In this document: positions 1-36,142 of the stretch, piece by piece
Position numbering within the stretch: the first letter of the stretch is position 1
Layout of the letters: the number at the start of each line of letters is the position of its first letter
Source: Planctomycetota bacterium
Lineage (GTDB): Bacteria > Planctomycetota > DG-23 > DATKVD01
Length of the DNA: 36,142 nt
Assembly (NCBI GenBank): GCA_037439485.1
Contig: JBBIVY010000025.1
Location: 1-36,142, forward strand
Direction of reading: 5' to 3'
The notes under the pieces: model-generated
Told to the model about the DNA's origin: nothing
Databases searched by the model: none
The model's input: the letters and a program-made list of their open reading frames with translations, nothing else
Made by a program: the position numbers and the translations under genes

Positions 1-46
1 AAAGGCGCGGGGGATCAGCAAAATCGGTAAGATAGGGAGGCGAAGC

Positions 47-520
47 ATGAGAGGATTATTCTCGATCAGAGTGGTCGTCTTGTCAGTTTGCACTGCGTTT
101 TCCAACCAGGGCGTAGTGTTCCCTGCTGGGGTCGAGAAGGGCGACGCAAAGGAGACGAGCCAGGGTCCCTTGCGTGTGGTACGCCCTTTCTCCAATGGCG
201 ACACGTTGTGGATGAACATAGTGGGAACCTACGGAAACAGGCTACAAGCTGATGAACTGCGAATTGACAACATCTCCCCAAAGAACAATGGCAAAGCATT
301 GCCCGCCACGGCGGTTCAAGTTCATCCGGCAAGAGAAACCAAGTATGGTCCGTGTGTCGCAGTGACCATAGATGCGAGCAAAGCCGATGGGCCTATACTG
401 GTGGACGGCGCGATAGCGTACAAGGGGAAAGCCTACCAACTAAGGGCCGAATTCCGCAAGGAAGGGGCGGTCGACGAGGTGCGTTGGACACTGGTCTCGG
501 TGGAATTAGCACCGAAGTAA
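47..520 (+). CDS. Secreted hypothetical protein, 157 aa. N-terminal signal peptide; no recognisable family.
   Basis: ORF with GGAGG 6 nt upstream of the ATG. Hydrophobic N-terminus MRGLFSIRVVVLSVCTAF. Local GC (about 55%) is clearly below the window average. Confidence 0.5.
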   Translation: MRGLFSIRVVVLSVCTAFSNQGVVFPAGVEKGDAKETSQGPLRVVRPFSNGDTLWMNIVGTYGNRLQADELRIDNISPKNNGKALPATAVQVHPARETKYGPCVAVTIDASKADGPILVDGAIAYKGKAYQLRAEFRKEGAVDEVRWTLVSVELAPK

Positions 521-890
521 GTACATGTGGCTGTTGTGTCTACCGAAAAGTCCATCCGTCGTCTTGAAAAGCGGTGAGAATCGGCGTGACGGCTGTGCGG
601 TTCTTATGGGTTCGAGGGCAGATTGGAGCCGGCATTGAGGTGGTTGGGCGAGTGAGCGCAGGAGATCATCCGGCTGAGGGTGCTGGACATTCCCGCCGGG
701 GGGACGTCGATCCAAATCATGAAGAACGTCTACAGCGATGACCTGCCCCCACTCTTTGTGCCAGAGTGAGTGTTACTTTTCCCTCTCGCGCCTCCGGCGC
801 CGGGGGGCGAGACACTCCCGCCGGACGGAGCCGATGAGTCGCTCGACGAATGCGTTCTGCCAGGGCGACCGCCAGGCCGTAACCACCTCT

Positions 891-1937
891 TCAATGCCCA
901 TGTGCCTGATACGCCGCGACGCGATCTCGCCGGCGGCTTTGGTTGTGGACGGCCTTGCGGAGCGTGAGGAGCACCTCGCGGAAGATGAGGTTGCGGCGCT
1001 CGACGGACCAGACGTGGAAGGGAAGGACGCACCCGCAGCGCGAGCAGTCGGCGCCGGGGCCCATCATGCAGGGGCGCTTGACGGCGCCGTCCGGGCCGAA
1101 GGCGTAGGCCCGTGCGGCGTAGCGGCAGCTCCTCGTAACGGACGGCGCCACGGCGGACTTCATCAGCCGCAGTTCGTCCACGGGATTGATGATGAATCCC
1201 TCGTAGCGGTCCTTGAGGCGGATGAGCCGGTCGATGATCCTGTCGCGGAGTTGCCACCCCGGCCAGAGGGCGTCATCTCCCTTGATGGGCGTGTAGAACT
1301 GGAAGAGGAACCCCTTGACGTGCGTCGGGCGCCACTCCTCAAGAAGCGCCGGAATGCAGTCGTGGTTCTCTTTGCTGACGCACATCGCGGCCACGATCTT
1401 GAGCTGCGGGGCGTCGTTGATGTTCTTCTTGATGCGCTCGTAGAGCGAGCGGTTTCCCCTCATGCGCTCGTAGTAATCGATCGTGCCGTCGACCGACACG
1501 TAGAAGTTCGCGTCGCGCCAGTCGGGCAGCGGAAGCGAGCCGTTCGTGGCGATGAGGTTGCTCTTGAAGCGCGGCATCAGCCGCTCGATAAGTTCGCGCC
1601 GAAGGAGCGGCTCGCCGCCGATCCAACTGCACTGGTAGAACGGGAAGCCCGCCTCCTTGAGCCGGTCGAAGTGCGCGACCCATTCATCGTCCGTCAATTC
1701 CCGGCGATACCCCTGCGCGGTGAAGTAGCAGTGCTTGCAGTTCAAGTTGCACCGGCAGGTGATGTCGACGGAGCCGAAGAGGCCCGGTTGCCCGGCCTTG
1801 CGGATGAGCGCGGCCATGTCGGCCATGCGGAAGATGAAATGCGCGGCGTTCAGGCCGAGCAGCTTTCTCGTCGCCGAGAAGAGTTTGGGCCGAAGTCCGC
1901 GGCTGCCGCCGATGGTGGTTTCGATGGTCCGCGTCAT
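891..1937 (-). CDS. Radical SAM protein with a C-terminal Cys-rich SPASM/twitch-like auxiliary cluster domain
   Basis: CxxxCxxC motif (CNLNCKHC) near the N-terminus. GGEPLL motif. C-terminal CRYAA...RPCMMGPGADCSRCGC cysteine cluster. Overlaps the upstream permease gene by 4 bp (ATGA). Confidence 0.8.
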   Translation of the reverse strand: MTRTIETTIGGSRGLRPKLFSATRKLLGLNAAHFIFRMADMAALIRKAGQPGLFGSVDITCRCNLNCKHCYFTAQGYRRELTDDEWVAHFDRLKEAGFPFYQCSWIGGEPLLRRELIERLMPRFKSNLIATNGSLPLPDWRDANFYVSVDGTIDYYERMRGNRSLYERIKKNINDAPQLKIVAAMCVSKENHDCIPALLEEWRPTHVKGFLFQFYTPIKGDDALWPGWQLRDRIIDRLIRLKDRYEGFIINPVDELRLMKSAVAPSVTRSCRYAARAYAFGPDGAVKRPCMMGPGADCSRCGCVLPFHVWSVERRNLIFREVLLTLRKAVHNQSRRRDRVAAYQAHGH

Positions 1938-3178
1938 GGCTCACCGAGAATGAGCGCCGGGTCCTGCCGGGCGGCGAGCACCGCCGGGGGCCACGAGGCG
2001 AACGCGGCGAGCGCCGGGGCGACGGCGAGGATGATCGCGAGCGTTGCGAACGGCACGCGCACAGGCGCCCCCGCGACGGTGAGTCCGGCGGCGATCCCCG
2101 CCGCGGCGCCGAGGAGCCCCGTCAGCGCGGAGCGGGTGAGGAAGACGCCGATGATCCCCGCGGAACGCATTCCGAGCGCCCGGAGAATGCCGATCTCGCT
2201 CCGGCGGTCGCGGACGTTTTGGAAGGCGAGGATGGCGATCCACGCCGCGGCGCCGAGGATGGAGACGGGGACGAGTATCGCGATCAGCTTTTCGCGTCCG
2301 GCGCGAAGCGCCTCGCGCTCCTTCGCGGCGGCGGCGAGCGTTTCGTCGGCGTGTTCGTGCGCGCGTTCGCGGGCCTCGGCGCGGGTGACGGCCTGGGAGG
2401 CGAATTCGATCACCTGCGTATCGGGCAGCGCGCGCTCGATCTCCTTGCGGATCGTGGCAAGCCGCGGCCCCTCGCACTCGCAACTGATCGCCATGATCGC
2501 GTTGATGACCCCGGGCTTGTCCAGAAGGGCCTGCGCCTCGGGGAGGAATATCCACGCGGTGATGTCGTCCTTCGTGCCGCGCTCGGCGTTCGTCTTCGAG
2601 ACCTTGAACGACCGCCCGAGCAGCGTCACGTTGTCGCCCGGCTTGAGCGCGAGCGGCTGCCAGAGTTCGCTCCCCAGGACGATAGTCCCCGCACCCACCG
2701 GCGAAAGGAGCGGCGGGCGCTTGTCCCCCGCAAAGACCGGCACCTCGCCGCGCGTGCCGACGAGAAGGATCGTGCGAGCCTGCTCGGTCCACTTCACCTT
2801 CTGCTCGAGGATGGGCAGCATGTGGTTGATCGTCATCACCTTCGAGCGGGCAAGGCGCTGGGCATAATCCTCCGGCATCGTCTTCGCGGCGAAGTCGTCG
2901 GCGTAGAGATCGGCGAGCTTCTGGTCTTTCGGCAGGATGAGGACGTTGAAGCCGAGTTTCAGCGTGATCTTGCGGTAGTCGTCTTCGAGCTTGTCGAGGC
3001 CCTTCTTCTCCTCGGCCGCCTTGTCGGCGAGGATTCGCCGCGTATGCGCGTCGTAGGCGCTGAGGAGCCCCGTCGAACCCACGAGCACGCCCACCGCCAC
3101 GGCCGCCGCAAGGGCGGCCAGGGCGAAGTTGAGCTTCCGCCAGGCGATTTCTTTCAGGACGAGCGACAATCCGCGCAT
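1934..3178 (-). CDS. FtsX-family ABC-transporter permease, MacB/DevC-like. One N-terminal TM, a large periplasmic domain with a coiled coil, and a C-terminal 3-TM FtsX domain.
   Basis: Start re-assigned to the internal ATG (MRGLSLVLKEIAWRKL...) with a GAGG RBS. The track's upstream extension is Arg/Ser-rich low-complexity. C-terminal IGILRALGMRSAGIIGVFL..GLLGAAAGIAAGL matches the FtsX permease pattern. No ATPase gene is adjacent. Confidence 0.75.
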   Translation of the reverse strand: MRGLSLVLKEIAWRKLNFALAALAAAVAVGVLVGSTGLLSAYDAHTRRILADKAAEEKKGLDKLEDDYRKITLKLGFNVLILPKDQKLADLYADDFAAKTMPEDYAQRLARSKVMTINHMLPILEQKVKWTEQARTILLVGTRGEVPVFAGDKRPPLLSPVGAGTIVLGSELWQPLALKPGDNVTLLGRSFKVSKTNAERGTKDDITAWIFLPEAQALLDKPGVINAIMAISCECEGPRLATIRKEIERALPDTQVIEFASQAVTRAEARERAHEHADETLAAAAKEREALRAGREKLIAILVPVSILGAAAWIAILAFQNVRDRRSEIGILRALGMRSAGIIGVFLTRSALTGLLGAAAGIAAGLTVAGAPVRVPFATLAIILAVAPALAAFASWPPAVLAARQDPALILGEP

Positions 3179-3182
3179 CGGA

Positions 3183-4295
3183 TTACCTCGATTCCGGCCG
3201 GTGCCTGAAGACGATGACGAGCACGACGATTGCCGCGACGAGCACGATGCCGGCGGTCGTGATGAAGAGCGTGAGGCCCATGAAGTAAGTGCGCTGGACT
3301 TTTCCTGCGCGGTGTGCCGGCGGCGCCTTGTGAGGCTGGGACTGCGCCTGTGCCGCCGTGCCGAGGCCGGTGAGCGCGGGAGGGTCCTGCGGCTTGACCC
3401 ACTTCGCATCGGGCAGGGCGGTCCAGTTGACGGACATCAGCAGGTCGACGCCGGGATTCTGGTCCTTGACGATGCACGAGCACGAGCCGCAGAGAAACTG
3501 GCCGATCTGGCCGAGCATCGACGCGTTGACGTCGGTGGGGGGCAGGGTGCAGAGGAGCCGTCCCTGCCCGAAAACCGTGCCGAGGCCCGGCTTGTCGTCG
3601 GGGACGTTATTCTGTGCGCCCAGGAGCATCGCGGCGAAGACCTTCTCCGCCGGGTCGCTGCGCGCGAGCCGCACGACCCCCAGCGATATCTTGAGGTTGG
3701 GCTTCTCGGCCCCTTCCTGGACGTCCGCCGGGTCCACCTCGGGAAGTTCCAGCGTCTTCGTCAGTTTCTCGATCTCGCCCTTGACGAGCTTCTCCAGCGC
3801 GTCGTCGGCCGCCGTGTCGCGGCTGCCGAGGATGACCCAGACGCAGACGTCGCCGGAGAGGAGCCGCCTGCCGATCTCTCGGCGGGCGGGGGAGTCGAGC
3901 ACGGCCTTCGCGTTCTCGCGGGTGAGCGGCCCGGACCATGCCTCCGGCTTCTTATCGTAGACCTCGGGCCACTCGACGATGATCAGGGGCGTGTCGGCGG
4001 ACGCGCGGGCTTTCAGATCCTTCAGCTTAGCGGCATCTTCTCCGGCCGGGGGCTTCTCGACGTCGATGTCCTCGACCGTGACGTTCGACGGCACGTTGGC
4101 GTCCGTCGAACAGGCTTTCATCCACGCCACGGTCTTCGCGTCGTCGGGCGACAGCGGGCCCTTGTGGACGATGGTGACCGGGTAGATCTCGGCCGGCCAC
4201 CGTTCGAGGGCGTACCGATACACCGGCACGCTGCACGCCGACAGCGCGGCGGACGCCAGGATACCGGCGACGAGCGCGGCGAGTTTCGTCTTCAT
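3183..4295 (-). CDS. Lipoprotein of unknown function, 370 aa, with a lipobox and a C-terminal transmembrane anchor
   Basis: MKTKLAALVAGILASAALSAC lipobox. Hydrophobic C-terminus TLFITTAGIVLVAAIVVLVIVF. The stop lies 4 nt from the permease start, so the two are co-transcribed. Confidence 0.65.
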   Translation of the reverse strand: MKTKLAALVAGILASAALSACSVPVYRYALERWPAEIYPVTIVHKGPLSPDDAKTVAWMKACSTDANVPSNVTVEDIDVEKPPAGEDAAKLKDLKARASADTPLIIVEWPEVYDKKPEAWSGPLTRENAKAVLDSPARREIGRRLLSGDVCVWVILGSRDTAADDALEKLVKGEIEKLTKTLELPEVDPADVQEGAEKPNLKISLGVVRLARSDPAEKVFAAMLLGAQNNVPDDKPGLGTVFGQGRLLCTLPPTDVNASMLGQIGQFLCGSCSCIVKDQNPGVDLLMSVNWTALPDAKWVKPQDPPALTGLGTAAQAQSQPHKAPPAHRAGKVQRTYFMGLTLFITTAGIVLVAAIVVLVIVFRHRPESR

Positions 4296-4330
4296 GTCGA
4301 GGCTCCGGGGGCTCGATGATTTCCAGGGTA

Positions 4331-4359
4331 AGTCTACCCGCCGACGGCGATGATTTCAA
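4331..4359 (-). promoter_or_regulatory. Candidate sigma70-like promoter for the lipoprotein-FtsX-rSAM operon. -35 TTGAAA, 17-nt spacer, -10 TAGACT, read on the minus strand.
   Basis: Found by reading the reverse complement of 4296-4437. A short inverted repeat (cccgcc/ggcggg) overlaps the spacer. Confidence 0.3.
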
Positions 4360-4379
4360 CTGGCGGGATTAAAGACCTC

Positions 4380-4405
4380 GGGCGCCCCGATGGGATGGGG
4401 CGCCC
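4380..4405 (-). terminator. GC-rich perfect hairpin downstream of the flotillin gene. 9-bp stem gggcgcccc/ggggcgccc with an 8-nt loop. Possible terminator or attenuator.
   Basis: Perfect inverted repeat. On the minus strand it is followed by TCTTTAA, which is only weakly U-rich. Confidence 0.35.
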
Positions 4406-4437
4406 GGTGAGTGGTGAGGATTGCGGTTCGTCACGCC

Positions 4438-6174
4438 TTACTTCTTCTTGGCCGGCGAGGTCTCCTCGACGTCGGCCGGCTTGGCGGCGGCAGGCGCGGC
4501 GGAGATGAGCTCGTTGAGCTGAGAGGGGTCGATGCCGACCTTCTTGAGGATGCCGTCGACGTCGATGCCGAGCGTCTTGAGCTTGGCGAGCACGCCGAAG
4601 AGCACGTCCGGCACGGTCATCGCGAAACGCTGCACGGCGCCGCCGCCTTCGCGGGAGCCGCCGCCCATGTCGATGATCTGGAGCTTGTCGATGTTGCCCA
4701 GGCCCGTGCCGATGCCCTTGCCGAGTTCGGCGAGCGGCATGGTGGCCTGGTTGAGGGCGACGCCGATCTCCTGGATGATGGCGGGCGCCTTTTCGAGGAC
4801 CATCTGGATCATCGCGGCGCGGTCGAGGGCCTTATAAGCCTCGGCCTTCTTGAGGATACCGGTCGCCTCGGCGACGAGCTTGGCCTCGATGGCCGCGCCC
4901 TCGGCGAGACCCTTCGCGCGAATGGCCGAGCCTTCCGCCTCGCCGCGAGCCTTGATGGCCGCGGCCTCGCCCTCGCCGGCCGCCTGGCGCTTGGCGCGGT
5001 CGGCGTTCGCCTCGCCCTCGCCCTCCGCGGAGAGCCGGACCTTCTCGGCCTCGGCGCGCGCGATCTGCCCGTCGCGATCGCCCTCCGCGCGGATGCGCAC
5101 GGCCTTCGCCTCGCCCTCCGCCTTGGCCACCGCGGCGGACGCTTCTCCTTCCGCGGCGATGACGACCGCGGACTTCTGCGCCTCGGCGGGGCGGATCTGG
5201 GTGGCGACGAGCTCCTTCTCCTTGCGCTCGGCTTCCTTCATCGACACCGCGATGCGCGCCTCGGTTTCGACTTCCTGGATCTTCACCTCCTGCTTCTTGA
5301 CCTCCTGCATCGCCACGGCGTTCGCCCGCGGGCCGGCCTGCGAGGCGATGGCCTGCTGCTCGGCCACGGAGGCGTTGTAGGTCGCCTTCTTCATGTCGAG
5401 GTCGCGCTGCGCGGCGGCGATCTGCGCGTCGTTGTCAAGGCGGGTCTGCTCTCCCTCTCGGCGGGCGTTCGAGGCCTTGATCGTGGCGTCGCGCTGGGCC
5501 TCGGCCTGGCCGATGCTGGCGTCGCGGATGACCTCGGCCGTGCGCTTCTTGCCCAGGGCCTCGATGTAGCCCAGGGCGTCGGAGATGCGGTTCACCACGA
5601 TGAGGTCGCAGCGGATGCCGATGCGGCTCAGGTCCATCGCGGCGTTCTGCGTGACCTGCTCGGTGATCTTCTCGCGCTTCTGGACGATCTCCTCGACGCG
5701 CAACGTGCCGATGATCTGGCGGAGCTGGCCTTCGAGGATGTCGTGAATCTGGCGGGTGATCTCGTCGATGCCGTAGCCGAGGAATCGCTCGATGGCGGCG
5801 GCCAGAAGCTCCGGCTCGCTGGAAATCTTGACGTTGCCGACTGCCTCGACGGTGATGAGGACGCCGTCGAGGTTGGGGGTGTTCTCGATCTTGAGCTGGA
5901 TCTGGATGAGGTTAAGGCTGATCATGCGGTATTCTTCGAGCAGCGGCATGATGAACGTGGCGCCGCCGGTGACGATGCGGTAGCCGACGATCTTGCCGTC
6001 GGCGGTGCGGCGCTTGCGGCCGTAGACGACCATGACGACGTTGGGGGGGACCTTCTTGTAGCGTTTGGCCACGGCCCACAGGGCGCCCATGACGGCGAGG
6101 GCGATGGCCAGGATAACGACGATGACCCAGGGGTCCGTGAACACGTCACCGACCGACGCGAGCAGCATCCACAT
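4438..6174 (-). CDS. floT: Flotillin (SPFH/band-7 domain, FloT/YuaG-like) with a C-terminal Glu/Ala-repeat coiled-coil region
   Basis: N-terminal membrane hairpin followed by an SPFH domain (VVMVVYGRK...GATFIMPLLEEYRMISLN...). Long EA-repeat region AEGEAKAVRIRAEGD... Family-level recognition only. Confidence 0.85.
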   Translation of the reverse strand: MWMLLASVGDVFTDPWVIVVILAIALAVMGALWAVAKRYKKVPPNVVMVVYGRKRRTADGKIVGYRIVTGGATFIMPLLEEYRMISLNLIQIQLKIENTPNLDGVLITVEAVGNVKISSEPELLAAAIERFLGYGIDEITRQIHDILEGQLRQIIGTLRVEEIVQKREKITEQVTQNAAMDLSRIGIRCDLIVVNRISDALGYIEALGKKRTAEVIRDASIGQAEAQRDATIKASNARREGEQTRLDNDAQIAAAQRDLDMKKATYNASVAEQQAIASQAGPRANAVAMQEVKKQEVKIQEVETEARIAVSMKEAERKEKELVATQIRPAEAQKSAVVIAAEGEASAAVAKAEGEAKAVRIRAEGDRDGQIARAEAEKVRLSAEGEGEANADRAKRQAAGEGEAAAIKARGEAEGSAIRAKGLAEGAAIEAKLVAEATGILKKAEAYKALDRAAMIQMVLEKAPAIIQEIGVALNQATMPLAELGKGIGTGLGNIDKLQIIDMGGGSREGGGAVQRFAMTVPDVLFGVLAKLKTLGIDVDGILKKVGIDPSQLNELISAAPAAAKPADVEETSPAKKK

Positions 6175-6225
6175 GGCGCGCCCTCCGAATTGCGGGAAAA
6201 AGTATGGCGGTTTCTCGGTTCATGC

Positions 6226-6789
6226 CTAAAGCGGCTTGACGGTGGCCATGGCGCCGGCCATCGAGACGATCTTGACGGGCCGTCCTTCGGGAATCGTGGC
6301 GCCGTCCTGGGACACGGCGAAAATGGTCTTGAGCTGTCCCTTGACGACGACGGATATCTCACCCGTCCCGTCTGCGGGGATGGTGCTGGCGACGCGGCCT
6401 TCGAGGTCGGCGTAATCCTCCGACGTGGCCATGGAGGATGCCTGCTCGCGGTAGAACATCGCCATGAAGGCGTAGGCGAGGCCGCCGAGCACGAGGCCGA
6501 GTCCGATGCCGCACAGGCTCGACAGGGCGGGGCCAAGATTCCAGGCGTGCGTGGCGATGAGGCCCATGCCGCTGAAGCCGAGGAAGAAGAGCGAGAGCAC
6601 CCGCGCGCTGAAGAGGCTGGGCATGCCGGCGCCGATGTCGTGCCCGCCGATCTCGGTCGAGACGTCGTGGCTGACGTCGTGGTCGTGGCCGAAGATGAAC
6701 GAGAAGATCGAGAAAACCACCGAGAAGATGAACAGCACGAGGTACACGGTGGCCAGGTAAAGCCCGGCGATCAGGAAGAATGCGATCAT
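6226..6789 (-). CDS. NfeD-like membrane protein (YuaF/YqiJ-like flotillin partner) with a C-terminal OB-fold domain
   Basis: Start re-assigned to the internal ATG (MIAFFLIAGLYL...). It overlaps the upstream gene as ATGA. N-terminal TM helices and a C-terminal GEISVVVKGQLKTIFAVSQDGATIPEGRPVKIV beta-barrel motif. A His/Asp-rich loop HDHDVSHDVSTEIGGHD is present. Confidence 0.65.
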   Translation of the reverse strand: MIAFFLIAGLYLATVYLVLFIFSVVFSIFSFIFGHDHDVSHDVSTEIGGHDIGAGMPSLFSARVLSLFFLGFSGMGLIATHAWNLGPALSSLCGIGLGLVLGGLAYAFMAMFYREQASSMATSEDYADLEGRVASTIPADGTGEISVVVKGQLKTIFAVSQDGATIPEGRPVKIVSMAGAMATVKPL

Positions 6790-7388
6790 GGCTTGGCGCT
6801 CCCGGTATCGGCAAACTCGACCTTGCGATAGGACACGGCCCCGTCGGCGACGGAGGCGAAGTAAAGCTCGACGAGGCACTGGAACTCGGCGGTGAGGCTG
6901 CGGCCGACTTTGCGCAACTGCTCGATCTGGTGCTCGGCGATGGTCTTGCCCGTGGCGAGGTGCGCGAGTGTGGACAGGGCGTTCGAGTCCGTGTAGGCCC
7001 CGCAGCCGGAATGGGCGACGCAGATGATGCGCTTGATGTTCTTCGATTCGACCATGGCCTCGACGGCCCAGCGCGCCACCTTCTCGTGCTTGGGCAGCAC
7101 GTCGGGCAGGGCCAGCCACTGCACGCCGCCCGGCACGGCCATGAGTTGCCAGCGCGAGACCTTGAGCCCCTCCTCGACGAAGAGGAGGGTGTGCGGGAGG
7201 TAGCGCGAGTCGCCGCAGGTGATGACGAGGCACTCGGGCCGGTCGTCCGCGAAGGGGAGCGAACTTTTGTAGACCGGCTCGCCCTCGACCGGCGGGGCCC
7301 CGGCGAGATGCTCCTTCATCACCTGGGCGGCCTTGTCCTTGAGGCGCTGCGCGACCCCGGAAAGATACTCGGACGCTTTTTCTGCCAT
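6786..7388 (-). CDS. Beta-class carbonic-anhydrase-like protein, first gene of the flotillin operon
   Basis: Cys-x-Asp-x-Arg (ITCGDSRYLP) and His-x-x-Cys (VAHSGCGAY) signatures typical of beta-CAs. GGGGGA RBS 6 nt upstream of the ATG. Confidence 0.5.
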   Translation of the reverse strand: MAEKASEYLSGVAQRLKDKAAQVMKEHLAGAPPVEGEPVYKSSLPFADDRPECLVITCGDSRYLPHTLLFVEEGLKVSRWQLMAVPGGVQWLALPDVLPKHEKVARWAVEAMVESKNIKRIICVAHSGCGAYTDSNALSTLAHLATGKTIAEHQIEQLRKVGRSLTAEFQCLVELYFASVADGAVSYRKVEFADTGSAKP

Positions 7389-7427
7389 GGCCCGTCCCCC
7401 GGACAGTGCTGGAAAGCGAATGCTGAG

Positions 7428-7457
7428 AGATTACCGAGAACGGACTTCGTCTGTCAA
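7428..7457 (-). promoter_or_regulatory. Candidate sigma70-like promoter for the beta-CA-like/NfeD/flotillin operon. -35 TTGACA, 18-nt spacer, -10 TAATCT on the minus strand.
   Basis: Reverse complement of 7389-7498 reads ...tttcTTGACAgacgaagtccgttctcggTAATCTctc... about 35 nt upstream of the start codon. Confidence 0.4.
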
Positions 7458-7498
7458 GAAATATTGTCGCTTAATGGAGTCTGCCCAAGCCCTTGCCC

Positions 7499-9772
7499 TC
7501 AGTGAAGTTCCGCGTGCGCGGGCGCGGATTCGTTTCCCTGCCGGTCGACGGCGGTAATGGCGTAGAACACCGGCCTGGCATCCGCCGGTGCGGACCAGTC
7601 GAGATAGCCGGTCATCGAGGCCAGGGGCGATACGATCAGGCGCTTCTGAGAGACCTCGGGCTTGCCCTTCGTCGAGAAGTAGACGTTGTAGTAGCGCAGG
7701 TCGGTCGCCGGCGACTTGTCCCACTTGAGGCGATATTGCCCGTCCTCATCGGCTTCCTTCGTCACCGTGAATCCCGTGACGGCCGGCGGAGGAGTCTTGT
7801 CCCAGCCGGTGATGCCGGGAGCGGAGGAATACTTCTGCGGCAGCGGCTCGTCGAAGCCGGTGACGTTCGGCTCGGACTTCGCGTCGGGCTTTGCGGCGGT
7901 CACGGTCAGCAGGTTCGACGTGCAGGCGCTTTCGAGCGTCGACCATTCCTCCGCGGTCACGGCGTAGGTGTAAGTCTTTCCCCTCTCGGCGGCGCCGTCG
8001 GTGTAGGTGGTCTGGAGCACGACCGTCGAGGTCAGTTCGAGGAAGTCCTTGCCGTCGGCTGTGCCGCGGTAGACGTGATAGCCCTTCGTCTCGTGCGACA
8101 TCGCGGCCGGTTTCCACTGGAGGGTGATTCCTGGGCCGCCCCCTATCTTCAGGTCCGTCGGCGGGTCCGGCCGCTTCGTCACGGCGACGTAGATCCCGTT
8201 GAACTCGTCGTAGGGCATGAGCATGGCGCTGTGGAACCAGACTTTGGTGCCGTCGGGCGAAAGCTCGGGGCGGGGGATGGAGGAGTATGGCCGGGCCGCG
8301 TTTGAGTCCATCCCGGTCCACTTCATCTCGCCGGTCTTTCGGTCCTTGGAGACGCCGCCGCGGACGTCGGAATAGGAGTAGCAGAGCGCCTCCCACCAGC
8401 CCTTCGCGTCGCCCCAGACGATGGCGTCGCTTTCCTTGACGCGGTCGCGCCATTCGCTGCCGATGTGCGCGGCCCAGACGTTGGGGTTGAGGCAATTGCC
8501 TCCGGCGATGTGCCCGCCGGGCGCGGTGGTGATGAACTTCGGTGCGGCCTTGTCGTCGGCGTAATCGCGCAGCCAGATGCCCCATCCGCCCACCTGCTTG
8601 CCGGTCTCGTCCTTGACCGGCCCGGCGAAGTAGAGCCCCGAGGTCGAGCCGCCGCCGAACTCGGCGCCGTGGGATTCATACTGGTCCCACGGGTTGCGCC
8701 CGCTGCCGCCGATGATCTTCGGGTGCGTCGGCGTGCCGTCCAGGCCGTTCGTCACGTCGAGCCTCCAGCCGAGCGGCTCGCCCACGCTCGTGCGCGGGCC
8801 GTAGTTCCAGCGGACGGCCTTGCCGCCGTCGGCGAAGCCGATGCCGTGAACCTGGTAGTTGTTGGCCGCGTCGTGGACGACCTTGCCCTTGTCGTCCTTG
8901 ATCTCGGCGAGGCCGTAGTCGAGCGGGTGGTGATAGTAGAAGCCCTTCTCGCCCGGTTTCTTGCGCGTGTCGACGAGGTGGATTTCGGGCATGTAGGCCG
9001 GCTTCTTCGTCGTGCGGTCGACGTCGGCGTTGACGTCCTGGATGAGGAGCCGTCCGTCGTCGCTGATCTCGTGGACGATCTTGCGGTGGGGCGTGGCGAG
9101 CTTGCACACAAGCTCCCCGGTCGCGACCGCGGTCCCTCGGGCCACGCGGATGCGCCAGAGGTCGTCGTTCACCGCGAAGTAGACGCTCTCGGGGTCGACC
9201 GGGTCATAGATGTAATAGGGCCCGTCGATGCCGGTGGCGCGTTTCATCGCGCGGCCCTTGAGGTCTTTGTATTCGTCCTTCGGGAAATCGATGATGAGCG
9301 TCCGCTGGTTCGTGTAGTCGGCGTCCATCACGTACTTGTATCCGGCCCAGGGGGCCTTGACGAGCTTCCCGTCGGCGTCGATGAAGCCTCGGTTGCCCAT
9401 GAAGCAGATGACGGAGCCGTTACAGTTCCACGCCGGCCGGCCCAGGCCGTTGTGGCACATCTCCGCGGACAACTCGCGCGTGAGGCCCATCACCTCGTGG
9501 CCCGACTTCGTGTCCTTGAAGAAGATCGTCTCCGGCTGCATCACGCCCGTCTTCTTGTCGAGCACCTTGTCGAACGGCTTGCGGTAGAGGTTGTCGATGC
9601 GCGCGGTCAGCTCGTCGAGGTCCTGGCACACGCGATAAGGCTGGGTGATGAGCTGGTGCGGCACGGGGTCGACATACTTGCCCTTCGGGGCGTCTTGCGC
9701 GAAGAGGGTTGTCGCGACGAGGAGGGTGAGTAGGGGCACGGCATGCCGTGCCCGTCTTTCTGTTTTTCGCAA
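7499..9772 (-). CDS. Large secreted protein, 757 aa, with a signal peptide and Fn3-like C-terminal repeats. Function unknown.
   Basis: TTG start (MRKTERRARHAVPLLTLLVATTLFAQDAP). Trp/Gly-rich central region. The C-terminus has two repeats of the type ...YHVYRGTADGKD... / ...YNVYFSTKGKP.... Coordinates are taken from the track; the printed sequence is offset by 1 nt here. Confidence 0.7.
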   Translation of the reverse strand: MRKTERRARHAVPLLTLLVATTLFAQDAPKGKYVDPVPHQLITQPYRVCQDLDELTARIDNLYRKPFDKVLDKKTGVMQPETIFFKDTKSGHEVMGLTRELSAEMCHNGLGRPAWNCNGSVICFMGNRGFIDADGKLVKAPWAGYKYVMDADYTNQRTLIIDFPKDEYKDLKGRAMKRATGIDGPYYIYDPVDPESVYFAVNDDLWRIRVARGTAVATGELVCKLATPHRKIVHEISDDGRLLIQDVNADVDRTTKKPAYMPEIHLVDTRKKPGEKGFYYHHPLDYGLAEIKDDKGKVVHDAANNYQVHGIGFADGGKAVRWNYGPRTSVGEPLGWRLDVTNGLDGTPTHPKIIGGSGRNPWDQYESHGAEFGGGSTSGLYFAGPVKDETGKQVGGWGIWLRDYADDKAAPKFITTAPGGHIAGGNCLNPNVWAAHIGSEWRDRVKESDAIVWGDAKGWWEALCYSYSDVRGGVSKDRKTGEMKWTGMDSNAARPYSSIPRPELSPDGTKVWFHSAMLMPYDEFNGIYVAVTKRPDPPTDLKIGGGPGITLQWKPAAMSHETKGYHVYRGTADGKDFLELTSTVVLQTTYTDGAAERGKTYTYAVTAEEWSTLESACTSNLLTVTAAKPDAKSEPNVTGFDEPLPQKYSSAPGITGWDKTPPPAVTGFTVTKEADEDGQYRLKWDKSPATDLRYYNVYFSTKGKPEVSQKRLIVSPLASMTGYLDWSAPADARPVFYAITAVDRQGNESAPAHAELH
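9733..9752. repeat. 20-bp perfect palindrome GGGCACGGCATGCCGTGCCC, copy 1. Lies inside the first codons of the secreted-protein gene, encoding RARHAVP.
   Basis: Read directly from the sequence. Coordinates +/-1. Confidence 0.7.
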
Positions 9773-9842
9773 GTCAGGACCTCCTGTCGTGGTGTGCTCA
9801 AAAATGTCCCCGGATAACTGCTTCGCACCGGGGAACCATGAC

Positions 9843-9862
9843 GGGCACGGCGTGCCGTGCCC
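9843..9862. repeat. 20-bp near-perfect palindrome GGGCACGGCGTGCCGTGCCC, copy 2. About 70 bp upstream of the secreted-protein start codon.
   Basis: Read directly from the sequence. Single central G/T mismatch. Coordinates +/-1. Confidence 0.7.
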
Positions 9863-10124
9863 CTACGATACAAGTCGATCGCGGTGGTCGCATTGAACAT
9901 GCTACCCCCGCCGGGAGGCGCCGTCCAGTCCAGATATTCGTTTCTGCGTTCCTGCGTCGACGCTATGAGGCGATGGCGATGTGATCGCGATCCGGCCTTG
10001 CGGACAAGAAAAGCAGGCGACGGCACAAGTCATTGCTGCGGGGGATGTTACGCTCGGTATTTCTGCGGCGCTTCTCCGCTTCACGCGACGATTAAGACGG
10101 CATGGAAATATTACACATTCTGTG

Positions 10125-10153
10125 TTGACAGGCCGCAAAACGACAGGAATAAT
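10125..10153 (+). promoter_or_regulatory. Candidate sigma70-like promoter for the LtaS-family gene. -35 TTGACA, 17-nt spacer, -10 AATAAT.
   Basis: tgtgTTGACAggccgcaaaacgacaggAATAATactgg. A small inverted repeat ACACAttcTGTGT overlaps the -35 element. Confidence 0.35.
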
Positions 10154-10200
10154 ACTGGTGCGCGGTCTGGTCTCAACGTGTCGTGCCGGGGGGACAGCCG

Positions 10201-12165
10201 ATGAGAAGATTCGGCCTGGCGCAGTGCCGCGACTTCATCCGCAGAGCACTGGGATCGAGGTTCGGAGGACTTTACGTCTTCGGCGTCCTCTTTCTCGGCG
10301 CCTCGCTGCTCCTGCGTTTCGCCCTGTGCCTCCGTTCCCTCGCCCTCATCGACACCACGCCTTCCGTCCTGGCGCACATGTTCCTCGTGGGCATGATCTA
10401 CGACGCGGTCACGTTCTTCTACTGCGCGCTTCCGGCGGCGATCTTCCTGCTTGTCGTGCCGGATCGCATCTACCGCTCGAAGGCGACGCGAGTCATCGTC
10501 AACACGACTTACTTCCTGGCGGTCTTCGCGCTGGTCTTCGACGTCATCGCGGAGTGGCTCTTCTGGGGCGAGTTCGGCACGCGCTACAACTTCGTCTCCG
10601 TCGACTACGTGGCCTACGTTCACCAGTTTACCGGCAACCTGGTCCAGGCGCTGCCGATGCCGATCCTCATCGGCATACTCATCGCCGGGGTGACGATCGT
10701 CTTCTTCGCGACGCGGCCGCTGCTCGTCCGCACGTTCGACTCCGTCAGCTCCTTCCGCCAGCGCCTGCGGCCGGCCGCCGTGTTTGCGCTGGCGCCGGCG
10801 GTGTCCGTCTTCTTCGTCAACCTCTCGCTCGCGGAGATCAACGGCAACCATTACAACAACGAGCTTTCGAAGAACGGGGTATACAGCTTCGCTGCGGCCA
10901 TCCGCTATAACGGCGCCACGTGGAGCGCGGACTACCGGACCATTTCCTCGCCGGAGGCGTGGGTGCGGCTCGAACGGAGGCTCGAATCGCAGGGGGCGCG
11001 CTTCCCCGCGGGCGCCGGAGCGCGGGACCCGCTGCATGAGGCGGGGCCCGTCGGCCCCGAGACGCCCCATAACGTCATCGTCGTCGTGATGGAGAGCATG
11101 GGCGCCGATTTCGTCGGGGCCTGTGGCGCGACGGGGGGCCTGACGCCGAACCTCGACCGGTTGGCGGCGGAAGGAGTATTCTTCGCGGACTTCTACGCGA
11201 CGGGCACGCGCACCGACCGGGGCCTGGAGGCGGTGATCGAGTCGCTGCCGCCGACGCCGGGGCGCTGCACGATCAAGCGGGAGATGACGCCCGACCCGAA
11301 CGCCCTCGGCGTGATTCTGCGTCAGCGCGGCTATCGGCCGGTGTTTGTCCTGGGCGGCGACCCGACCTTCGACAACATGGGCAATTTCTTCGTCGCCAAC
11401 GGCTTCGATGTCGTCGGGCGCGACCGGTTCCGGTCGTCGGAGGTGACCTGCGAGACGGCGTGGGGCGTGTGCGACGGAGACCTCTTCGGCCGCATCGTGC
11501 GCGAGTGCGACGAGATGCACGCGAAGGGCGCGCGCTTCTGCGTCGCGTCGCTGACCTGCTCCAACCACCAGCCGTTCGTGGCGCCCGGCATCGCGCCGGA
11601 GAACCGGACGCGCGAGGCGGTGGTGAAGTATTCCGACGCCTGTGTCGGCGAGTTCATCCGCCAGGCGCAGTCGAAGCCCTGGTTCAACGACACGCTCTTC
11701 GTCTTCGTGGCCGACCACCAGGCCAACCGCGCGTGCCTCGCGGACATCGCGCCCGAGATGTTCCGCATCCCCGCCATTGTCTATGCCCCGAAGCTCGTCG
11801 CGCCGAGGCGCGTGGAAGGGATCGCCGGCCAGATGGACCTGATGCCCACGGTGTTGGGGCTCATGAAGTTCCGCTACCAGAGCCGGTTCTTCGGGCACGA
11901 CGTGTTGGCGCAGTCGGGCGGGGGATGCGCGGCGGTGTCCAACTACCAGGACTTCGGATGGGTTACGGGCGACCGCTTCGTGCTGATGCGCGCCGAGAAG
12001 CGCGCGAACGTCTATCGCGTCGACGCCGCAGGCGAGTTGCGCGGTTGCCCGCAGGACCCCGAGCTTATCCTCGACGCCACGTCGCTCTACCAGACCGCTG
12101 CGGAATACCTCGACAGCCGGTTCATCCTCCCCGGCGCCCCCTCCGCCCACGCCTCGCGGCGGTAG
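10201..12165 (+). CDS. LTA-synthase/sulfatase-family membrane phosphotransferase (LtaS/MdoB/OpgB-like). N-terminal multi-TM domain and C-terminal sulfatase domain.
   Basis: ATG at 10201 preceded by GGGGGGA. The track's GTG at 10183 is an alternative start. 5 or more N-terminal TM helices followed by HNVIVVVMESMGADF / GTRTDRGLEAV sulfatase-type motifs. Confidence 0.8.
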   Translation: MRRFGLAQCRDFIRRALGSRFGGLYVFGVLFLGASLLLRFALCLRSLALIDTTPSVLAHMFLVGMIYDAVTFFYCALPAAIFLLVVPDRIYRSKATRVIVNTTYFLAVFALVFDVIAEWLFWGEFGTRYNFVSVDYVAYVHQFTGNLVQALPMPILIGILIAGVTIVFFATRPLLVRTFDSVSSFRQRLRPAAVFALAPAVSVFFVNLSLAEINGNHYNNELSKNGVYSFAAAIRYNGATWSADYRTISSPEAWVRLERRLESQGARFPAGAGARDPLHEAGPVGPETPHNVIVVVMESMGADFVGACGATGGLTPNLDRLAAEGVFFADFYATGTRTDRGLEAVIESLPPTPGRCTIKREMTPDPNALGVILRQRGYRPVFVLGGDPTFDNMGNFFVANGFDVVGRDRFRSSEVTCETAWGVCDGDLFGRIVRECDEMHAKGARFCVASLTCSNHQPFVAPGIAPENRTREAVVKYSDACVGEFIRQAQSKPWFNDTLFVFVADHQANRACLADIAPEMFRIPAIVYAPKLVAPRRVEGIAGQMDLMPTVLGLMKFRYQSRFFGHDVLAQSGGGCAAVSNYQDFGWVTGDRFVLMRAEKRANVYRVDAAGELRGCPQDPELILDATSLYQTAAEYLDSRFILPGAPSAHASRR

Positions 12166-12175
12166 GAAATCATCC

Positions 12176-13420
12176 TCAATCGTGCGTCTCGCTGATTGCG
12201 GGCAGGTCGCGGCCGCGGAGGATGAACCACATCGTGCCGATGATGCCGAAGCCGAACGCGACGAAGAGATTGACGGACGGGCCCGCCATCCAGAGGAGCG
12301 CGCCCCCGAACGCGGCGACGGCCACGATGACGTCGCGGACGAGGTAATAAAGGCCGAACATCGCGGCCTTCCTTCCTTCGGGGGCAAGGTCCATGATGAG
12401 GGCCTTGCGCGTCGGCTCCCCGAATTCCTTGAGTCCCCGCAGCACGAACGCCGCCACGAGCGGCCAGAACGACCGCGTGAAGAAGAGCACCAGCGGGAAG
12501 AGCGTGAAGAATCCGAACGTGATCGCCACGAACGGTTTCTTGCCGAACCGGTCGGCCATGTGCGCCACGGGGATGTAGCAGAGGACGGCCGTGACGTGCT
12601 CGACGGCCGAAAGCACGCTGAAGAGGAACGCCGCGTGGGCGACCGTGGCGGCGCCGCCGTCGGGGGCGAGGTTCTGCGTGACCCAGAGCACGACGAAGGA
12701 GTCGGGGATGCGCTCGCAGAAGCGGATGAGGATGTCGGAGGCGAGGAGGGCGCGAAGGTTCGGGTTCATCTGGCGCCAGAGGGCGAGGGGATTGGGCTCG
12801 GCCTCTTTCTTGCGGCGGCCGTCGTCCTCGATGAGCAGTTGCTGCATGGCGACCGCGACGAGGGCGAAGGCGAGCGCGGCGATGAAGGCGTAGCGGACGC
12901 CCGCGTCGACCCCCCAGATGGCGATAAACGTTCCGCCCATGAGCGGCCCGAGCATCTTTGGGATGCGCCGCACGAGCGCCTGGAGCGAGACGCCCATCGT
13001 GCGTTTGCTCTTGGGCACGACGAGCGCGATGAGTTCCATCGTCGCCGGCAGCGAGATGGCCGACCACGAGATGAAGAACGCCGCGCCCAGCAGCACCGCC
13101 CACCACGTGTGGACGAAGATGACGATGAGATAGCCGACCATCGAGAGGAGGTTGAAGACGAGCAGCGCGCGCTTCGTGCCGAGCCGGTCGCTCAGATAGC
13201 CGCCCGGGAAGGAGTAGAGCGCGGACAAGAGGTCGTCCATCCCCGCGAGGATGCCGATGGACAGGGCCACCGTCGCGCCGGTGGCCAGATCCTTGAGATA
13301 GAGCGGCAGAAACCTCTCCGCCATGTGCTCGCCCATGCCCACCAGGATGACCATGGCGAGCATCCCCACCATGCTGCGCTTGAGGGCAAGGTAATCGATG
13401 ATTCGTCGGGACAGTGTCAT
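12176..13420 (-). CDS. MFS transporter
   Basis: Start re-assigned to the internal ATG (MTLSRRIIDYL...). About 12 predicted TM helices. MFS motif-A-like GGYLSDRLGTKRAL. Convergent with the LtaS-like gene across a 10-bp gap. Confidence 0.75.
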   Translation of the reverse strand: MTLSRRIIDYLALKRSMVGMLAMVILVGMGEHMAERFLPLYLKDLATGATVALSIGILAGMDDLLSALYSFPGGYLSDRLGTKRALLVFNLLSMVGYLIVIFVHTWWAVLLGAAFFISWSAISLPATMELIALVVPKSKRTMGVSLQALVRRIPKMLGPLMGGTFIAIWGVDAGVRYAFIAALAFALVAVAMQQLLIEDDGRRKKEAEPNPLALWRQMNPNLRALLASDILIRFCERIPDSFVVLWVTQNLAPDGGAATVAHAAFLFSVLSAVEHVTAVLCYIPVAHMADRFGKKPFVAITFGFFTLFPLVLFFTRSFWPLVAAFVLRGLKEFGEPTRKALIMDLAPEGRKAAMFGLYYLVRDVIVAVAAFGGALLWMAGPSVNLFVAFGFGIIGTMWFILRGRDLPAISETHD

Positions 13421-13650
13421 GCGCCGGGTTCCTGTTTCGATTGTGAGCGGGACAAGACAGGGGCGGAGTCTACCCGATAGCGGGGCGGGCGTCAATGCCC
13501 GGGCCTCGGCTTCAGCTTGGGTTAAGGTTACGGTTGGTATACGGGACAATGTCTCCCGGCGATTCGCATGCCTTCGCGGATAACCCTTTACAGGGCCGCC
13601 CGGGAGTGCTAACCTCTTGGCGCGTCTTGTCTTCTGAAAGGCTGACGGAA

Positions 13651-15282
13651 ATGGGGGATATGTCGGGAGCAGCGGAGGAGCGGGGCATCTGGCGTGCGCG
13701 GTTCGCCGTGCCGGTGCTGCTGGCGTTGACGCTTGTCGGGTTCTTCTGGGGGATTGCCTCTTTGCCCCTGATGGACCCCGAGGAGCCGAGGTGCGCGCTG
13801 ATCGTCCGGGAGATGATCGACTCGGGCAACTGGACCCAGATGCGCCTCCACGACGAGGCTTACTACGACAAGCCGGCGCCGTATTTCTGGCTGACCGCCT
13901 TCGCCACCCGCCTTACCGGCAGCGCCGAACTGGGCGGCCGCGGCGTCTCGGCCCTGTGCGGCATCGCCGCGGTGTTTCTGGCGTATTTCATGGCCCGGCG
14001 CGTGTTCGGCGCTCGGGCGGCGCTCTTCGCGGGGGTGATGCTTGCGACGTGCGGGGAGTTTGCCTTCATCGCGCGGTGGTACCGCATGGAGATGCCGACG
14101 GCCCTCTGCATGTGGGGGGCGCTCGCGTGCTTCTGGTGCATGGAGGACGAGTTCCAGAAGACGGGCGTGATGCGCCGGGCGTGGTGGTACGGATTCTACG
14201 CCTGCGGGGCGCTCGCGACGCTTTTCAAGGGGCCGGTGGGCATCGGGTTGCCGGGCCTCGTCGTCGTGGTCTACCTGCTCCTGAGCGGGAGGCCGAAGCG
14301 CGTCTTCGAGCCGCTGCACGTCAAGGGCATTGTCCTCTTCTTTGCCTTGGCGGCGCCCTGGTATATCCTCATGTGCGCGCGCGACTCGAACTACGCCTAC
14401 GAATTCTTCGTCAAGCAGAACCTCACGCGCTACGGCGGCAAGGCCAAGGACGAGATTTTCTACGTGACGTATCTGCCCGTGCTGATTGCCGGGGCGGCGC
14501 CCTGGTCGATGTGGCTCCTCGTGTCGCTCGTCAAGATGTGGCCGCGGTCATGGAAGGCCCGGATGCAGCAGCCCGGCCTCCTGTTCCTCTGGGCGATGCT
14601 CCTCGTCCCGTTCGTCTTCTTTCAACTCAGCGGGACGAAGCTCATTCACTACATCCTGCCGGTCTTCCTGCCGGCGGCCGTGCTGATGGGCGGCATGGCG
14701 GAGCGGTTCCTGGCGGCGGAGAGGACGAAGGCCTGGGAGTCCGTGGGGCTGGTGGCGGCGTGCTTCCTGATGATCGCGGGGCCGCTGGCGCTTTCCATCC
14801 TGTCCCACGATATCGACCTGGCGCTCCTTGTGCCGATTTCGCTGGGAATTCTCGGGGGGGATGCGGTGTGTGTGCTCCTCGGCAGCGGCCGGCGTGTCCA
14901 GGCGCTCGCCGTGACCTGCGGCATGGCGGCGCTCATGTATTTCTTCATCATCGCCGACGACGCGCTGCACGTCTATGACGACCGCTGCGCGAAGGCCCTG
15001 GGAGTGCTCGTGCCTGCCGAGGACCGGATGACGGCGCGGTTCATCGCCTATGAGAAGAACTCGCTTTCGTTCGAATACTACGCGAAGGTGCGGGCGGAGC
15101 GGATTATCGAGTCCGACAACGTGTCGCTCATCAAGGCCTTCGACAGCACGGGGCGCATCTACGCGCTCCTGGACGACGACGAAGACCTGGCCCTCGTGAA
15201 GAAGGCCCTGGGCGACCGCGTCTACCTCATCGGCACGCACAGGAATTCGTACCTTGTGTCGAACCGTCCGCCGAGGAAGTGA
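13651..15282 (+). CDS. GT-C glycosyltransferase of the ArnT/PMT family (GT83/GT39-like): undecaprenyl-phosphate-sugar:acceptor transferase
   Basis: Start chosen at MGDMSGAAEE with an AAAGG motif upstream; the track's longer N-terminus is unconvincing. ...PLMDPEEPRCALIVREMIDSGNWT...DKPAPYFWL... is the characteristic ArnT/PMT N-terminal loop. Many TM helices. Confidence 0.8.
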   Translation: MGDMSGAAEERGIWRARFAVPVLLALTLVGFFWGIASLPLMDPEEPRCALIVREMIDSGNWTQMRLHDEAYYDKPAPYFWLTAFATRLTGSAELGGRGVSALCGIAAVFLAYFMARRVFGARAALFAGVMLATCGEFAFIARWYRMEMPTALCMWGALACFWCMEDEFQKTGVMRRAWWYGFYACGALATLFKGPVGIGLPGLVVVVYLLLSGRPKRVFEPLHVKGIVLFFALAAPWYILMCARDSNYAYEFFVKQNLTRYGGKAKDEIFYVTYLPVLIAGAAPWSMWLLVSLVKMWPRSWKARMQQPGLLFLWAMLLVPFVFFQLSGTKLIHYILPVFLPAAVLMGGMAERFLAAERTKAWESVGLVAACFLMIAGPLALSILSHDIDLALLVPISLGILGGDAVCVLLGSGRRVQALAVTCGMAALMYFFIIADDALHVYDDRCAKALGVLVPAEDRMTARFIAYEKNSLSFEYYAKVRAERIIESDNVSLIKAFDSTGRIYALLDDDEDLALVKKALGDRVYLIGTHRNSYLVSNRPPRK

Positions 15283-15297
15283 TCGAGGGAGTCGGCG

Positions 15298-16149
15298 ATG
15301 GGCGCTCCGGGCGCGCGACGTGCCGTCATCAACGCGGACGATTTCGGCCTGACGCGAGGCGTCACCGAGGGCATCCTCCGCGCGCACCGCGATGGGATCG
15401 TCACGTCGACGACCGTGATGGCCAACATGCCCTACGCGGCCGAGGCGGTGAGGCGGCTGGGCGAGGCGCCGGGCCTGGGGGTCGGCGTCCACCTCAACGC
15501 GGCGCAGGGAGAGCCGGTCTCGGCCGAGGGCGCGGCGCTCATCAACGCCGACGGCGAGATGGACTGGTTCACGCCGAAACTGGTGAAGCGGTGCCTCCTT
15601 CACCCTCGGCTCATCGGCGTCATCGAGGCGGAGTTCGACGCGCAGATCCGCCTCGTCATCGGCTGGGGCGTCCGGCCGACGCACCTCGACAGCCACCGCC
15701 ACTTGCACGCGTTCACGCCCATCTTCCGGCGCGTCGCGCGGCTGGCGGAGAAGTACGACATTCCGTTCGTCCGGCTGCCGTACGAGCGCCTTCGCGGGCG
15801 CGGCTGGCCGGAGGCCGCGGCGCGCGGCAAGCGGACGCGCTGGCTTTTGAACCGCTTCAGCGCGCTCAACCGGCGCTTCAAGTCGCGCCTGCACCCGACG
15901 TCCGGCACGTGGGGCATCGCCCACACCGGGGAGATCGACGCGGCCTGGCTCATCCGCGCGGCGGCGGCGCTGCCGGAGGGAGTCACGGAGATCATGACGC
16001 ACCCGGGCCTCGCCGACGACCTGACCGAGAAGCTGACGCGCCTGACGATGAGCCGCAAGCACGAACTCGACGCCCTCACGGACCCGGAGGTCCGGCGGGC
16101 GTTTGAGGACCATCACGTGGAGTTCATACACTATGGACAACTCCGCTGA
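15298..16149 (+). CDS. ChbG/YdjC-family carbohydrate deacetylase (HpnK/LgmC-like)
   Basis: VINADDFGLTRGVTEGI...HLDSHRHLH motifs typical of the YdjC/ChbG family. GGAG RBS. Confidence 0.8.
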   Translation: MGAPGARRAVINADDFGLTRGVTEGILRAHRDGIVTSTTVMANMPYAAEAVRRLGEAPGLGVGVHLNAAQGEPVSAEGAALINADGEMDWFTPKLVKRCLLHPRLIGVIEAEFDAQIRLVIGWGVRPTHLDSHRHLHAFTPIFRRVARLAEKYDIPFVRLPYERLRGRGWPEAAARGKRTRWLLNRFSALNRRFKSRLHPTSGTWGIAHTGEIDAAWLIRAAAALPEGVTEIMTHPGLADDLTEKLTRLTMSRKHELDALTDPEVRRAFEDHHVEFIHYGQLR

Positions 16150-17116
16150 GAACAAGGTCAAGTACAGCGTCGTTGTTCCGTTCTACAACGAGGAAGCCGT
16201 CGCCGAGAAGCTGGTGACGCTCATCGCCTCGGTGATGCGCCGCATCGGCGACACGCACGAGATCGTCGCCGTCGACGACGGCAGCCGCGACCGCACGGGC
16301 GAGATACTGGCGAAGCTGGCCGCGGCCGAGCCGTGCGTCGTCTACGTTGAGCTTCGGCGCAACTTCGGCCAGACGACGGCGCTGCAGGCGGGCTTCGACC
16401 ACGCGTCGGGAGAGGTGGTCATCGCGATGGACGGCGACTTGCAGCACGATCCGGAGGAAATCCCGCTCTTCATCGAGAAGATCAACGAGGGCTACGACCT
16501 TGTCAGCGGCTGGCGCGTGAAGCGCGGGGACAACCCGCTGACGAGGCGGCTGCCGTCGCGCGTGGCGAACTGGCTTCTGGCGAAGGCGAGCGGGGTGAGC
16601 CTGCACGACTTCGGCGGGACGTTCAAGGCCTACCGGCGCGAGATCCTCAAGGACGTTCGGCTCTACGGCGACATGCACCGCTTCGTCCCAGCGGTCTGCG
16701 CCAGGCTCGGGGCGAAGATGTGCGAGGTGCCCATCACCGTGGCCCCGCGGCGGGCCGGCAAGAGCAACTACGGCATCGGCCGCACGCTGCGCGTCGCGCT
16801 CGACATCCTGTCGATGCGCTTCGTCACGGGCTACCTGACGCGGCCTCTCCACTTCTTCGGCGGCTGGGGACTCGCCTTCGGCGCCCTCGGCGGAGTCATC
16901 CTCGGCTACGGATTCGTGCGCAAGATCGTTCAGTGGAACTCGTTCCACGTCTTCGCCCAGCACGGGCCGCTCATGGCCGTGGGGCTCGTGTTCCTCATGG
17001 CCTCGATGGTGTTCCTCGCCACCGGTCTCATCGGCGAGATGCTCTCGCGCATTTACTTCGAGGCCACCAGCGCCCGGACGTACGCCGTCCGCAGGATCGT
17101 CCGTAGGGACCCGTAG
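16133..17116 (+). CDS. GT2 polyprenyl-phosphate glycosyltransferase (ArnC/DPM1/GtrB-like) with a C-terminal 2-TM tail
   Basis: Start chosen at MDNSAENKVKYSVVVPFYNEE; it overlaps the end of the ChbG gene. DDGSRD / DGDLQHDP DXD-type motifs. C-terminal TM helices. Confidence 0.85.
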   Translation: MDNSAENKVKYSVVVPFYNEEAVAEKLVTLIASVMRRIGDTHEIVAVDDGSRDRTGEILAKLAAAEPCVVYVELRRNFGQTTALQAGFDHASGEVVIAMDGDLQHDPEEIPLFIEKINEGYDLVSGWRVKRGDNPLTRRLPSRVANWLLAKASGVSLHDFGGTFKAYRREILKDVRLYGDMHRFVPAVCARLGAKMCEVPITVAPRRAGKSNYGIGRTLRVALDILSMRFVTGYLTRPLHFFGGWGLAFGALGGVILGYGFVRKIVQWNSFHVFAQHGPLMAVGLVFLMASMVFLATGLIGEMLSRIYFEATSARTYAVRRIVRRDP

Positions 17117-17127
17117 AGGAGATACCG

Positions 17128-17418
17128 ATGCTCGGATTTACCACGGACCAGCTCTGGATGGGCGTCGGGTTCATAGGGGAAGGGCTCTTCGGGCTCCGCT
17201 TCATCGTGCAGTGGATCGCCAGCGAGCGGAAGAAGGAATCCGTGGTCCCCGTTGCTTTCTGGTATCTCTCTATCGTCGGCGCCGCGCTCGTGCTGGCCTA
17301 CGCCATTTACCTGCGGAACGCCGTGTTCATCCTCGGCAGCGGGGCGCCTCTTCTGATCTACCTTCGCAACCTGTGGCTCATTCACCGCAAGCCCGCGGCC
17401 CCGACCCCCGTGTTATGA
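17128..17418 (+). CDS. Small membrane protein of the lipid-A-disaccharide-synthase N-terminal (LAB_N) family. Candidate flippase or accessory subunit for the polyprenyl-P-sugar.
   Basis: 96 aa. FIVQWIASERKKESVVPVAFWYLSIVGAALVLAYAIY matches the LAB_N signature. GGAG RBS. Confidence 0.7.
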   Translation: MLGFTTDQLWMGVGFIGEGLFGLRFIVQWIASERKKESVVPVAFWYLSIVGAALVLAYAIYLRNAVFILGSGAPLLIYLRNLWLIHRKPAAPTPVL

Positions 17419-17431
17419 ACGGAGGAGCCGC

Positions 17432-18079
17432 ATGGACCCGAGCGAACTTCGGCGGATCCGTTCCGGGCACAACGGCCTCGCCTGGGCGAAGGCGGGCGGC
17501 TACTTCCTCCTCGCGGCGGTCACGTGGTTCCTCTCGTGGTGGGCGATGTGGCTGATCATCGCCGTCCTGTCGTTCCTGTGGGGCGGTTTCGCCTCGCTGA
17601 AGGCTTGTTCGTGGATTGCGTGGGGCGGCACGGCGCTTCTCTCGATTGAGGGGGTCCGCTATCACCGCCGACTCTTCGACCTCGATGCCTACAGCCGGTC
17701 GATGTACTGCCGGGCGTTCTCCTTCGAAGACCCGCCGCGCGCACGCGCATGGCGGCGGGGAGGCGACCCGCTGGTAATGTCCTACCTCATCTCCCAGTTC
17801 CTTCTCTCGGCGCCGCGCGCGACGGTGAACGTCCTGCGGTCGCTGCGCTCGCGCGTGCCGATGGACGAGGAAACGCTCGCTCGCGCGGCGGCGGTGACGG
17901 AGAAGCTTCGCGCGAAGAAGGGGTGGATGCAGGTGGCCGAACTGGGCGACGAGGGCGAGGCGCTCCTGGCGCTGGACCGGCTGAAGATCATCTGGACGGA
18001 GGCGAAGGACGGCGTTGTGCAGGTGCGCCTCGACCCGGACTACGTGCCGCAGCCGGCGGAGACGGACCTTGCGAGTTAG
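17432..18079 (+). CDS. Hypothetical membrane protein, 215 aa. N-terminal TM helices and a cytoplasmic C-terminal domain. Last gene of the glycosyltransferase cluster.
   Basis: GGAGG RBS 5 nt upstream. WFLSWWAMWLIIAVLSFLWGGFASL hydrophobic segments. Confidence 0.55.
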   Translation: MDPSELRRIRSGHNGLAWAKAGGYFLLAAVTWFLSWWAMWLIIAVLSFLWGGFASLKACSWIAWGGTALLSIEGVRYHRRLFDLDAYSRSMYCRAFSFEDPPRARAWRRGGDPLVMSYLISQFLLSAPRATVNVLRSLRSRVPMDEETLARAAAVTEKLRAKKGWMQVAELGDEGEALLALDRLKIIWTEAKDGVVQVRLDPDYVPQPAETDLAS

Positions 18080-18096
18080 GGCGGCTTCGGCGGGCA

Positions 18097-20295
18097 CTAC
18101 TGCCGCGGATGGAACAGGTCCTGGAACCATTCCTTCACGGGCGTCCAGAGGTCGAGGTCGTCCTCGTTCATGCTGCGGAGTATCTGGTAGAGGGCGCCGT
18201 AATCGTCGGTCCAGAGGAGAATCTGGCGCGAGGTCGACGGCCAGGGCGTGGAGTAGTCGCGGACGGTGGCGCTATTCAGGAACTCCTCGTTGGCGGTGAC
18301 GAGCACCCACTCCGAAATCAGGCAGCCGGGGGCCAGGTCTTTTTCCGGCGGATCGACCAGCACGGCCTCGCGCCCGAACTCCGCGGCGAGCCCCCGCACC
18401 ACGGGCCGAAGGTCGAGGTAGCGGTTCGAGATATGCACCGCGAGGATGCCGTCGGGTTTAAGCCGCCGGAAGTAATAGGCCCCGCATTCCTTCGTCAAGA
18501 GGTGCATCGGGATGGCGTCGCTCGAGAACGCGTCGACGGCGAGGACGTCATACTTTCGGGCGTTCTCGCATACCTCCCGCTCGATGGAAATCCGCGCGTC
18601 GCCCATCACCAGCTTCATCGTCGCCGGGCTCTCCCGGCGATAGGTGAAGTACTTCGCCGAAAGCCGCTCCACCTCCGGGTTGATCTCATAGAAGGTGATG
18701 TTGTCGCCATGCCGGCCGAATGCCGCGACCGTGCCGGTCCCCAGGCCGATGACGCCGATGTTGAGCGTGTTGTCGGCGGCAAAGCGTCTCGGGTTGTAGT
18801 TGAGCGCGAGGGCGACCCCGCTGGTCGGGCCGTAGTACGACGTGGGCTCCCGCCGCCACGGCAGGTCCTTGAATTGGAACCCGTGGTTCGTGCTGCCGTG
18901 GGAAAGCTGCAGCGCCATAAGCCCCGGCAGCTTCCTGTAATCGGGCTCGGTCTCGCGGACCTTGAGCACGCCGTAGAAGTTGCGCGAGCGATCGACGGCG
19001 TCGCCGGAGGATTTCTTGATGTTCGCGCCGAGGAGGGTGGCCATCCCGATGAAGAGCCCTCCCAGGATCACCCAGGCCCAGACCGGGCGGAGTCCGTGGA
19101 GCCGGGACTTCGGATCGCGCATGTGACAGATGAGCGCGAGGAGCACCGCGGCGGCCAGGGAGATGTGGAATTCCCAGTAGTTGGTGAAGATCGCGGGCGC
19201 CACCAGGACGACGAGCACCCCGCCGAGCGCGCCGCCCGCGGCGATGAGCAGGTAATAGAGCGTCAACCGCTCGGCCGGCGGCCTCAGCCGGGAGAGTTCC
19301 CCGTGACAGGCCATGCAGATGAAGAAGAGCGCGACGCCGACGTTGATGATCTGGATCGGCAGTTTCTGCGGTATGTTCCGGTTGAGCATGTAGAGCACCA
19401 GGCCCACCGCCCCGAAGAGCAGCAGGAGGCCCACGAAGTTGCGGAGGTACCACCGCGGGCTGTCGAAGGCGATGATGAAGGTGATCAGGTAGACGGCCAG
19501 CGGCATGATCCACAGGAACGGCACGACGGCCATGTCCTGGCAAAGGTAGTTGGTCGTCGCCAGAAGCGCCACGGACCCGGCGCAGGGAAGCAGCAGCCAG
19601 AGGAGGATGTCGCCCCGGCGGACCTTCTCCGGGGGCGGCGGGGCGTCAGGCTTGCCTTGGGCTTGCTTATTGCCGTCGACGACCTCGGTGATGATCTGCG
19701 CCTCGCCGGCGCGCGATTTCGCGTACCGGAGCGCGAGCCACGCGCAGAGGAGGGCGAAGACGCCGTAGCCGACGGACCACGAGAACGCCTGGGCGCGCAG
19801 GCGGAAGTGCGGCTCGACCGCGAACGGATAGCTGAGGAGCGCCAGGAGCGAGCCGAGGTTGGAGAGGGCATACAGCCGATAGGGCGAGCGGCCCGGGTGC
19901 GAGCGCGCAAACCAGTCCTGCAGGAGCGGCCCCGTCGTCGACAGCACGAAGTACGGCGCCCCGACCGTCGCCGTCAGGAGCAGCAGTATCCGCCAGACGG
20001 GCATGGAGGAATCGCACGGCTTCCAGAGTTCGGCCGAGGGGATGATGGGAAGCGTCAGGAGGCTCGCGGTGAGGACCGCGACGTGGAGCCACGCCCGTGT
20101 CTTCGGATGCTTGATGCGCGTCGTGGCATGGGCGTAGGCGTAGCCGACGAGGAGCAGCACCTGGAAGAAGAGCATGCACGCCGTCCACACCGCCGGCCCG
20201 CCGCCGAACCAGGGCAGGATGAACTTGCCGATGAGCGGCTGCACCTGGAAAAGCAGGAAGGCGCTGAGGAAGATCGTGATGGCGTAGGCGGCCAC
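18097..20295 (-). CDS. Fused polytopic membrane domain / spermidine-synthase-like domain protein
   Basis: N-terminal half with about 12 TM helices. C-terminal IGVIGLGTGTVAAF...DVLAVDAFSSDAIPMHL Rossmann-type spermidine synthase fold. Confidence 0.8.
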   Translation of the reverse strand: MAAYAITIFLSAFLLFQVQPLIGKFILPWFGGGPAVWTACMLFFQVLLLVGYAYAHATTRIKHPKTRAWLHVAVLTASLLTLPIIPSAELWKPCDSSMPVWRILLLLTATVGAPYFVLSTTGPLLQDWFARSHPGRSPYRLYALSNLGSLLALLSYPFAVEPHFRLRAQAFSWSVGYGVFALLCAWLALRYAKSRAGEAQIITEVVDGNKQAQGKPDAPPPPEKVRRGDILLWLLLPCAGSVALLATTNYLCQDMAVVPFLWIMPLAVYLITFIIAFDSPRWYLRNFVGLLLLFGAVGLVLYMLNRNIPQKLPIQIINVGVALFFICMACHGELSRLRPPAERLTLYYLLIAAGGALGGVLVVLVAPAIFTNYWEFHISLAAAVLLALICHMRDPKSRLHGLRPVWAWVILGGLFIGMATLLGANIKKSSGDAVDRSRNFYGVLKVRETEPDYRKLPGLMALQLSHGSTNHGFQFKDLPWRREPTSYYGPTSGVALALNYNPRRFAADNTLNIGVIGLGTGTVAAFGRHGDNITFYEINPEVERLSAKYFTYRRESPATMKLVMGDARISIEREVCENARKYDVLAVDAFSSDAIPMHLLTKECGAYYFRRLKPDGILAVHISNRYLDLRPVVRGLAAEFGREAVLVDPPEKDLAPGCLISEWVLVTANEEFLNSATVRDYSTPWPSTSRQILLWTDDYGALYQILRSMNEDDLDLWTPVKEWFQDLFHPRQ

Positions 20296-20365
20296 GTATT
20301 TCCGATCGATCTGATTTCATTGCTGGGGGCGACGCGCGTGCGGCCCCGGCTCACGGTTCGCCGGA

Positions 20366-20394
20366 ATTATAGGAAGCATGAGGCCCTGCGTCAA
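20366..20394 (-). promoter_or_regulatory. Strong candidate sigma70 promoter for the fused spermidine-synthase-like gene. -35 TTGACG, 17-nt spacer, -10 TATAAT, read on the minus strand.
   Basis: Reverse complement reads gtTTGACGcagggcctcatgcttccTATAATtccgg, about 65 nt upstream of the start codon. Confidence 0.5.
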
Positions 20395-20461
20395 ACTTTG
20401 TCTTTTACAATCCGAAATGGTTTGGCGATCCGAATTCGTGGAAGGTCGGCGCCCAAGGCAC

Positions 20462-20489
20462 TTGACACCGCGTCTTCCGGCGTTAGAGT
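20462..20489 (+). promoter_or_regulatory. Candidate sigma70 promoter for the PQQ-propeller gene. -35 TTGACA, 16-nt spacer, -10 TAGAGT.
   Basis: cTTGACAccgcgtcttccggcgtTAGAGTgct, about 45 nt upstream of the ATG. Confidence 0.35.
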
Positions 20490-20533
20490 GCTCCAGCGGG
20501 AAATCGTTCATTTCGGCTACATGGGAGACGGCT

Positions 20534-21748
20534 ATGCGACGGAGCGTCCTTTTGTCGTGCGCGTGCCTGGCCTTGCTGACCGCGATCTGTCTCGGGGCGG
20601 AGTGGCCCGGCTGGCGTGGTCCCAACAAAGACGGCATTTCCCCGGAGACCGCCATCAATAAGGATTGGAAGGCCAAGCCGCCGAAGGAACTCTGGCGCGT
20701 TGCGCTCTCGGACGGCGGCCATGCCGGCCTGGCCGTCTCGGGCGGCAAGCTCTTCATCATCGACCACCAGGCCGGCAAGGACGTCGTTCGCGCCATCGAC
20801 GCGGCCACGGGCAAGGACGCATGGACCTGTCCCTATGACGACAAGTCGAAGGACAACTACGGCTTCTCGCGCGCGACGCCGCTGGTCGACGGCGGACGGG
20901 TCTACACGGTCAGCATGATGGGCAACGTGCTGTGCCTCAATGAGAAGGACGGCAAGGTCGTCTGGCAGAAGAACCTCGTGAAGGACTTTGGCGGCGAACT
21001 GCCGGGCTGGCAGATGGCCTGTTCGCCGATGATCGACGGCGAGAAGCTCATCCTTGTCCCCGGCGGACGCGCGGGCGCGGTGTTGGCGCTGAAGAAGGAC
21101 ACCGGCGCGCTCATCTGGCGAGGCGGCGCCGCCGACAAGCCCGGGTATTCCACGCCGGTTGCCGCCACGGTGGCGGGCAAGAAGCAATACGTCGTCCTCA
21201 CCTCCTCGATGCTCCAGGGCGTACAGGCCTCGGACGGAAAGGCCCTCTGGAGCGTGTCCTGGAAGACGCAGTACGACGTGAACGCGCCGACGCCGGTTGT
21301 GACGGGGCCGGATACGGTCTTCATCACCTCCGGCTACGGGCGCGGCTGTGCGCTGGTCAAGGTGAAGGCCGACGGCGCCTCGATCGCGTGGGAGAACAAG
21401 AACATCCAGTCGCACTTTAACACGCCGTTGTTCTTCGACGGCAGGCTCTACGGCACGACCGATCCGGGCGACCTCGTCTGCCTCGACGCGAAGACCGGGG
21501 ACAACGTCTGGCGCAAGGGCGGCTTCGAGAAGGGCGGCGTCGCGGGCGTTGCGGGGTGCGTCGTCGCCCAGGTGGGCAACCGCGGCACGCTTGTGCTCGT
21601 CGAGATGGCGCCCGCCGGCTACAAGGAACTCGGGCGCATCGAGGCGTTTCCCAATTGCCACGAGCGCGCCTGGTCCCCGCCCATCGTCGCCGAAGGGAAG
21701 GTCTTTGCGCGGGACCTGAAAGAGGTGGCGTGCTTCGACATCAAGTGA
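20534..21748 (+). CDS. Secreted PQQ-like (BamB/YVTN-type) beta-propeller repeat protein
   Basis: Start at MRRSVLLSCACLALLTAICLG (signal peptide) with a GGGAGA RBS. Repeated ...DGG.VY... / ...ALD..TG...W blade motifs. Confidence 0.8.
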   Translation: MRRSVLLSCACLALLTAICLGAEWPGWRGPNKDGISPETAINKDWKAKPPKELWRVALSDGGHAGLAVSGGKLFIIDHQAGKDVVRAIDAATGKDAWTCPYDDKSKDNYGFSRATPLVDGGRVYTVSMMGNVLCLNEKDGKVVWQKNLVKDFGGELPGWQMACSPMIDGEKLILVPGGRAGAVLALKKDTGALIWRGGAADKPGYSTPVAATVAGKKQYVVLTSSMLQGVQASDGKALWSVSWKTQYDVNAPTPVVTGPDTVFITSGYGRGCALVKVKADGASIAWENKNIQSHFNTPLFFDGRLYGTTDPGDLVCLDAKTGDNVWRKGGFEKGGVAGVAGCVVAQVGNRGTLVLVEMAPAGYKELGRIEAFPNCHERAWSPPIVAEGKVFARDLKEVACFDIK

Positions 21749-21774
21749 CCCGCGGGGCGAGCCGCGCCGCGTCC

Positions 21775-22914
21775 TTACGCGGCGGGAGGGGACCGCTTCG
21801 GAATCCAGAACGTGGCGACGATGCTCGCTGCGGCGGTGACGATGCCGGTGAGGAAGAGCCACTGGTAGCCGTTGTGGATGAAGCCGGTCGGGCTGTCGAG
21901 TTTCCAGATATAGGCCCCGACGAGCGGCATGGTGACGGCGGCGACGTGGTTCATGGCCACGCCCATGCTGAGGGTGGGGGTCAGCTCCTCGCGCTTGGCG
22001 ATGCGGCCGACATAGGTCGTCAGCGACATGCCGAAGACGAAGAACGCGCTGTCGAGGATGAACACCCCGTAGAGCACCGCGGCGTTCGGGATGAACGCGT
22101 AGCCGATGAAGAAGAGCGTCAGGCCCGAGTAATAGAAAACGAGCACCTTCCTCTCGCCGATGCGGTCGATGAGCCGTCCCACCGGGGGCGAGGCGAGGTA
22201 TCCCACTGTCTGCACCGCCACCGACAGGAGCAACATCCCGAGGAGCGGGGTGTGGTATATCTTGACCAGCAGGAAGACCGCGAAGCAGATGGATATCTGC
22301 TTGCGCCAGCCTTCGAGGAGGCAGAGGACGTAATAGAGCGAGAATTTCTTCCGCAGGACGACGCGCGGCCCGGGCGTCTTGATGCCGCGCGGGATGGACA
22401 GCAGCATGACGCCCCCGACGACGGCGAAGGCCCCCGAGACGATGAAGAGCGGGCGCATCGGCACCTTCAGGAGCGTCAATCCGATCGCCGCGAGAAGCCC
22501 CGCCGCCGTGCCCGCGGCCCCGGCGGCCTGGAGCTGTCCCATGCGCCGGGCGATGCGATCCGGCTCGGCGATGGCGATGGTCATGGAGCTGGGCAGCGGC
22601 ATCCAGACGTGCAGGCCCATGCTCCACACCATGCTTGCGAGCACCAGCCACCCGTAGTCGTAGACGAAGGCGTAGGAGGCGCAGCCGAGGCCGACGATCA
22701 TCAGCATGCCCATGCCCACGAGCGGCTCGGCGAATCCCGCCAGCACCGCGAGCACCCCCAGCGCGATGATCCCGCAGGTCTCCCGCGCCGATTCGAGCAG
22801 ACCGCGCTGCGACCCTGAGACGTGGATCTCGTCGACGAGGAAGTTCTCGTTGATGCCCCCCTGAATGGCCATGCACACGCCCATGCACGCCACCGCCGCG
22901 CCGAGGAAGAACAT
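21775..22914 (-). CDS. MFS transporter. Start uncertain; the track extends it to a GTG at 23073.
   Basis: 12-TM profile. GRLIDRIGERKV MFS motif. Neither candidate start has a clear SD. The shorter start begins directly with a hydrophobic helix. Confidence 0.65.
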   Translation of the reverse strand: MFFLGAAVACMGVCMAIQGGINENFLVDEIHVSGSQRGLLESARETCGIIALGVLAVLAGFAEPLVGMGMLMIVGLGCASYAFVYDYGWLVLASMVWSMGLHVWMPLPSSMTIAIAEPDRIARRMGQLQAAGAAGTAAGLLAAIGLTLLKVPMRPLFIVSGAFAVVGGVMLLSIPRGIKTPGPRVVLRKKFSLYYVLCLLEGWRKQISICFAVFLLVKIYHTPLLGMLLLSVAVQTVGYLASPPVGRLIDRIGERKVLVFYYSGLTLFFIGYAFIPNAAVLYGVFILDSAFFVFGMSLTTYVGRIAKREELTPTLSMGVAMNHVAAVTMPLVGAYIWKLDSPTGFIHNGYQWLFLTGIVTAAASIVATFWIPKRSPPAA

Positions 22915-23107
22915 CGCGCGTTTGCGGTGCGTCTCGTCCGCCAGCGGCTGCGTCGGCAGCGGAAGCTGACTGGAGCTGTCGCGGCTTGGGGCATCGTCGG
23001 ACAAGGGTTTCCCGCCTGAATTGCGTGAATGGAAGCGGAGAATGTTACCGACGCACGCGGCGGGATGCAACACAAAAGAGTTCGCCCCTGTAATCGTCGC
23101 AGGCGTT

Positions 23108-23116
23108 TGCTATACT
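23108..23116 (+). promoter_or_regulatory. Extended -10 promoter element TGcTATACT upstream of the carbohydrate operon
   Basis: gtttGCTATACTatt: a TGn + TATACT hexamer about 30 nt upstream of the GTG start. No good -35 box, which is consistent with an extended -10 promoter. Confidence 0.3.
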
Positions 23117-23146
23117 ATTATGCGGACCAGGTTCCAGGAGGCCAAC

Positions 23147-24943
23147 GTGTCATCGACTCGGCTTATCGTCTGCGTTGCCTTGTTTTTCGTCGTCTCGTCG
23201 CCGCTCGGGGCCGGGACGAAGGTGGCCGCGCTTCCGGCGTCCAACGACGGCGTGGCGATCCCGTACGGCCTCTTCGAGCCGGAGGGCGGGGGCGGCAAGC
23301 TTCCGCTCATCGTCGACGTGGCGCCGTCGGCGGACGCGTTCGAACTGGATGCGGCGAAGCTCTCCTATTACGACCTCGCCAAGGCGGACTACGCGGTGCT
23401 GCGGGTGCCGCCCTTCGGGCGCTCGGGGCAGCAGTGGTCGATCTTCGCCGAGCGCGACGTCGCGCAGGTCATCGAGCACGTGTGCTCGACCGGGCGCATC
23501 GACCGTGACCGTGTCTATCTCTTCGGCGCCACGCAAGGTGTCCCGGCCAACGGCTACGGGGCGAAGCGCCTTCAGTTCGGCACGCTGCAGTACGCGTATC
23601 ATAACCCCGACCTCTTCGCCGCGGTTGTCGGCTCGGGGGGAGATCTGCGCGCCGACGCCTATCGCGGCACGTGGGCGGGAGAGTGGCACCAGTATCAGCT
23701 TCAGTTCGAGTTCCCGCAGCGGCTGCGCGAGATGCCGCTTCTCTGGGCGGAGAACCTCGTCAACACGCCCGCGTGGCTGGTGATCTCCGACATCGGCTAC
23801 GTCGACCGCGACCAGATGCATCTCTACTATCAGCTCGACAAGTTCGCGCCCGTCGAACTCAAGCTGACCCAGGCCCCCGCGCTCCGCGGCAAGAACTCGG
23901 GCGGAGTGTCGGCGATTCCGGACGCCATCCTCAAGGAGCAGATCGCGTGGCTGCTCTCGCACAAGCGCGAGGCGCTGCCGAAGCGCGTGGTCCTGACGAC
24001 GAACACGCTCAAGCATTCCGAGAGCCGCTGGGTGCGCATCGACGCGCTGAGCGAACTCAACCGCTTCGCCCGCATCGAGGCGCACGTCACCGACGACGGC
24101 CGGGTCAAGGTCCGGGGCGAGGGGGTCGAGGGCTTCACGCTCCGCCGGCTCGACGCGCTCGTGAAGGCGCCGAAGGTGGCGGTGGACATCGAGCACGAAC
24201 TCGTCGAGGTCGCCCCCGTGGCCGAGGTCAGCTTCCGCCGGGTCAACGGCAAGTGGGAGTTGGGGAAGGCCGCGGTCCAGGGCAAGTCCGCGCGGTGCGC
24301 CGACAGCATCATCGACGCCTTCCGCGAGCCCTACCTCCTCGTCGTTGGTACGCAGGCCGGGGCCGAGGCGAAACTGCGCGAGCTTGCCGCTGGGACGATT
24401 GCCGCGATCCAGAACGGCGGGCTTGCTGAGCCGCTCGACCTGTCGAAGGTGCCGGTCAAGACCGACGCCTCGGTCACTGCGGAGGACATGAAGCGCGCCA
24501 ACCTCGTCCTCTTCGGCGACGAGCGGACGAATTCGATTATTGCGAAGATCAACGAGAAGCTGCCCATCCGCCTCGATGCGGGCAAGATCATCTCCGGCGA
24601 GCGCACGTTCAGCTATCCGGACCAGGGGCTGATCATGGCGTATCCCAATCCGCTCGAACCGACGCGCAAGGTTGTCGTCGTGACCGGCGCGATCTGGAAG
24701 GGGTATCTCGTGACGGACAAGGCGCTCGCTTCGGCGCCTTTCCCGAAGAACCTTCCCGCGCACGGCTTCCCGCTCCTCGGCGATTGGATCGTCTTCCGAG
24801 AGAACGGCAAGGCCGTCGCCAAGATCGGCCGCGACCTGGTCGGCCTCGACGACGCGGCGGTGGAAGGCGGCTGGTTTGATACTTCGTGGAAGCTCGTTCC
24901 CTCGGGACCGTATTACTTCTTCAACAAGAACTTCGCCAAGTAG
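23147..24943 (+). CDS. Secreted protein of unknown function, about 599 aa. Paralogue A of a tandem pair.
   Basis: GTG start 5 nt after AGGAGG. N-terminus VSSTRLIVCVALFFVVSSPLGAG looks like a signal peptide. It shares long conserved blocks with the next gene, for example GDERTNSIIAKINEKLPIRLDAGKIISGERTFSYPDQGLIMAYPNPLEP versus GSERTNRLIRDVNGKLPVRLDGNKVVVGSRSYEYDDVGLALIYPNPLNP. Confidence 0.65.
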   Translation: MSSTRLIVCVALFFVVSSPLGAGTKVAALPASNDGVAIPYGLFEPEGGGGKLPLIVDVAPSADAFELDAAKLSYYDLAKADYAVLRVPPFGRSGQQWSIFAERDVAQVIEHVCSTGRIDRDRVYLFGATQGVPANGYGAKRLQFGTLQYAYHNPDLFAAVVGSGGDLRADAYRGTWAGEWHQYQLQFEFPQRLREMPLLWAENLVNTPAWLVISDIGYVDRDQMHLYYQLDKFAPVELKLTQAPALRGKNSGGVSAIPDAILKEQIAWLLSHKREALPKRVVLTTNTLKHSESRWVRIDALSELNRFARIEAHVTDDGRVKVRGEGVEGFTLRRLDALVKAPKVAVDIEHELVEVAPVAEVSFRRVNGKWELGKAAVQGKSARCADSIIDAFREPYLLVVGTQAGAEAKLRELAAGTIAAIQNGGLAEPLDLSKVPVKTDASVTAEDMKRANLVLFGDERTNSIIAKINEKLPIRLDAGKIISGERTFSYPDQGLIMAYPNPLEPTRKVVVVTGAIWKGYLVTDKALASAPFPKNLPAHGFPLLGDWIVFRENGKAVAKIGRDLVGLDDAAVEGGWFDTSWKLVPSGPYYFFNKNFAK

Positions 24944-24952
24944 GGGGCTCAC

Positions 24953-27595
24953 GTGCGGCGATTCCTTCTCATTGTAGTCATCGCGGTTTCATCGTGCGGC
25001 GTCACGTTTGCGCAGGCGCCCGATCGGAGCGGGATCGCCCCGGAGGCGCTGGCCGACGCGAAGAAGGCGCTCGCGGACTACGAGGCGCGGGTGGCGAAAC
25101 TCCGCGGCTCGTCCGACGCGAACGTGAAGGCGTTTCTTCCCACGGCCGAGTATCTCTGCATCGGCCTGCGCAATTTCATCGACCCCGCGCCCTGGGAGGC
25201 GGCGAACGGCCAGCCGCTCATCGCGCCTGCCGACGACCAGCGATACGCGAAGGTGGGGCGCATCTCCTTCGTGAAGGGGATTGCGTCGGAACTCGACAAG
25301 ATTCTGCCGGAACTCGAAGCCGGCAGGAACCCGTACGTGAAGTACTCGGGATCGACGCTCGTCGCCTATCGCTCATCTTTGGACGGCCGGCTCCTTGCGG
25401 TGCGCATGGCGATTCCGGCGGGTTACGACCCGGCGAAGTCGTACGGGTTGAAGTATCAGAACAGCTCGTCAAGCGGCGTCACGGGAAACGCCCAGCGGCC
25501 TCTCTATATTCGCTACGCCGATTCCACACGGGCCGACGTTCTCTCGGCCGTTATCAGCGATCGAGGCGAATGCAATTACGGCAACGACATTCACGAGCAG
25601 GAGACGGTGGAGGCGTTGGGCGAACTGATTCGGATGTTCCACGTCGACCCGGCGCGGATCGTGAAGGAAGGCGGGTCGAAGGACGGATACACCTCCGTCT
25701 CCATCGCCATCCATTACCCGCACCTGCTGGCGGCGACCTTCGCCGACACGGCGAACTCCCTGCCGGACGGATCGATCGATTCGAGGCCTCTTCCGTGCTA
25801 TGCGCCGTTCCGCGACCAGATGAACGCGTTCATCATGGCCGACAACCTCTACGACCTGCCGTCGGTGATTGCCACCGGGTTCGACGGCGACCACCTGAAC
25901 ACGCTGACGATGGGGGCGCTGCTGGAGAAGCTCAACGCCCCGAACAAGATCCTCCGGATCGTGACCGAGGACGGCCACGGAGTCTCGGGCCGGTCGTATG
26001 CGGAGTTCGGGAAATGGCTGCCCGAGCAGCGGCTCGACCCGTATCCGAAACGCGTCTACGTCAGCACGAGCACGCTGCGCTACAACAAGTTCTACTGGGT
26101 GGAACTCGACCGCCTGGAGCACGAGAACCGGTTCGCGCGGATGCGCGTGGACGCGCTTGCCGGCAATCGTATCGAGGTCGAAACGCATAACGTCGTGCGT
26201 TTCTCGCTGGTGACGCTCGACAAGCTCGTGGATGCGGGGAAGCCGGTGGCGCTGGAGATTGACGACCAGCGGCTCGCGCCGGTGATGCCCGCGGCGGGGG
26301 AACTGCACTTCGCCCGAAAGGATGGCAAGTGGGCCGCCGCCGCGACGCGCTCCGACGGCGGGGTCGTGAAGAAGCACGGGCTCGCCGGCCCGATGATGGA
26401 CGGGTGGATTCAGCCCTGTCTTCACGTCATCGGCACGCTCGGCGGCGACGAGGAGACGGCGCGCCTGCGTGAGATGATGATGACGGAAGTGCGGTTCCTG
26501 CGCAGCGAGACCTGCGGCTTCCGCTCGATGGATCACGCCGTCAAGCTCGACACGCAGGTGACCGCCCAGGACATCCGCGACCGCAACCTCATCCTCTGGG
26601 GGAGCGAACGGACGAACAGGCTCATCCGCGACGTGAACGGGAAGCTGCCGGTGCGGCTCGACGGGAACAAGGTCGTCGTTGGCTCACGGAGCTATGAATA
26701 TGACGACGTCGGCCTCGCGCTCATCTACCCGAATCCGCTCAACCCCGAACGCTACGTGATGGTCTTCTCCGGCAACACGTGGATGGCCCAGGAGGCCGGC
26801 TGGATCAGCCAGTGGAGCGACGACAAGGCGGTGAAGACGGTCAACTACTTCAAGATCGGCAACGGATACCCGATGCTGCCGGACTACTTCATCTTCCGGC
26901 AGAACCGGAAGGGCCTGTCGCCTACCTGGGGCGCGACCTTTGCCAACCCGGCTACGAGCGTCCTCGAAGGCGGGTACTTCGACGCCGATTGGAAGCTGAC
27001 GGACGACGACGCCTTCGCGTGGCGGAACCCGGCGCCTCAGACGAATGCGCCGCTGTCCGTGCCGAAGTGCGTGCGTCCCGCCGTGCCCGCGCGCGCGATC
27101 GGGGCCTCGACGGACGAGAAGCCCCCGGTGATGACGGCGACGCCCGGCACGCTGAAGCTCGGCGCGGCGGAGGAGAAAGACGGCCTCCTCTATCACTTCT
27201 CGGCGGCGCATCGGGGCCGGTTCTTCTACCGCGAGTTTGGGTCGGTCTTCACGAGCCCGGAGAAGCTCATCGTCCTTGAAGTGCGGGTGACGAACAAGTC
27301 CGCGGGCAAGGCGTTCGTCTATCCCGCGCTCAAGACGGAGGACGCGCCCGCGCTGGAACTCGCCGGAAAGCAGGTGAAGCCTTTCGCCCTGCGCACCGAG
27401 CAGGCGTTCCCGGCGACGGACCCGGGCGAGGGATTCCGGATCGTCTTCCTCTATCGCGCGGACGCGGCGAAGGCCGACAAGCTCGTTGTGAAGGGCGTCG
27501 GCCTCAAGAAGGATCTCGCGCTTTCACTCTCCGGCGCCGACCTCGTCGATGGAGACTACAACCCGGATCGCCTGACGGAAGGCGCGACGTGGTAG
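24953..27595 (+). CDS. Secreted protein of unknown function, 880 aa. Paralogue B, with an extra C-terminal domain of about 250 aa.
   Basis: GTG start 10 nt after paralogue A's stop, with a GGGGG RBS. Signal peptide MRRFLLIVVIAVSSCGVTFAQA. Conserved blocks are shared with paralogue A. Confidence 0.7.
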   Translation: MRRFLLIVVIAVSSCGVTFAQAPDRSGIAPEALADAKKALADYEARVAKLRGSSDANVKAFLPTAEYLCIGLRNFIDPAPWEAANGQPLIAPADDQRYAKVGRISFVKGIASELDKILPELEAGRNPYVKYSGSTLVAYRSSLDGRLLAVRMAIPAGYDPAKSYGLKYQNSSSSGVTGNAQRPLYIRYADSTRADVLSAVISDRGECNYGNDIHEQETVEALGELIRMFHVDPARIVKEGGSKDGYTSVSIAIHYPHLLAATFADTANSLPDGSIDSRPLPCYAPFRDQMNAFIMADNLYDLPSVIATGFDGDHLNTLTMGALLEKLNAPNKILRIVTEDGHGVSGRSYAEFGKWLPEQRLDPYPKRVYVSTSTLRYNKFYWVELDRLEHENRFARMRVDALAGNRIEVETHNVVRFSLVTLDKLVDAGKPVALEIDDQRLAPVMPAAGELHFARKDGKWAAAATRSDGGVVKKHGLAGPMMDGWIQPCLHVIGTLGGDEETARLREMMMTEVRFLRSETCGFRSMDHAVKLDTQVTAQDIRDRNLILWGSERTNRLIRDVNGKLPVRLDGNKVVVGSRSYEYDDVGLALIYPNPLNPERYVMVFSGNTWMAQEAGWISQWSDDKAVKTVNYFKIGNGYPMLPDYFIFRQNRKGLSPTWGATFANPATSVLEGGYFDADWKLTDDDAFAWRNPAPQTNAPLSVPKCVRPAVPARAIGASTDEKPPVMTATPGTLKLGAAEEKDGLLYHFSAAHRGRFFYREFGSVFTSPEKLIVLEVRVTNKSAGKAFVYPALKTEDAPALELAGKQVKPFALRTEQAFPATDPGEGFRIVFLYRADAAKADKLVVKGVGLKKDLALSLSGADLVDGDYNPDRLTEGATW

Positions 27596-27617
27596 TCCTG
27601 CACTTGGAGGGATGGTT

Positions 27618-29138
27618 ATGAGACGCAGCCTGGTGTTGTTGACGTTCGTGCTGGTTTTCGGTCTTGCGGGAGCCGCCTCATCCGACGTAACTCTTGCCCC
27701 GCTCTTTAAGGACGGCATGGTCCTGCAGCAGGGGATGAAGTGCCCCGTGTGGGGAACCGCCGCGCCGGGGGAGGACGTGGTCGTTGAGATCGGCGGGAAG
27801 AAGTTCTCCGCCAAGGCCGACGACAAGGGCGAGTGGATGGTCCGCCTCGACGCGATGAATCCGGGCCCGGCACTCGAAATGAGCGTCACGGGGAAGAACG
27901 CGGTGAAGATTTCGGATGTCCTCGTGGGCGAGGTCTGGGTTTGCTCGGGCCAGTCGAACATGGAGTTTTCCACGAGGAACGCCGTCAACGGGCCGGAAGA
28001 GGTCAAGGCGGCGGACTATCCGGGCATCCGGCTCTTCAACGTGCCCAACCGCGTGTCGGACAAGCCCGAAGCGCAGTGCGGCGGCCGGTGGATCACGTGC
28101 TCCCCGACGACGGCGGCCGGATTCACGGCGGTGGGGTATTTCTTCGGGCGCGAGCTTCACAAGCAACTCAACGTCCCGGTCGGCCTCATCCAGAGCGACT
28201 GGGGCGGCACTCCCGCGGAGGCGTGGACGCCTCGCACCGGGTTCCAGGGCGATCCGACGCTGAAAGGCATTCTGGAACGCTGGGACAAAGCCGTTGCCGA
28301 CCATCCCGACGCGAAGAAGAAGTTCGACGACGCGATGGAGGCCTGGCGCAAGGACGTGGAGAAGGCGAAGGCCGAGAACCGCAAGGAGCCGCCGCGTCCG
28401 GGGCCGGTTCAGGGCAGTTGGACGTTCAGTTCGCCGACGGGCCTCTATAACGGCATGATCCAGCCGCTCGTGCCTTACGGCATCCGCGGGGCCATCTGGT
28501 ATCAGGGCGAGGCGAACGCCGGCCGGGCGGAGCAATACCAGGCGCTGCTTTCCGCGATGATCGGCTCCTGGCGCTCGGCGTGGGGCGAAGGCGATTTCCA
28601 CTTCGGCATCGTGCAGCTTGCGAATTTCATGGCCGTGAAGCCCGACCCGTCCGACAGCGGCTGGGCGCGTCTCCGCGAGGCGCAGGCGTTCACCGCCGAG
28701 AAGGTCGCGAACTGCGGCCTGGCGCTCGCCATCGACATCGGCGACGCGAAGGATATCCACCCGAAGAACAAGCAGGAAGTCGGCCGGCGCCTCTCGCTCT
28801 GGGCGCTGGCGAAGGTCTACGGGAAGACCGTGGAATACTCCGGCCCGGTCTATGAGTCGATGAAGGTCGAAGGCGACAAGATTCGCATCGCGTTCACGCA
28901 CCTCGGAGGCGGCCTCGAATCGAAGGGCGGAGAGCCGGTGAAGGGATTTGCCATTGCGGGCGATGACGGCAAGTTCGTCTGGGCCGACGCGAAGATCGAC
29001 GGCGGCTCCGTTGTGGTTTCGAGCGCCCAGGTGGCGAAGCCCGTTGCGGTGCGCTACGCGTGGGCCGATAACCCCGTGTGTAATCTCTACAGCAAGGACG
29101 CCCTGCCCGCGGTGCCGTTCAGAACGGACGGCAGGTAG
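27618..29138 (+). CDS. Sialate O-acetylesterase (SASA/SIAE family SGNH-type carbohydrate esterase), secreted
   Basis: VWVCSGQSNMEF catalytic GQSNM motif. C-terminal YAWADNPVCNLYSKDALPAVPFRTD typical of SIAE. GGAGG sits 7 nt before the ATG at 27618; the track's earlier ATG at 27612 is too close to the RBS. Confidence 0.8.
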   Translation: MRRSLVLLTFVLVFGLAGAASSDVTLAPLFKDGMVLQQGMKCPVWGTAAPGEDVVVEIGGKKFSAKADDKGEWMVRLDAMNPGPALEMSVTGKNAVKISDVLVGEVWVCSGQSNMEFSTRNAVNGPEEVKAADYPGIRLFNVPNRVSDKPEAQCGGRWITCSPTTAAGFTAVGYFFGRELHKQLNVPVGLIQSDWGGTPAEAWTPRTGFQGDPTLKGILERWDKAVADHPDAKKKFDDAMEAWRKDVEKAKAENRKEPPRPGPVQGSWTFSSPTGLYNGMIQPLVPYGIRGAIWYQGEANAGRAEQYQALLSAMIGSWRSAWGEGDFHFGIVQLANFMAVKPDPSDSGWARLREAQAFTAEKVANCGLALAIDIGDAKDIHPKNKQEVGRRLSLWALAKVYGKTVEYSGPVYESMKVEGDKIRIAFTHLGGGLESKGGEPVKGFAIAGDDGKFVWADAKIDGGSVVVSSAQVAKPVAVRYAWADNPVCNLYSKDALPAVPFRTDGR

Positions 29139-29153
29139 GAGGATAGAGGCGCC

Positions 29154-30461
29154 GTGTTCCGGAATCGTCCGCCGAAGATCGCGGTCATCGGCGCCGGCTC
29201 GTCGAGCTTTTCGAGCCTGCTGGGCGATCTCGTCTCGTGCCGGGACCTCGACGGCGCGCGCGTGGCGCTCGTGGACATCGACGCCGAGGCGGTGGACCTG
29301 GCGGAGCGCCTGGGCCGGCGGATGTCGCGCGAGTGGGGCCGGGGCACGCAGGTCTCGGCCTATGACGACCGGTGCGAGGCGCTCAAGGACGCGGACTTCG
29401 TCGTCCTTCTCGTCGGCGTGGGCGGCGTCAAGGCGTGGAAGCAGGACGAGGCCATTCCGGCGAGGCACGGTTTCCACGGCCATTCCTGCGACACGACCGG
29501 CGCCGGCGGGCTCTTCCGCGGCCTCCGGGTGATTCCCTCGATCCTCGACGTCTGCCGCGACGTCGAGCATGTCGCCCCGCGCGCGCTCGTCATCAACTAC
29601 TCGAACCCCGTGACCGCCGTCTGCCGCGCGATCCGCAAGGCATCGTCGGCGAACGCCGTGGGCCTGTGCACGGCGGGGTTCCCTCCGACGCAGGTCGCGC
29701 GGTTTCTGGACATCCCCCGCGATCGCGTGGACGTCATCTCGGCGGGGCTCAACCACTGCGTCTGGGCGCTCAAGGTCTTCATCGACGGCGAGGAGAAGAC
29801 GCAGTATTTCTACGACGCCGTGCGCAAACGCGAGGCGAAGTCGTTCTACGCGTCGAGCGTCGAGATCCTCGACCTCTTCGGCGTCTGGCCGATGCCCGGC
29901 GCGGGGCACGTCGCGGAATTCTTCCCGTGGTTCTTCGGCCCCGAGAAGGACGGGCGCGACGACGGGCGCTACCCGATGCGCGAGGACCGCATCGACTGGG
30001 CCTCCCGTCTCAAGCGCGAGCGCGAGCGCCTTCGCCGCATCCACGCCCGGGCCAACGGCCTCGAACCCCTCGGCGGCCCCTCGGAGGAGAGTCCCGCGGA
30101 CGCCGTGCGGATGATGGCGTCGATTTGGCATAATCGCCCGGCGCGCTTCTACGCCGACGTGCCCAACGGCGGGACCGTGCCGAACCTGCCGATCGAGTCG
30201 ATTGTGGAGGTGCCGGTCATCGCCGACGCCTCCGGCGTGCGCGCGGTGGAGGTCGGGCCGCTGCCGCCGCAGGTCGCGGGGTTCATGCAGGCCCGCTGGG
30301 CCTATAACGAAATCCTGGCCGACGCCGCGATTCAGAAGTCGAAAGCACTTGCATTAAGGTGCCTCGTCGCGGATACTAACACGACGAGCATCAGCCGGGC
30401 GAGGGCCTGCGTCGACGCGATGTTCCGAGCGCAGCGTGAGTTCCTTGCCGGCTACAAGTGA
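29154..30461 (+). CDS. Glycoside hydrolase family 4 (NAD+/divalent-metal-dependent glycosidase)
   Basis: N-terminal KIAVIGAGSSSFS Rossmann motif. Overall GH4 architecture (..NYSNPV..CTAG..GLNHCVW..). GTG start 4 nt after GAGG. Confidence 0.8.
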   Translation: MFRNRPPKIAVIGAGSSSFSSLLGDLVSCRDLDGARVALVDIDAEAVDLAERLGRRMSREWGRGTQVSAYDDRCEALKDADFVVLLVGVGGVKAWKQDEAIPARHGFHGHSCDTTGAGGLFRGLRVIPSILDVCRDVEHVAPRALVINYSNPVTAVCRAIRKASSANAVGLCTAGFPPTQVARFLDIPRDRVDVISAGLNHCVWALKVFIDGEEKTQYFYDAVRKREAKSFYASSVEILDLFGVWPMPGAGHVAEFFPWFFGPEKDGRDDGRYPMREDRIDWASRLKRERERLRRIHARANGLEPLGGPSEESPADAVRMMASIWHNRPARFYADVPNGGTVPNLPIESIVEVPVIADASGVRAVEVGPLPPQVAGFMQARWAYNEILADAAIQKSKALALRCLVADTNTTSISRARACVDAMFRAQREFLAGYK

Positions 30462-30487
30462 AGCGGCGGGATTTCAAGGAGGTCTCC

Positions 30488-30643
30488 ATGACGTTGAAGC
30501 GGCTTTTCTTCGCGGCGGCCCTCCTGGGGATGGCCCTGGCGTGGATGGGTTGCCAGTCGGACTCGTCCAACAGCAAGTCCGGCGGCACGTTGCCCCCTCA
30601 TTACGTGAAGGGGGAGGGCTATGACCCCGGCCCCGGTAAATAG
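30488..30643 (+). CDS. Candidate small lipoprotein, 51 aa
   Basis: AAGGAGG lies 5 nt upstream of the ATG. MTLKRLFFAAALLGMALAWMGC signal peptide with a lipobox (MGC), then a Ser/Gly/Pro-rich tail. The track's longer 61-aa form starts inside the GH4 stop region with no RBS. Confidence 0.4.
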   Translation: MTLKRLFFAAALLGMALAWMGCQSDSSNSKSGGTLPPHYVKGEGYDPGPGK

Positions 30644-30709
30644 TTAGTTCCCTCCATCGTGTCGGGGCGGTTTTGCCCTTCGGCTCAAAAATTATGTCTT
30701 TCTCCCTTT

Positions 30710-30826
30710 GACCTGATATGATAACCGTGTGAGGCTCTCCTTGCCCGGTGGGCGTTAGGGTGTCGTGACAACACCATTCTAACAACCCCACCGGCGGGAG
30801 ACCTCACACGGTTATCGTATCAGGTC
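30710..30826. repeat. About 115-nt near-perfect extended hairpin/palindromic element: an outer stem of about 30 bp with one G-U and one bulge, an inner 9-bp stem and a nested apical stem-loop. Candidate structured ncRNA or MITE-like/recombination scar element.
   Basis: Left arm gacctgatatgataaccgtgtgaggctctcc (30710-30740) is the reverse complement of ggagacctcacacggttatcgtatcaggtc (30797-30826) with 1 mismatch and a 1-nt bulge. Inside, cccggtggg pairs with cccaccgg, and gttagggtgt...acaccattctaac forms an apical hairpin. Confidence 0.6.
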
Positions 30827-30889
30827 AGGCCGGGCGCCCGCCTCGTCTCGGCGGAAGAGGACGTCGCAACACCAAGCCTGCCGGAGTTT

Positions 30890-31391
30890 GAGCTCGAAGA
30901 ACGGGTCAACTTCGAGCTATCGGTCCTTGAAATCCCGCTCTTCGCCCACCCGGCGGCGATTGTGCGCCAATCCTTCGGTTGTTATCCTGAGCGAAGCGAA
31001 CGATCTACGCGGACTTGCGAGAAAGCCCTCGTGGCATCCGGCGGCTCTCCCCGAATTGCCGGCCGGATTCCTCGGCCCGCTGAAGCGGGTCTCAGAATGA
31101 CAGCTCTAGCGGAGGAGTTGCCGCGGTTGCTCGGCAAGCGCGGCCGCATGTTGCGGGATATTGGCCACCACCCGCGGCGCCCCGACGAAGAACGGAGAGA
31201 TCATGCAGTTCGTCACCCTCGAAGACGAGACCGGCGTCTTCGAGGTCACGCTCTTCCCGAATATCTATTCCCGCGTCCGCCGGCTCCTGAGCGATGGCGG
31301 CCCATATCTCGTCGAAGGCCGCGTTGAGGAGCAATACGACTCGCTCTCGGTCAATGCCTGGCGGTTCGAGCAAACCGGTGCTGAGGAGTGA
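30890..31391 (+). pseudogene. Frameshifted C-terminal remnant (about the last 150 codons) of a DnaE-family DNA polymerase III alpha / error-prone DnaE2 (ImuC). The 5' about 3 kb of the gene is absent.
   Basis: Frame 0 (31135-31391) reads ...LATTRGAPTKNGEIMQFVTLEDETGVFEVTLFPNIYSRVRRLLSDGGPYLVEGRVEEQ..., which resembles the C-terminal OB-fold region of DnaE/DnaE2 (F-x-TLEDETG motif). A different frame upstream (30890-31100) reads ...FELSVLEIPLFAHPAAIVRQ..., resembling the preceding ...SxHPL... segment. There is no start or RBS, and in-frame stops occur at 31098 and 31107. Confidence 0.45.
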
Positions 31392-31504
31392 ATCGGAAGC
31401 CCAGACGGCCGGGGCGTTGCGAGGGAGGGGGGGCAACGGAAAATAATGATTTACGCAGCGCGCGCCGGAGGCTATGATTCGTGCGTCGATAAGAATTTGT
31501 GTTC

Positions 31505-31581
31505 GGGCCCGTAGCTCAGTTGGTTAGAGCGGCGGACTCATAATCCGCTGGTCGCTGGTTCGAGTCCAGCCGGGCCCACCA
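31505..31581 (+). tRNA. tRNA with anticodon CAU. Most similar to tRNA-Ile2 (lysidine-modified, AUA-decoding, ileX-like); elongator tRNA-Met cannot be excluded by eye. CCA is encoded.
   Basis: Cloverleaf GGGCCCG/UA/GCUC-AGUUGGUUA-GAGC/G/GCGGA-CUCAUAA-UCCGC/UGGUC/GCUGG-UUCGAGU-CCAGC/CGGGCCC-A-CCA. Near-identical in arm sequences to E. coli ileX as recalled from memory. Confidence 0.9.
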
Positions 31582-31598
31582 AGTTGTCGGGAGTCGTC

Positions 31599-32366
31599 GT
31601 GATCGAAGACCTGAGTTCCATCCTGCGCTCGTGGCCCTACGGCGAGGGGGCCAACGCCCGGAAGATCGTCGGCGAAGACGGCCGCGAGAAGGTGCAGCTC
31701 CGCGTCGTCATCGAGGGGCTGCACGGTATCCTGCAGTTCGACTGCGACGGCCGCCCCGATGGCGCCCGCCCGCACGAGCGGGAGTTCGCGCTCGACCACT
31801 TCGAGGACCTCGCCGAGACCCGCCGCGCCGCGGGAGGCCCCATGTTCCGCCTGAGCCGCAAGCAGGCCGCGGAGCTTTTCGAGGAAAGCTCCATGATCTA
31901 CCAGCGATACGTCCTCCTGCTGCAGATGAACGACTATGACCGAGTTATCCTCGACACCGAGCGCAACATGCGCCTCTTCCGATTCGTCCACGAGCACGCT
32001 GCGCAGGCGGAGGATCGGGATAACCTGGAGAAGTGGTGGCCCTACGTTCTTCGCGTTCACTGGACCGCGCGGACGCTCAAGGACCTGGAGGCCGAGCGGT
32101 TCGACGCGGCGCTGGAGTCGGTGGCCGAGGCGCGAAAGCTCCTCGCAGAGATGTCGCCTCAGGAGAACGAGGTCTTCCAGGCGGAGATGAAGCGATCGAA
32201 TGAGGCGCTCGACGATCTGGAGAAGACGATCGCCGAGCACCGTCCAGTGAGCGAACTGGAGCAGCTCGAACGCGAGAAGGCCGAGGCTATCAAGGCCGAG
32301 GATTACGAGCGCGCCGCGACGCTCCGGGATCGCATCGCGGAGCTTCGCCGGGCGAGCGAGGCGTAG
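31599..32366 (+). CDS. Hypothetical cytoplasmic protein with a C-terminal UvrB/UvrC (UVR) interaction motif
   Basis: GTG start 5 nt after GGGAG, only 17 nt after the tRNA 3' end. C-terminal ...IKAEDYERAATLRDRIAELRRA matches the UVR-motif pattern. Confidence 0.6.
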   Translation: MIEDLSSILRSWPYGEGANARKIVGEDGREKVQLRVVIEGLHGILQFDCDGRPDGARPHEREFALDHFEDLAETRRAAGGPMFRLSRKQAAELFEESSMIYQRYVLLLQMNDYDRVILDTERNMRLFRFVHEHAAQAEDRDNLEKWWPYVLRVHWTARTLKDLEAERFDAALESVAEARKLLAEMSPQENEVFQAEMKRSNEALDDLEKTIAEHRPVSELEQLEREKAEAIKAEDYERAATLRDRIAELRRASEA

Positions 32367-32534
32367 GGGCGTGGTGTACTAAAACGCGCCACGAGCCTTC
32401 GGCTGCGGAAATTGCTGGCCGTCGAGCGTCGCGAATCACACCGGATTTCCCGCCTCCCTGTGGTCAAAGCGGCCGGAAATATGCCCCGAAACGCGCGAAT
32501 CGTCGGATTCCGGTCATTTCCGGGCACAATATGA

Positions 32535-32561
32535 TTGCATCCTCCGCGCGCGTTTTATAAT
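32535..32561 (+). promoter_or_regulatory. Candidate promoter for the beta-helix gene. -35 TTGCAT, 15-nt spacer, -10 TATAAT.
   Basis: gaTTGCATcctccgcgcgcgtttTATAATggc, about 90 nt upstream of the ATG. The spacer is short. Confidence 0.3.
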
Positions 32562-32652
32562 GGCTCATGGTCAATTGCGTGTGGAAGGGCCCGCCGGGAC
32601 CTCGCGTATCCGCGGCCAGGAAATTGTGCACCCTTTGCAAGGAGTCCGTGCC

Positions 32653-34767
32653 ATGTTGAGGAAGATCGCCTGGATGTCCGTCGTCGCGCTGGTTGCCAAC
32701 GTGTCGCTCGCCTGGGCTGAGCCGCCCGTGGTGACTGCGGCGAAGTTCGACGCCTTCGCGCGCGCCTACTTCACGGCCGTCGCCGAGCCCGACATGTGGA
32801 AGACGTTCGGGTCCGACTTCAAATTCGTCACTACGCCGGAGAGCAACTGGCGCCGGGCCTCGACGACCTCCGCGGTGGTCGCCTTCGAGACGAACCTCCC
32901 CGCGAAGTCTTACGTCCTCTACGGGATGCTGCCGGGCGCGTATGCCTACGCGACGCCCGTGGAGACGCGGAGCACGTTCATCCACGTTCAATATCTCCGC
33001 TACCTCCAGCCGGGCACGACGTATTACTACAAGATATTCACGTTCGACGATCGCGGGTTGCTCATCATGAGCGACGAGTCGAGCTTCCAGACCACCGCCG
33101 TAGTGCGGGGCAAGGTGATCGAGGTTCCGGGCACGCTGCAGGGCCCGCCCTACCTCCTCGATCAGGAGGGCGCCACGTACGTCGTCACGCGCGATATCGT
33201 GGCCGATTCCACGGCGTTCAACATCACGAAGAGCGGCATCACACTGGACCTCGGCGGCAACACGGTCATCTATAACAACAAGGCTGGCGTCGCGGACCCG
33301 AACGCGAACGAGGCGTTCTATGGCCCGCAGGGCGCGGGCGGCCCGTGCGGCATCCGCACCGCCGATGGCCTGAAGGGAGTCAAGATCTTCAACGGCAAGG
33401 TGGAGCAGGGCGCCGGGATGGGCGTCTCCAAGTTCAACGGGTATTACCCCATCTTCCTGCGCAGGCCGATGGGTCTGGAGATGGCGGGCGTCACCGTGAC
33501 TTACGCGGGCGGACAGGTGTCGGGCGTCAAGGTCAACAACGGCGGCGACGGCCTCGACCTGCACCACAACGTGGTTTATGACCAGGGCACGGTGCTCTTC
33601 GACCGGCATCACGGCTCGCACGCGTTCGAAGTGGATACCTCGAAGGCCGCGGCGACCGTGACGAAGGTCCATCACAACCTCGTCCTGCGCGCGCGTCACT
33701 GCGGCATCACGGCGTCCGAGAAGCAGGAGATCTACTCCAACGAGATCTACGTCGACTCGTACGCGACGAACTCCTACGGCATCCAGTACACGAGCCTGAC
33801 GACGGCGGAGAAGCTGGCGATCCATAACAACAAAGTCTTCGGCACCGGCTTCCACCCGATCGGCATCGGCGCCGGGCAGGGATGGTCGGACGTGCAGGTC
33901 TTCGAGAACTTCGTCCTCATGCAGGGCACGACGTTCGAGTGGCGCTGGGCGGGCGGCGAGGGCGGCGGCGACGCCGACGCGGCCGACAAGTCCGGCGTGT
34001 TTCCGCTGAACGGCATCCGTCTGCAGAAGCCGCGCGAGAACGTCCGGCATTCGGGCAACACGGTGATCGTCAAGGGCTTCGGCGTGGGCTGCAACATGCG
34101 CGGTCTCTGGCTCATGCCCGACTCGGGCTCGCCGTCGAGCGTGACGTTCATGAATAACCGCGTGAAGGTCGTGTCGATGGACGGCGTCGCCAGCGGCTCG
34201 GCGGTGGACGCCGGCGGTTGCGGCCTTCAGGCGGGCAAGCCGCATGTTAGCCTCGAAGGCAACACGATTGAGAGCAACCTCTGCAACGTTCAGTTCGGCG
34301 ATCATTATGGGCACGGCGGTCCGTACATCTTCACCAGGAACACGCTCGTGCAGTTGGGAGCGGACCCGCGCTACAAGACGATCCGCGTGGGCTGGGGCGG
34401 TGCGGCCTGGGATTCGTTCGACCACCAGTTCGCCGATACGGCCTTCCAGGGCGGGGCGTCCTTCGACAAGATCTCCTGGGACGGCGCGTCGAGCAAGAAG
34501 TATGAGTTCACGGTGGCCTGGACGCTGACCGTTCAGACCGATCCGGGCGCGATGGTGACCATCAAGAACAACGCCGGCAAGACGGTCGCCGCATACGCCG
34601 CCGACGCCAAGGGACTCTACCAGGCCGTCGTCACGCAGGGCACGTTCTCGTCCGCCGGCAACCGCATGGACACGCCCCACACGGTGGTTGTGAGCAAGGG
34701 CATGGCCAAGCCGGTCGAGAAGACGGTCGTTGTCGACCGCGCGCAGACGGTGCTGATCGGGCTCTGA
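32653..34767 (+). CDS. Secreted right-handed parallel beta-helix (pectin-lyase-fold) repeat protein, 704 aa
   Basis: AAGGAG RBS. Signal peptide MLRKIAWMSVVALVANVSLAWA. Recurrent short beta-helix rungs (..HHNVVY.., ..HHNLVL.., ..IHNNKVFG.., NTVIVKGFGVG..). Confidence 0.75.
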   Translation: MLRKIAWMSVVALVANVSLAWAEPPVVTAAKFDAFARAYFTAVAEPDMWKTFGSDFKFVTTPESNWRRASTTSAVVAFETNLPAKSYVLYGMLPGAYAYATPVETRSTFIHVQYLRYLQPGTTYYYKIFTFDDRGLLIMSDESSFQTTAVVRGKVIEVPGTLQGPPYLLDQEGATYVVTRDIVADSTAFNITKSGITLDLGGNTVIYNNKAGVADPNANEAFYGPQGAGGPCGIRTADGLKGVKIFNGKVEQGAGMGVSKFNGYYPIFLRRPMGLEMAGVTVTYAGGQVSGVKVNNGGDGLDLHHNVVYDQGTVLFDRHHGSHAFEVDTSKAAATVTKVHHNLVLRARHCGITASEKQEIYSNEIYVDSYATNSYGIQYTSLTTAEKLAIHNNKVFGTGFHPIGIGAGQGWSDVQVFENFVLMQGTTFEWRWAGGEGGGDADAADKSGVFPLNGIRLQKPRENVRHSGNTVIVKGFGVGCNMRGLWLMPDSGSPSSVTFMNNRVKVVSMDGVASGSAVDAGGCGLQAGKPHVSLEGNTIESNLCNVQFGDHYGHGGPYIFTRNTLVQLGADPRYKTIRVGWGGAAWDSFDHQFADTAFQGGASFDKISWDGASSKKYEFTVAWTLTVQTDPGAMVTIKNNAGKTVAAYAADAKGLYQAVVTQGTFSSAGNRMDTPHTVVVSKGMAKPVEKTVVVDRAQTVLIGL

Positions 34768-34794
34768 TTCGCAGGATGGCTGCGATTTCCGCGC

Positions 34795-34832
34795 AGGGGC
34801 ATTCCGACTTCCCGGGATGCCCCTGTTCTTTT
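34795..34832 (+). terminator. Rho-independent terminator. 8-bp perfect stem AGGGGCAT/ATGCCCCT with a 14-nt loop, followed by TTCTTTT.
   Basis: Lies 28 nt after the beta-helix gene stop. Stem, loop and T-run all read directly from the sequence. Confidence 0.6.
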
Positions 34833-34843
34833 GGGGTGGGGCG

Positions 34844-35524
34844 TCAGGCCGCTCGCGCGAAGACCCTCAACGCGTAGACCCTGTCGCCATACTTGCTGAG
34901 CCTGATGGGCAAGCCGCCGGGCCCGAGAGGGTCGTTGGCGAGATAGTCGGGCCCGTCGGTGCCGACGACGAGGACCCAGTGTTGGGTCCGGCCGCGGATG
35001 AGCACCTTGACCATCACGGGGTTGCCGAGGGCGAGGTTGCGTTCGAGAATCTCCGTCCGCGCGGGGCCGCGGTAGACTTCGCGGATGCGTCCTTGGGAGT
35101 ATTCCGCCAGCTTGTCCCAGACGAGCAGGTCGCCCGACTGGTATCCGCCATGCGTGCTGAGCCAGCGGTTGAGCCGGCCCGGGTCGGTGTCGACGCCGAA
35201 GTGGGCGAGCATCATCGATGCCGACACCACCGCGCAGCCGCCCCGGCCCACGCGCGAGCTGGAGCCGTCGAGCGGGTCGGTCGACCAGCGCGGGTCCGAC
35301 TCCTTGAAGCTCGGGGCCGCGATGCGGATGGGCGGGCCATACGGGGCGCTGCGTTTCGTCGGCGCCGTCGGCTCTCCCGGGCCCTTCGCGAAATAGACGA
35401 CCGCCGTCGCCAGAAGGGCGAGGATGATGAAGCCCACGAAAACGTGTCTGATCCGCCGACCTGTCATGAGTTCCCGCCCCGCGGTGCCGCTTCCCACAGC
35501 ATACTTCGGCATTTGGGCGGGCAA
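34844..35524 (-). CDS. Stand-alone papain-like cysteine peptidase of the C39-like family (Peptidase_C39_2-like). N-terminal signal peptide or TM anchor.
   Basis: GRGGCAVVSASMMLAHFG (Cys in a C39-like context) and a downstream RTQHWVLVVG (His in an H-x-VVL context). N-terminal hydrophobic HVFVGFIILALLATAVVYFA. The start may instead be the internal MTGRR. Confidence 0.5.
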   Translation of the reverse strand: MPAQMPKYAVGSGTAGRELMTGRRIRHVFVGFIILALLATAVVYFAKGPGEPTAPTKRSAPYGPPIRIAAPSFKESDPRWSTDPLDGSSSRVGRGGCAVVSASMMLAHFGVDTDPGRLNRWLSTHGGYQSGDLLVWDKLAEYSQGRIREVYRGPARTEILERNLALGNPVMVKVLIRGRTQHWVLVVGTDGPDYLANDPLGPGGLPIRLSKYGDRVYALRVFARAA

Positions 35525-35663
35525 TCTTGCGCCGGAGATTTCGCCTCAGTAGGGCGTTTCGTAGCGCGTCGCCAGTCCGAGCACCCAATTCCTGTGTCGG
35601 AGGTAGAGTGATTTGAATGCCTCCCGGTAATCCCGGACATGGTGTTGCTGGAGCGGTCGTGAG

Positions 35664-36134
35664 CTACATTGCATCAGGGCCGTTGGACGCCTTCACGAAT
35701 CTCACAATATCGTCAATACGAGTGTGAAGATCAAGCACGTTGAGGTCGGCTCTCGTCTCTACCACCTTGCGTGAAATGCGGACCTTGTCCGGTTCGCCGT
35801 CGAATCCCTCTATCATGCTGAGCGGGTCGGCATACTTGGTTGCAACTCGCAGCCCTGTGGCGGTCTTGTGGATATCCGTGACTGCGGCCGCGAGAACATC
35901 GTGAGGAACATAGTTCTCTACACAACAGCCGTCCGTAACCCACGCGAACCCGGGGGCGCTCTTGAACTCCTCGATTACTCGCATCTTGGTCGCATTGAGG
36001 CTATCCTCATGGCTATGCTTGTCGCTATCAATCAGAATGCAGATGTTCCGGTTCAACCGACGCAACGAGATGAAATCAAGGACCTCGGGATCCTCCGCTG
36101 AAAGATGACTGAGTAGCCTGCCGCCGTAGAACAT
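35664..36134 (-). CDS. Hypothetical protein in low-GC DNA, probably the C-terminal part of a longer protein that runs off the window. Contains a DxD (IDSDKH) motif reminiscent of Toprim/OLD-family nuclease domains.
   Basis: ORF in about 52% GC DNA. There is no stop between the ATG at 36134 and the window edge, so the true start may lie outside. ICILIDSDKHSHEDS motif. Confidence 0.35.
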   Translation of the reverse strand: MFYGGRLLSHLSAEDPEVLDFISLRRLNRNICILIDSDKHSHEDSLNATKMRVIEEFKSAPGFAWVTDGCCVENYVPHDVLAAAVTDIHKTATGLRVATKYADPLSMIEGFDGEPDKVRISRKVVETRADLNVLDLHTRIDDIVRFVKASNGPDAM

Positions 36135-36142
36135 GATTGAGT

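Follow-up and report, generated by a model that had tools for sequence, protein, structure and literature searches.

The 36,142-nucleotide stretch of Planctomycetota DNA analysed here (the window) carries a gene for a radical S-adenosylmethionine (rSAM) enzyme, and the question raised by this locus is which substrate the enzyme acts on. Radical SAM proteins without an assignment number in the thousands. A preliminary description of the window proposed a SPASM-like enzyme with no precursor-peptide gene in sight. A hopanoid-type substrate was mentioned as one speculative option. We examined the protein, its relatives and their gene neighbourhoods, and we propose, with slightly less than even confidence, that the gene encodes a functional stand-alone rSAM enzyme of an unnamed, rare family of the SPASM/twitch clade, acting on a non-peptide substrate of envelope lipid or glycolipid synthesis.

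The rSAM gene and its core motifs

The gene was located at 891 to 1,937 on the minus strand. It was intact, started with ATG and encoded 348 amino acids. GC3 of the reading frame was 0.89, which was usual for genuine genes in this window of 65% GC. Pfam Radical_SAM (PF04055) matched the protein with 56.1 bits (cut-off 29.5; E 6.8e-15). Both termini could be aligned with those of a homologue that was 71% identical (P0002). Since there were 183 homologues, and nine cysteines (C63, C67, C70, C103, C271, C290, C298, C301 and C303) were invariant in 34 of the homologues, the reading frame was regarded as a true conserved gene rather than a motif that arose by chance. Three alignments are referred to below: A1 for the narrow family including the window protein (P0001), A2 for the extended family of 39 members with 23-36% identity to the window protein, and A3 for a PF13186-positive family of 460-aa SPASM rSAM proteins.

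The radical SAM [4Fe-4S] motif CNLNCKHC (C63-x3-C67-x2-C70; 1,728 to 1,751, minus strand) was invariant in A1 and A2. In the case of the SAM-binding GGEP motif (G107-G108-E109-P110; 1,608 to 1,619, minus strand), G107, G108 and P110 were invariant in A2, and E109 was conserved in at least 90%. The codon of C103 (1,629-1,631, minus strand) was placed four residues before GGEP. C103 was on the same beta-strand, which spanned residues 102-106 in the AF2 model (mean pLDDT 90.4), and it was invariant in A1 only. The protein showed the GGE-type motif and the partial TIM-barrel core of the radical SAM superfamily. A search of PDB sequences, using the single sequence and then a profile, matched the rSAM core alone. 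In the AF2 model, residues 1-50 formed three helices. The N- and C-terminal ends were both net basic throughout the family. Such termini would suit binding to phosphate or, peripherally, to the membrane, and RNA binding would fit equally.

The C-terminal auxiliary module

The preliminary description had pointed to CNLNCKHC and to a cysteine-rich C-terminus, CRYAA...RPCMMGPGADCSRCGC, and both were present, as C63/C67/C70 and as C271, C290, C298, C301 and C303. The C-terminal cysteines formed an auxiliary-cluster motif, C271-x12-G284-x5-C290-x7-C298-x2-C301-x-C303 (1,029 to 1,127, minus strand), in which all positions were invariant in A1. Among the A2 relatives, C271, C290 and C301 were invariant, and C298 was conserved in at least 90%. 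The AF2 model showed a small beta element at residues 278-286, then a helix at 305-314. The canonical SPASM signature contains seven cysteines (CX9-15GX4C - gap - CX2CX5CX3C - gap - C) and holds two auxiliary clusters. Only five C-terminal cysteines were found in the window protein. Pfam SPASM (PF13186) gave no match at E<=1 with the C-terminal 100 residues or with the whole protein. The C-terminal 142 residues matched no NCBIfam model at E<=10 and no Pfam model at E<=1, and the isolated N-terminal piece gave nothing informative against Pfam and NCBIfam.

A1 was aligned with A3 by hhalign with a probability of 99%, and C271, G284 and C290 were placed onto C330, G344 and C349. The A3 hairpin motif matched in this alignment was C-x13-G-x4-C, which is of the SPASM type. 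The leading structural matches of the protein were SkfB and BlsE. Taken together, the hhalign result and these structural matches indicated a truncated SPASM module with homology to the first hairpin, as in twitch enzymes. We therefore describe the C-terminal domain as a predicted shortened SPASM, or twitch-like, module. The earlier proposal of a SPASM/twitch-like C-terminus was upheld for twitch but not for canonical SPASM. The NCBIfam twitch model N_Twi_rSAM was not among the matches listed for the window protein, and it matched A2 members only (29 of 39, best E 1e-15).

The twitch enzymes (SkfB, BtrN, SpeY and BlsE-type) likewise consist of an rSAM core followed by a shortened SPASM module, with a hairpin motif that hhalign can align, and in these enzymes four conserved cysteines suffice for one auxiliary cluster. 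Because C271, C290, C298 and C301 were kept down to 23% identity, one auxiliary [4Fe-4S] cluster held by these four residues would fit the window protein. However, identity to the twitch enzymes was only 16-20%. The spacing in the window family was C-x18-C-x7-C-x2-C-x-C, with G-x5-C where the others have G-x4-C. In addition, the window family has the family-specific C103 and C303, and its proteins are extended at both ends by basic helices. The SPASM enzymes (anSME, PqqE, AlbA and NirJ/AhbC/AhbD; PF13186/TIGR04085) belong to the same clade and their first SPASM half is homologous, whereas in the window protein only CX2CXC is left of the second half. Several twitch enzymes use sugars or aminocyclitols, not peptides.

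Curated models and the hopanoid proposal

The HMM search proposed in the preliminary description confirmed the rSAM core, and no curated NCBIfam model, including those for HpnH, anSME, MoaA and PqqE, reached its cut-off on the window protein. The best model was TIGR03961 (PTO1314 family), at 48 bits where 306 would have been needed. It matched residues 59-290 on model positions 29-263 and was the sole NCBIfam match that covered most of the protein. TIGR03961 was also among the leading models for A2 (35 of 39 members, best E 1.6e-21). This uncharacterised archaeal family is similar in length, but the model stops short of the CX2CXC end of the window protein. Weak whole-protein matches were obtained for NirJ (44 bits) and AhbC (39 bits). 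The scores of SPASM-type equivalog models were at most one tenth of their respective cut-offs, and RiPP-maturase equivalogs gave at most 33 bits each against cut-offs of 300-850. The anSME model (TIGR03942) was absent among the 17 families that matched P0001 at E<=1e-5, and its best E in the extended family was 1.7e-12. MoaA models (TIGR02666/TIGR02668) gave about 29 bits, the cut-off being 325. A confident match to a housekeeping rSAM subfamily was looked for, and none arose.

These searches bear on the proposal of an HpnH-like enzyme, which would add an adenosyl radical to the olefin of a hopanoid or isoprenoid. HpnH, the adenosylhopane synthase, is also a stand-alone rSAM enzyme of similar length, and its substrate is a lipid. 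The N-terminal helices ahead of the 'RCNLxC' motif of the window protein presumably recall HpnH. Hopanoids are made by Planctomycetota and Geobacter, and one distant relative of the window protein was fused to an ABC1/UbiB lipid-kinase-like domain. However, the HpnH model TIGR03470 was absent from the match lists of the full-length protein, of its N- and C-terminal pieces (E<=10) and of the 39 extended-family members, and no DUF3463 (PF11946) match was found. Among the Pfam-scanned ORFs of the window, hopanoid genes such as those for squalene-hopene cyclase or HpnG were absent, and none was found beside the homologues at about 95 related loci. The YdjC ('ChbG/HpnK') gene of the window had been taken as a hopanoid hint. 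It scored under both cut-offs (163 against 232.6 in the case of HpnK) and was placed between ArnT-like and ArnC-like genes. The hint was dropped, and we consider an HpnH-like activity extremely improbable.

Distribution of the family

A search of 1.84 billion representatives gave 191 clusters of the family at E<=1e-30, and the family was found in 501 of 185,579 species. It was seen in all sampled anammox genera, other Planctomycetota, Desulfuromonadia and some other Deltaproteobacteria. Identity to the window protein was 43-50% in the Deltaproteobacterial members, which contained all nine cysteines, compared with at most 36% in the extended family. On this basis they are placed in the same subfamily as the window protein. 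Metagenome contigs scanned with the single protein gave three distant matches (27-28%) and no close relative. The Kuenenia orthologue CAJ71488 was annotated as 'moaA/nifB/pqqE/nirJ family for cofactor biosynthesis', and our literature search found no paper on it. Judged by these comparisons, the window gene is a member of an unnamed, rare family that no curated model covers.

Gene neighbourhood and the search for a precursor peptide

In the window, the rSAM gene was the last of a three-gene unit on the minus strand. The first gene encoded a predicted lipoprotein of 370 amino acids (3,183 to 4,295) that showed a lipobox, LSAC, a TM helix at the C-terminus and no Pfam or NCBIfam match. A promoter-like site upstream of it, at 4,359-4,331, was a consensus match. 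The second gene encoded an FtsX/LolCE-type permease of 415 amino acids, counted from an internal ATG (1,934 to 3,181; PF02687, E 3.9e-12, and weak MacB_PCD). It gave 41 bits with the lolCE model, far under the cut-off, and its stop overlapped the rSAM start (ATGA). We regard the permease as an operon partner at this locus, without conservation among relatives. On the other side, a signal-peptide protein of 157 amino acids (47-520) was convergent with the rSAM gene. The permease and this secreted protein flanked the gene as previously described. Directly 3' of the rSAM stop was the C-terminal remnant of an IS3/IS481-type transposase (773 to 901, minus strand). Its sequence, 'SPWQNAFVERLIGSVRRECL', matched transpos_IS3 positions 300-333 (E 7e-5) and IS481 (E 3e-4). 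The GC content of the first 1 kb of the window was 0.58, lower than overall.

A flotillin context had also been considered relevant. The flotillin gene appears, from consensus matches, to lie in a transcription unit separate from the rSAM unit. Neither flotillin/NfeD nor FtsX recurred beside any relative, and both were rejected as conserved context. Synteny around the rSAM gene was not conserved among the Planctomycetota relatives, whose neighbours differed and were housekeeping or unrelated genes (SurA-like, HPRT, guaBA, MetRS/ThrRS and MoxR).

ORFs of 20-70 amino acids exist mechanically in 521-890 and 4296-4437. None of them was conserved beside any homologue, and the ORF at 773-901 was ruled out as a precursor peptide because it is the transposase remnant. 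For these reasons the earlier statement that no precursor peptide was in sight still stands. No conserved small ORF or protein partner accompanied the family in about 17 independent contexts, and an all-against-all comparison of the immediate hypothetical neighbours of different lineages gave no common family. A substrate that is non-peptidic or encoded elsewhere, as suggested before, was thus the better reading.

The second half of that statement leaves a peptide or protein maturase of the RiPP type or the anSME/QhpD type, with a substrate encoded elsewhere. The nearest solved structures were those of the peptide maturases SkfB, SuiB, CteB and ChlB and of anSME, and secreted and lipoprotein neighbours were present in the window. 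In addition, the rSAM gene of 30 or more Brocadiaceae loci was preceded, with stop/start overlap, by genes for a 123-aa protein and for a signal-peptide protein of 189 amino acids, and the latter would be a candidate substrate. HMMs of these two proteins were searched against all fetched loci. Since nothing was matched outside Brocadiaceae, they were rejected as general partners, and the other lineages had no small ORF or partner protein in common. The three N-terminal helices lacked the beta-sheet of an RRE, and no RRE-like winged helix was seen in the AF2 model. The RiPP-maturase and anSME models were all far under their cut-offs, and the C-terminal cysteines numbered five rather than seven. 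A maturase is accordingly judged improbable.

The Planctomycetota neighbours bear on two further explanations. The first is that the protein modifies a nucleotide or cofactor as a housekeeping enzyme like MoaA, viperin or QueE. Its substrate would be a free purine nucleotide or a pterin-type precursor, bound by the auxiliary cluster as in MoaA. The size and layout of the protein were MoaA-like, with an N-terminal cluster and a C-terminal cysteine cluster, and the annotation of CAJ71488 names cofactor biosynthesis. Purine and one-carbon genes adjoined the rSAM gene in independent planctomycete lineages. HPRT was directly upstream of it in Scalinduaceae. At locus L003 the order was guaB-guaA, 22 nt, then the rSAM gene, and PurM and a pair of FTCD_C and Zn-ribbon proteins were near it at L008 and L003. 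Shifting neighbours are also typical for housekeeping genes. However, MoaA scores were far from the MoaA cut-offs, which all exceeded 280, and no QueE, MqnC/E or CofG/H match was found. The family was far too rare for a general cofactor, and the purine neighbours could be leftover gene order. The tight operon of several Desulfuromonadia genera, described below, concerned lipid or glycolipid and was unrelated to purines. This explanation is unlikely.

The second is an RNA-modifying enzyme with a tRNA or rRNA substrate. It would agree with the basic extensions at both ends, and aminoacyl-tRNA synthetases, NusB, S15 and PNPase were neighbours at some loci. No RlmN, MiaB, TYW1 or Elp3-type match rose above noise, the taxonomic range was narrow for RNA modification, and the lipid operon of Desulfuromonadia spoke against it. 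We regard an RNA substrate as very unlikely.

The Desulfuromonadia operon and the proposed function

In Desulfuromonadia, the orthologue was the first gene of a conserved operon (loci L006/L085, L010, L077, L078, L094 and L095). It was followed by a NodB/DUF3473 deacetylase, a PpgS-like GT2, a 460-aa SPASM rSAM protein, an LpxL-like acyltransferase and an ACP. After the ACP came B12 rSAMs, a FabD-like protein, 4HBT, a further B12 rSAM, KR and KS. PagL was an additional gene at L006, and MlaA/VacJ at L095. With 397.6 bits, the last B12 rSAM exceeded the cut-off of 360 for TIGR04072, 'lipid biosynthesis B12-binding/radical SAM protein'. Elsewhere in the Deltaproteobacteria, the orthologue of the window protein and a 460-515-aa rSAM protein persisted as a pair without the other genes. 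The best 120 matches to the 460-aa partner were from Desulfuromonadales only.

The gene content of this operon overlapped that of kuste3335-3352 of K. stuttgartiensis, which encodes VacJ-like, polysaccharide deacetylase, glycosyltransferase, SAM methylases, radical SAM enzymes, ACP, FabF and FabG; similar clusters were reported earlier in Geobacter, Pelobacter and Desulfotalea (PMC2649909, PMC4790861). The taxa with this cluster type, the anammox genera and Desulfuromonadia, also carried the rSAM family. The Desulfuromonadia orthologues open such clusters, known as 'unusual FASII' clusters in Desulfotalea and Geobacter (Rattray 2009; TIGR04072), whereas the rSAM genes of the 36-kb window and of the anammox loci were outside any of them. 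No lipid gene was linked to the rSAM gene in the window or in any Planctomycetota locus, and the family was absent from the genes listed or expressed in ladderane studies. We found no paper on the Geobacter rSAM/ACP/B12 cluster. Sugar-redox genes were near some family members (GFO_IDH twice at L005, SDR at L001 and GMC oxidoreductase at L012).

Because the Desulfuromonadia orthologue opens an operon with deacetylase, GT2, acyltransferase, ACP, B12-rSAM and FAS genes, we infer a lipid or glycolipid substrate for the family. It is the relatives that suggest this substrate, the association comes mainly from one bacterial class, and the same function is assumed for the Deltaproteobacterial and Planctomycetota orthologues. 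In the proposed reaction, SAM would be cleaved reductively, and the resulting 5'-deoxyadenosyl radical would abstract hydrogen from the substrate. The auxiliary cluster may accept an electron or anchor the substrate, as in BtrN, anSME or MoaA. To judge from the relatives, the enzyme would act on an intermediate in the synthesis of cell-envelope lipids or glycolipids and not on a ribosomal peptide. An (amino)sugar head group linked to a nucleotide or to polyprenyl phosphate would be favoured, and an ACP-bound acyl chain would be less likely. In the window, the rSAM gene would have moved into a local unit with the lipoprotein and the FtsX-type permease.

A further extension of this lipid/glycolipid reading, which is unlikely as it stands, is that the family belongs, as a detachable part that has been overlooked, to a kuste3335-3352-type pathway common to anammox bacteria and Desulfuromonadia. 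The enzyme would then perform a new radical reaction on part of an envelope glycolipid, either an amino sugar linked to a lipid or nucleotide or a chain bound to ACP, and a related lipid might occur in non-anammox Planctomycetota such as the source of the window. Studies of ladderanes and unusual FAS genes would have missed the family because it is located outside the clusters in anammox genomes.

Significance

These results describe a compact and rare rSAM family whose auxiliary domain appears to be a distinct minimal form of the SPASM/twitch module. The family occurs in every sampled anammox genus, and in Desulfuromonadia it is part of an unusual fatty-acid/glycolipid cluster, a subject of discussion in connection with ladderane biosynthesis since 2009. 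It is not anammox-specific and therefore does not explain ladderanes on its own. If the lipid link is false, the gain is a cleaner annotation as a twitch-type rSAM enzyme that is neither HpnH nor a RiPP maturase. If it is true, a candidate gene would be added to an open problem of lipid biosynthesis. The 460-aa partner rSAM protein is present in cultured Geobacter and Trichlorobacter strains that are amenable to genetics. Because of this, they probably have the entire cluster, and the function could then be tested in them.

Identity of the radical SAM protein

The gene at 891-1937 on the minus strand encoded a protein of 348 aa. Its ATG start codon overlapped, as ATGA, with the stop codon of the gene upstream, and its GC3 of 0.89 was like that of the other real genes in the window (GC 65%). 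Both termini aligned with P0002, a relative with 71% identity, so the gene was complete. The protein contained C63-x3-C67-x2-C70 (CNLNCKHC), GGEP at residues 107-110 and a cysteine-rich C-terminal end, C271-x12-G284-x5-C290-x7-C298-x2-C301-x-C303. Its sole Pfam match, Radical_SAM, scored 56 bits (cut-off 29.5). Searching 5.8 billion clustered proteins identified 183 homologues; all nine cysteines, C103 included, were invariant in an alignment of 34 of these, which had 42-72% identity to the window protein. The reading frame, GC3, Pfam match and invariant cysteines confirmed the preliminary description of a real radical SAM gene with CNLNCKHC and a C-terminal cysteine cluster.

The best NCBIfam match was the uncharacterised PTO1314 family with 48 bits (cut-off 306). 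NirJ, AhbC, MoaA, PqqE, SkfB, Tes, viperin and all RiPP maturases gave 23-44 bits against cut-offs of 180-850. The C-terminal 142 residues had no NCBIfam match at E ≤ 10, and the last 100 residues had no Pfam match at E ≤ 1. Judged from sequence profiles, no curated family covers the protein, which is an uncharacterised variant inside a well-known enzyme superfamily.

The C-terminal module was investigated using an AlphaFold model built from the family alignment (pLDDT 90.4). It showed three N-terminal helices, the radical SAM core, a small beta element (278-286), a helix (305-314) and a long basic C-terminal helix. The nearest structures in Foldseek were SkfB, BlsE, SuiB, CteB and anSME, with 14-20% identity. 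In a profile-profile comparison with a Pfam-SPASM-positive radical SAM family of 460 aa (probability 99%), C271...G284...C290 was aligned onto C330...G344-x4-C349, the first SPASM hairpin. When 1.84 billion representatives were scanned in full with HMMER, only 191 clusters reached E ≤ 1e-30. Among distant relatives with 23-36% identity, C271, C290 and C301 were invariant and C298 was at least 90% conserved, while C103 and C303 were not conserved. A canonical two-cluster SPASM domain was rejected, as the C-terminal end had five cysteines, against seven in the SPASM signature, and no Pfam SPASM match. We conclude that the C-terminal domain is a shortened SPASM/twitch-like module with four putative ligands for one auxiliary cluster; the SPASM/twitch relation proposed earlier was thus borne out by the profile alignment and the conserved cysteines. 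Some distant members (P0298, P0306, P0317, P0369 and P0357) were fused to PilZ (a c-di-GMP receptor), response-regulator-type receiver or, in one case only, kinase-like ABC1/UbiB domains, which suggests second-messenger control of some distant relatives.

Genomic context in the window

The gene was the third and last of a three-gene unit. The first two genes, within 1934-4295 on the minus strand, encoded a predicted lipoprotein (370 aa, C-terminal TM helix) that belonged to no known family, and an FtsX/LolCE-type permease. This lipoprotein was coupled to a single permease, with no ABC ATPase gene nearby. By consensus match only, a promoter-like site (4359-4331) preceded the unit and a terminator-like hairpin (4390-4378) separated it from a classic NfeD-flotillin pair within 4438-7233 (-). 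This pair consisted of an NfeD-like protein (6226-7233) followed by a flotillin/SPFH protein of 578 aa (FloT model 239 bits, cut-off 700), and it appears to be transcribed apart from the unit. Neither permease nor flotillin adjoined any homologue in about 100 homologue-bearing loci. The suggested flotillin link therefore fell away.

An HpnH-like, hopanoid-directed function had been suggested partly from a ChbG/HpnK-family gene. This YdjC-family gene (15298-16149, +) was below both cut-offs (HpnK 163 bits, cut-off 232.6; ChbG 162 bits, cut-off 227). It was flanked by an ArnT-like GT-C (PMT_2; 145 bits to ArnT) and an ArnC-like GT2 (187 bits), the row spanning 13495-17116 (+). We take this layout to be that of polyprenyl-phosphate amino-sugar systems decorating lipid A, as in Francisella and Bordetella, and not of hopanoid synthesis. 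No hopanoid gene was found among the ORFs of the window scanned with Pfam, and HpnH was absent from the NCBIfam matches listed. The gene thus lost its value as a hopanoid hint, and the HpnH-like reading is scarcely credible.

A membrane-anchored sulfatase-superfamily protein at 10183-12165 (+), nearest to the phosphoglycerol transferase/LtaS type (79 bits, far below cut-off), is another envelope-modifying candidate. Three large ORFs with coding-type GC3, 18097-20295 (-), 23021-24943 (+) and 24953-27595 (+), encoded 732, 640 and 880 aa and had no Pfam match at all.

A relaxed six-frame scan over 521-890 and 4296-4437 listed ORFs of 20-70 aa. When all ORFs of the about 100 homologue-bearing loci were clustered, none of these recurred next to any relative. 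A 42-aa ORF at 773-901 (-), which abutted the radical SAM stop, was rejected as a precursor peptide because it matched the C-terminus of an IS3/IS481 transposase (E 7e-5), of which it is a remnant. GC was lower in the first kilobase (1-1000; 0.58 against about 0.65). A past insertion or rearrangement near the gene is hinted at, and may account for the unconserved local gene order. These scans upheld the view that no precursor peptide lies beside the gene, and the conclusion of a non-peptidic substrate was reasonable and probable. Although SkfB and SuiB were among the nearest structures, a role in maturing a protein or peptide encoded elsewhere is improbable.

Distribution and neighbours of the family

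Relatives were found in 501 of 185,579 species (one genome per GTDB species). The best 80 of the 501 included Brocadia, Jettenia, Kuenenia, Scalindua, Anammoxibacter, Loosdrechtia, Subterrananammoxibius and Wunengus, and many other Planctomycetota MAGs. Desulfuromonadaceae, Geobacter and Desulfobacterales ranked after these, and protein matches also named Acidobacteriota, Chlorobiales and Schekmanbacteria. The K. stuttgartiensis orthologue, CAJ71488/Q1PW79, was annotated merely as "moaA/nifB/pqqE/nirJ family", and our literature search found no paper mentioning it.

Among Planctomycetota in the about 100 loci, the only repeatedly adjacent genes were those for a SurA-like chaperone and for two proteins of 123 aa and 189 aa, the latter secreted, and these were confined to Brocadiaceae. 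In the Brocadiaceae loci (L020-L076; e.g. L022, 7634-11023) the order SurA-like PPIase, 123-aa, 189-aa and radical SAM was conserved, and the 189-aa gene overlapped the radical SAM start. The 123-aa and 189-aa proteins were Brocadiaceae-specific and belonged to no known family. Elsewhere the neighbours were HPRT (Scalinduaceae), guaB-guaA, MetRS/ThrRS, MoxR/DUF58, TatC or none recognisable, and the nearest relatives, with 71% and 60% identity to the window protein, had quite different ones. RNA modification, for which the tRNA synthetase genes might be cited, is very unlikely. HPRT was immediately upstream in Scalinduaceae (L027/L033/L035), as was guaB-guaA in locus L003, and an FTCD_C (cyclodeaminase-like) and Zn-ribbon gene pair was near in two planctomycete lineages (L003, 9099-11322; L008, 4124-5411). 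Either these genes reflect a purine/one-carbon theme, which would fit free nucleotide or cofactor chemistry, or their order is residual; such chemistry is unlikely as the function of the enzyme.

A conserved operon in Desulfuromonadia

In Desulfuromonadia, an orthologue with 43-50% identity and all nine cysteines opened a conserved operon (loci L006/L085, L010, L077, L078, L094 and L095). It was followed by a NodB-type deacetylase with DUF3473, a PpgS-like GT2, the 460-aa SPASM radical SAM protein, an LpxL/PIM-type acyltransferase, ACP, B12-binding radical SAM proteins, a FabD-like acyltransferase, a 4HBT thioesterase, another B12 radical SAM protein, KR and KS, with MlaA/VacJ, PagL or a SAM methyltransferase at the edges. 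The last B12 radical SAM protein passed TIGR04072 (397.6 bits, cut-off 360), the "lipid biosynthesis B12-binding/radical SAM protein" equivalog. The operon spanned 10001-20954 in L010, 120-15853 in L095 and 5095-16960 in L006, and its radical SAM genes numbered up to five, of which three or four encoded B12-binding proteins and one had a product that passed TIGR04072. Among cultured bacteria, Trichlorobacter lovleyi, Geobacter pickeringii and G. hydrogenophilus also had the 460-aa partner. Elsewhere in Deltaproteobacteria the operon was reduced to the orthologue and a radical SAM protein of 460-515 aa, and in a Schekmanbacteria MAG a B12 radical SAM gene adjoined the orthologue.

The gene content overlapped kuste3335-3352 of K. 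stuttgartiensis, which comprises VacJ-like, polysaccharide deacetylase, glycosyltransferase, SAM methylase, radical SAM, ACP, FabF and FabG genes; Rattray et al. described similar clusters in Desulfotalea, Geobacter and Pelobacter (PMC2649909, PMC4790861). Ladderane biosynthesis is still called unresolved in recent reviews (PMC13459092, PMC10139942).

Proposed function

The radical SAM active-site scaffold was intact, and four cysteines of the twitch-like module were deeply conserved. The predicted reaction is reductive SAM cleavage followed by hydrogen-atom abstraction from a non-peptide substrate, and one auxiliary [4Fe-4S] cluster would serve electron transfer or substrate anchoring. We tentatively suggest that the substrate may be an intermediate in the synthesis of envelope lipids or glycolipids, a class inferred solely from the Desulfuromonadia operon. 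Speculatively, a sugar head group, nucleotide-linked or polyprenyl-phosphate-linked, is favoured because the gene directly adjoins the deacetylase and GT2 genes there, because several of the nearest non-maturase structural relatives (BlsE, viperin, MoaA) act on sugar nucleosides or nucleotides, and because sugar-redox genes recur nearby in other phyla and purine-nucleotide genes in Planctomycetota. The interest of the family is that it is rare, that it is universal in the sampled anammox genera, and that a lipid cluster which has long been puzzling, in Geobacter-type bacteria amenable to genetic manipulation, includes its orthologues.

Follow-up and report, generated by a model that had tools for sequence, protein, structure and literature searches.

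REPs of the GTAG-tagged kind are non-autonomous repeats. When single-stranded they fold into hairpins whose 5ʹ foot is GTAG, and in this form they are recognised and cut by HUH/Y1 'REP-associated tyrosine transposases' (RAYT/TnpAREP), which are thought to spread them. A canonical REP is a short (20-40 bp) GC-rich palindromic stem-loop with an unpaired 5ʹ GT[AG]G at the hairpin foot. Such REPs are dispersed in many copies over one genome, and the association with a cognate RAYT/TnpAREP gene is called a REPtron. Among dimers of such repeats, the head-head (HH) type, in which the GTAG termini lie outside, is favoured; spacers are mostly 20-100 bp, and each partner can form a hairpin of its own or the two can join in a single large stem-loop (Di Nocera, De Gregorio & Rocco 2013, PMC3733652). 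REPs are extragenic and mostly follow the 3ʹ ends of genes, where the neighbouring ORFs run in one direction or converge, with intragenic in-frame copies as documented exceptions (PMC3733652).

Three further systems are relevant to the locus described here. REPINs comprise two inverted REPs that are separated by a short spacer and form one long hairpin, and the whole doublet, spacer included, replicates as one unit that is present many times; they are mobilised by RAYTs and are defined for those of groups 2 and 3 (Bertels & Rainey 2011, PMC3116915, PMC3337134). TnpAREP subclass 2.4, or RAYT group 4, has a REP within the transposase gene and a patchy distribution among phyla (Quentin et al. 2018, PMC6006769; Bertels et al. 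2017, PMC5581495). In the REP/BIME and TnpAREP system of E. coli, the GTAG foot and hairpin are recognised by a Y1 nuclease, the REPs are imperfect palindromes in 3ʹ regions, and they can influence the stability of an mRNA as well as termination and translation (Messing et al. 2012, PMC3479197; Corneloup et al. 2021, PMC8266576).

Two inverted repeats bracket a translation start

The window is the whole 36,142-nt stretch of DNA that was analysed, a contig from a member of the Planctomycetota. It carries two near-identical palindromes around the start of a gene for a secreted protein, and the features of this locus are as follows.

7499..9772, minus strand: gene encoding a secreted fn3-domain protein of 757 aa, with a TTG start and a Sec-type signal peptide, MRKTERRARHAVPLLTLLVATTLFA, followed by QD
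9730..9756, plus strand: REP copy A, with GTAG foot, perfect 20-bp palindrome and GTC tail, GTAGGGGCACGGCATGCCGTGCCCGTC; the foot is on the plus strand
9757..9839, minus strand: dimer spacer of 83 nt, containing AGGAGG (9780-9785), the TTG start (9770-9772) and codons 1-5
9840..9866, minus strand: REP copy B, the same 27-mer, GTAGGGGCACGGCACGCCGTGCCCGTC, with loop AC instead of AT; 68 nt upstream of TTG, in the presumed 5ʹ UTR
10149..10176, minus strand: promoter-like site, TTGAGA-16-TATTAT, matching the consensus at 10/12 positions; a candidate promoter for the gene

Both 20-mers lie where the initial annotation had placed them: GGGCACGGCATGCCGTGCCC at 9734-9753 is a perfect 20-bp dyad, and GGGCACGGCGTGCCGTGCCC at 9843-9862 is the same palindrome with one central mismatch. 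Its remark that the 20-mer had not been seen elsewhere in the window also held, as a search of the full length allowing up to 3 mismatches returned no further match, and the number expected by chance is 0 (100 shuffles). The start-to-start spacing is 109 bp, where about 110 bp had been given earlier. The repeated unit proved to be longer than 20 bp and asymmetric, and its two copies are inverted. Specifically, the full unit is a 27-nt inverted repeat composed of GTAG, the palindrome and GTC (arm consensus GTAGGGGCACGGCAyGCCGTGCCCGTC), which can also be written GTAG-GGGCACGGC..GCCGTGCCC. The arms are 96% complementary, with 83 nt between them, and GTAG occurs at both outer ends of the pair. Each copy can form a local hairpin of about -17 kcal/mol, with a stem of 10 bp without a loop in copy A and of 9 bp with a 2-nt loop in copy B. 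No coordinate artefact is involved, which disposes of the concern that a 1-nt discrepancy between text and track had produced the palindromes.

Copy A lies within the early codons of the gene, as first reported, although not at codons 6-12: its 20-mer corresponds to CDS nt 20-39 (codons 7-13), and the complete 27-mer to nt 17-43 (codons 6-15). Residues 6-15 of the signal peptide (RRARHAVPLL) are hence encoded by one repeat copy, which is unusual, as is the bracketing by the pair of both the TTG codon and the Shine-Dalgarno sequence AGGAGG, located in the spacer 7 nt before TTG. The pair is situated at the 5ʹ end of the gene, between divergent genes. We considered whether the 410-bp intergenic region might hold hidden genes, and rejected such candidates on the basis of a GC3 of 0.53-0.69 in its ORFs versus about 0.9 in real genes.

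The same 757-aa product is on record (P0001), and its family occurs in MAGs of Phycisphaerae/Planctomycetota. The REP element is not conserved with this gene: the repeat-encoded peptide RARHAVP was found in 0/45 homologues of the protein, and the palindromes are absent from the two homologue loci inspected. Within the 36-kb contig, searches for genes encoding a regulator, a recombinase or invertase, or a RAYT yielded none.

The repeat is dispersed across many phyla

The same 20-mer was found at no fewer than 140 sites in 120 genome stretches, representing many phyla, and at 110 sites in 80 fetched viral-contig stretches, all in unrelated gene contexts, for a total of at least 250 sites in 200 fetched stretches. 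Hosts include Acidobacteriota, Planctomycetota, Chloroflexota, Nitrospirota, Gemmatimonadota, Desulfobacterota, Omnitrophota and Cyanobacteria. A plasmid collection gave near-matches in 2 records only (Nostoc and Nonomuraea). Among the genome matches listed, 113/140 sites are preceded by GTAG, followed by CTAC or both, where chance would provide either motif at about 0.4% per side. The corresponding figure for the viral-contig stretches is 86/110, so that 199 of the 250 listed sites are footed on at least one side. Both copies in the window carry a single foot, with GTAG at one end and GTC at the other; elsewhere the GTC-tail form is a minor subfamily (GTCTT at 5/163 single-foot sites).

In other genomes the REP resides mostly as single copies, and several copies per contig also occur (e.g. 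up to 5 in 7.8 kb). Additional doublets with GTAG outside were identified with start-to-start distances of 85 bp (L105), 133 bp (L084), 137 bp (L104) and 209 bp (L011). A doublet of 84 bp in L048 is arranged likewise, except that one of its copies has a CTGC foot, L058 carries a wider pair of this REP (541 bp), and L104 has a second doublet with a similar spacer. When ORFs within 2 kb of the palindrome were clustered for 120 loci, no protein family recurred in more than 3 loci. A small cluster of VWA proteins near the palindrome in Acidobacteriota looks incidental.

A 24-mer from the 83-nt spacer of the pair in the window had 0 matches in the metagenome contig collection, and BLAST comparison of the spacer and both flanks with about 275 fetched loci returned only chance 14-26-mers. 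Rfam yielded only sub-threshold matches to plant miRNA precursors, which are attributable to the long hairpin. In the literature searched, no paper was retrieved with either the 20-mer or the peptides that the REP encodes.

Identical sequences reside within RayT genes

The perfect 28-mer GTAGGGGCACGGCATGCCGTGCCCCTAC is present in frame inside the RayT genes of L039, L272, L274/275 and L276/277, just after the HUH motif PNHVH. Among the 120 best homologues, the peptide GTACRAPT is found in 58, GARHAVPL in 10 and near variants in 21 more; the two named peptides are two reading frames of one DNA sequence. These RayT genes with an internal REP resemble Quentin subclass 2.4 (Bertels group 4), a resemblance judged from motifs rather than from a tree.

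A different transposase was examined as a candidate cognate enzyme, and its link to the REP proved weak. An ORF in L104, about 430 nt from a doublet there, scores 88.1 bits against the NCBIfam model for REP-associated tyrosine transposases (cut-off 80), and only 3/67 metagenome loci of its relatives carry this REP. In those three loci the relatives are at least 68% identical and the REP is 1.5-3.3 kb away. A fourth locus (L132) has a variant stem only. In four relatives at a greater distance the gene lies within about 50 nt of a GTAG-CGCCAGC-type REP, and no footed hairpin was seen in most of the remainder. As the REPs that flank this clade are mostly other GTAG REPs, the adjacency of transposase and doublet in L104 may be incidental. 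This link was replaced by the link to the RayT family that carries the REP inside its gene.

The pair as a probable GTAG-tagged REP dimer

We conclude, with a probability of roughly 85%, that the palindromes are two copies of a GTAG-tagged REP arranged as an HH dimer with GTAG outside, a REPIN-like doublet. Each copy is a short GC-rich palindromic stem-loop with GTAG directly at its outer end, the two are inverted around a short spacer and can form one hairpin, and an identical sequence occurs in RayT genes; the REP-like element that the initial annotation offered as a second option is supported. The pair appears to be largely ordinary, a widespread transposase-associated repeat rather than a gene-specific regulator site.

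The similarity to the GTAG REP dimers of Di Nocera, De Gregorio & Rocco extends to the GC-rich stem-loop with unpaired GTAG, the opposite orientation, a spacer of 20-100 bp, the potential for a large stem-loop and occurrence in the PVC superphylum (PMC3733652). The location differs, as copy A is inside a CDS and copy B in a 5ʹ leader between divergent genes, an atypical placement for a REP. The stem GGGCACGGC..GCCGTGCCC is assigned here to GTAG REPs in general, of which 24 families have been published (PMC3733652). Two inverted REPs, a short spacer, a long hairpin and a RAYT link (in other genomes) are shared with REPINs (PMC3116915, PMC3337134). However, the whole doublet was not recovered as a repeated unit in the metagenome collection or the approximately 275 loci searched. 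The doublet as a whole looks unlike a mobile REPIN unit because its spacer, unique in all searched sequences, holds a good Shine-Dalgarno sequence and the start of the host gene. The linked RAYT, moreover, resembles group 4 (subclass 2.4) rather than the groups for which REPINs are defined. In comparison with subclass 2.4 itself, the internal REP and patchy distribution agree, whereas the window has no RAYT gene and its copies are single-foot. Relative to E. coli REPs, the foot and hairpin correspond, and the stem sequence and host phylum differ.

The stem belongs to a REP type found in frame inside RayT genes scattered over many phyla, and mobilisation by a RAYT of the source genome would account for its presence here. 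The source genome is represented by one 36-kb contig with 2 copies, and a high copy number and a cognate RAYT are putative for this genome. Two independent insertions around a pre-existing start would explain the arrangement. Copy A was tolerated inside the gene; its 27 nt amount to exactly 9 codons, and it occupies the n-region of the signal peptide, which is permissive and positively charged. Copy B lies in the 5ʹ leader, so that the pair fortuitously encloses the start codon together with the ribosome-binding site. The dimer would have little or no dedicated regulatory role, and a side effect on mRNA structure via the 27-bp stem is conceivable.

Possible co-option at the RNA level

If the promoter-like site at 10149..10176 is used, both REP copies are carried on the mRNA. 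It is the sole such site on the minus strand and lies upstream of both copies, albeit identified by consensus match only, and little is known of promoters in this phylum. In addition to being a REP dimer, the pair might therefore have been exapted as an RNA element, whose 27-bp stem would loop out the ribosome-binding site and start codon. The stem is long enough for a double-strand-specific RNase such as RNase III and could in this way tune translation or the stability of the mRNA, as is reported for other repeat hairpins in leaders. A role of REP dimers as endoribonuclease-sensitive RNA hairpins has been suggested (PMC3733652), and in the predicted fold the long stem is dominant (MFE -83.8 kcal/mol, z = -6.9; z = -7.6 when the stem is evaluated as DNA), with -90.9 kcal/mol for the full fold versus -58.5 kcal/mol for local hairpins only. 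However, each REP could fold locally first during transcription, and the element is not conserved in homologues. Furthermore, both fold models leave most of the Shine-Dalgarno sequence unpaired and pair the start codon to about the same extent, and the long stem thus adds no predicted occlusion. On balance we consider this added function unlikely.

Inverted repeats that are co-transcribed with a neighbouring gene and form long hairpins that RNases can cut, and palindromic repeats tolerated in frame inside ORFs, are known among elements such as NEMIS/Correia of Neisseria, ERIC of Yersinia and RPEs of Rickettsia, which are cited in PMC3733652. These families are unrelated to the REP of the window, and the likeness would lie in transcription with a gene, hairpin formation and in-frame tolerance.

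A more far-reaching form of co-option, which we judge to be quite improbable, would have one copy supply the basic n-region (RRARHAVPL) while the arms serve as a switch around the translation start, either through the RNase-cut 27-bp stem or through a flip of the 83-nt segment. If this were true, a selfish repeat, and possibly also the RAYT that binds it, would govern whether the secreted fn3 protein is expressed.

Improbable alternatives: operators, invertible switch and terminator

The paired operators for a dimeric regulator favoured by the initial annotation are difficult to reconcile with the dispersal data. In this arrangement, a dimeric transcription factor would bind both dyads and repress by looping or as a roadblock. 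In its favour are two near-identical perfect dyads, one within the first codons of the gene and one upstream, spaced by about 10.4 helical turns. An operator pair should be locus-specific, conserved upstream of orthologues and accompanied by a regulator gene. Instead, the same sequence recurs at the 250 or more sites noted above in unrelated contexts, it is missing from the 45 homologues and both homologue loci, and the contig encodes no regulator. The GTAG foot is not needed by an operator, and doublets elsewhere are spaced by 84 to 209 bp and thus lack constant phasing. We regard this explanation as very improbable.

Equally doubtful is an inverton-like switch, in which recombination between the 27-bp inverted repeats would flip the 83-nt segment with the Shine-Dalgarno sequence, start codon and 5 codons, uncouple these from the ORF and so produce phase variation. 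An inverton combines inverted repeats with a site-specific recombinase and occurs in both orientations within a population. Inverted repeats do flank a short segment with translation start signals. However, a gene for a recombinase or invertase is absent from the contig, the repeats are a generic REP that elsewhere is mostly solitary, and a flipped start would read into intergenic sequence whose GC3 marks it as non-coding. Nor did the spacer 24-mer reveal a contig of the alternative orientation in the metagenome collection.

An intrinsic terminator, other chance hairpins or an assembly artefact can be given almost no weight: copy A followed by GTCTTTCTGTTTTTCG fits a terminator pattern on the plus strand, but there is no plus-strand gene upstream to terminate (the likely genes between 891 and 9772 are all on the minus strand, as judged by GC3), the T-run is simply codons 2-6 read on the complementary strand, copy B lacks such a run on both strands, and the contig is coherent across the locus, where the signal peptide is intact and the same product is on record.

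Implications

A perfect pair of dyads that encloses a start codon resembles an operator and here is probably a generic mobile repeat, which calls for caution in annotation; inspection for the GTAG foot and the inverted orientation can settle the choice between REP and operator quickly. The GTAG-tagged REP dimer of this Planctomycetota contig provides a clean example of an in-frame REP in a signal peptide, in a dimer that encloses a ribosome-binding site, and would serve as a natural test case for the effect of REP hairpins on translation initiation. The occurrence of the same 28-bp REP, unchanged across many phyla and inside RayT genes, bears on how REP/RAYT systems spread.

The start of the 757-aa gene is bracketed by inverted REP copies

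The initial annotation described two near-identical 20-nt palindromes at the start of the gene for a secreted 757-aa protein, an identical copy of which is already on record. Both palindromes are present, and 100 dinucleotide-preserving shuffles of the window produced no match to the 20-mer. The statement that the 20-mer occurs nowhere else in the window was upheld when up to 3 mismatches were allowed, and the half-site GGGCACGGC has just three additional occurrences in 36 kb. The extent of the unit had been underestimated, however, because a repeat finder identifies 27-nt inverted arms with GTAG feet that exhibit 96% complementarity and are separated by 83 nt.

Features at the palindrome pair
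7499-9772, minus strand: 757-aa gene, TTG start
9730-9756: copy A, 27-nt arm within the coding region
9734-9753: palindrome 1, GGGCACGGCATGCCGTGCCC
9780-9785, minus strand: Shine-Dalgarno sequence AGGAGG, 7 nt ahead of TTG
9840-9866: copy B, 27-nt arm upstream of the gene
9843-9862: palindrome 2, GGGCACGGCGTGCCGTGCCC
10176-10149, minus strand: promoter-like TTGAGA-16-TATTAT (10 of 12), the only such site on this strand
10183-12165: divergent neighbouring sulfatase gene

The 20-mer spans codons 7-13, not 6-12 as originally given, and the 27-mer spans codons 6-15. Read from the foot, each copy has the form GTAG-GGGCACGGC-Ay-GCCGTGCCC-GTC, with a single loop difference that makes the pair a near-homodimer. 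Flanking bases agree at 7 of 8 positions, but only if one copy is reverse-complemented, and the two copies are therefore inverted relative to each other, their GTAG feet pointing outwards.

By the published definition, a canonical repetitive extragenic palindrome (REP) is a palindrome in which one end carries an unpaired GTAG. GTAG-tagged REPs have been reported in more than 80 species from eight phyla, including Planctomycetes and Verrucomicrobia, and the favoured dimer type, termed HH, carries its GTAG termini outside (Di Nocera et al. 2013, PMC3733652). Dimer partners mostly lie 20-100 bp apart and can form either individual hairpins or a single large stem-loop, and in-frame intragenic copies exist (PMC3733652). 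The window pair resembles these HH dimers in its outside GTAG termini and 83-nt spacer. Judged by its sequence, the pair thus fits a known kind of element, a GTAG REP HH dimer (REPIN-like), in an unusual location.

The REP is dispersed across bacterial phyla

We scanned one genome per species (596 Gb) for the GC-rich 18-base pattern GGGCACGGCNNGCCGTGCCC and found at least 140 sites in at least 120 stretches. Because roughly 10-100 chance matches are expected in a search of this size, the flanks were inspected. Among the 140 sites listed, GTAG lies directly left of 66 and CTAC directly right of 71, such that 24 sites have both feet, 89 have one and 27 have neither; the chance of a foot is about 0.4% per side. 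An independent replicate using a viral-contig collection gave at least 110 sites in 80 retrieved stretches (86 of 110 footed). Hosts among the matches listed include Acidobacteriota, Planctomycetota, Chloroflexota, Nitrospirota, Gemmatimonadota, Desulfobacterota, Omnitrophota, Cyanobacteria, Verrucomicrobiia, Proteobacteria and others, whereas two actinomycete matches lack a foot and look like chance. Several metagenome-assembled genomes (MAGs) matched repeatedly, with up to 5 copies in 8 kb on some contigs. No protein family is encoded near the REP in more than 3 of the 120 loci listed, and a literature search found no paper quoting the palindrome.

GTAG-outside doublets of the same REP occur at four other loci, with start-to-start distances of 85 bp (L105), 133 bp (L084), 137 bp (L104) and 209 bp (L011). 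L104 also has a second doublet with a related spacer. The L048 doublet (84 bp) has the same layout except that one copy has CTGC as its foot, and a wider pair (541 bp) is present in L058. Elsewhere, three copies form a tandem array, 285 and 212 bp apart, in which conservation extends about 25 nt beyond each copy on both sides (L091:4461-4977). Some IMG/VR contigs classed as viral (L237, L261, L230, L232, L234 and L240) carry 3-5 copies of the REP within 8-14 kb. These may be proviruses or misclassified pieces of REP-rich hosts, or phage DNA may be a vehicle for the REP.

Paired operators for a dimeric regulator had been the preferred interpretation, with a REP-like repeat as the alternative. 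The latter is supported by the GTAG foot, the HH geometry, the dispersal across phyla and the copies inside transposase genes described below. The operator interpretation is not supported: the sequence is dispersed over phyla, the REP-encoded peptide is absent from all 45 homologues (36-60% identical to the 757-aa protein), and the two closest homologues sit at non-syntenic loci without such a palindrome. Furthermore, the gene map of the 36-kb contig, with ORFs chosen by GC3, includes a sulfatase, MFS transporters, glycosyltransferases, a carbonic anhydrase, a Band_7 protein and others, but no transcription factor, recombinase or REP-associated tyrosine transposase (RAYT, RayT or TnpAREP) gene. 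An Rfam search returned nothing above threshold.

Upstream of the closest homologue (P0002), a different, AT-richer inverted-repeat array with GGCATT, GACATT and AATGCC motifs fills the intergenic region (L121:3760-3950), and the L084 doublet spacer is filled by similar 'CCAAAT'-type runs. A beta-class carbonic anhydrase (Pro_CA) gene adjoins the 757-aa gene (6786-7388, minus strand; sub-threshold match), and another adjoins the family member at the locus of homologue P0003 (L123:2551-3129); the two proteins may be functionally linked.

Association with REP transposases

In L104, which comes from an Acidobacteriota MAG, a doublet has an ORF about 430 nt away that matches Pfam Y1_Tnp and scores 88.1 bits against the NCBIfam cut-off of 80 for 'REP-associated tyrosine transposase'. 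Only three of 67 metagenome loci with relatives of this RAYT carry the window-type REP, 1.5-3.3 kb away, all with relatives at least 68% identical; a fourth, L132, has a variant stem only. In four more distant relatives, L132 for one, the gene instead lies no more than about 50 nt from a GTAG-CGCCAGC-type REP. Given this scarcity, the adjacency in L104 is a weak link.

A RayT family with an internal REP, detected by a profile search of all REP-bearing loci, provides a stronger link. A gene in L039 (Dehalococcoidia) contains, in frame and directly past its HUH motif, the perfect 28-bp 'double-foot' palindrome GTAGGGGCACGGCATGCCGTGCCCCTAC. JGI gives its product (P0048) the name 'REP element-mobilizing transposase RayT', and around the REP this protein reads ...VVMPNHVHGIIVIN-CRGTACRAPT-AERFGKP...WQRNYYEH...YIMDNP. 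The identical 28-mer is found inside the gene at three more loci from other lineages.

REPs within or around transposase genes
L039:2208-2235: 28-mer in ORF 1898-2509, minus strand
L272:10265-10292: internal 28-mer
L274:2861-2888: internal 28-mer (L274/275, Nitrospira)
L276:10288-10317: internal 28-mer (L276/277)
L132:4971-4989 and 5626-5644: GTAG-CGCCAGC-type REPs around RAYT gene 5001-5600

Among the best 120 homologues of P0048, GTACRAPT occurs in 58 and GARHAVPL in 10 (one together with GTACRAPT), near variants occur in 21, and another palindrome-encoded peptide, VGAKNFSPL, occurs in 20. GTACRAPT and GARHAVPL are two frames of one DNA palindrome, and thus what is shared is a DNA element rather than a peptide. 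REPs inside tnpAREP genes have been described for subclass 2.4, equivalent to Bertels's RAYT group 4 (Quentin et al. 2018, PMC6006769), which is present in 17 bacterial classes (Bertels et al. 2017, PMC5581495). The L039-type genes likewise carry a REP inside the transposase gene, and their assignment to subclass 2.4 is by motifs and not by a tree. The internal 28-mers and this match suggest that the window palindrome is the single-foot version of a REP type associated with the RayT family.

RayT homologues translate the 28-mer in two frames, as RGTACRAPT or as VGARHAVPL, and it is present twice in some of them. Its DNA is identical between RayT genes from MAGs of different phyla whose proteins are merely about 60% identical; we found no description of this cross-phylum identity in the literature. 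Other arrangements were also encountered. L132 is a textbook REPtron, its RAYT gene closely flanked on both sides by CGCCAGCG-type REPs with GTAG outside, and the contig also has doublets from at least three further GTAG REP classes (GGGCGTAGC.., GGGCACAGC.. and GGGCACGAT..; 1257-2482 and 10376-10535). L183:34-163 holds a tandem array of four GTAG-CACGGCAGTCCGTGCCGTG copies at 37-nt spacing, with a distant RAYT homologue on the same contig.

Origin and possible consequences of the pair

The 83-nt spacer contains a good Shine-Dalgarno sequence, the start codon and five codons, and no second copy of it was found in the metagenome collection or the retrieved loci. These features make two REP insertions into a pre-existing 5ʹ region more likely, on sequence grounds, than the arrival of the doublet as one mobile unit. 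GC3 marks the 410-bp intergenic region as non-coding (0.53-0.69 in its ORFs versus about 0.9 in real genes).

The N-terminus of the 757-aa protein, MRKTERRARHAVPLLTLLVATTLFA/QD, is a normal Sec signal peptide. Copy A is exactly nine codons long, and its removal leaves MRKTE-LTLLVATTLFA, which remains a plausible signal peptide. Copy A would contribute Arg/His to the n-region, where positive charge is tolerated. Homologue signal peptides are unrelated, and conservation starts at Y.DPVPH.

The minus-strand promoter-like site faces the 757-aa gene, and transcription from it would produce a leader of about 370 nt that includes both REP copies. A second site on the plus strand (TTGACA-17-AATAAT, 11 of 12) faces the sulfatase gene, and the overlapping back-to-back pair spans 10125-10176. 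The predicted leader fold is dominated by a 27-bp inter-REP stem (MFE -83.8 kcal/mol, z = -6.9), with a full fold of -90.9 kcal/mol versus -58.5 kcal/mol with local hairpins only, and each REP can also fold alone during transcription. In both models the Shine-Dalgarno sequence is mostly unpaired and the start codon is paired about equally. The modelled stem could possibly serve as a substrate for a double-strand-specific RNase and so affect mRNA stability.

Copy A and the following T-rich run match a plus-strand terminator pattern, a candidate we rejected since no plus-strand gene lies upstream and the T-run is merely the complement of codons 2-6. Elsewhere in the window, a 10-bp all-G/C stem with an 8-nt loop and no GTAG foot (CGGGCGCCCC-GATGGGAT-GGGGCGCCCG; 4379-4406) closely follows the end of the Band_7 gene (4438-6174, minus strand), just past its stop, and is probably terminator-type. 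The longest perfect hairpin in the window (11-bp stem, 7-nt loop, CCTCGAAGACG...CGTCTTCGAGG; 31217-31245) sits in a stretch between selected genes that has no assigned gene (30461-31584).

REP copies also make spurious or extended ORFs and provide start codons, the loop contributing ATG and the stem GTG. For example, window ORFs 9645-9896 and 9748-9984 include RGTACRA or GHGVPCPY, and called proteins that begin MPCPF... or MACHVPT... (the N-termini of P0092 and P0104) have REP-derived starts. Such ORFs and starts are a recurrent source of annotation noise.

What the first reader, a model, noticed from the sequence alone, without database searches (positions are those of the whole stretch)
30710..30826. 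About 115-nt near-perfect hairpin element in a non-coding scar region
An outer stem of about 30 bp (1 wobble, 1 bulge), an inner 9-bp stem and an apical stem-loop make a rod-like structure far longer than a terminator, and it has no T-run. It lies between the end of an operon and a degraded polymerase gene, inside an 850-bp non-coding stretch. Candidates are a MITE or other palindromic mobile element, a recombination scar or att-like site, or a structured small RNA. Its position next to a truncated gene favours a role in, or a record of, a rearrangement.
Basis: seen in the sequence. Interest (0 to 1): 0.55.

Follow-up and report, generated by a model that had tools for sequence, protein, structure and literature searches.

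The report
Dead insertion-sequence end folded into hairpin
The long hairpin is the leftover left end of an IS110/IS1111-type jumping gene that has lost its transposase, sitting exactly where a DNA polymerase gene was cut off; it is a scar of an old rearrangement, not a new RNA or a new kind of element.

Summary
The hairpin is real: 30709-30827 folds at -91 kcal/mol (+ strand) and -88 kcal/mol (- strand), z about -11, and is single-copy in the window. It has an identifiable origin. Read on the minus strand, 30822-30728 is 95% identical over 97 nt to the left end (5' untranslated region) of a full-length IS110-family insertion sequence from a metagenome (L006). Relatives (L003, L008, L022, L034) align to it too. 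In those elements the same stem-loop buries the Shine-Dalgarno sequence and ATG of a DEDD transposase. They have IS1111-group architecture: short left end, 9-bp subterminal inverted repeats, and a 205-250-nt 3' non-coding region with guide-like segments that covary with the insertion junctions. In the window the transposase, the 3' non-coding region and the right end are gone, and the start codon reads ACG. The outer 19 bp of the stem are absent from intact copies. They are an inverted copy of the left-end tip, and arm identity stops exactly at the boundary shared by independent IS copies. Homology to DnaE begins at 30827, the last base of the palindrome. Most likely two inverted IS copies collapsed by deletion, taking the 5' part of dnaE with them. 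It is an ordinary mobile-element scar of low novelty.

The parts
30709..30827 (-). The whole 119-nt palindromic remnant. It consists of an orphan IS left end plus an inverted copy of that end's own tip.
   Evidence: Folds; inverted repeat I9; coordinates.
30728..30822 (-). Left end (LE) / 5' UTR of an IS110-family (IS1111-group-like) insertion sequence, running from TGATACG... through ...CCTCACA.
   Evidence: 94.8% identity over 97 nt to L006 LE (E 7.6e-37), 80% to L003 and 82% to L008. Alignments.
30807..30815 (-). Left subterminal inverted repeat, ATAACCGTG.
   Evidence: every full-length relative has ATAACCG(T/C)G in the LE and C(A/G)CGGTTAT at the RE. L006 carries a compensatory pair (ATAGCCGTG / CACGGCTAT).
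30735..30742 (-). Former Shine-Dalgarno sequence of the lost transposase gene (AAGGAGAG), lying in the 3' strand of the stem.
   Evidence: AAGGAG(G/A) lies 6-8 nt before the ATG in all relatives and is largely paired in their folds.
30726..30728 (-). Position of the transposase start codon, now ACG. Homology to the IS stops here.
   Evidence: relatives read CCTCA(CA)TG followed by the ORF MxYxGIDLH; the window reads CCTCACACG followed by the inverted LE tip.
30709..30727 (-). Inverted duplicate of the LE tip (CGGTTATCATATCAGGTCA on the minus strand). It creates the outer 19 bp of the stem and is absent from intact ISs.
   Evidence: One search shows that intact right ends read ...CACGGTTAT-GGGTG(T/C)C, not ...CACGGTTAT-CATATCAGGTCA.
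30823..30827 (-). The 5 nt TGACC just outside TGAT, repeated in inverted form at 30709-30713. This is the outermost block shared by independent IS copies and matched by NCR segment S1 in relatives. Arm identity ends here.
   Evidence: 5 contiguous nt upstream of TGAT equal the S1 segment in 6 of 8 loci, 5 of 7 distinct elements (L032 has the same TGACC). The window flanks differ at the next base (CCCTT vs CGGCC).
30827..30970 (+). DnaE relic, first block. Homology to DnaE begins at the last base of the palindrome.
   Evidence: RPGARLVSAEEDVATPSLPEF... aligns from residue 89 of P0121. Coordinates.
30971..31105 (+). Insert of about 135 nt interrupting the DnaE relic. It is an unrelated repeat-like element carrying TATCCTGAGCGAAGCGAACGATC.
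   Evidence: gap in the DnaE alignment; window 31062-31102 is 83% identical to L035 483-523 in reverse orientation.
31106..31388 (+). DnaE relic, second block, with a frameshift near 31161-31168. It includes the C-terminal OB fold.
31505..31581 (+). tRNA-Met (CAT). This is context: the DnaE-then-tRNA-Met order is conserved in a relative.
   Evidence: L036 has a DnaE C-terminus followed by tRNA-Met.

Best explanation
The hairpin is a dead remnant of an IS110-family insertion sequence of the IS1111 type, lying on the minus strand.

Shown:
- Window 30822-30728 (minus strand) is the element's left end, i.e. the 5' UTR of its DEDD transposase gene.
- In intact relatives this region forms a 40-48-bp imperfect stem-loop.
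- The 3' strand of that stem-loop contains the Shine-Dalgarno sequence and abuts or includes the ATG.

Inferred, by analogy with IS10, IS50 and IS200: the stem-loop keeps the transposase untranslated on read-through transcripts.

Shown for this locus:
- The transposase ORF, the 3' non-coding region that would encode the guide (seek/bridge) RNA, and the right end are all missing.
- The start codon reads ACG.
- The ORF is replaced by an inverted copy of the first 19 nt of the left end. This lengthens the native stem into a near-perfect 119-nt palindrome.
- DnaE homology starts at the last base of the palindrome, while the other flank is unrelated intergenic DNA.

Inferred origin: two copies of the IS sat in inverted orientation with their left ends outward, bracketing the 5' part of dnaE. 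A deletion between the short direct repeats (GGAGAG)CCTCACA removed everything in between. These repeats lie at the 3' base of one left-end hairpin and, as the reverse complement of the 5' base, in the other copy. The event would resemble 'nearly precise excision' of Tn10, which leaves a small palindrome of the IS10 outer ends.

The remnant is probably inert today. Confidence is about 0.9 that it is an orphan IS left end, and about 0.45 for the two-copy collapse as the specific origin of the outer stem.
For: - Identity: blastn of three full-length ISs against the window hits only the hairpin. The hit to L006 is 94.8% over 97 nt (E 7.6e-37) on the minus strand; the + strand match is only 73%.
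- Parent elements: the proteins next to the homologous left ends carry PF01548 DEDD_Tnp_IS110 and PF02371 Transposase_20, with 1589 homologues at E <= 1e-20.
- Architecture: the left end is 85-100 nt and the 3' non-coding region 205-250 nt. The 9-bp subterminal repeats include a compensatory change in L006. This matches the IS1111-group description in PMC11208160 and PMC11187229.
- Guide-like segments: the non-coding segments xxxxxTGATTGGG and GCGAATGGGTGyy covary with the left and right junctions.
- Hairpin conservation: 31 consensus pairs across 6 sequences, 2 of them with compensatory changes. The divergent members L023 and L032 have different sequences but still fold so that GGAGG and AUG are paired.
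- Missing parts: no transposase, non-coding region or right-end fragments are found in the window.
- Second arm: it is a left-end tip, not a right end. Intact right ends continue GGGTG(T/C)C after CACGGTTAT; the window continues CATATCAGGTCA, which is the reverse complement of TGACCTGATATG.
- Palindrome boundary: arm identity stops exactly after the 5 nt that are the outermost block shared by independent copies and matched by the guide-like segment. Two bona fide IS ends predict this; fold-back copying does not.
- Arm mismatch: the single difference between the arms falls at the most polymorphic left-end position (T, C or G among relatives).
- DnaE truncation: homology to P0121 starts at 30827, and the left flank shows no DnaE reading frame.
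Against: - The source genome could not be retrieved, so copy number and the presence of intact copies in that genome are unknown.
- No locus with two inverted copies was found, nor any other left-end/left-end palindrome. The other orphan left ends seen (L001 and its identical copies L002/L005, and L004) are simple truncations.
- Two cognate insertions close together in inverted orientation are a priori uncommon for a target-specific IS. Tandem copies 1,460 nt apart do occur, however (L011 and L014).
- The role of the native hairpin in translation control is inferred from structure only.
- The conserved TTGACA in the right end cannot be placed at a proper distance from any -10-like box of the left end under my inferred junction. 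My assignment of the exact IS termini and core is therefore uncertain.
Confidence: 0.8

Rival explanations
1. Fold-back (snap-back) repair synthesis. A break occurred inside a single IS copy just 3' of the left-end hairpin. The exposed 3' end ...CCTCACA annealed to TGTGAGG within the same strand and primed synthesis that copied the left-end tip. The extended hairpin was then joined to a distant end, deleting the transposase and the 5' part of dnaE.
For: It needs only one IS copy. The native hairpin provides the primer-template. The arms are almost identical, 25 of 26. The deletion and the palindrome arise in one event at the dnaE truncation point.
Against: Copying would be expected to run an arbitrary distance into the flank. 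Instead the arms stop matching exactly at the 5-nt block that marks the outer limit of what independent IS copies share, which this model must treat as a coincidence. The single arm mismatch lies at the family's most polymorphic site.
Confidence: 0.25
2. A non-autonomous mini-IS (MITE-like). The left end plus a minimal right end (the 9-bp subterminal repeat CACGGTTAT) would be mobilised in trans by the IS1111-type transposase and its guide RNA, and inserted here.
For: The 3' arm does contain CACGGTTAT, identical to the terminal repeat of intact right ends. Mini-ISs with short ends and modular circles are documented for this family (PMC11187229; PMC12288879).
Against: There is no second copy in the window, and no palindromic copy in the genome, metagenome, viral, plasmid or phage searches. 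The 10 nt beyond CACGGTTAT are the exact complement of the left-end tip plus its 5-nt outer block, which a right end or a random flank would not give. The left flank is not dnaE, so the element was not simply inserted into the gene.
Confidence: 0.07
3. A single IS inserted into a pre-existing palindromic target (TGACCTGAT-CAT-ATCAGGTCA). An internal deletion then ran from the start codon to the right-end subterminal repeat.
For: One insertion plus a microhomology (CA) deletion reproduces the sequence. Members of the IS110/IS1111 family often target palindromic repeats (PMC12288879; PMC11208160 reference list).
Against: It requires a right flank (CATATCA) unlike the GGGTG(T/C)C or GGGAGTT seen next to every full-length relative and matched by their non-coding segment. 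It also requires a 5-nt chance complementarity between the target and IS-internal bases.
Confidence: 0.05
4. A functional structured RNA or a transcription or replication barrier retained by selection, such as an sRNA, a terminator for the upstream GH4-lipoprotein operon, or a recombination (att/dif-like) site.
For: The structure is very stable and lies 66 nt after the upstream ORF. In L001 the same motif lies 5 nt after a tyrosine-recombinase gene.
Against: There is no Rfam match, no T-run or terminator-like site and no nearby promoter-like site. The window has no recombinase gene. The L001 occurrence is a truncated half-site of the same IS left end. All homologues of the sequence are IS left ends.
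Confidence: 0.03

Closest known systems
IS1111-group elements of the IS110 family (e.g. ISEc11, IS4321/IS5075, ISPa11), which are guided by a seekRNA / bridge RNA
   Same: The parent elements of the hairpin encode a DEDD_Tnp_IS110 + Transposase_20 protein. They have a short left end, a long 3' non-coding region and 9-bp subterminal inverted repeats. Their short non-coding segments match the insertion junctions. This is the organisation described in PMC11208160 and PMC11187229.
   Different: The window holds only the left end, with no transposase, no guide-RNA region and no right end. No junction promoter could be reconstructed with the termini I inferred. These Planctomycetota-type members match no Rfam family and were not compared with ISfinder, which is not available here.
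The palindromic remnant left by 'nearly precise excision' of Tn10 (Foster et al. 1981, Cell 23:215; from my own knowledge, paper not read here)
   Same: It is a short palindrome made of the outer ends of two inverted IS copies. It is produced by host-mediated deletion between short direct repeats near the base of a large inverted repeat. It remains at the site as a polar scar.
   Different: The IS family and the repeats differ: about 7-13 nt (GGAGAG)CCTCACA here, against 24 bp in IS10. The two-copy precursor is inferred here, not observed.
MITEs (miniature inverted-repeat transposable elements)
   Same: It is small, non-coding, derived from an IS and has terminal inverted repeats that fold into a rod-like hairpin.
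   Different: No multiple copies were found, there is no target-site duplication, and the flanks are not contiguous. Both termini are left ends, so the element lacks the right-end sequences that the family's intact members carry.
RBS-sequestering 5' stem-loops of IS transposase mRNAs (IS10 'fold-back inhibition', IS50, IS200; from my own knowledge)
   Same: The native inner hairpin pairs the Shine-Dalgarno sequence and the start codon of the transposase in all relatives examined.
   Different: The function has not been tested for this family. In the window there is no ORF left to regulate.

Membership tests
IS110 family / IS1111 group insertion sequence | Encodes a DEDD transposase (PF01548 + PF02371). 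| tested here: not met
   tblastn of the L006 and L003-type transposases against the window gives nothing below E = 3.5. The relatives L003 and L006 do encode it. The window element is therefore a remnant, not an IS.
IS110 family / IS1111 group insertion sequence | Left-end sequence homologous to that of family members. | tested here: met
   94.8% identity over 97 nt to L006 LE (E 7.6e-37), and 80-82% to L003 and L008. Alignments.
IS110 family / IS1111 group insertion sequence | Subterminal inverted repeats of 7-17 bp (PMC11208160). | tested here: met
   ATAACCGTG lies at 30807-30815(-). Relatives pair it with CACGGTTAT at the right end, and L006 shows a compensatory change. In the window the partner is supplied by the inverted left-end copy, not by a right end.
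IS110 family / IS1111 group insertion sequence | Long non-coding region downstream of tnp that encodes the seek/bridge RNA, with segments matching target and donor. | tested here: not met
   It is absent from the window. It is present in relatives, where the segments covary with the junctions. Rfam 15 has no matching model, and RNA expression cannot be tested here.
MITE | Multiple dispersed copies in the genome. | tested here: inconclusive
   There is one copy in 36 kb. No palindromic copy appears in the genome, metagenome or viral scans with the arm pattern or in plasmids and phages. The source genome itself could not be retrieved.
MITE | Simple insertion, i.e. the flanks are contiguous in the empty site, usually with a target-site duplication. 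| tested here: not met
   The right flank is DnaE from residue 89 of the P0121 alignment onward. The left flank is AT-richer intergenic DNA with no DnaE frame. There are no direct repeats at the borders.
Intrinsic terminator | GC-rich stem followed by a T-run. | tested here: not met
   No terminator-like site is found in 30300-31600 on either strand. The stem is followed by AGGCCGGG on the + strand and AAGGGAG on the - strand.
Any Rfam 15 RNA family | Covariance-model score at or above the gathering threshold. | tested here: not met
   Only the tRNA passes. The best match over the hairpin is CbSR2 at 15.5 bits against a threshold of 300.
Tyrosine-recombinase att/dif-type site | A cognate recombinase nearby, with short inverted binding arms around a 6-8-bp crossover region. 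| tested here: not met
   The window has no homologue of the L001 recombinase. The L001 occurrence is a truncated copy of the IS left end. The arms here are 26 nt and separated by 67 nt.

The most novel reading that the evidence does not exclude
The perfected palindrome made of two left ends is not an accident of host repair. It would be a recurrent product or substrate of the RNA-guided IS1111-type recombinase. One possibility is a hairpin mini-element carrying two guide-matched left junctions around the palindromic AT core, which the transposase can still recognise, invert or mobilise. The remnant would then mark recombinase-driven deletion of an essential-gene segment.
Probability: 0.05. 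Interest if true: 0.45.

Novelty: new member of a known kind. Interest (0 to 1): 0.18.

Why it matters
The main value is for annotation. A striking 119-nt hairpin that matches no RNA family is explained as the orphan 5' end of an IS110/IS1111-type element, and the truncation of the neighbouring dnaE copy is tied to that element. There is also a small by-product. This Planctomycetota-type IS lineage shows a conserved left-end hairpin that buries the ribosome-binding site. It also shows two 3' non-coding segments that covary with the insertion junctions. These are ready-made predictions for anyone cataloguing natural bridge/seek-RNA recombinases. Nothing here challenges current knowledge.

Tried and rejected
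- Retrieving the source contig by exact protein look-up failed for three window ORFs and for P0019. Genome-wide copy number could therefore not be measured.
- Rfam found nothing but the tRNA, at gathering and at permissive thresholds on the window and on three full-length IS loci.
- The arm pattern is absent from viral contigs. A transposase search in viral contigs found only relatives at 23-26% identity, which were not used. BLASTN of the element against plasmids and phages gave no match.
- Tyrosine-recombinase site idea: it was prompted by L001, where the motif follows an integrase gene. I rejected it once L003, L006 and others showed the motif is the start of an IS110-type element and L001 is a truncated copy.
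- Left-end plus right-end internal-deletion MITE: rejected because intact right ends continue GGGTG(T/C)C after the subterminal repeat, whereas the window continues with the complement of the left-end tip.
- Origin of the 3' arm from the first codons of the transposase: intact elements do pair the left-end tip weakly with ATG-CRT-TAC-RTC. However, only about 10 of the first 12 positions can be aligned, and that needs two indels. The remaining 9 nt show no similarity, so the perfect arm is a templated or recombinational copy.
- Junction promoter: TTGACA is conserved 3 nt before the right subterminal repeat. With the AT core I inferred, the distance to TAnGAT or GATAAC in the left end is 10-13 nt, so no canonical promoter could be reconstructed (my own counting). 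This is left unresolved.
- An integron attC reading of the inner GTTAGGG...TCTAAC was considered. I dropped it because the motif order is wrong and no integrase is present.

Full report
**Observation**

The reported structure exists. Window 30700-30836 folds at -91.2 kcal/mol as + strand RNA and -87.6 kcal/mol as - strand RNA. Dinucleotide shuffles average -44 to -45 kcal/mol, giving z = -11.5 and -10.8, and none of 200 shuffles folds as well.

The exact palindrome is 30709-30827. Its outer arms are 26 nt and differ at one position. There is no T-run and no terminator-like or promoter-like site at the element. The arm sequence occurs only here in the 36-kb window. Rfam 15 gives nothing over it, at gathering or at permissive thresholds.

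**Context**

- Upstream on the + strand lie a GH4 glycosidase ORF (29154-30461; PF02056/PF11975) and a small lipoprotein-like ORF ending at 30643.
- Downstream lies a DnaE C-terminal relic. Its OB fold matches PF01336 and Taq DnaE residues 1038-1122. It is 70% identical to P0121, a DnaE C-terminus from a metagenome.
- The relic is dead. It lacks everything N-terminal to residue 89 of the P0121 alignment. It carries an insert of about 135 nt (30971-31105) and changes frame near 31161-31168.
- tRNA-Met follows at 31505-31581. The same order, DnaE C-terminus then tRNA-Met, occurs in L036. The relic therefore sits at the ancestral dnaE position.
- The best-named relatives are Planctomycetota MAG sequences.

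**Finding relatives of the hairpin**

A scan of one genome per species with the arm sequence found one locus, L001, in a Planctomycetota MAG. A metagenome scan found four more. None of these carries the palindrome; each has one arm only.

In L001 and its identical copies L002 and L005, the motif sits 5 nt after a tyrosine-recombinase gene and breaks off after about 35 nt. L004 is another truncated copy.

L003 was decisive. There the motif is followed by the rest of the inner hairpin, then AAGGAGG, then ATG and a 334-aa ORF with PF01548 (DEDD_Tnp_IS110) and PF02371 (Transposase_20). That protein has 1589 homologues at E <= 1e-20, most of them on contigs of 1.2-2 kb, as expected for a repeated IS.

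**Identity and strand**

I fetched the contexts of several homologues. All show the same layout:

- a left end of 85-100 nt beginning ...TGATA(T/C/G)(G/A)ATA(A/G)CCG(T/C)G;
- a stem-loop ending in the Shine-Dalgarno sequence and ATG;
- the transposase gene;
- a conserved 205-250-nt 3' non-coding region;
- a right end reading ...TTGAC(A/T)nnC(A/G)CGG(T/C)TAT-GGG(T/A)G....

The left and right ends share a 9-bp subterminal inverted repeat (ATAACCGTG / CACGGTTAT). L006 has a compensatory variant (ATAGCCGTG / CACGGCTAT).

A short left end, a long right non-coding end and subterminal repeats of 7-17 bp are the published hallmarks of the IS1111 group of the IS110 family. In that group the guide (bridge or seek) RNA is encoded downstream of the transposase (PMC11208160; PMC11187229).

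When three full-length elements are blasted against the whole window, the only significant hits fall on the hairpin, and the best are on the minus strand. L006 gives 94.8% identity over 97 nt (window 30822-30728, E 7.6e-37). L003 gives 80% and L008 82%. The + strand alignments reach only 73-75%, which reflects the quasi-palindromy of the structure.

The element must therefore be read on the minus strand: TGATACG-ATAACCGTG-TGAGG...stem-loop...GGGCAAGGAGAG-CCTCAC-ACG. Here ACG occupies the position of the transposase ATG. No trace of the transposase, the 3' non-coding region or the right end exists anywhere in the window.

**What the native hairpin does in the intact IS**

Six alignable left ends share a consensus structure of 31 pairs. 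Most variation is one-sided, and two pairs show double changes.

More telling are the divergent members. L023 and L032 have largely different left-end sequences. They still fold into a stem whose 3' strand contains GGAGG and abuts or includes the AUG. Intact left ends fold at -36 to -59 kcal/mol with z of -2.6 to -7.

I infer a translational-occlusion role, as in IS10, IS50 and IS200 (established knowledge, not tested here). In the window the hairpin no longer has an ORF to control.

**What is peculiar to this locus**

Intact elements pair the left-end tip only weakly with the first codons of the ORF. In the window, the 19 nt that follow CCTCACA (minus strand: CGGTTATCATATCAGGTCA, 30727-30709) are the exact reverse complement of the left-end tip, apart from one base. 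That tip includes five bases (TGACC) outside TGAT.

This second arm is not the family's right end. After the shared 9-bp repeat, real right ends continue GGGTG(T/C)C or GGGAGTT, whereas the window continues CATATCAGGTCA. A simple left-end plus right-end mini-IS is therefore rejected.

**Where the palindrome stops**

In the 3' non-coding region of the intact elements, two segments copy the junction sequences.

- Segment xxxxxTGATTGGG equals the five bases preceding TGAT at the left junction: CCAAG in L006, GTGAC in L003 and L022, TATAC in L023 and L028, TGACC in L032.
- Segment GCGAATGGGTGyy follows the variation of the right junction.

L023 and L028 are two copies of one IS with different left flanks, and they share exactly these five bases and no more. 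Whether the five bases are guide-specified target or the outermost bases of the IS, they mark the limit of what independent copies share.

The two arms of the window palindrome share exactly TGACC and differ at the very next base (CCCTT|TGACC against CGGCC|TGACC). Two genuine IS left ends predict this. A fold-back copying event running into the flank would produce it only by coincidence. The single mismatch between the arms lies at the most variable left-end position in the family.

**History inferred**

DnaE homology starts at 30827, the last base of the palindrome. The opposite flank is unrelated, AT-richer intergenic DNA. So a deletion, not a simple insertion, created the present junctions.

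The most economical history is this. Two copies of the IS lay in inverted orientation with their left ends outward, one of them within dnaE. Everything between them was lost by deletion between the short direct repeats (GGAGAG)CCTCACA. Those repeats exist because each left-end hairpin is quasi-palindromic. This parallels 'nearly precise excision' of Tn10, which leaves a small palindrome of IS10 outer ends (my own knowledge; Foster et al. 1981).

My probability estimates are:

| Origin of the outer stem | Probability |
|---|---|
| Collapse of two inverted IS copies | about 0.45 |
| Fold-back repair synthesis from a single copy | about 0.25 |
| Mobilisable mini-IS (MITE-like) | about 0.07 |
| Single insertion into a palindromic target, then internal deletion | about 0.05 |
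| Selected RNA or DNA function | about 0.03 |

The core statement, an orphan left end of an IS1111-type element, I hold at about 0.9.

**Limits**

- The source genome is not in the searchable collections (and no self-hit). Copy number in that genome is therefore unknown.
- The collection scans required exact 20-21-mers, so diverged palindromic copies could have been missed.
- The exact termini and core of the IS are inferred from eight loci. They do not yield a canonical circle-junction promoter, even though a TTGACA is conserved in the right end.
- No expression data are available.

**Verdict**

This is a decayed member of a known kind of element, so interest is low.

Noticed in passing
window 9730-9866: A second, unrelated inverted repeat lies in the intergenic region between ORFs ending near 9772(-) and starting at 9981(+). 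Its 27-nt arms (GTAGGGGCACGGCATGCCGTGCCCGTC / GACGGGCACGGCGTGCCGTGCCCCTAC) are 96% complementary and 83 nt apart. Each arm is itself a palindrome (GGGCACGGCATGCCGTGCCC). Only these two copies occur in the window. It looks like a REP-type pair.
   Followed up: partly
window 30971-31105: An insert of about 135 nt interrupts the DnaE relic where relatives have about 12 codons. It carries TATCCTGAGCGAAGCGAACGATC. Part of it (31062-31102) is 83% identical, in reverse orientation, to L035 483-523, just downstream of DnaE in a Planctomycetota MAG. This suggests a small dispersed repeat. Its fold is not unusual (z = -0.84).
   Followed up: partly
L003, L006, L008, L022, L023, L028, L032 (3' non-coding regions, about 80-140 nt after the transposase stop codon): Two conserved segments of the 3' non-coding region copy the insertion junctions and covary with them. 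Segment xxxxxTGATTGGG matches the 5 nt before TGAT at the left junction. Segment GCG(A/G)ATGGGTGyy matches TATGGG(T/A)Gyy at the right junction. They are predicted guide segments of a seek/bridge RNA for this uncharacterised Planctomycetota-type IS1111-like lineage. Both are same-sense relative to the junctions, which I could not reconcile with published guide geometry.
   Followed up: partly
right ends of L003, L006, L008, L022, L023, L031/L032: TTGAC(A/T) is conserved 3 nt upstream of the right subterminal repeat. It looks like the -35 box of a circle-junction promoter. With the termini I inferred, however, it lies only 10-13 nt from the -10-like boxes of the left end.
   Followed up: no
L001 5003-5952 (identical in L002 and L005): A truncated left end of the same IS family starts 5 nt after the stop codon of a 303-aa tyrosine recombinase (PF00589 + PF02899). 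L034 has a similar A-rich flank (AAATAAACGG). In L022 the IS follows directly after a Y1_Tnp (PF01797) gene. The family seems to favour sites just past gene ends.
   Followed up: no
L011 1541-3996 and L014 846-3301; L023-L030: L011 and L014 carry tandem copies of the P0030 IS, 1,460 nt apart. All P0042 IS copies lie immediately upstream of an IS3-family element (HTH_Tnp_1 + rve) with the same right flank but two different left flanks. The targets seem to lie in or beside other repeats.
   Followed up: no
L036 1-45: The contig carrying P0121 begins with Illumina adapter sequence, which translates as VTGVQTCALPIL. The apparent N-terminus of that DnaE fragment is therefore an assembly artefact.
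   Followed up: yes
window 30827-31581 compared with L036: The dead DnaE fragment lies at the conserved position upstream of tRNA-Met. The gene that was destroyed was therefore the syntenic dnaE copy, and an intact dnaE must lie elsewhere in this genome.
   Followed up: no

Follow-up and report, generated by a model that had tools for sequence, protein, structure and literature searches.

DnaE2/ImuC is the error-prone C-family polymerase of the LexA-regulated imuA-imuB-dnaE2 mutasome, which is known from Caulobacter and Mycobacterium (PMC6511836, PMC10421592). In addition, Timinskas and Venclovas (2019) described ImuA-less mutasome variants that consist of lexA, a standalone imuB-C, and an active PolY gene, with or without dnaE2 (PMC6511836). 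These variants include a group with lexA, imuB-C, and PolY in Planctomycetes, and others couple a Y-family polymerase with DnaE2 (PMC6511836).

In this study, we analyzed a stretch of 36,142 nucleotides from a Planctomycetota bacterium (GCA_037439485.1, contig JBBIVY010000025.1), hereafter called the window. We found that the interval from 30827 or 30837 to 31391 is the dead 3′ end of a DnaE2-like, SOS-type polymerase gene, which keeps about 145 of about 1,010 codons. Like DnaE2/ImuC, it has a DnaE C-terminus with an OB fold and ends right after it, with no tau-binding domain, and its relatives are about 1,000 aa long and lie beside lexA and a Y-family polymerase gene. However, the copy in the window is fragmentary, and the relatives fall below the error-prone cut-off, have no imuA, and are accompanied by a Pol IV-like Y-family partner. 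As for the ImuA-less variants, the gene order in one relative (L163) agrees with the published description (PMC6511836). However, the only ImuB-C candidate in this relative is a 102-aa ORF with a sub-threshold match to DUF6504, and no cassette gene is left in the window. DnaE1, the replicative Pol III alpha, belongs to the same superfamily, but the relatives differ from it by having no tau-binding domain, by scoring well below the DnaE1 cut-off, and by lying in LexA cassettes. Moreover, a replicative dnaE could not be lost. The DnaE2-like assignment of the remnant is reasonable, and the accurate label for the source gene is "DnaE2-like, SOS-cassette polymerase."

Identity and Extent of the Remnant

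The remnant spans the last part of the HhH region, a linker that follows it, and the OB fold (table 1). The OB fold is found in the ORF 31161-31391 (MATTRGAPTKNGEIMQFVTLEDETGVFEVTLFPNIYSRVRRLLSDGGPYLVEGRVEEQYDSLSVNAWRFEQTGAEE), which matched the OB-fold family PF01336 (E = 1.5e-9; 38.1 bits against a cut-off of 27), and this OB fold is preceded by the conserved ...LG.y.s.HP... segment of DnaE C-termini. The matches in the PDB were Pol III alpha throughout. For instance, residues 1030-1122 of Thermus aquaticus Pol III alpha (3e0d/2hpi) aligned with the OB region and the segment upstream of it (E about 4e-5), and residues 967-1092 of 7pu7_A, a chain named only "DNA polymerase III subunit alpha," aligned as well. 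Furthermore, a tblastn search with the closest protein found (P0001) returned two collinear pieces in different frames. The first piece joined window 30827-31153 (frame of 30803) to residues 89-163 of P0001, with an insertion of 34 residues (E = 2e-17), and the second joined window 31155-31379 to residues 164-238 (E = 9e-40). Thus, the remnant is real, and the matches are far above chance.

The initial annotation of this DNA had recognized the OB-fold peptide and, in another frame, a segment upstream of it, and had read both as a degraded, frameshifted 3′ remnant of a DnaE-family gene without its 5′ part. The peptide is confirmed by PF01336 and by the Pol III alpha alignments, the upstream segment by the first tblastn piece, and the degraded state by tblastn together with the DNA alignment to the closest relative. 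The check that it had proposed, tblastn of DnaE C-termini against the region 30850-31400, gave these significant alignments and mapped the frameshift. However, it had set the start of the remnant at 30890, and the homology begins at 30827-30837.

On the full-length 1017-aa protein of another relative (L164), the remnant corresponds to residues 869-1012. A complete gene carries the DnaE domains (PHP, the palm/thumb domain DNA_pol3_alpha, finger, and HhH) in one ORF; the remnant covers residues about 860-1012 only, and residues 1-868 of the L163 or L164 DnaE had no match anywhere in the 36-kb window. The stop codon of the remnant lies 8 codons past the aligned OB region, without a tau-binding C-terminal domain. 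Exact look-ups of the 76-aa OB ORF and of the ORF 32560-34767 returned no record. The remnant is an ordinary pseudogene fragment of a known kind of gene and not a new system, and it opens no new question for specialists. Its main value is for annotation: the proper label of the stretch is not OB-fold gene but pseudogene fragment of a DnaE2-like polymerase from an SOS cassette.

Table 1. Features in and around the polymerase remnant (window coordinates)
Feature	Position	Strand	Description and evidence
Near-perfect palindrome, 119 bp, MITE-like	30709-30827		Repeat search; DNA fold; right end adjoins the remnant
Remnant segment 1	30827-30979	+	RPGARLVSAEEDVATPSLPEFELEERVNFELSVLEIPLFAHPAAIVRQSFG; about residues 860-905 of the 1017-aa relative; tblastn with P0001, L164; DNA alignment with L167
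Lineage-specific extra sequence in the HhH-OB linker	30980-31102	+	Gap in protein and DNA alignments
Remnant segment 1, continuation	31103-31153	+	ALAEELPRLLGKRGRML; tblastn and DNA alignment with L167
Single extra C, +1 frameshift	31154	+	Between ...GKRGRML and GILATTRG...; window TTGCGGGATA against CTG-GGGATA in L167
Remnant segment 2, OB-fold domain and native stop codon	31155-31391	+	GILATTRG...RFEQTGAEE*; PF01336, Pol III alpha in the PDB, tblastn
Sigma-70-like promoter of the downstream tRNA	31450-31478	+	TTTACG-17-TATGAT; outside the remnant; -10 aligns with TATAAT in L167
tRNA, anticodon CAT	31505-31581	+	Met by ARAGORN; conserved downstream neighbor of the polymerase gene

Ancestral Position of the Gene

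The nearest tails, sought in a collection of species representatives, were 60-73% identical and belonged to Planctomycetota. The closest relative is the contig L167, the source of P0001, which is 87% identical to the window in the OB part. Its tail is uninterrupted and extends over at least 238 codons to the contig edge, and the same CAT tRNA follows 78 nt after the polymerase tail. This contig (ENA ERZ9284063 NODE_28759) opens with 45 nt of Illumina TruSeq adapter (nt 1-45), so the N-terminus of P0001 (MLFRS...) is an artefact. In addition, the polymerase gene of three other relatives (L083, L084, and L085) lies upstream of a homologue of the window ORF 32560-34767. Thus, the tRNA synteny and the gene order place the remnant at the ancestral position of the gene. 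The initial annotation had put the remnant directly upstream of a tRNA and had suggested a synteny comparison there, and both the position and the comparison bear it out in the closest relative. At this locus, the damage-inducible C-family polymerase of this Planctomycetota lineage is lost or at least broken, and close relatives keep it.

The best Escherichia coli match of this tRNA is an annotated tRNA-Ile (84.4% over all 77 nt), and by this likeness it is probably a lysidine-dependent tRNA-Ile2(CAU). The genes in the 30 kb upstream of the remnant encode radical SAM, FtsX, SPFH, MFS, and sulfatase proteins, glycosyltransferases, YdjC, a SASA esterase, and GH4, and no integrase, transposase, or phage-like gene was found among them. 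Therefore, we rejected an integrative-island origin, in which the remnant would be the displaced 3′ end of a targeted gene. Meanwhile, no lexA or Y-family polymerase sequence was found anywhere in the 36-kb window.

Full-Length Relatives and Their Cassettes

The full-length genes in 105 fetched loci typically encode 990-1050 aa; their stop codon lies 0-50 codons past the OB fold (1-5 in the close clade), and they have no tau-binding C-terminal domain. Full-length relatives of 997-1028 aa end right after the OB fold. All DnaE domains are present in the relatives. On the 108-kb contig of L163, a cassette at 7313-13018 has the order lexA (203 aa), a 102-aa ORF, a Y-family polymerase gene (402 aa), and the dnaE-like gene (1005 aa), and the last two genes overlap by 44 nt. 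The order lexA, Y-family (IMS), and dnaE was found in L020 and L090, the order Y-family and dnaE in L011, L092, and L093, and the order lexA and dnaE in L005. The LexA linkage is thus a matter of gene order in the relatives only, with lexA upstream in four of them (L163, L005, L020, and L090).

The Y-family protein of L163 passes the NCBIfam cut-off for Pol IV (NF002677; 279.8 bits against 256) and retains the DxD and DD(A)YLD motifs. The partner is thus Pol IV-like and not a typical inactive ImuB. The RecA-like imuA is absent from the relatives' cassettes. In addition, the 102-aa ORF of L163 has a weak match to DUF6504 (E = 0.0033; 18.1 bits, below the Pfam cut-off of 24.2). The relatives' cassette resembles the ImuA-less mutasome variants and is not the canonical imuA-imuB-dnaE2 cassette.

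The scores against the NCBIfam models were as follows. For the error-prone model NF004225, L163, L164, and L005 scored 670.6, 682.3, and 702.3 bits and did not pass its cut-off of 939, a threshold that is not meaningful for the fragment itself. For the DnaE1 model, the full-length relatives scored 761.6-774.5 bits against a cut-off of 1002, which was not passed either, and these scores are slightly higher than those on the error-prone model. The tail of the closest relative had its best NCBIfam match in the error-prone model (96.7 bits vs. 92.8 for DnaE1). The initial annotation had called the gene DnaE2/ImuC-like and had suggested an imuA-imuB-dnaE2 type of mutasome as its source. The first part is supported by an end 0-10 codons past the OB fold and by the LexA-linked relatives, but the type of cassette has to be corrected, for imuA is lacking and the partner is Pol IV-like.

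Lesions in the Remnant

The DNA alignment of the window with the contig of the closest relative placed three lesions: the 5′ loss of about 868 codons, the extra C at 31154, and a longer inter-domain linker. The missing 5′ part amounts to about 2.6 kb. The extra C shifts the frame and is the reason for the two stops upstream in the OB frame; when it is removed, one open frame of 184 codons with zero stops results. The same C is present in the Logan contig L166 described below. The initial annotation had listed in-frame stops and the loss of about 3 kb of 5′ sequence. Both exist, but the two stops are only a by-product of one inserted base, and the loss is somewhat smaller than it had been estimated.

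The extra linker sequence separates AHPAAIVRQ from ALAEELP, keeps the frame without any stop, and comprises 102-123 bases: its length is 123 nt with the imperfect inverted ends TGTTATCCTGAG and CTCAGAATGACA taken as its bounds, and the net excess over the closest relative is about 102 nt. We considered whether it is a known repeat and rejected this, as no further copies were found in the window or the fetched loci and its fold is not significant (z = -1.5). The insertion may predate the inactivation. The intact relative L085 tolerates a different insertion at the same place. That insertion (about 1330-1480 of L085) is REP-like, in frame, and about 40 residues long (...PPPGPLPQGEGG...), in a gene that is otherwise open. 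Another locus, L058, has a large insertion (1512-2104) in the same HhH-OB linker. The HhH-OB linker of this polymerase clade, with its different insertions from lineage to lineage, seems to be a place where small repeats can land and are tolerated. This hints that short insertions are tolerated, and build up, in the inter-domain linkers of these polymerases.

The dN values to five outgroups were consistently a little higher for the window than for the closest relative (e.g., 0.351 vs. 0.267), in what is a relative-rate comparison only, since dS was saturated (above 1) and dN/dS was therefore dropped. In addition, the window has four private changes at otherwise invariant sites and the closest relative has two. 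These differences may be a weak sign of relaxed constraint on the copy in the window. The inactivation seems to be recent when set against the divergence of these lineages.

The Palindrome at the Breakpoint

The homology to the polymerase starts directly after the right arm of a palindrome, so that the breakpoint is at most 10 nt from the arm. The two arms (30709-30734 and 30802-30827; TGACCTGATATGATAACCGTGTGAGG) are 26 nt long and 96% complementary, with T30719 against G30817 as the sole mismatch. The stem extends to about 44 bp, and the DNA fold is -48.2 kcal/mol (z = -10.1). The initial annotation had noticed a hairpin at the probable breakpoint but had put it 100 bp upstream of the remnant; it does mark the breakpoint, and its right arm adjoins the first homologous codons. 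Here, the truncation of a gene coincides exactly with the edge of a small palindromic repeat, and the locus is a clean case of this kind.

Its terminal inverted repeats, small size, and lack of coding capacity are those of a MITE. The locus resembles IS/MITE-linked truncations in that a short palindrome with 26-nt terminal inverted repeats lies exactly at the breakpoint and contig breaks suggest other copies. However, it differs from them, as neither a parent IS or transposase nor a target-site duplication was found for this palindrome, whose flanks are CCCTT on the left and GGCCG on the right. If a deletion removed one flank, no duplication would be expected. The ends (TGACCTG...) presumably resemble those of IS3/IS407-type elements. 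The palindrome is single copy within the window, and no further copies of its arms were found in the window, in the 167 fetched loci, or in viral contigs. An Rfam scan of 30300-31800 reported the tRNA only and had no match for the palindrome.

A second long palindrome is found at 9730-9866 of the window, with 27-nt arms (GTAGGGGCACGGCATGCCGTGCCCGTC) that are 96% complementary and a spacer of 83 nt. It was rejected as a copy of the breakpoint element, for the two sequences are unrelated, and it may be another MITE/REP-type element.

Independent Assembly of the Locus

The window was compared with two Logan contigs (L165 and L166) from the run SRR11582168. In Logan contigs, which are built with k = 31, each 31-mer occurs once by construction (PMC12424806). 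L165 equals window 25958-30737 with 100% identity and carries the GH4/lipoprotein flank and the left arm of the palindrome. L166 equals window 30787-36142, with two mismatches (at 33882 and 34401), and joins the right arm to the remnant. This independent assembly thus reproduces both junctions with the palindrome. The central 49 nt of the palindrome (30738-30786) are in neither contig. The first base of L166 lies exactly 30 nt left of G30817, where the arms have their sole mismatch, and L165 ends 30 nt past the flank base 30707. These break points fit the arithmetic for k = 31 and thus suggest that other copies in the sample have the same core, so that extension would have been possible only for k-mers with a private base or unique flank. 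By this arithmetic, and with one visible copy, the palindrome would be a multi-copy MITE-like repeat and a mobile one. Alternatively, the break may be a coverage gap at a strong hairpin and not a repeat, and the fragmentation of the Logan assembly of this organism into contigs of about 5 kb speaks for this possibility.

At its other end, L166 (5357-5386) runs 30 further bases, exactly k-1, past position 36142, which hints that the right end of the window is a real contig end or a repeat boundary. The 62-aa ORF that the gene caller reported on L166 is spurious.

Origin of the Truncation

Very probably, the locus holds a non-functional DnaE2-like remnant upstream of a tRNA, and its 5′ part was lost by deletion or recombination at the palindromic repeat. 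The palindrome would have caused the loss in the following way. A small palindromic repeat would have come into the variable linker before the LPxF/OB module, and the DNA 5′ of the element would then have been lost. The most likely cause of this loss is a deletion beside the element or a recombination of two copies, one of them downstream of the lipoprotein gene. A single element would have been left between an unrelated carbohydrate-utilization cluster and the last 145 codons, and the fragment, free of selection, would have gained the +1 insertion. By analogy with the relatives, lexA, the small ORF, and the Y-family polymerase gene may have been lost together with the roughly 868 polymerase codons.

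The missing part could also have been moved and not destroyed. If recombination between copies of the palindrome inverted or translocated a segment, the 5′ 2.6 kb, lexA, and the Y-family gene would lie elsewhere in the genome, and the gene would still be dead. The break pattern at k = 31 suggests further copies of the element with which such recombination could occur, and the window gives no sign that the missing part was destroyed, as one window fits deletion, inversion, or translocation alike. However, this rearrangement has no positive evidence on its side: neither sequence for the N-terminal part of DnaE nor lexA nor a Y-family gene is present in the 36-kb window. It also counts against the rearrangement that IS/MITE activity leads more often to simple adjacent deletions, and we consider it rather unlikely. 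Another possibility is a mis-join in the assembly of the window, between a copy of the repeat that follows the lipoprotein gene and a copy that lies inside an otherwise full-length dnaE2-like gene. The real gene would then not be truncated, and the element and the frameshift would be its only interruptions. A repeated element is a classic site of mis-joins, and the link from arm to arm is given by the assembly of the window alone, the central 49 nt being those absent from both Logan contigs. However, the shared core is only about 109 nt, which is shorter than ordinary reads and than the large k of common metagenome assemblers and should therefore be resolved, and the arms are near-perfect complements of each other, as expected for a single element. 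Such a chimera is quite improbable, and even if it were true, the extra C at 31154, also seen in L166, would still disrupt the gene.

It has also to be considered whether the C-terminal module was kept as a small functional protein, a stand-alone OB-fold gene, after the catalytic part was lost. Copies with only the tail recur: besides the window, L002 (298-651), L168 (208-609), L044 (7935-8399), and L130 (630-1025) have no DnaE homology upstream, and their 5′ limits cluster at residues 869-902 of the 1017-aa relative. For example, L168 contains an uninterrupted 133-aa ORF with a GTG start and GGAG upstream, and L044, from a Gemmatales MAG, contains an uninterrupted 154-aa ORF with coding-like GC3 (0.93). 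In L002, only the OB fold is present, and its junction lies in REP-like repeats. However, the module is frameshifted in the window, where the longest OB ORF (76 aa, TTG start), or the 62-aa ORF of L166, lacks the first OB strand or strands, and the promoter scan found none upstream of the remnant. Furthermore, the neighbors of the L044 ORF are unrelated to DNA metabolism, and the loci were retrieved through a tail motif, so that only tails were recoverable and the ascertainment bias is strong. Finally, a search of 1.84 billion protein representatives with the 133-aa protein gave fragments of all lengths with no peak at 130-155 aa; a stand-alone OB family was rejected on this length and offset distribution, which has no distinct peak. 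A small functional protein at this locus is thus very improbable. A broader reading is that the last module (the LPxF segment and the OB fold, about 130-150 aa) is recurrently kept after catalytic loss, as at five independent loci, either as a stand-alone OB protein or because the two variable linkers are preferred sites of small palindromic repeats that seed one-sided deletions. The copy in the window would be a decayed example of it, but this reading is doubtful and we think it unlikely.

Additional Observations

Four Gemmataceae loci contain only the C-terminal half of the gene, with the finger, HhH, and OB regions: L114 (6206-7804), L124 (about 518-1882), L028 (about 154-1518), and L012 (about 124-1467). 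Their homology has a common onset at about residue 545, and their upstream sequences differ; L114 has a histidine kinase gene there, on the opposite strand. Such halves may represent a gene that is conserved in truncated or split form. Since broken copies of the accessory polymerase seem common in Planctomycetota, the case of the window is an ordinary one.

In addition, a perfect inverted match of 15 nt links the ribosome-binding region of the lipoprotein ORF (30466-30480; GCGGGATTTCAAGGA) with the remnant (30924-30938; TCCTTGAAATCCCGC). Such a match was obtained in 3% of shuffles, and it is probably due to chance.
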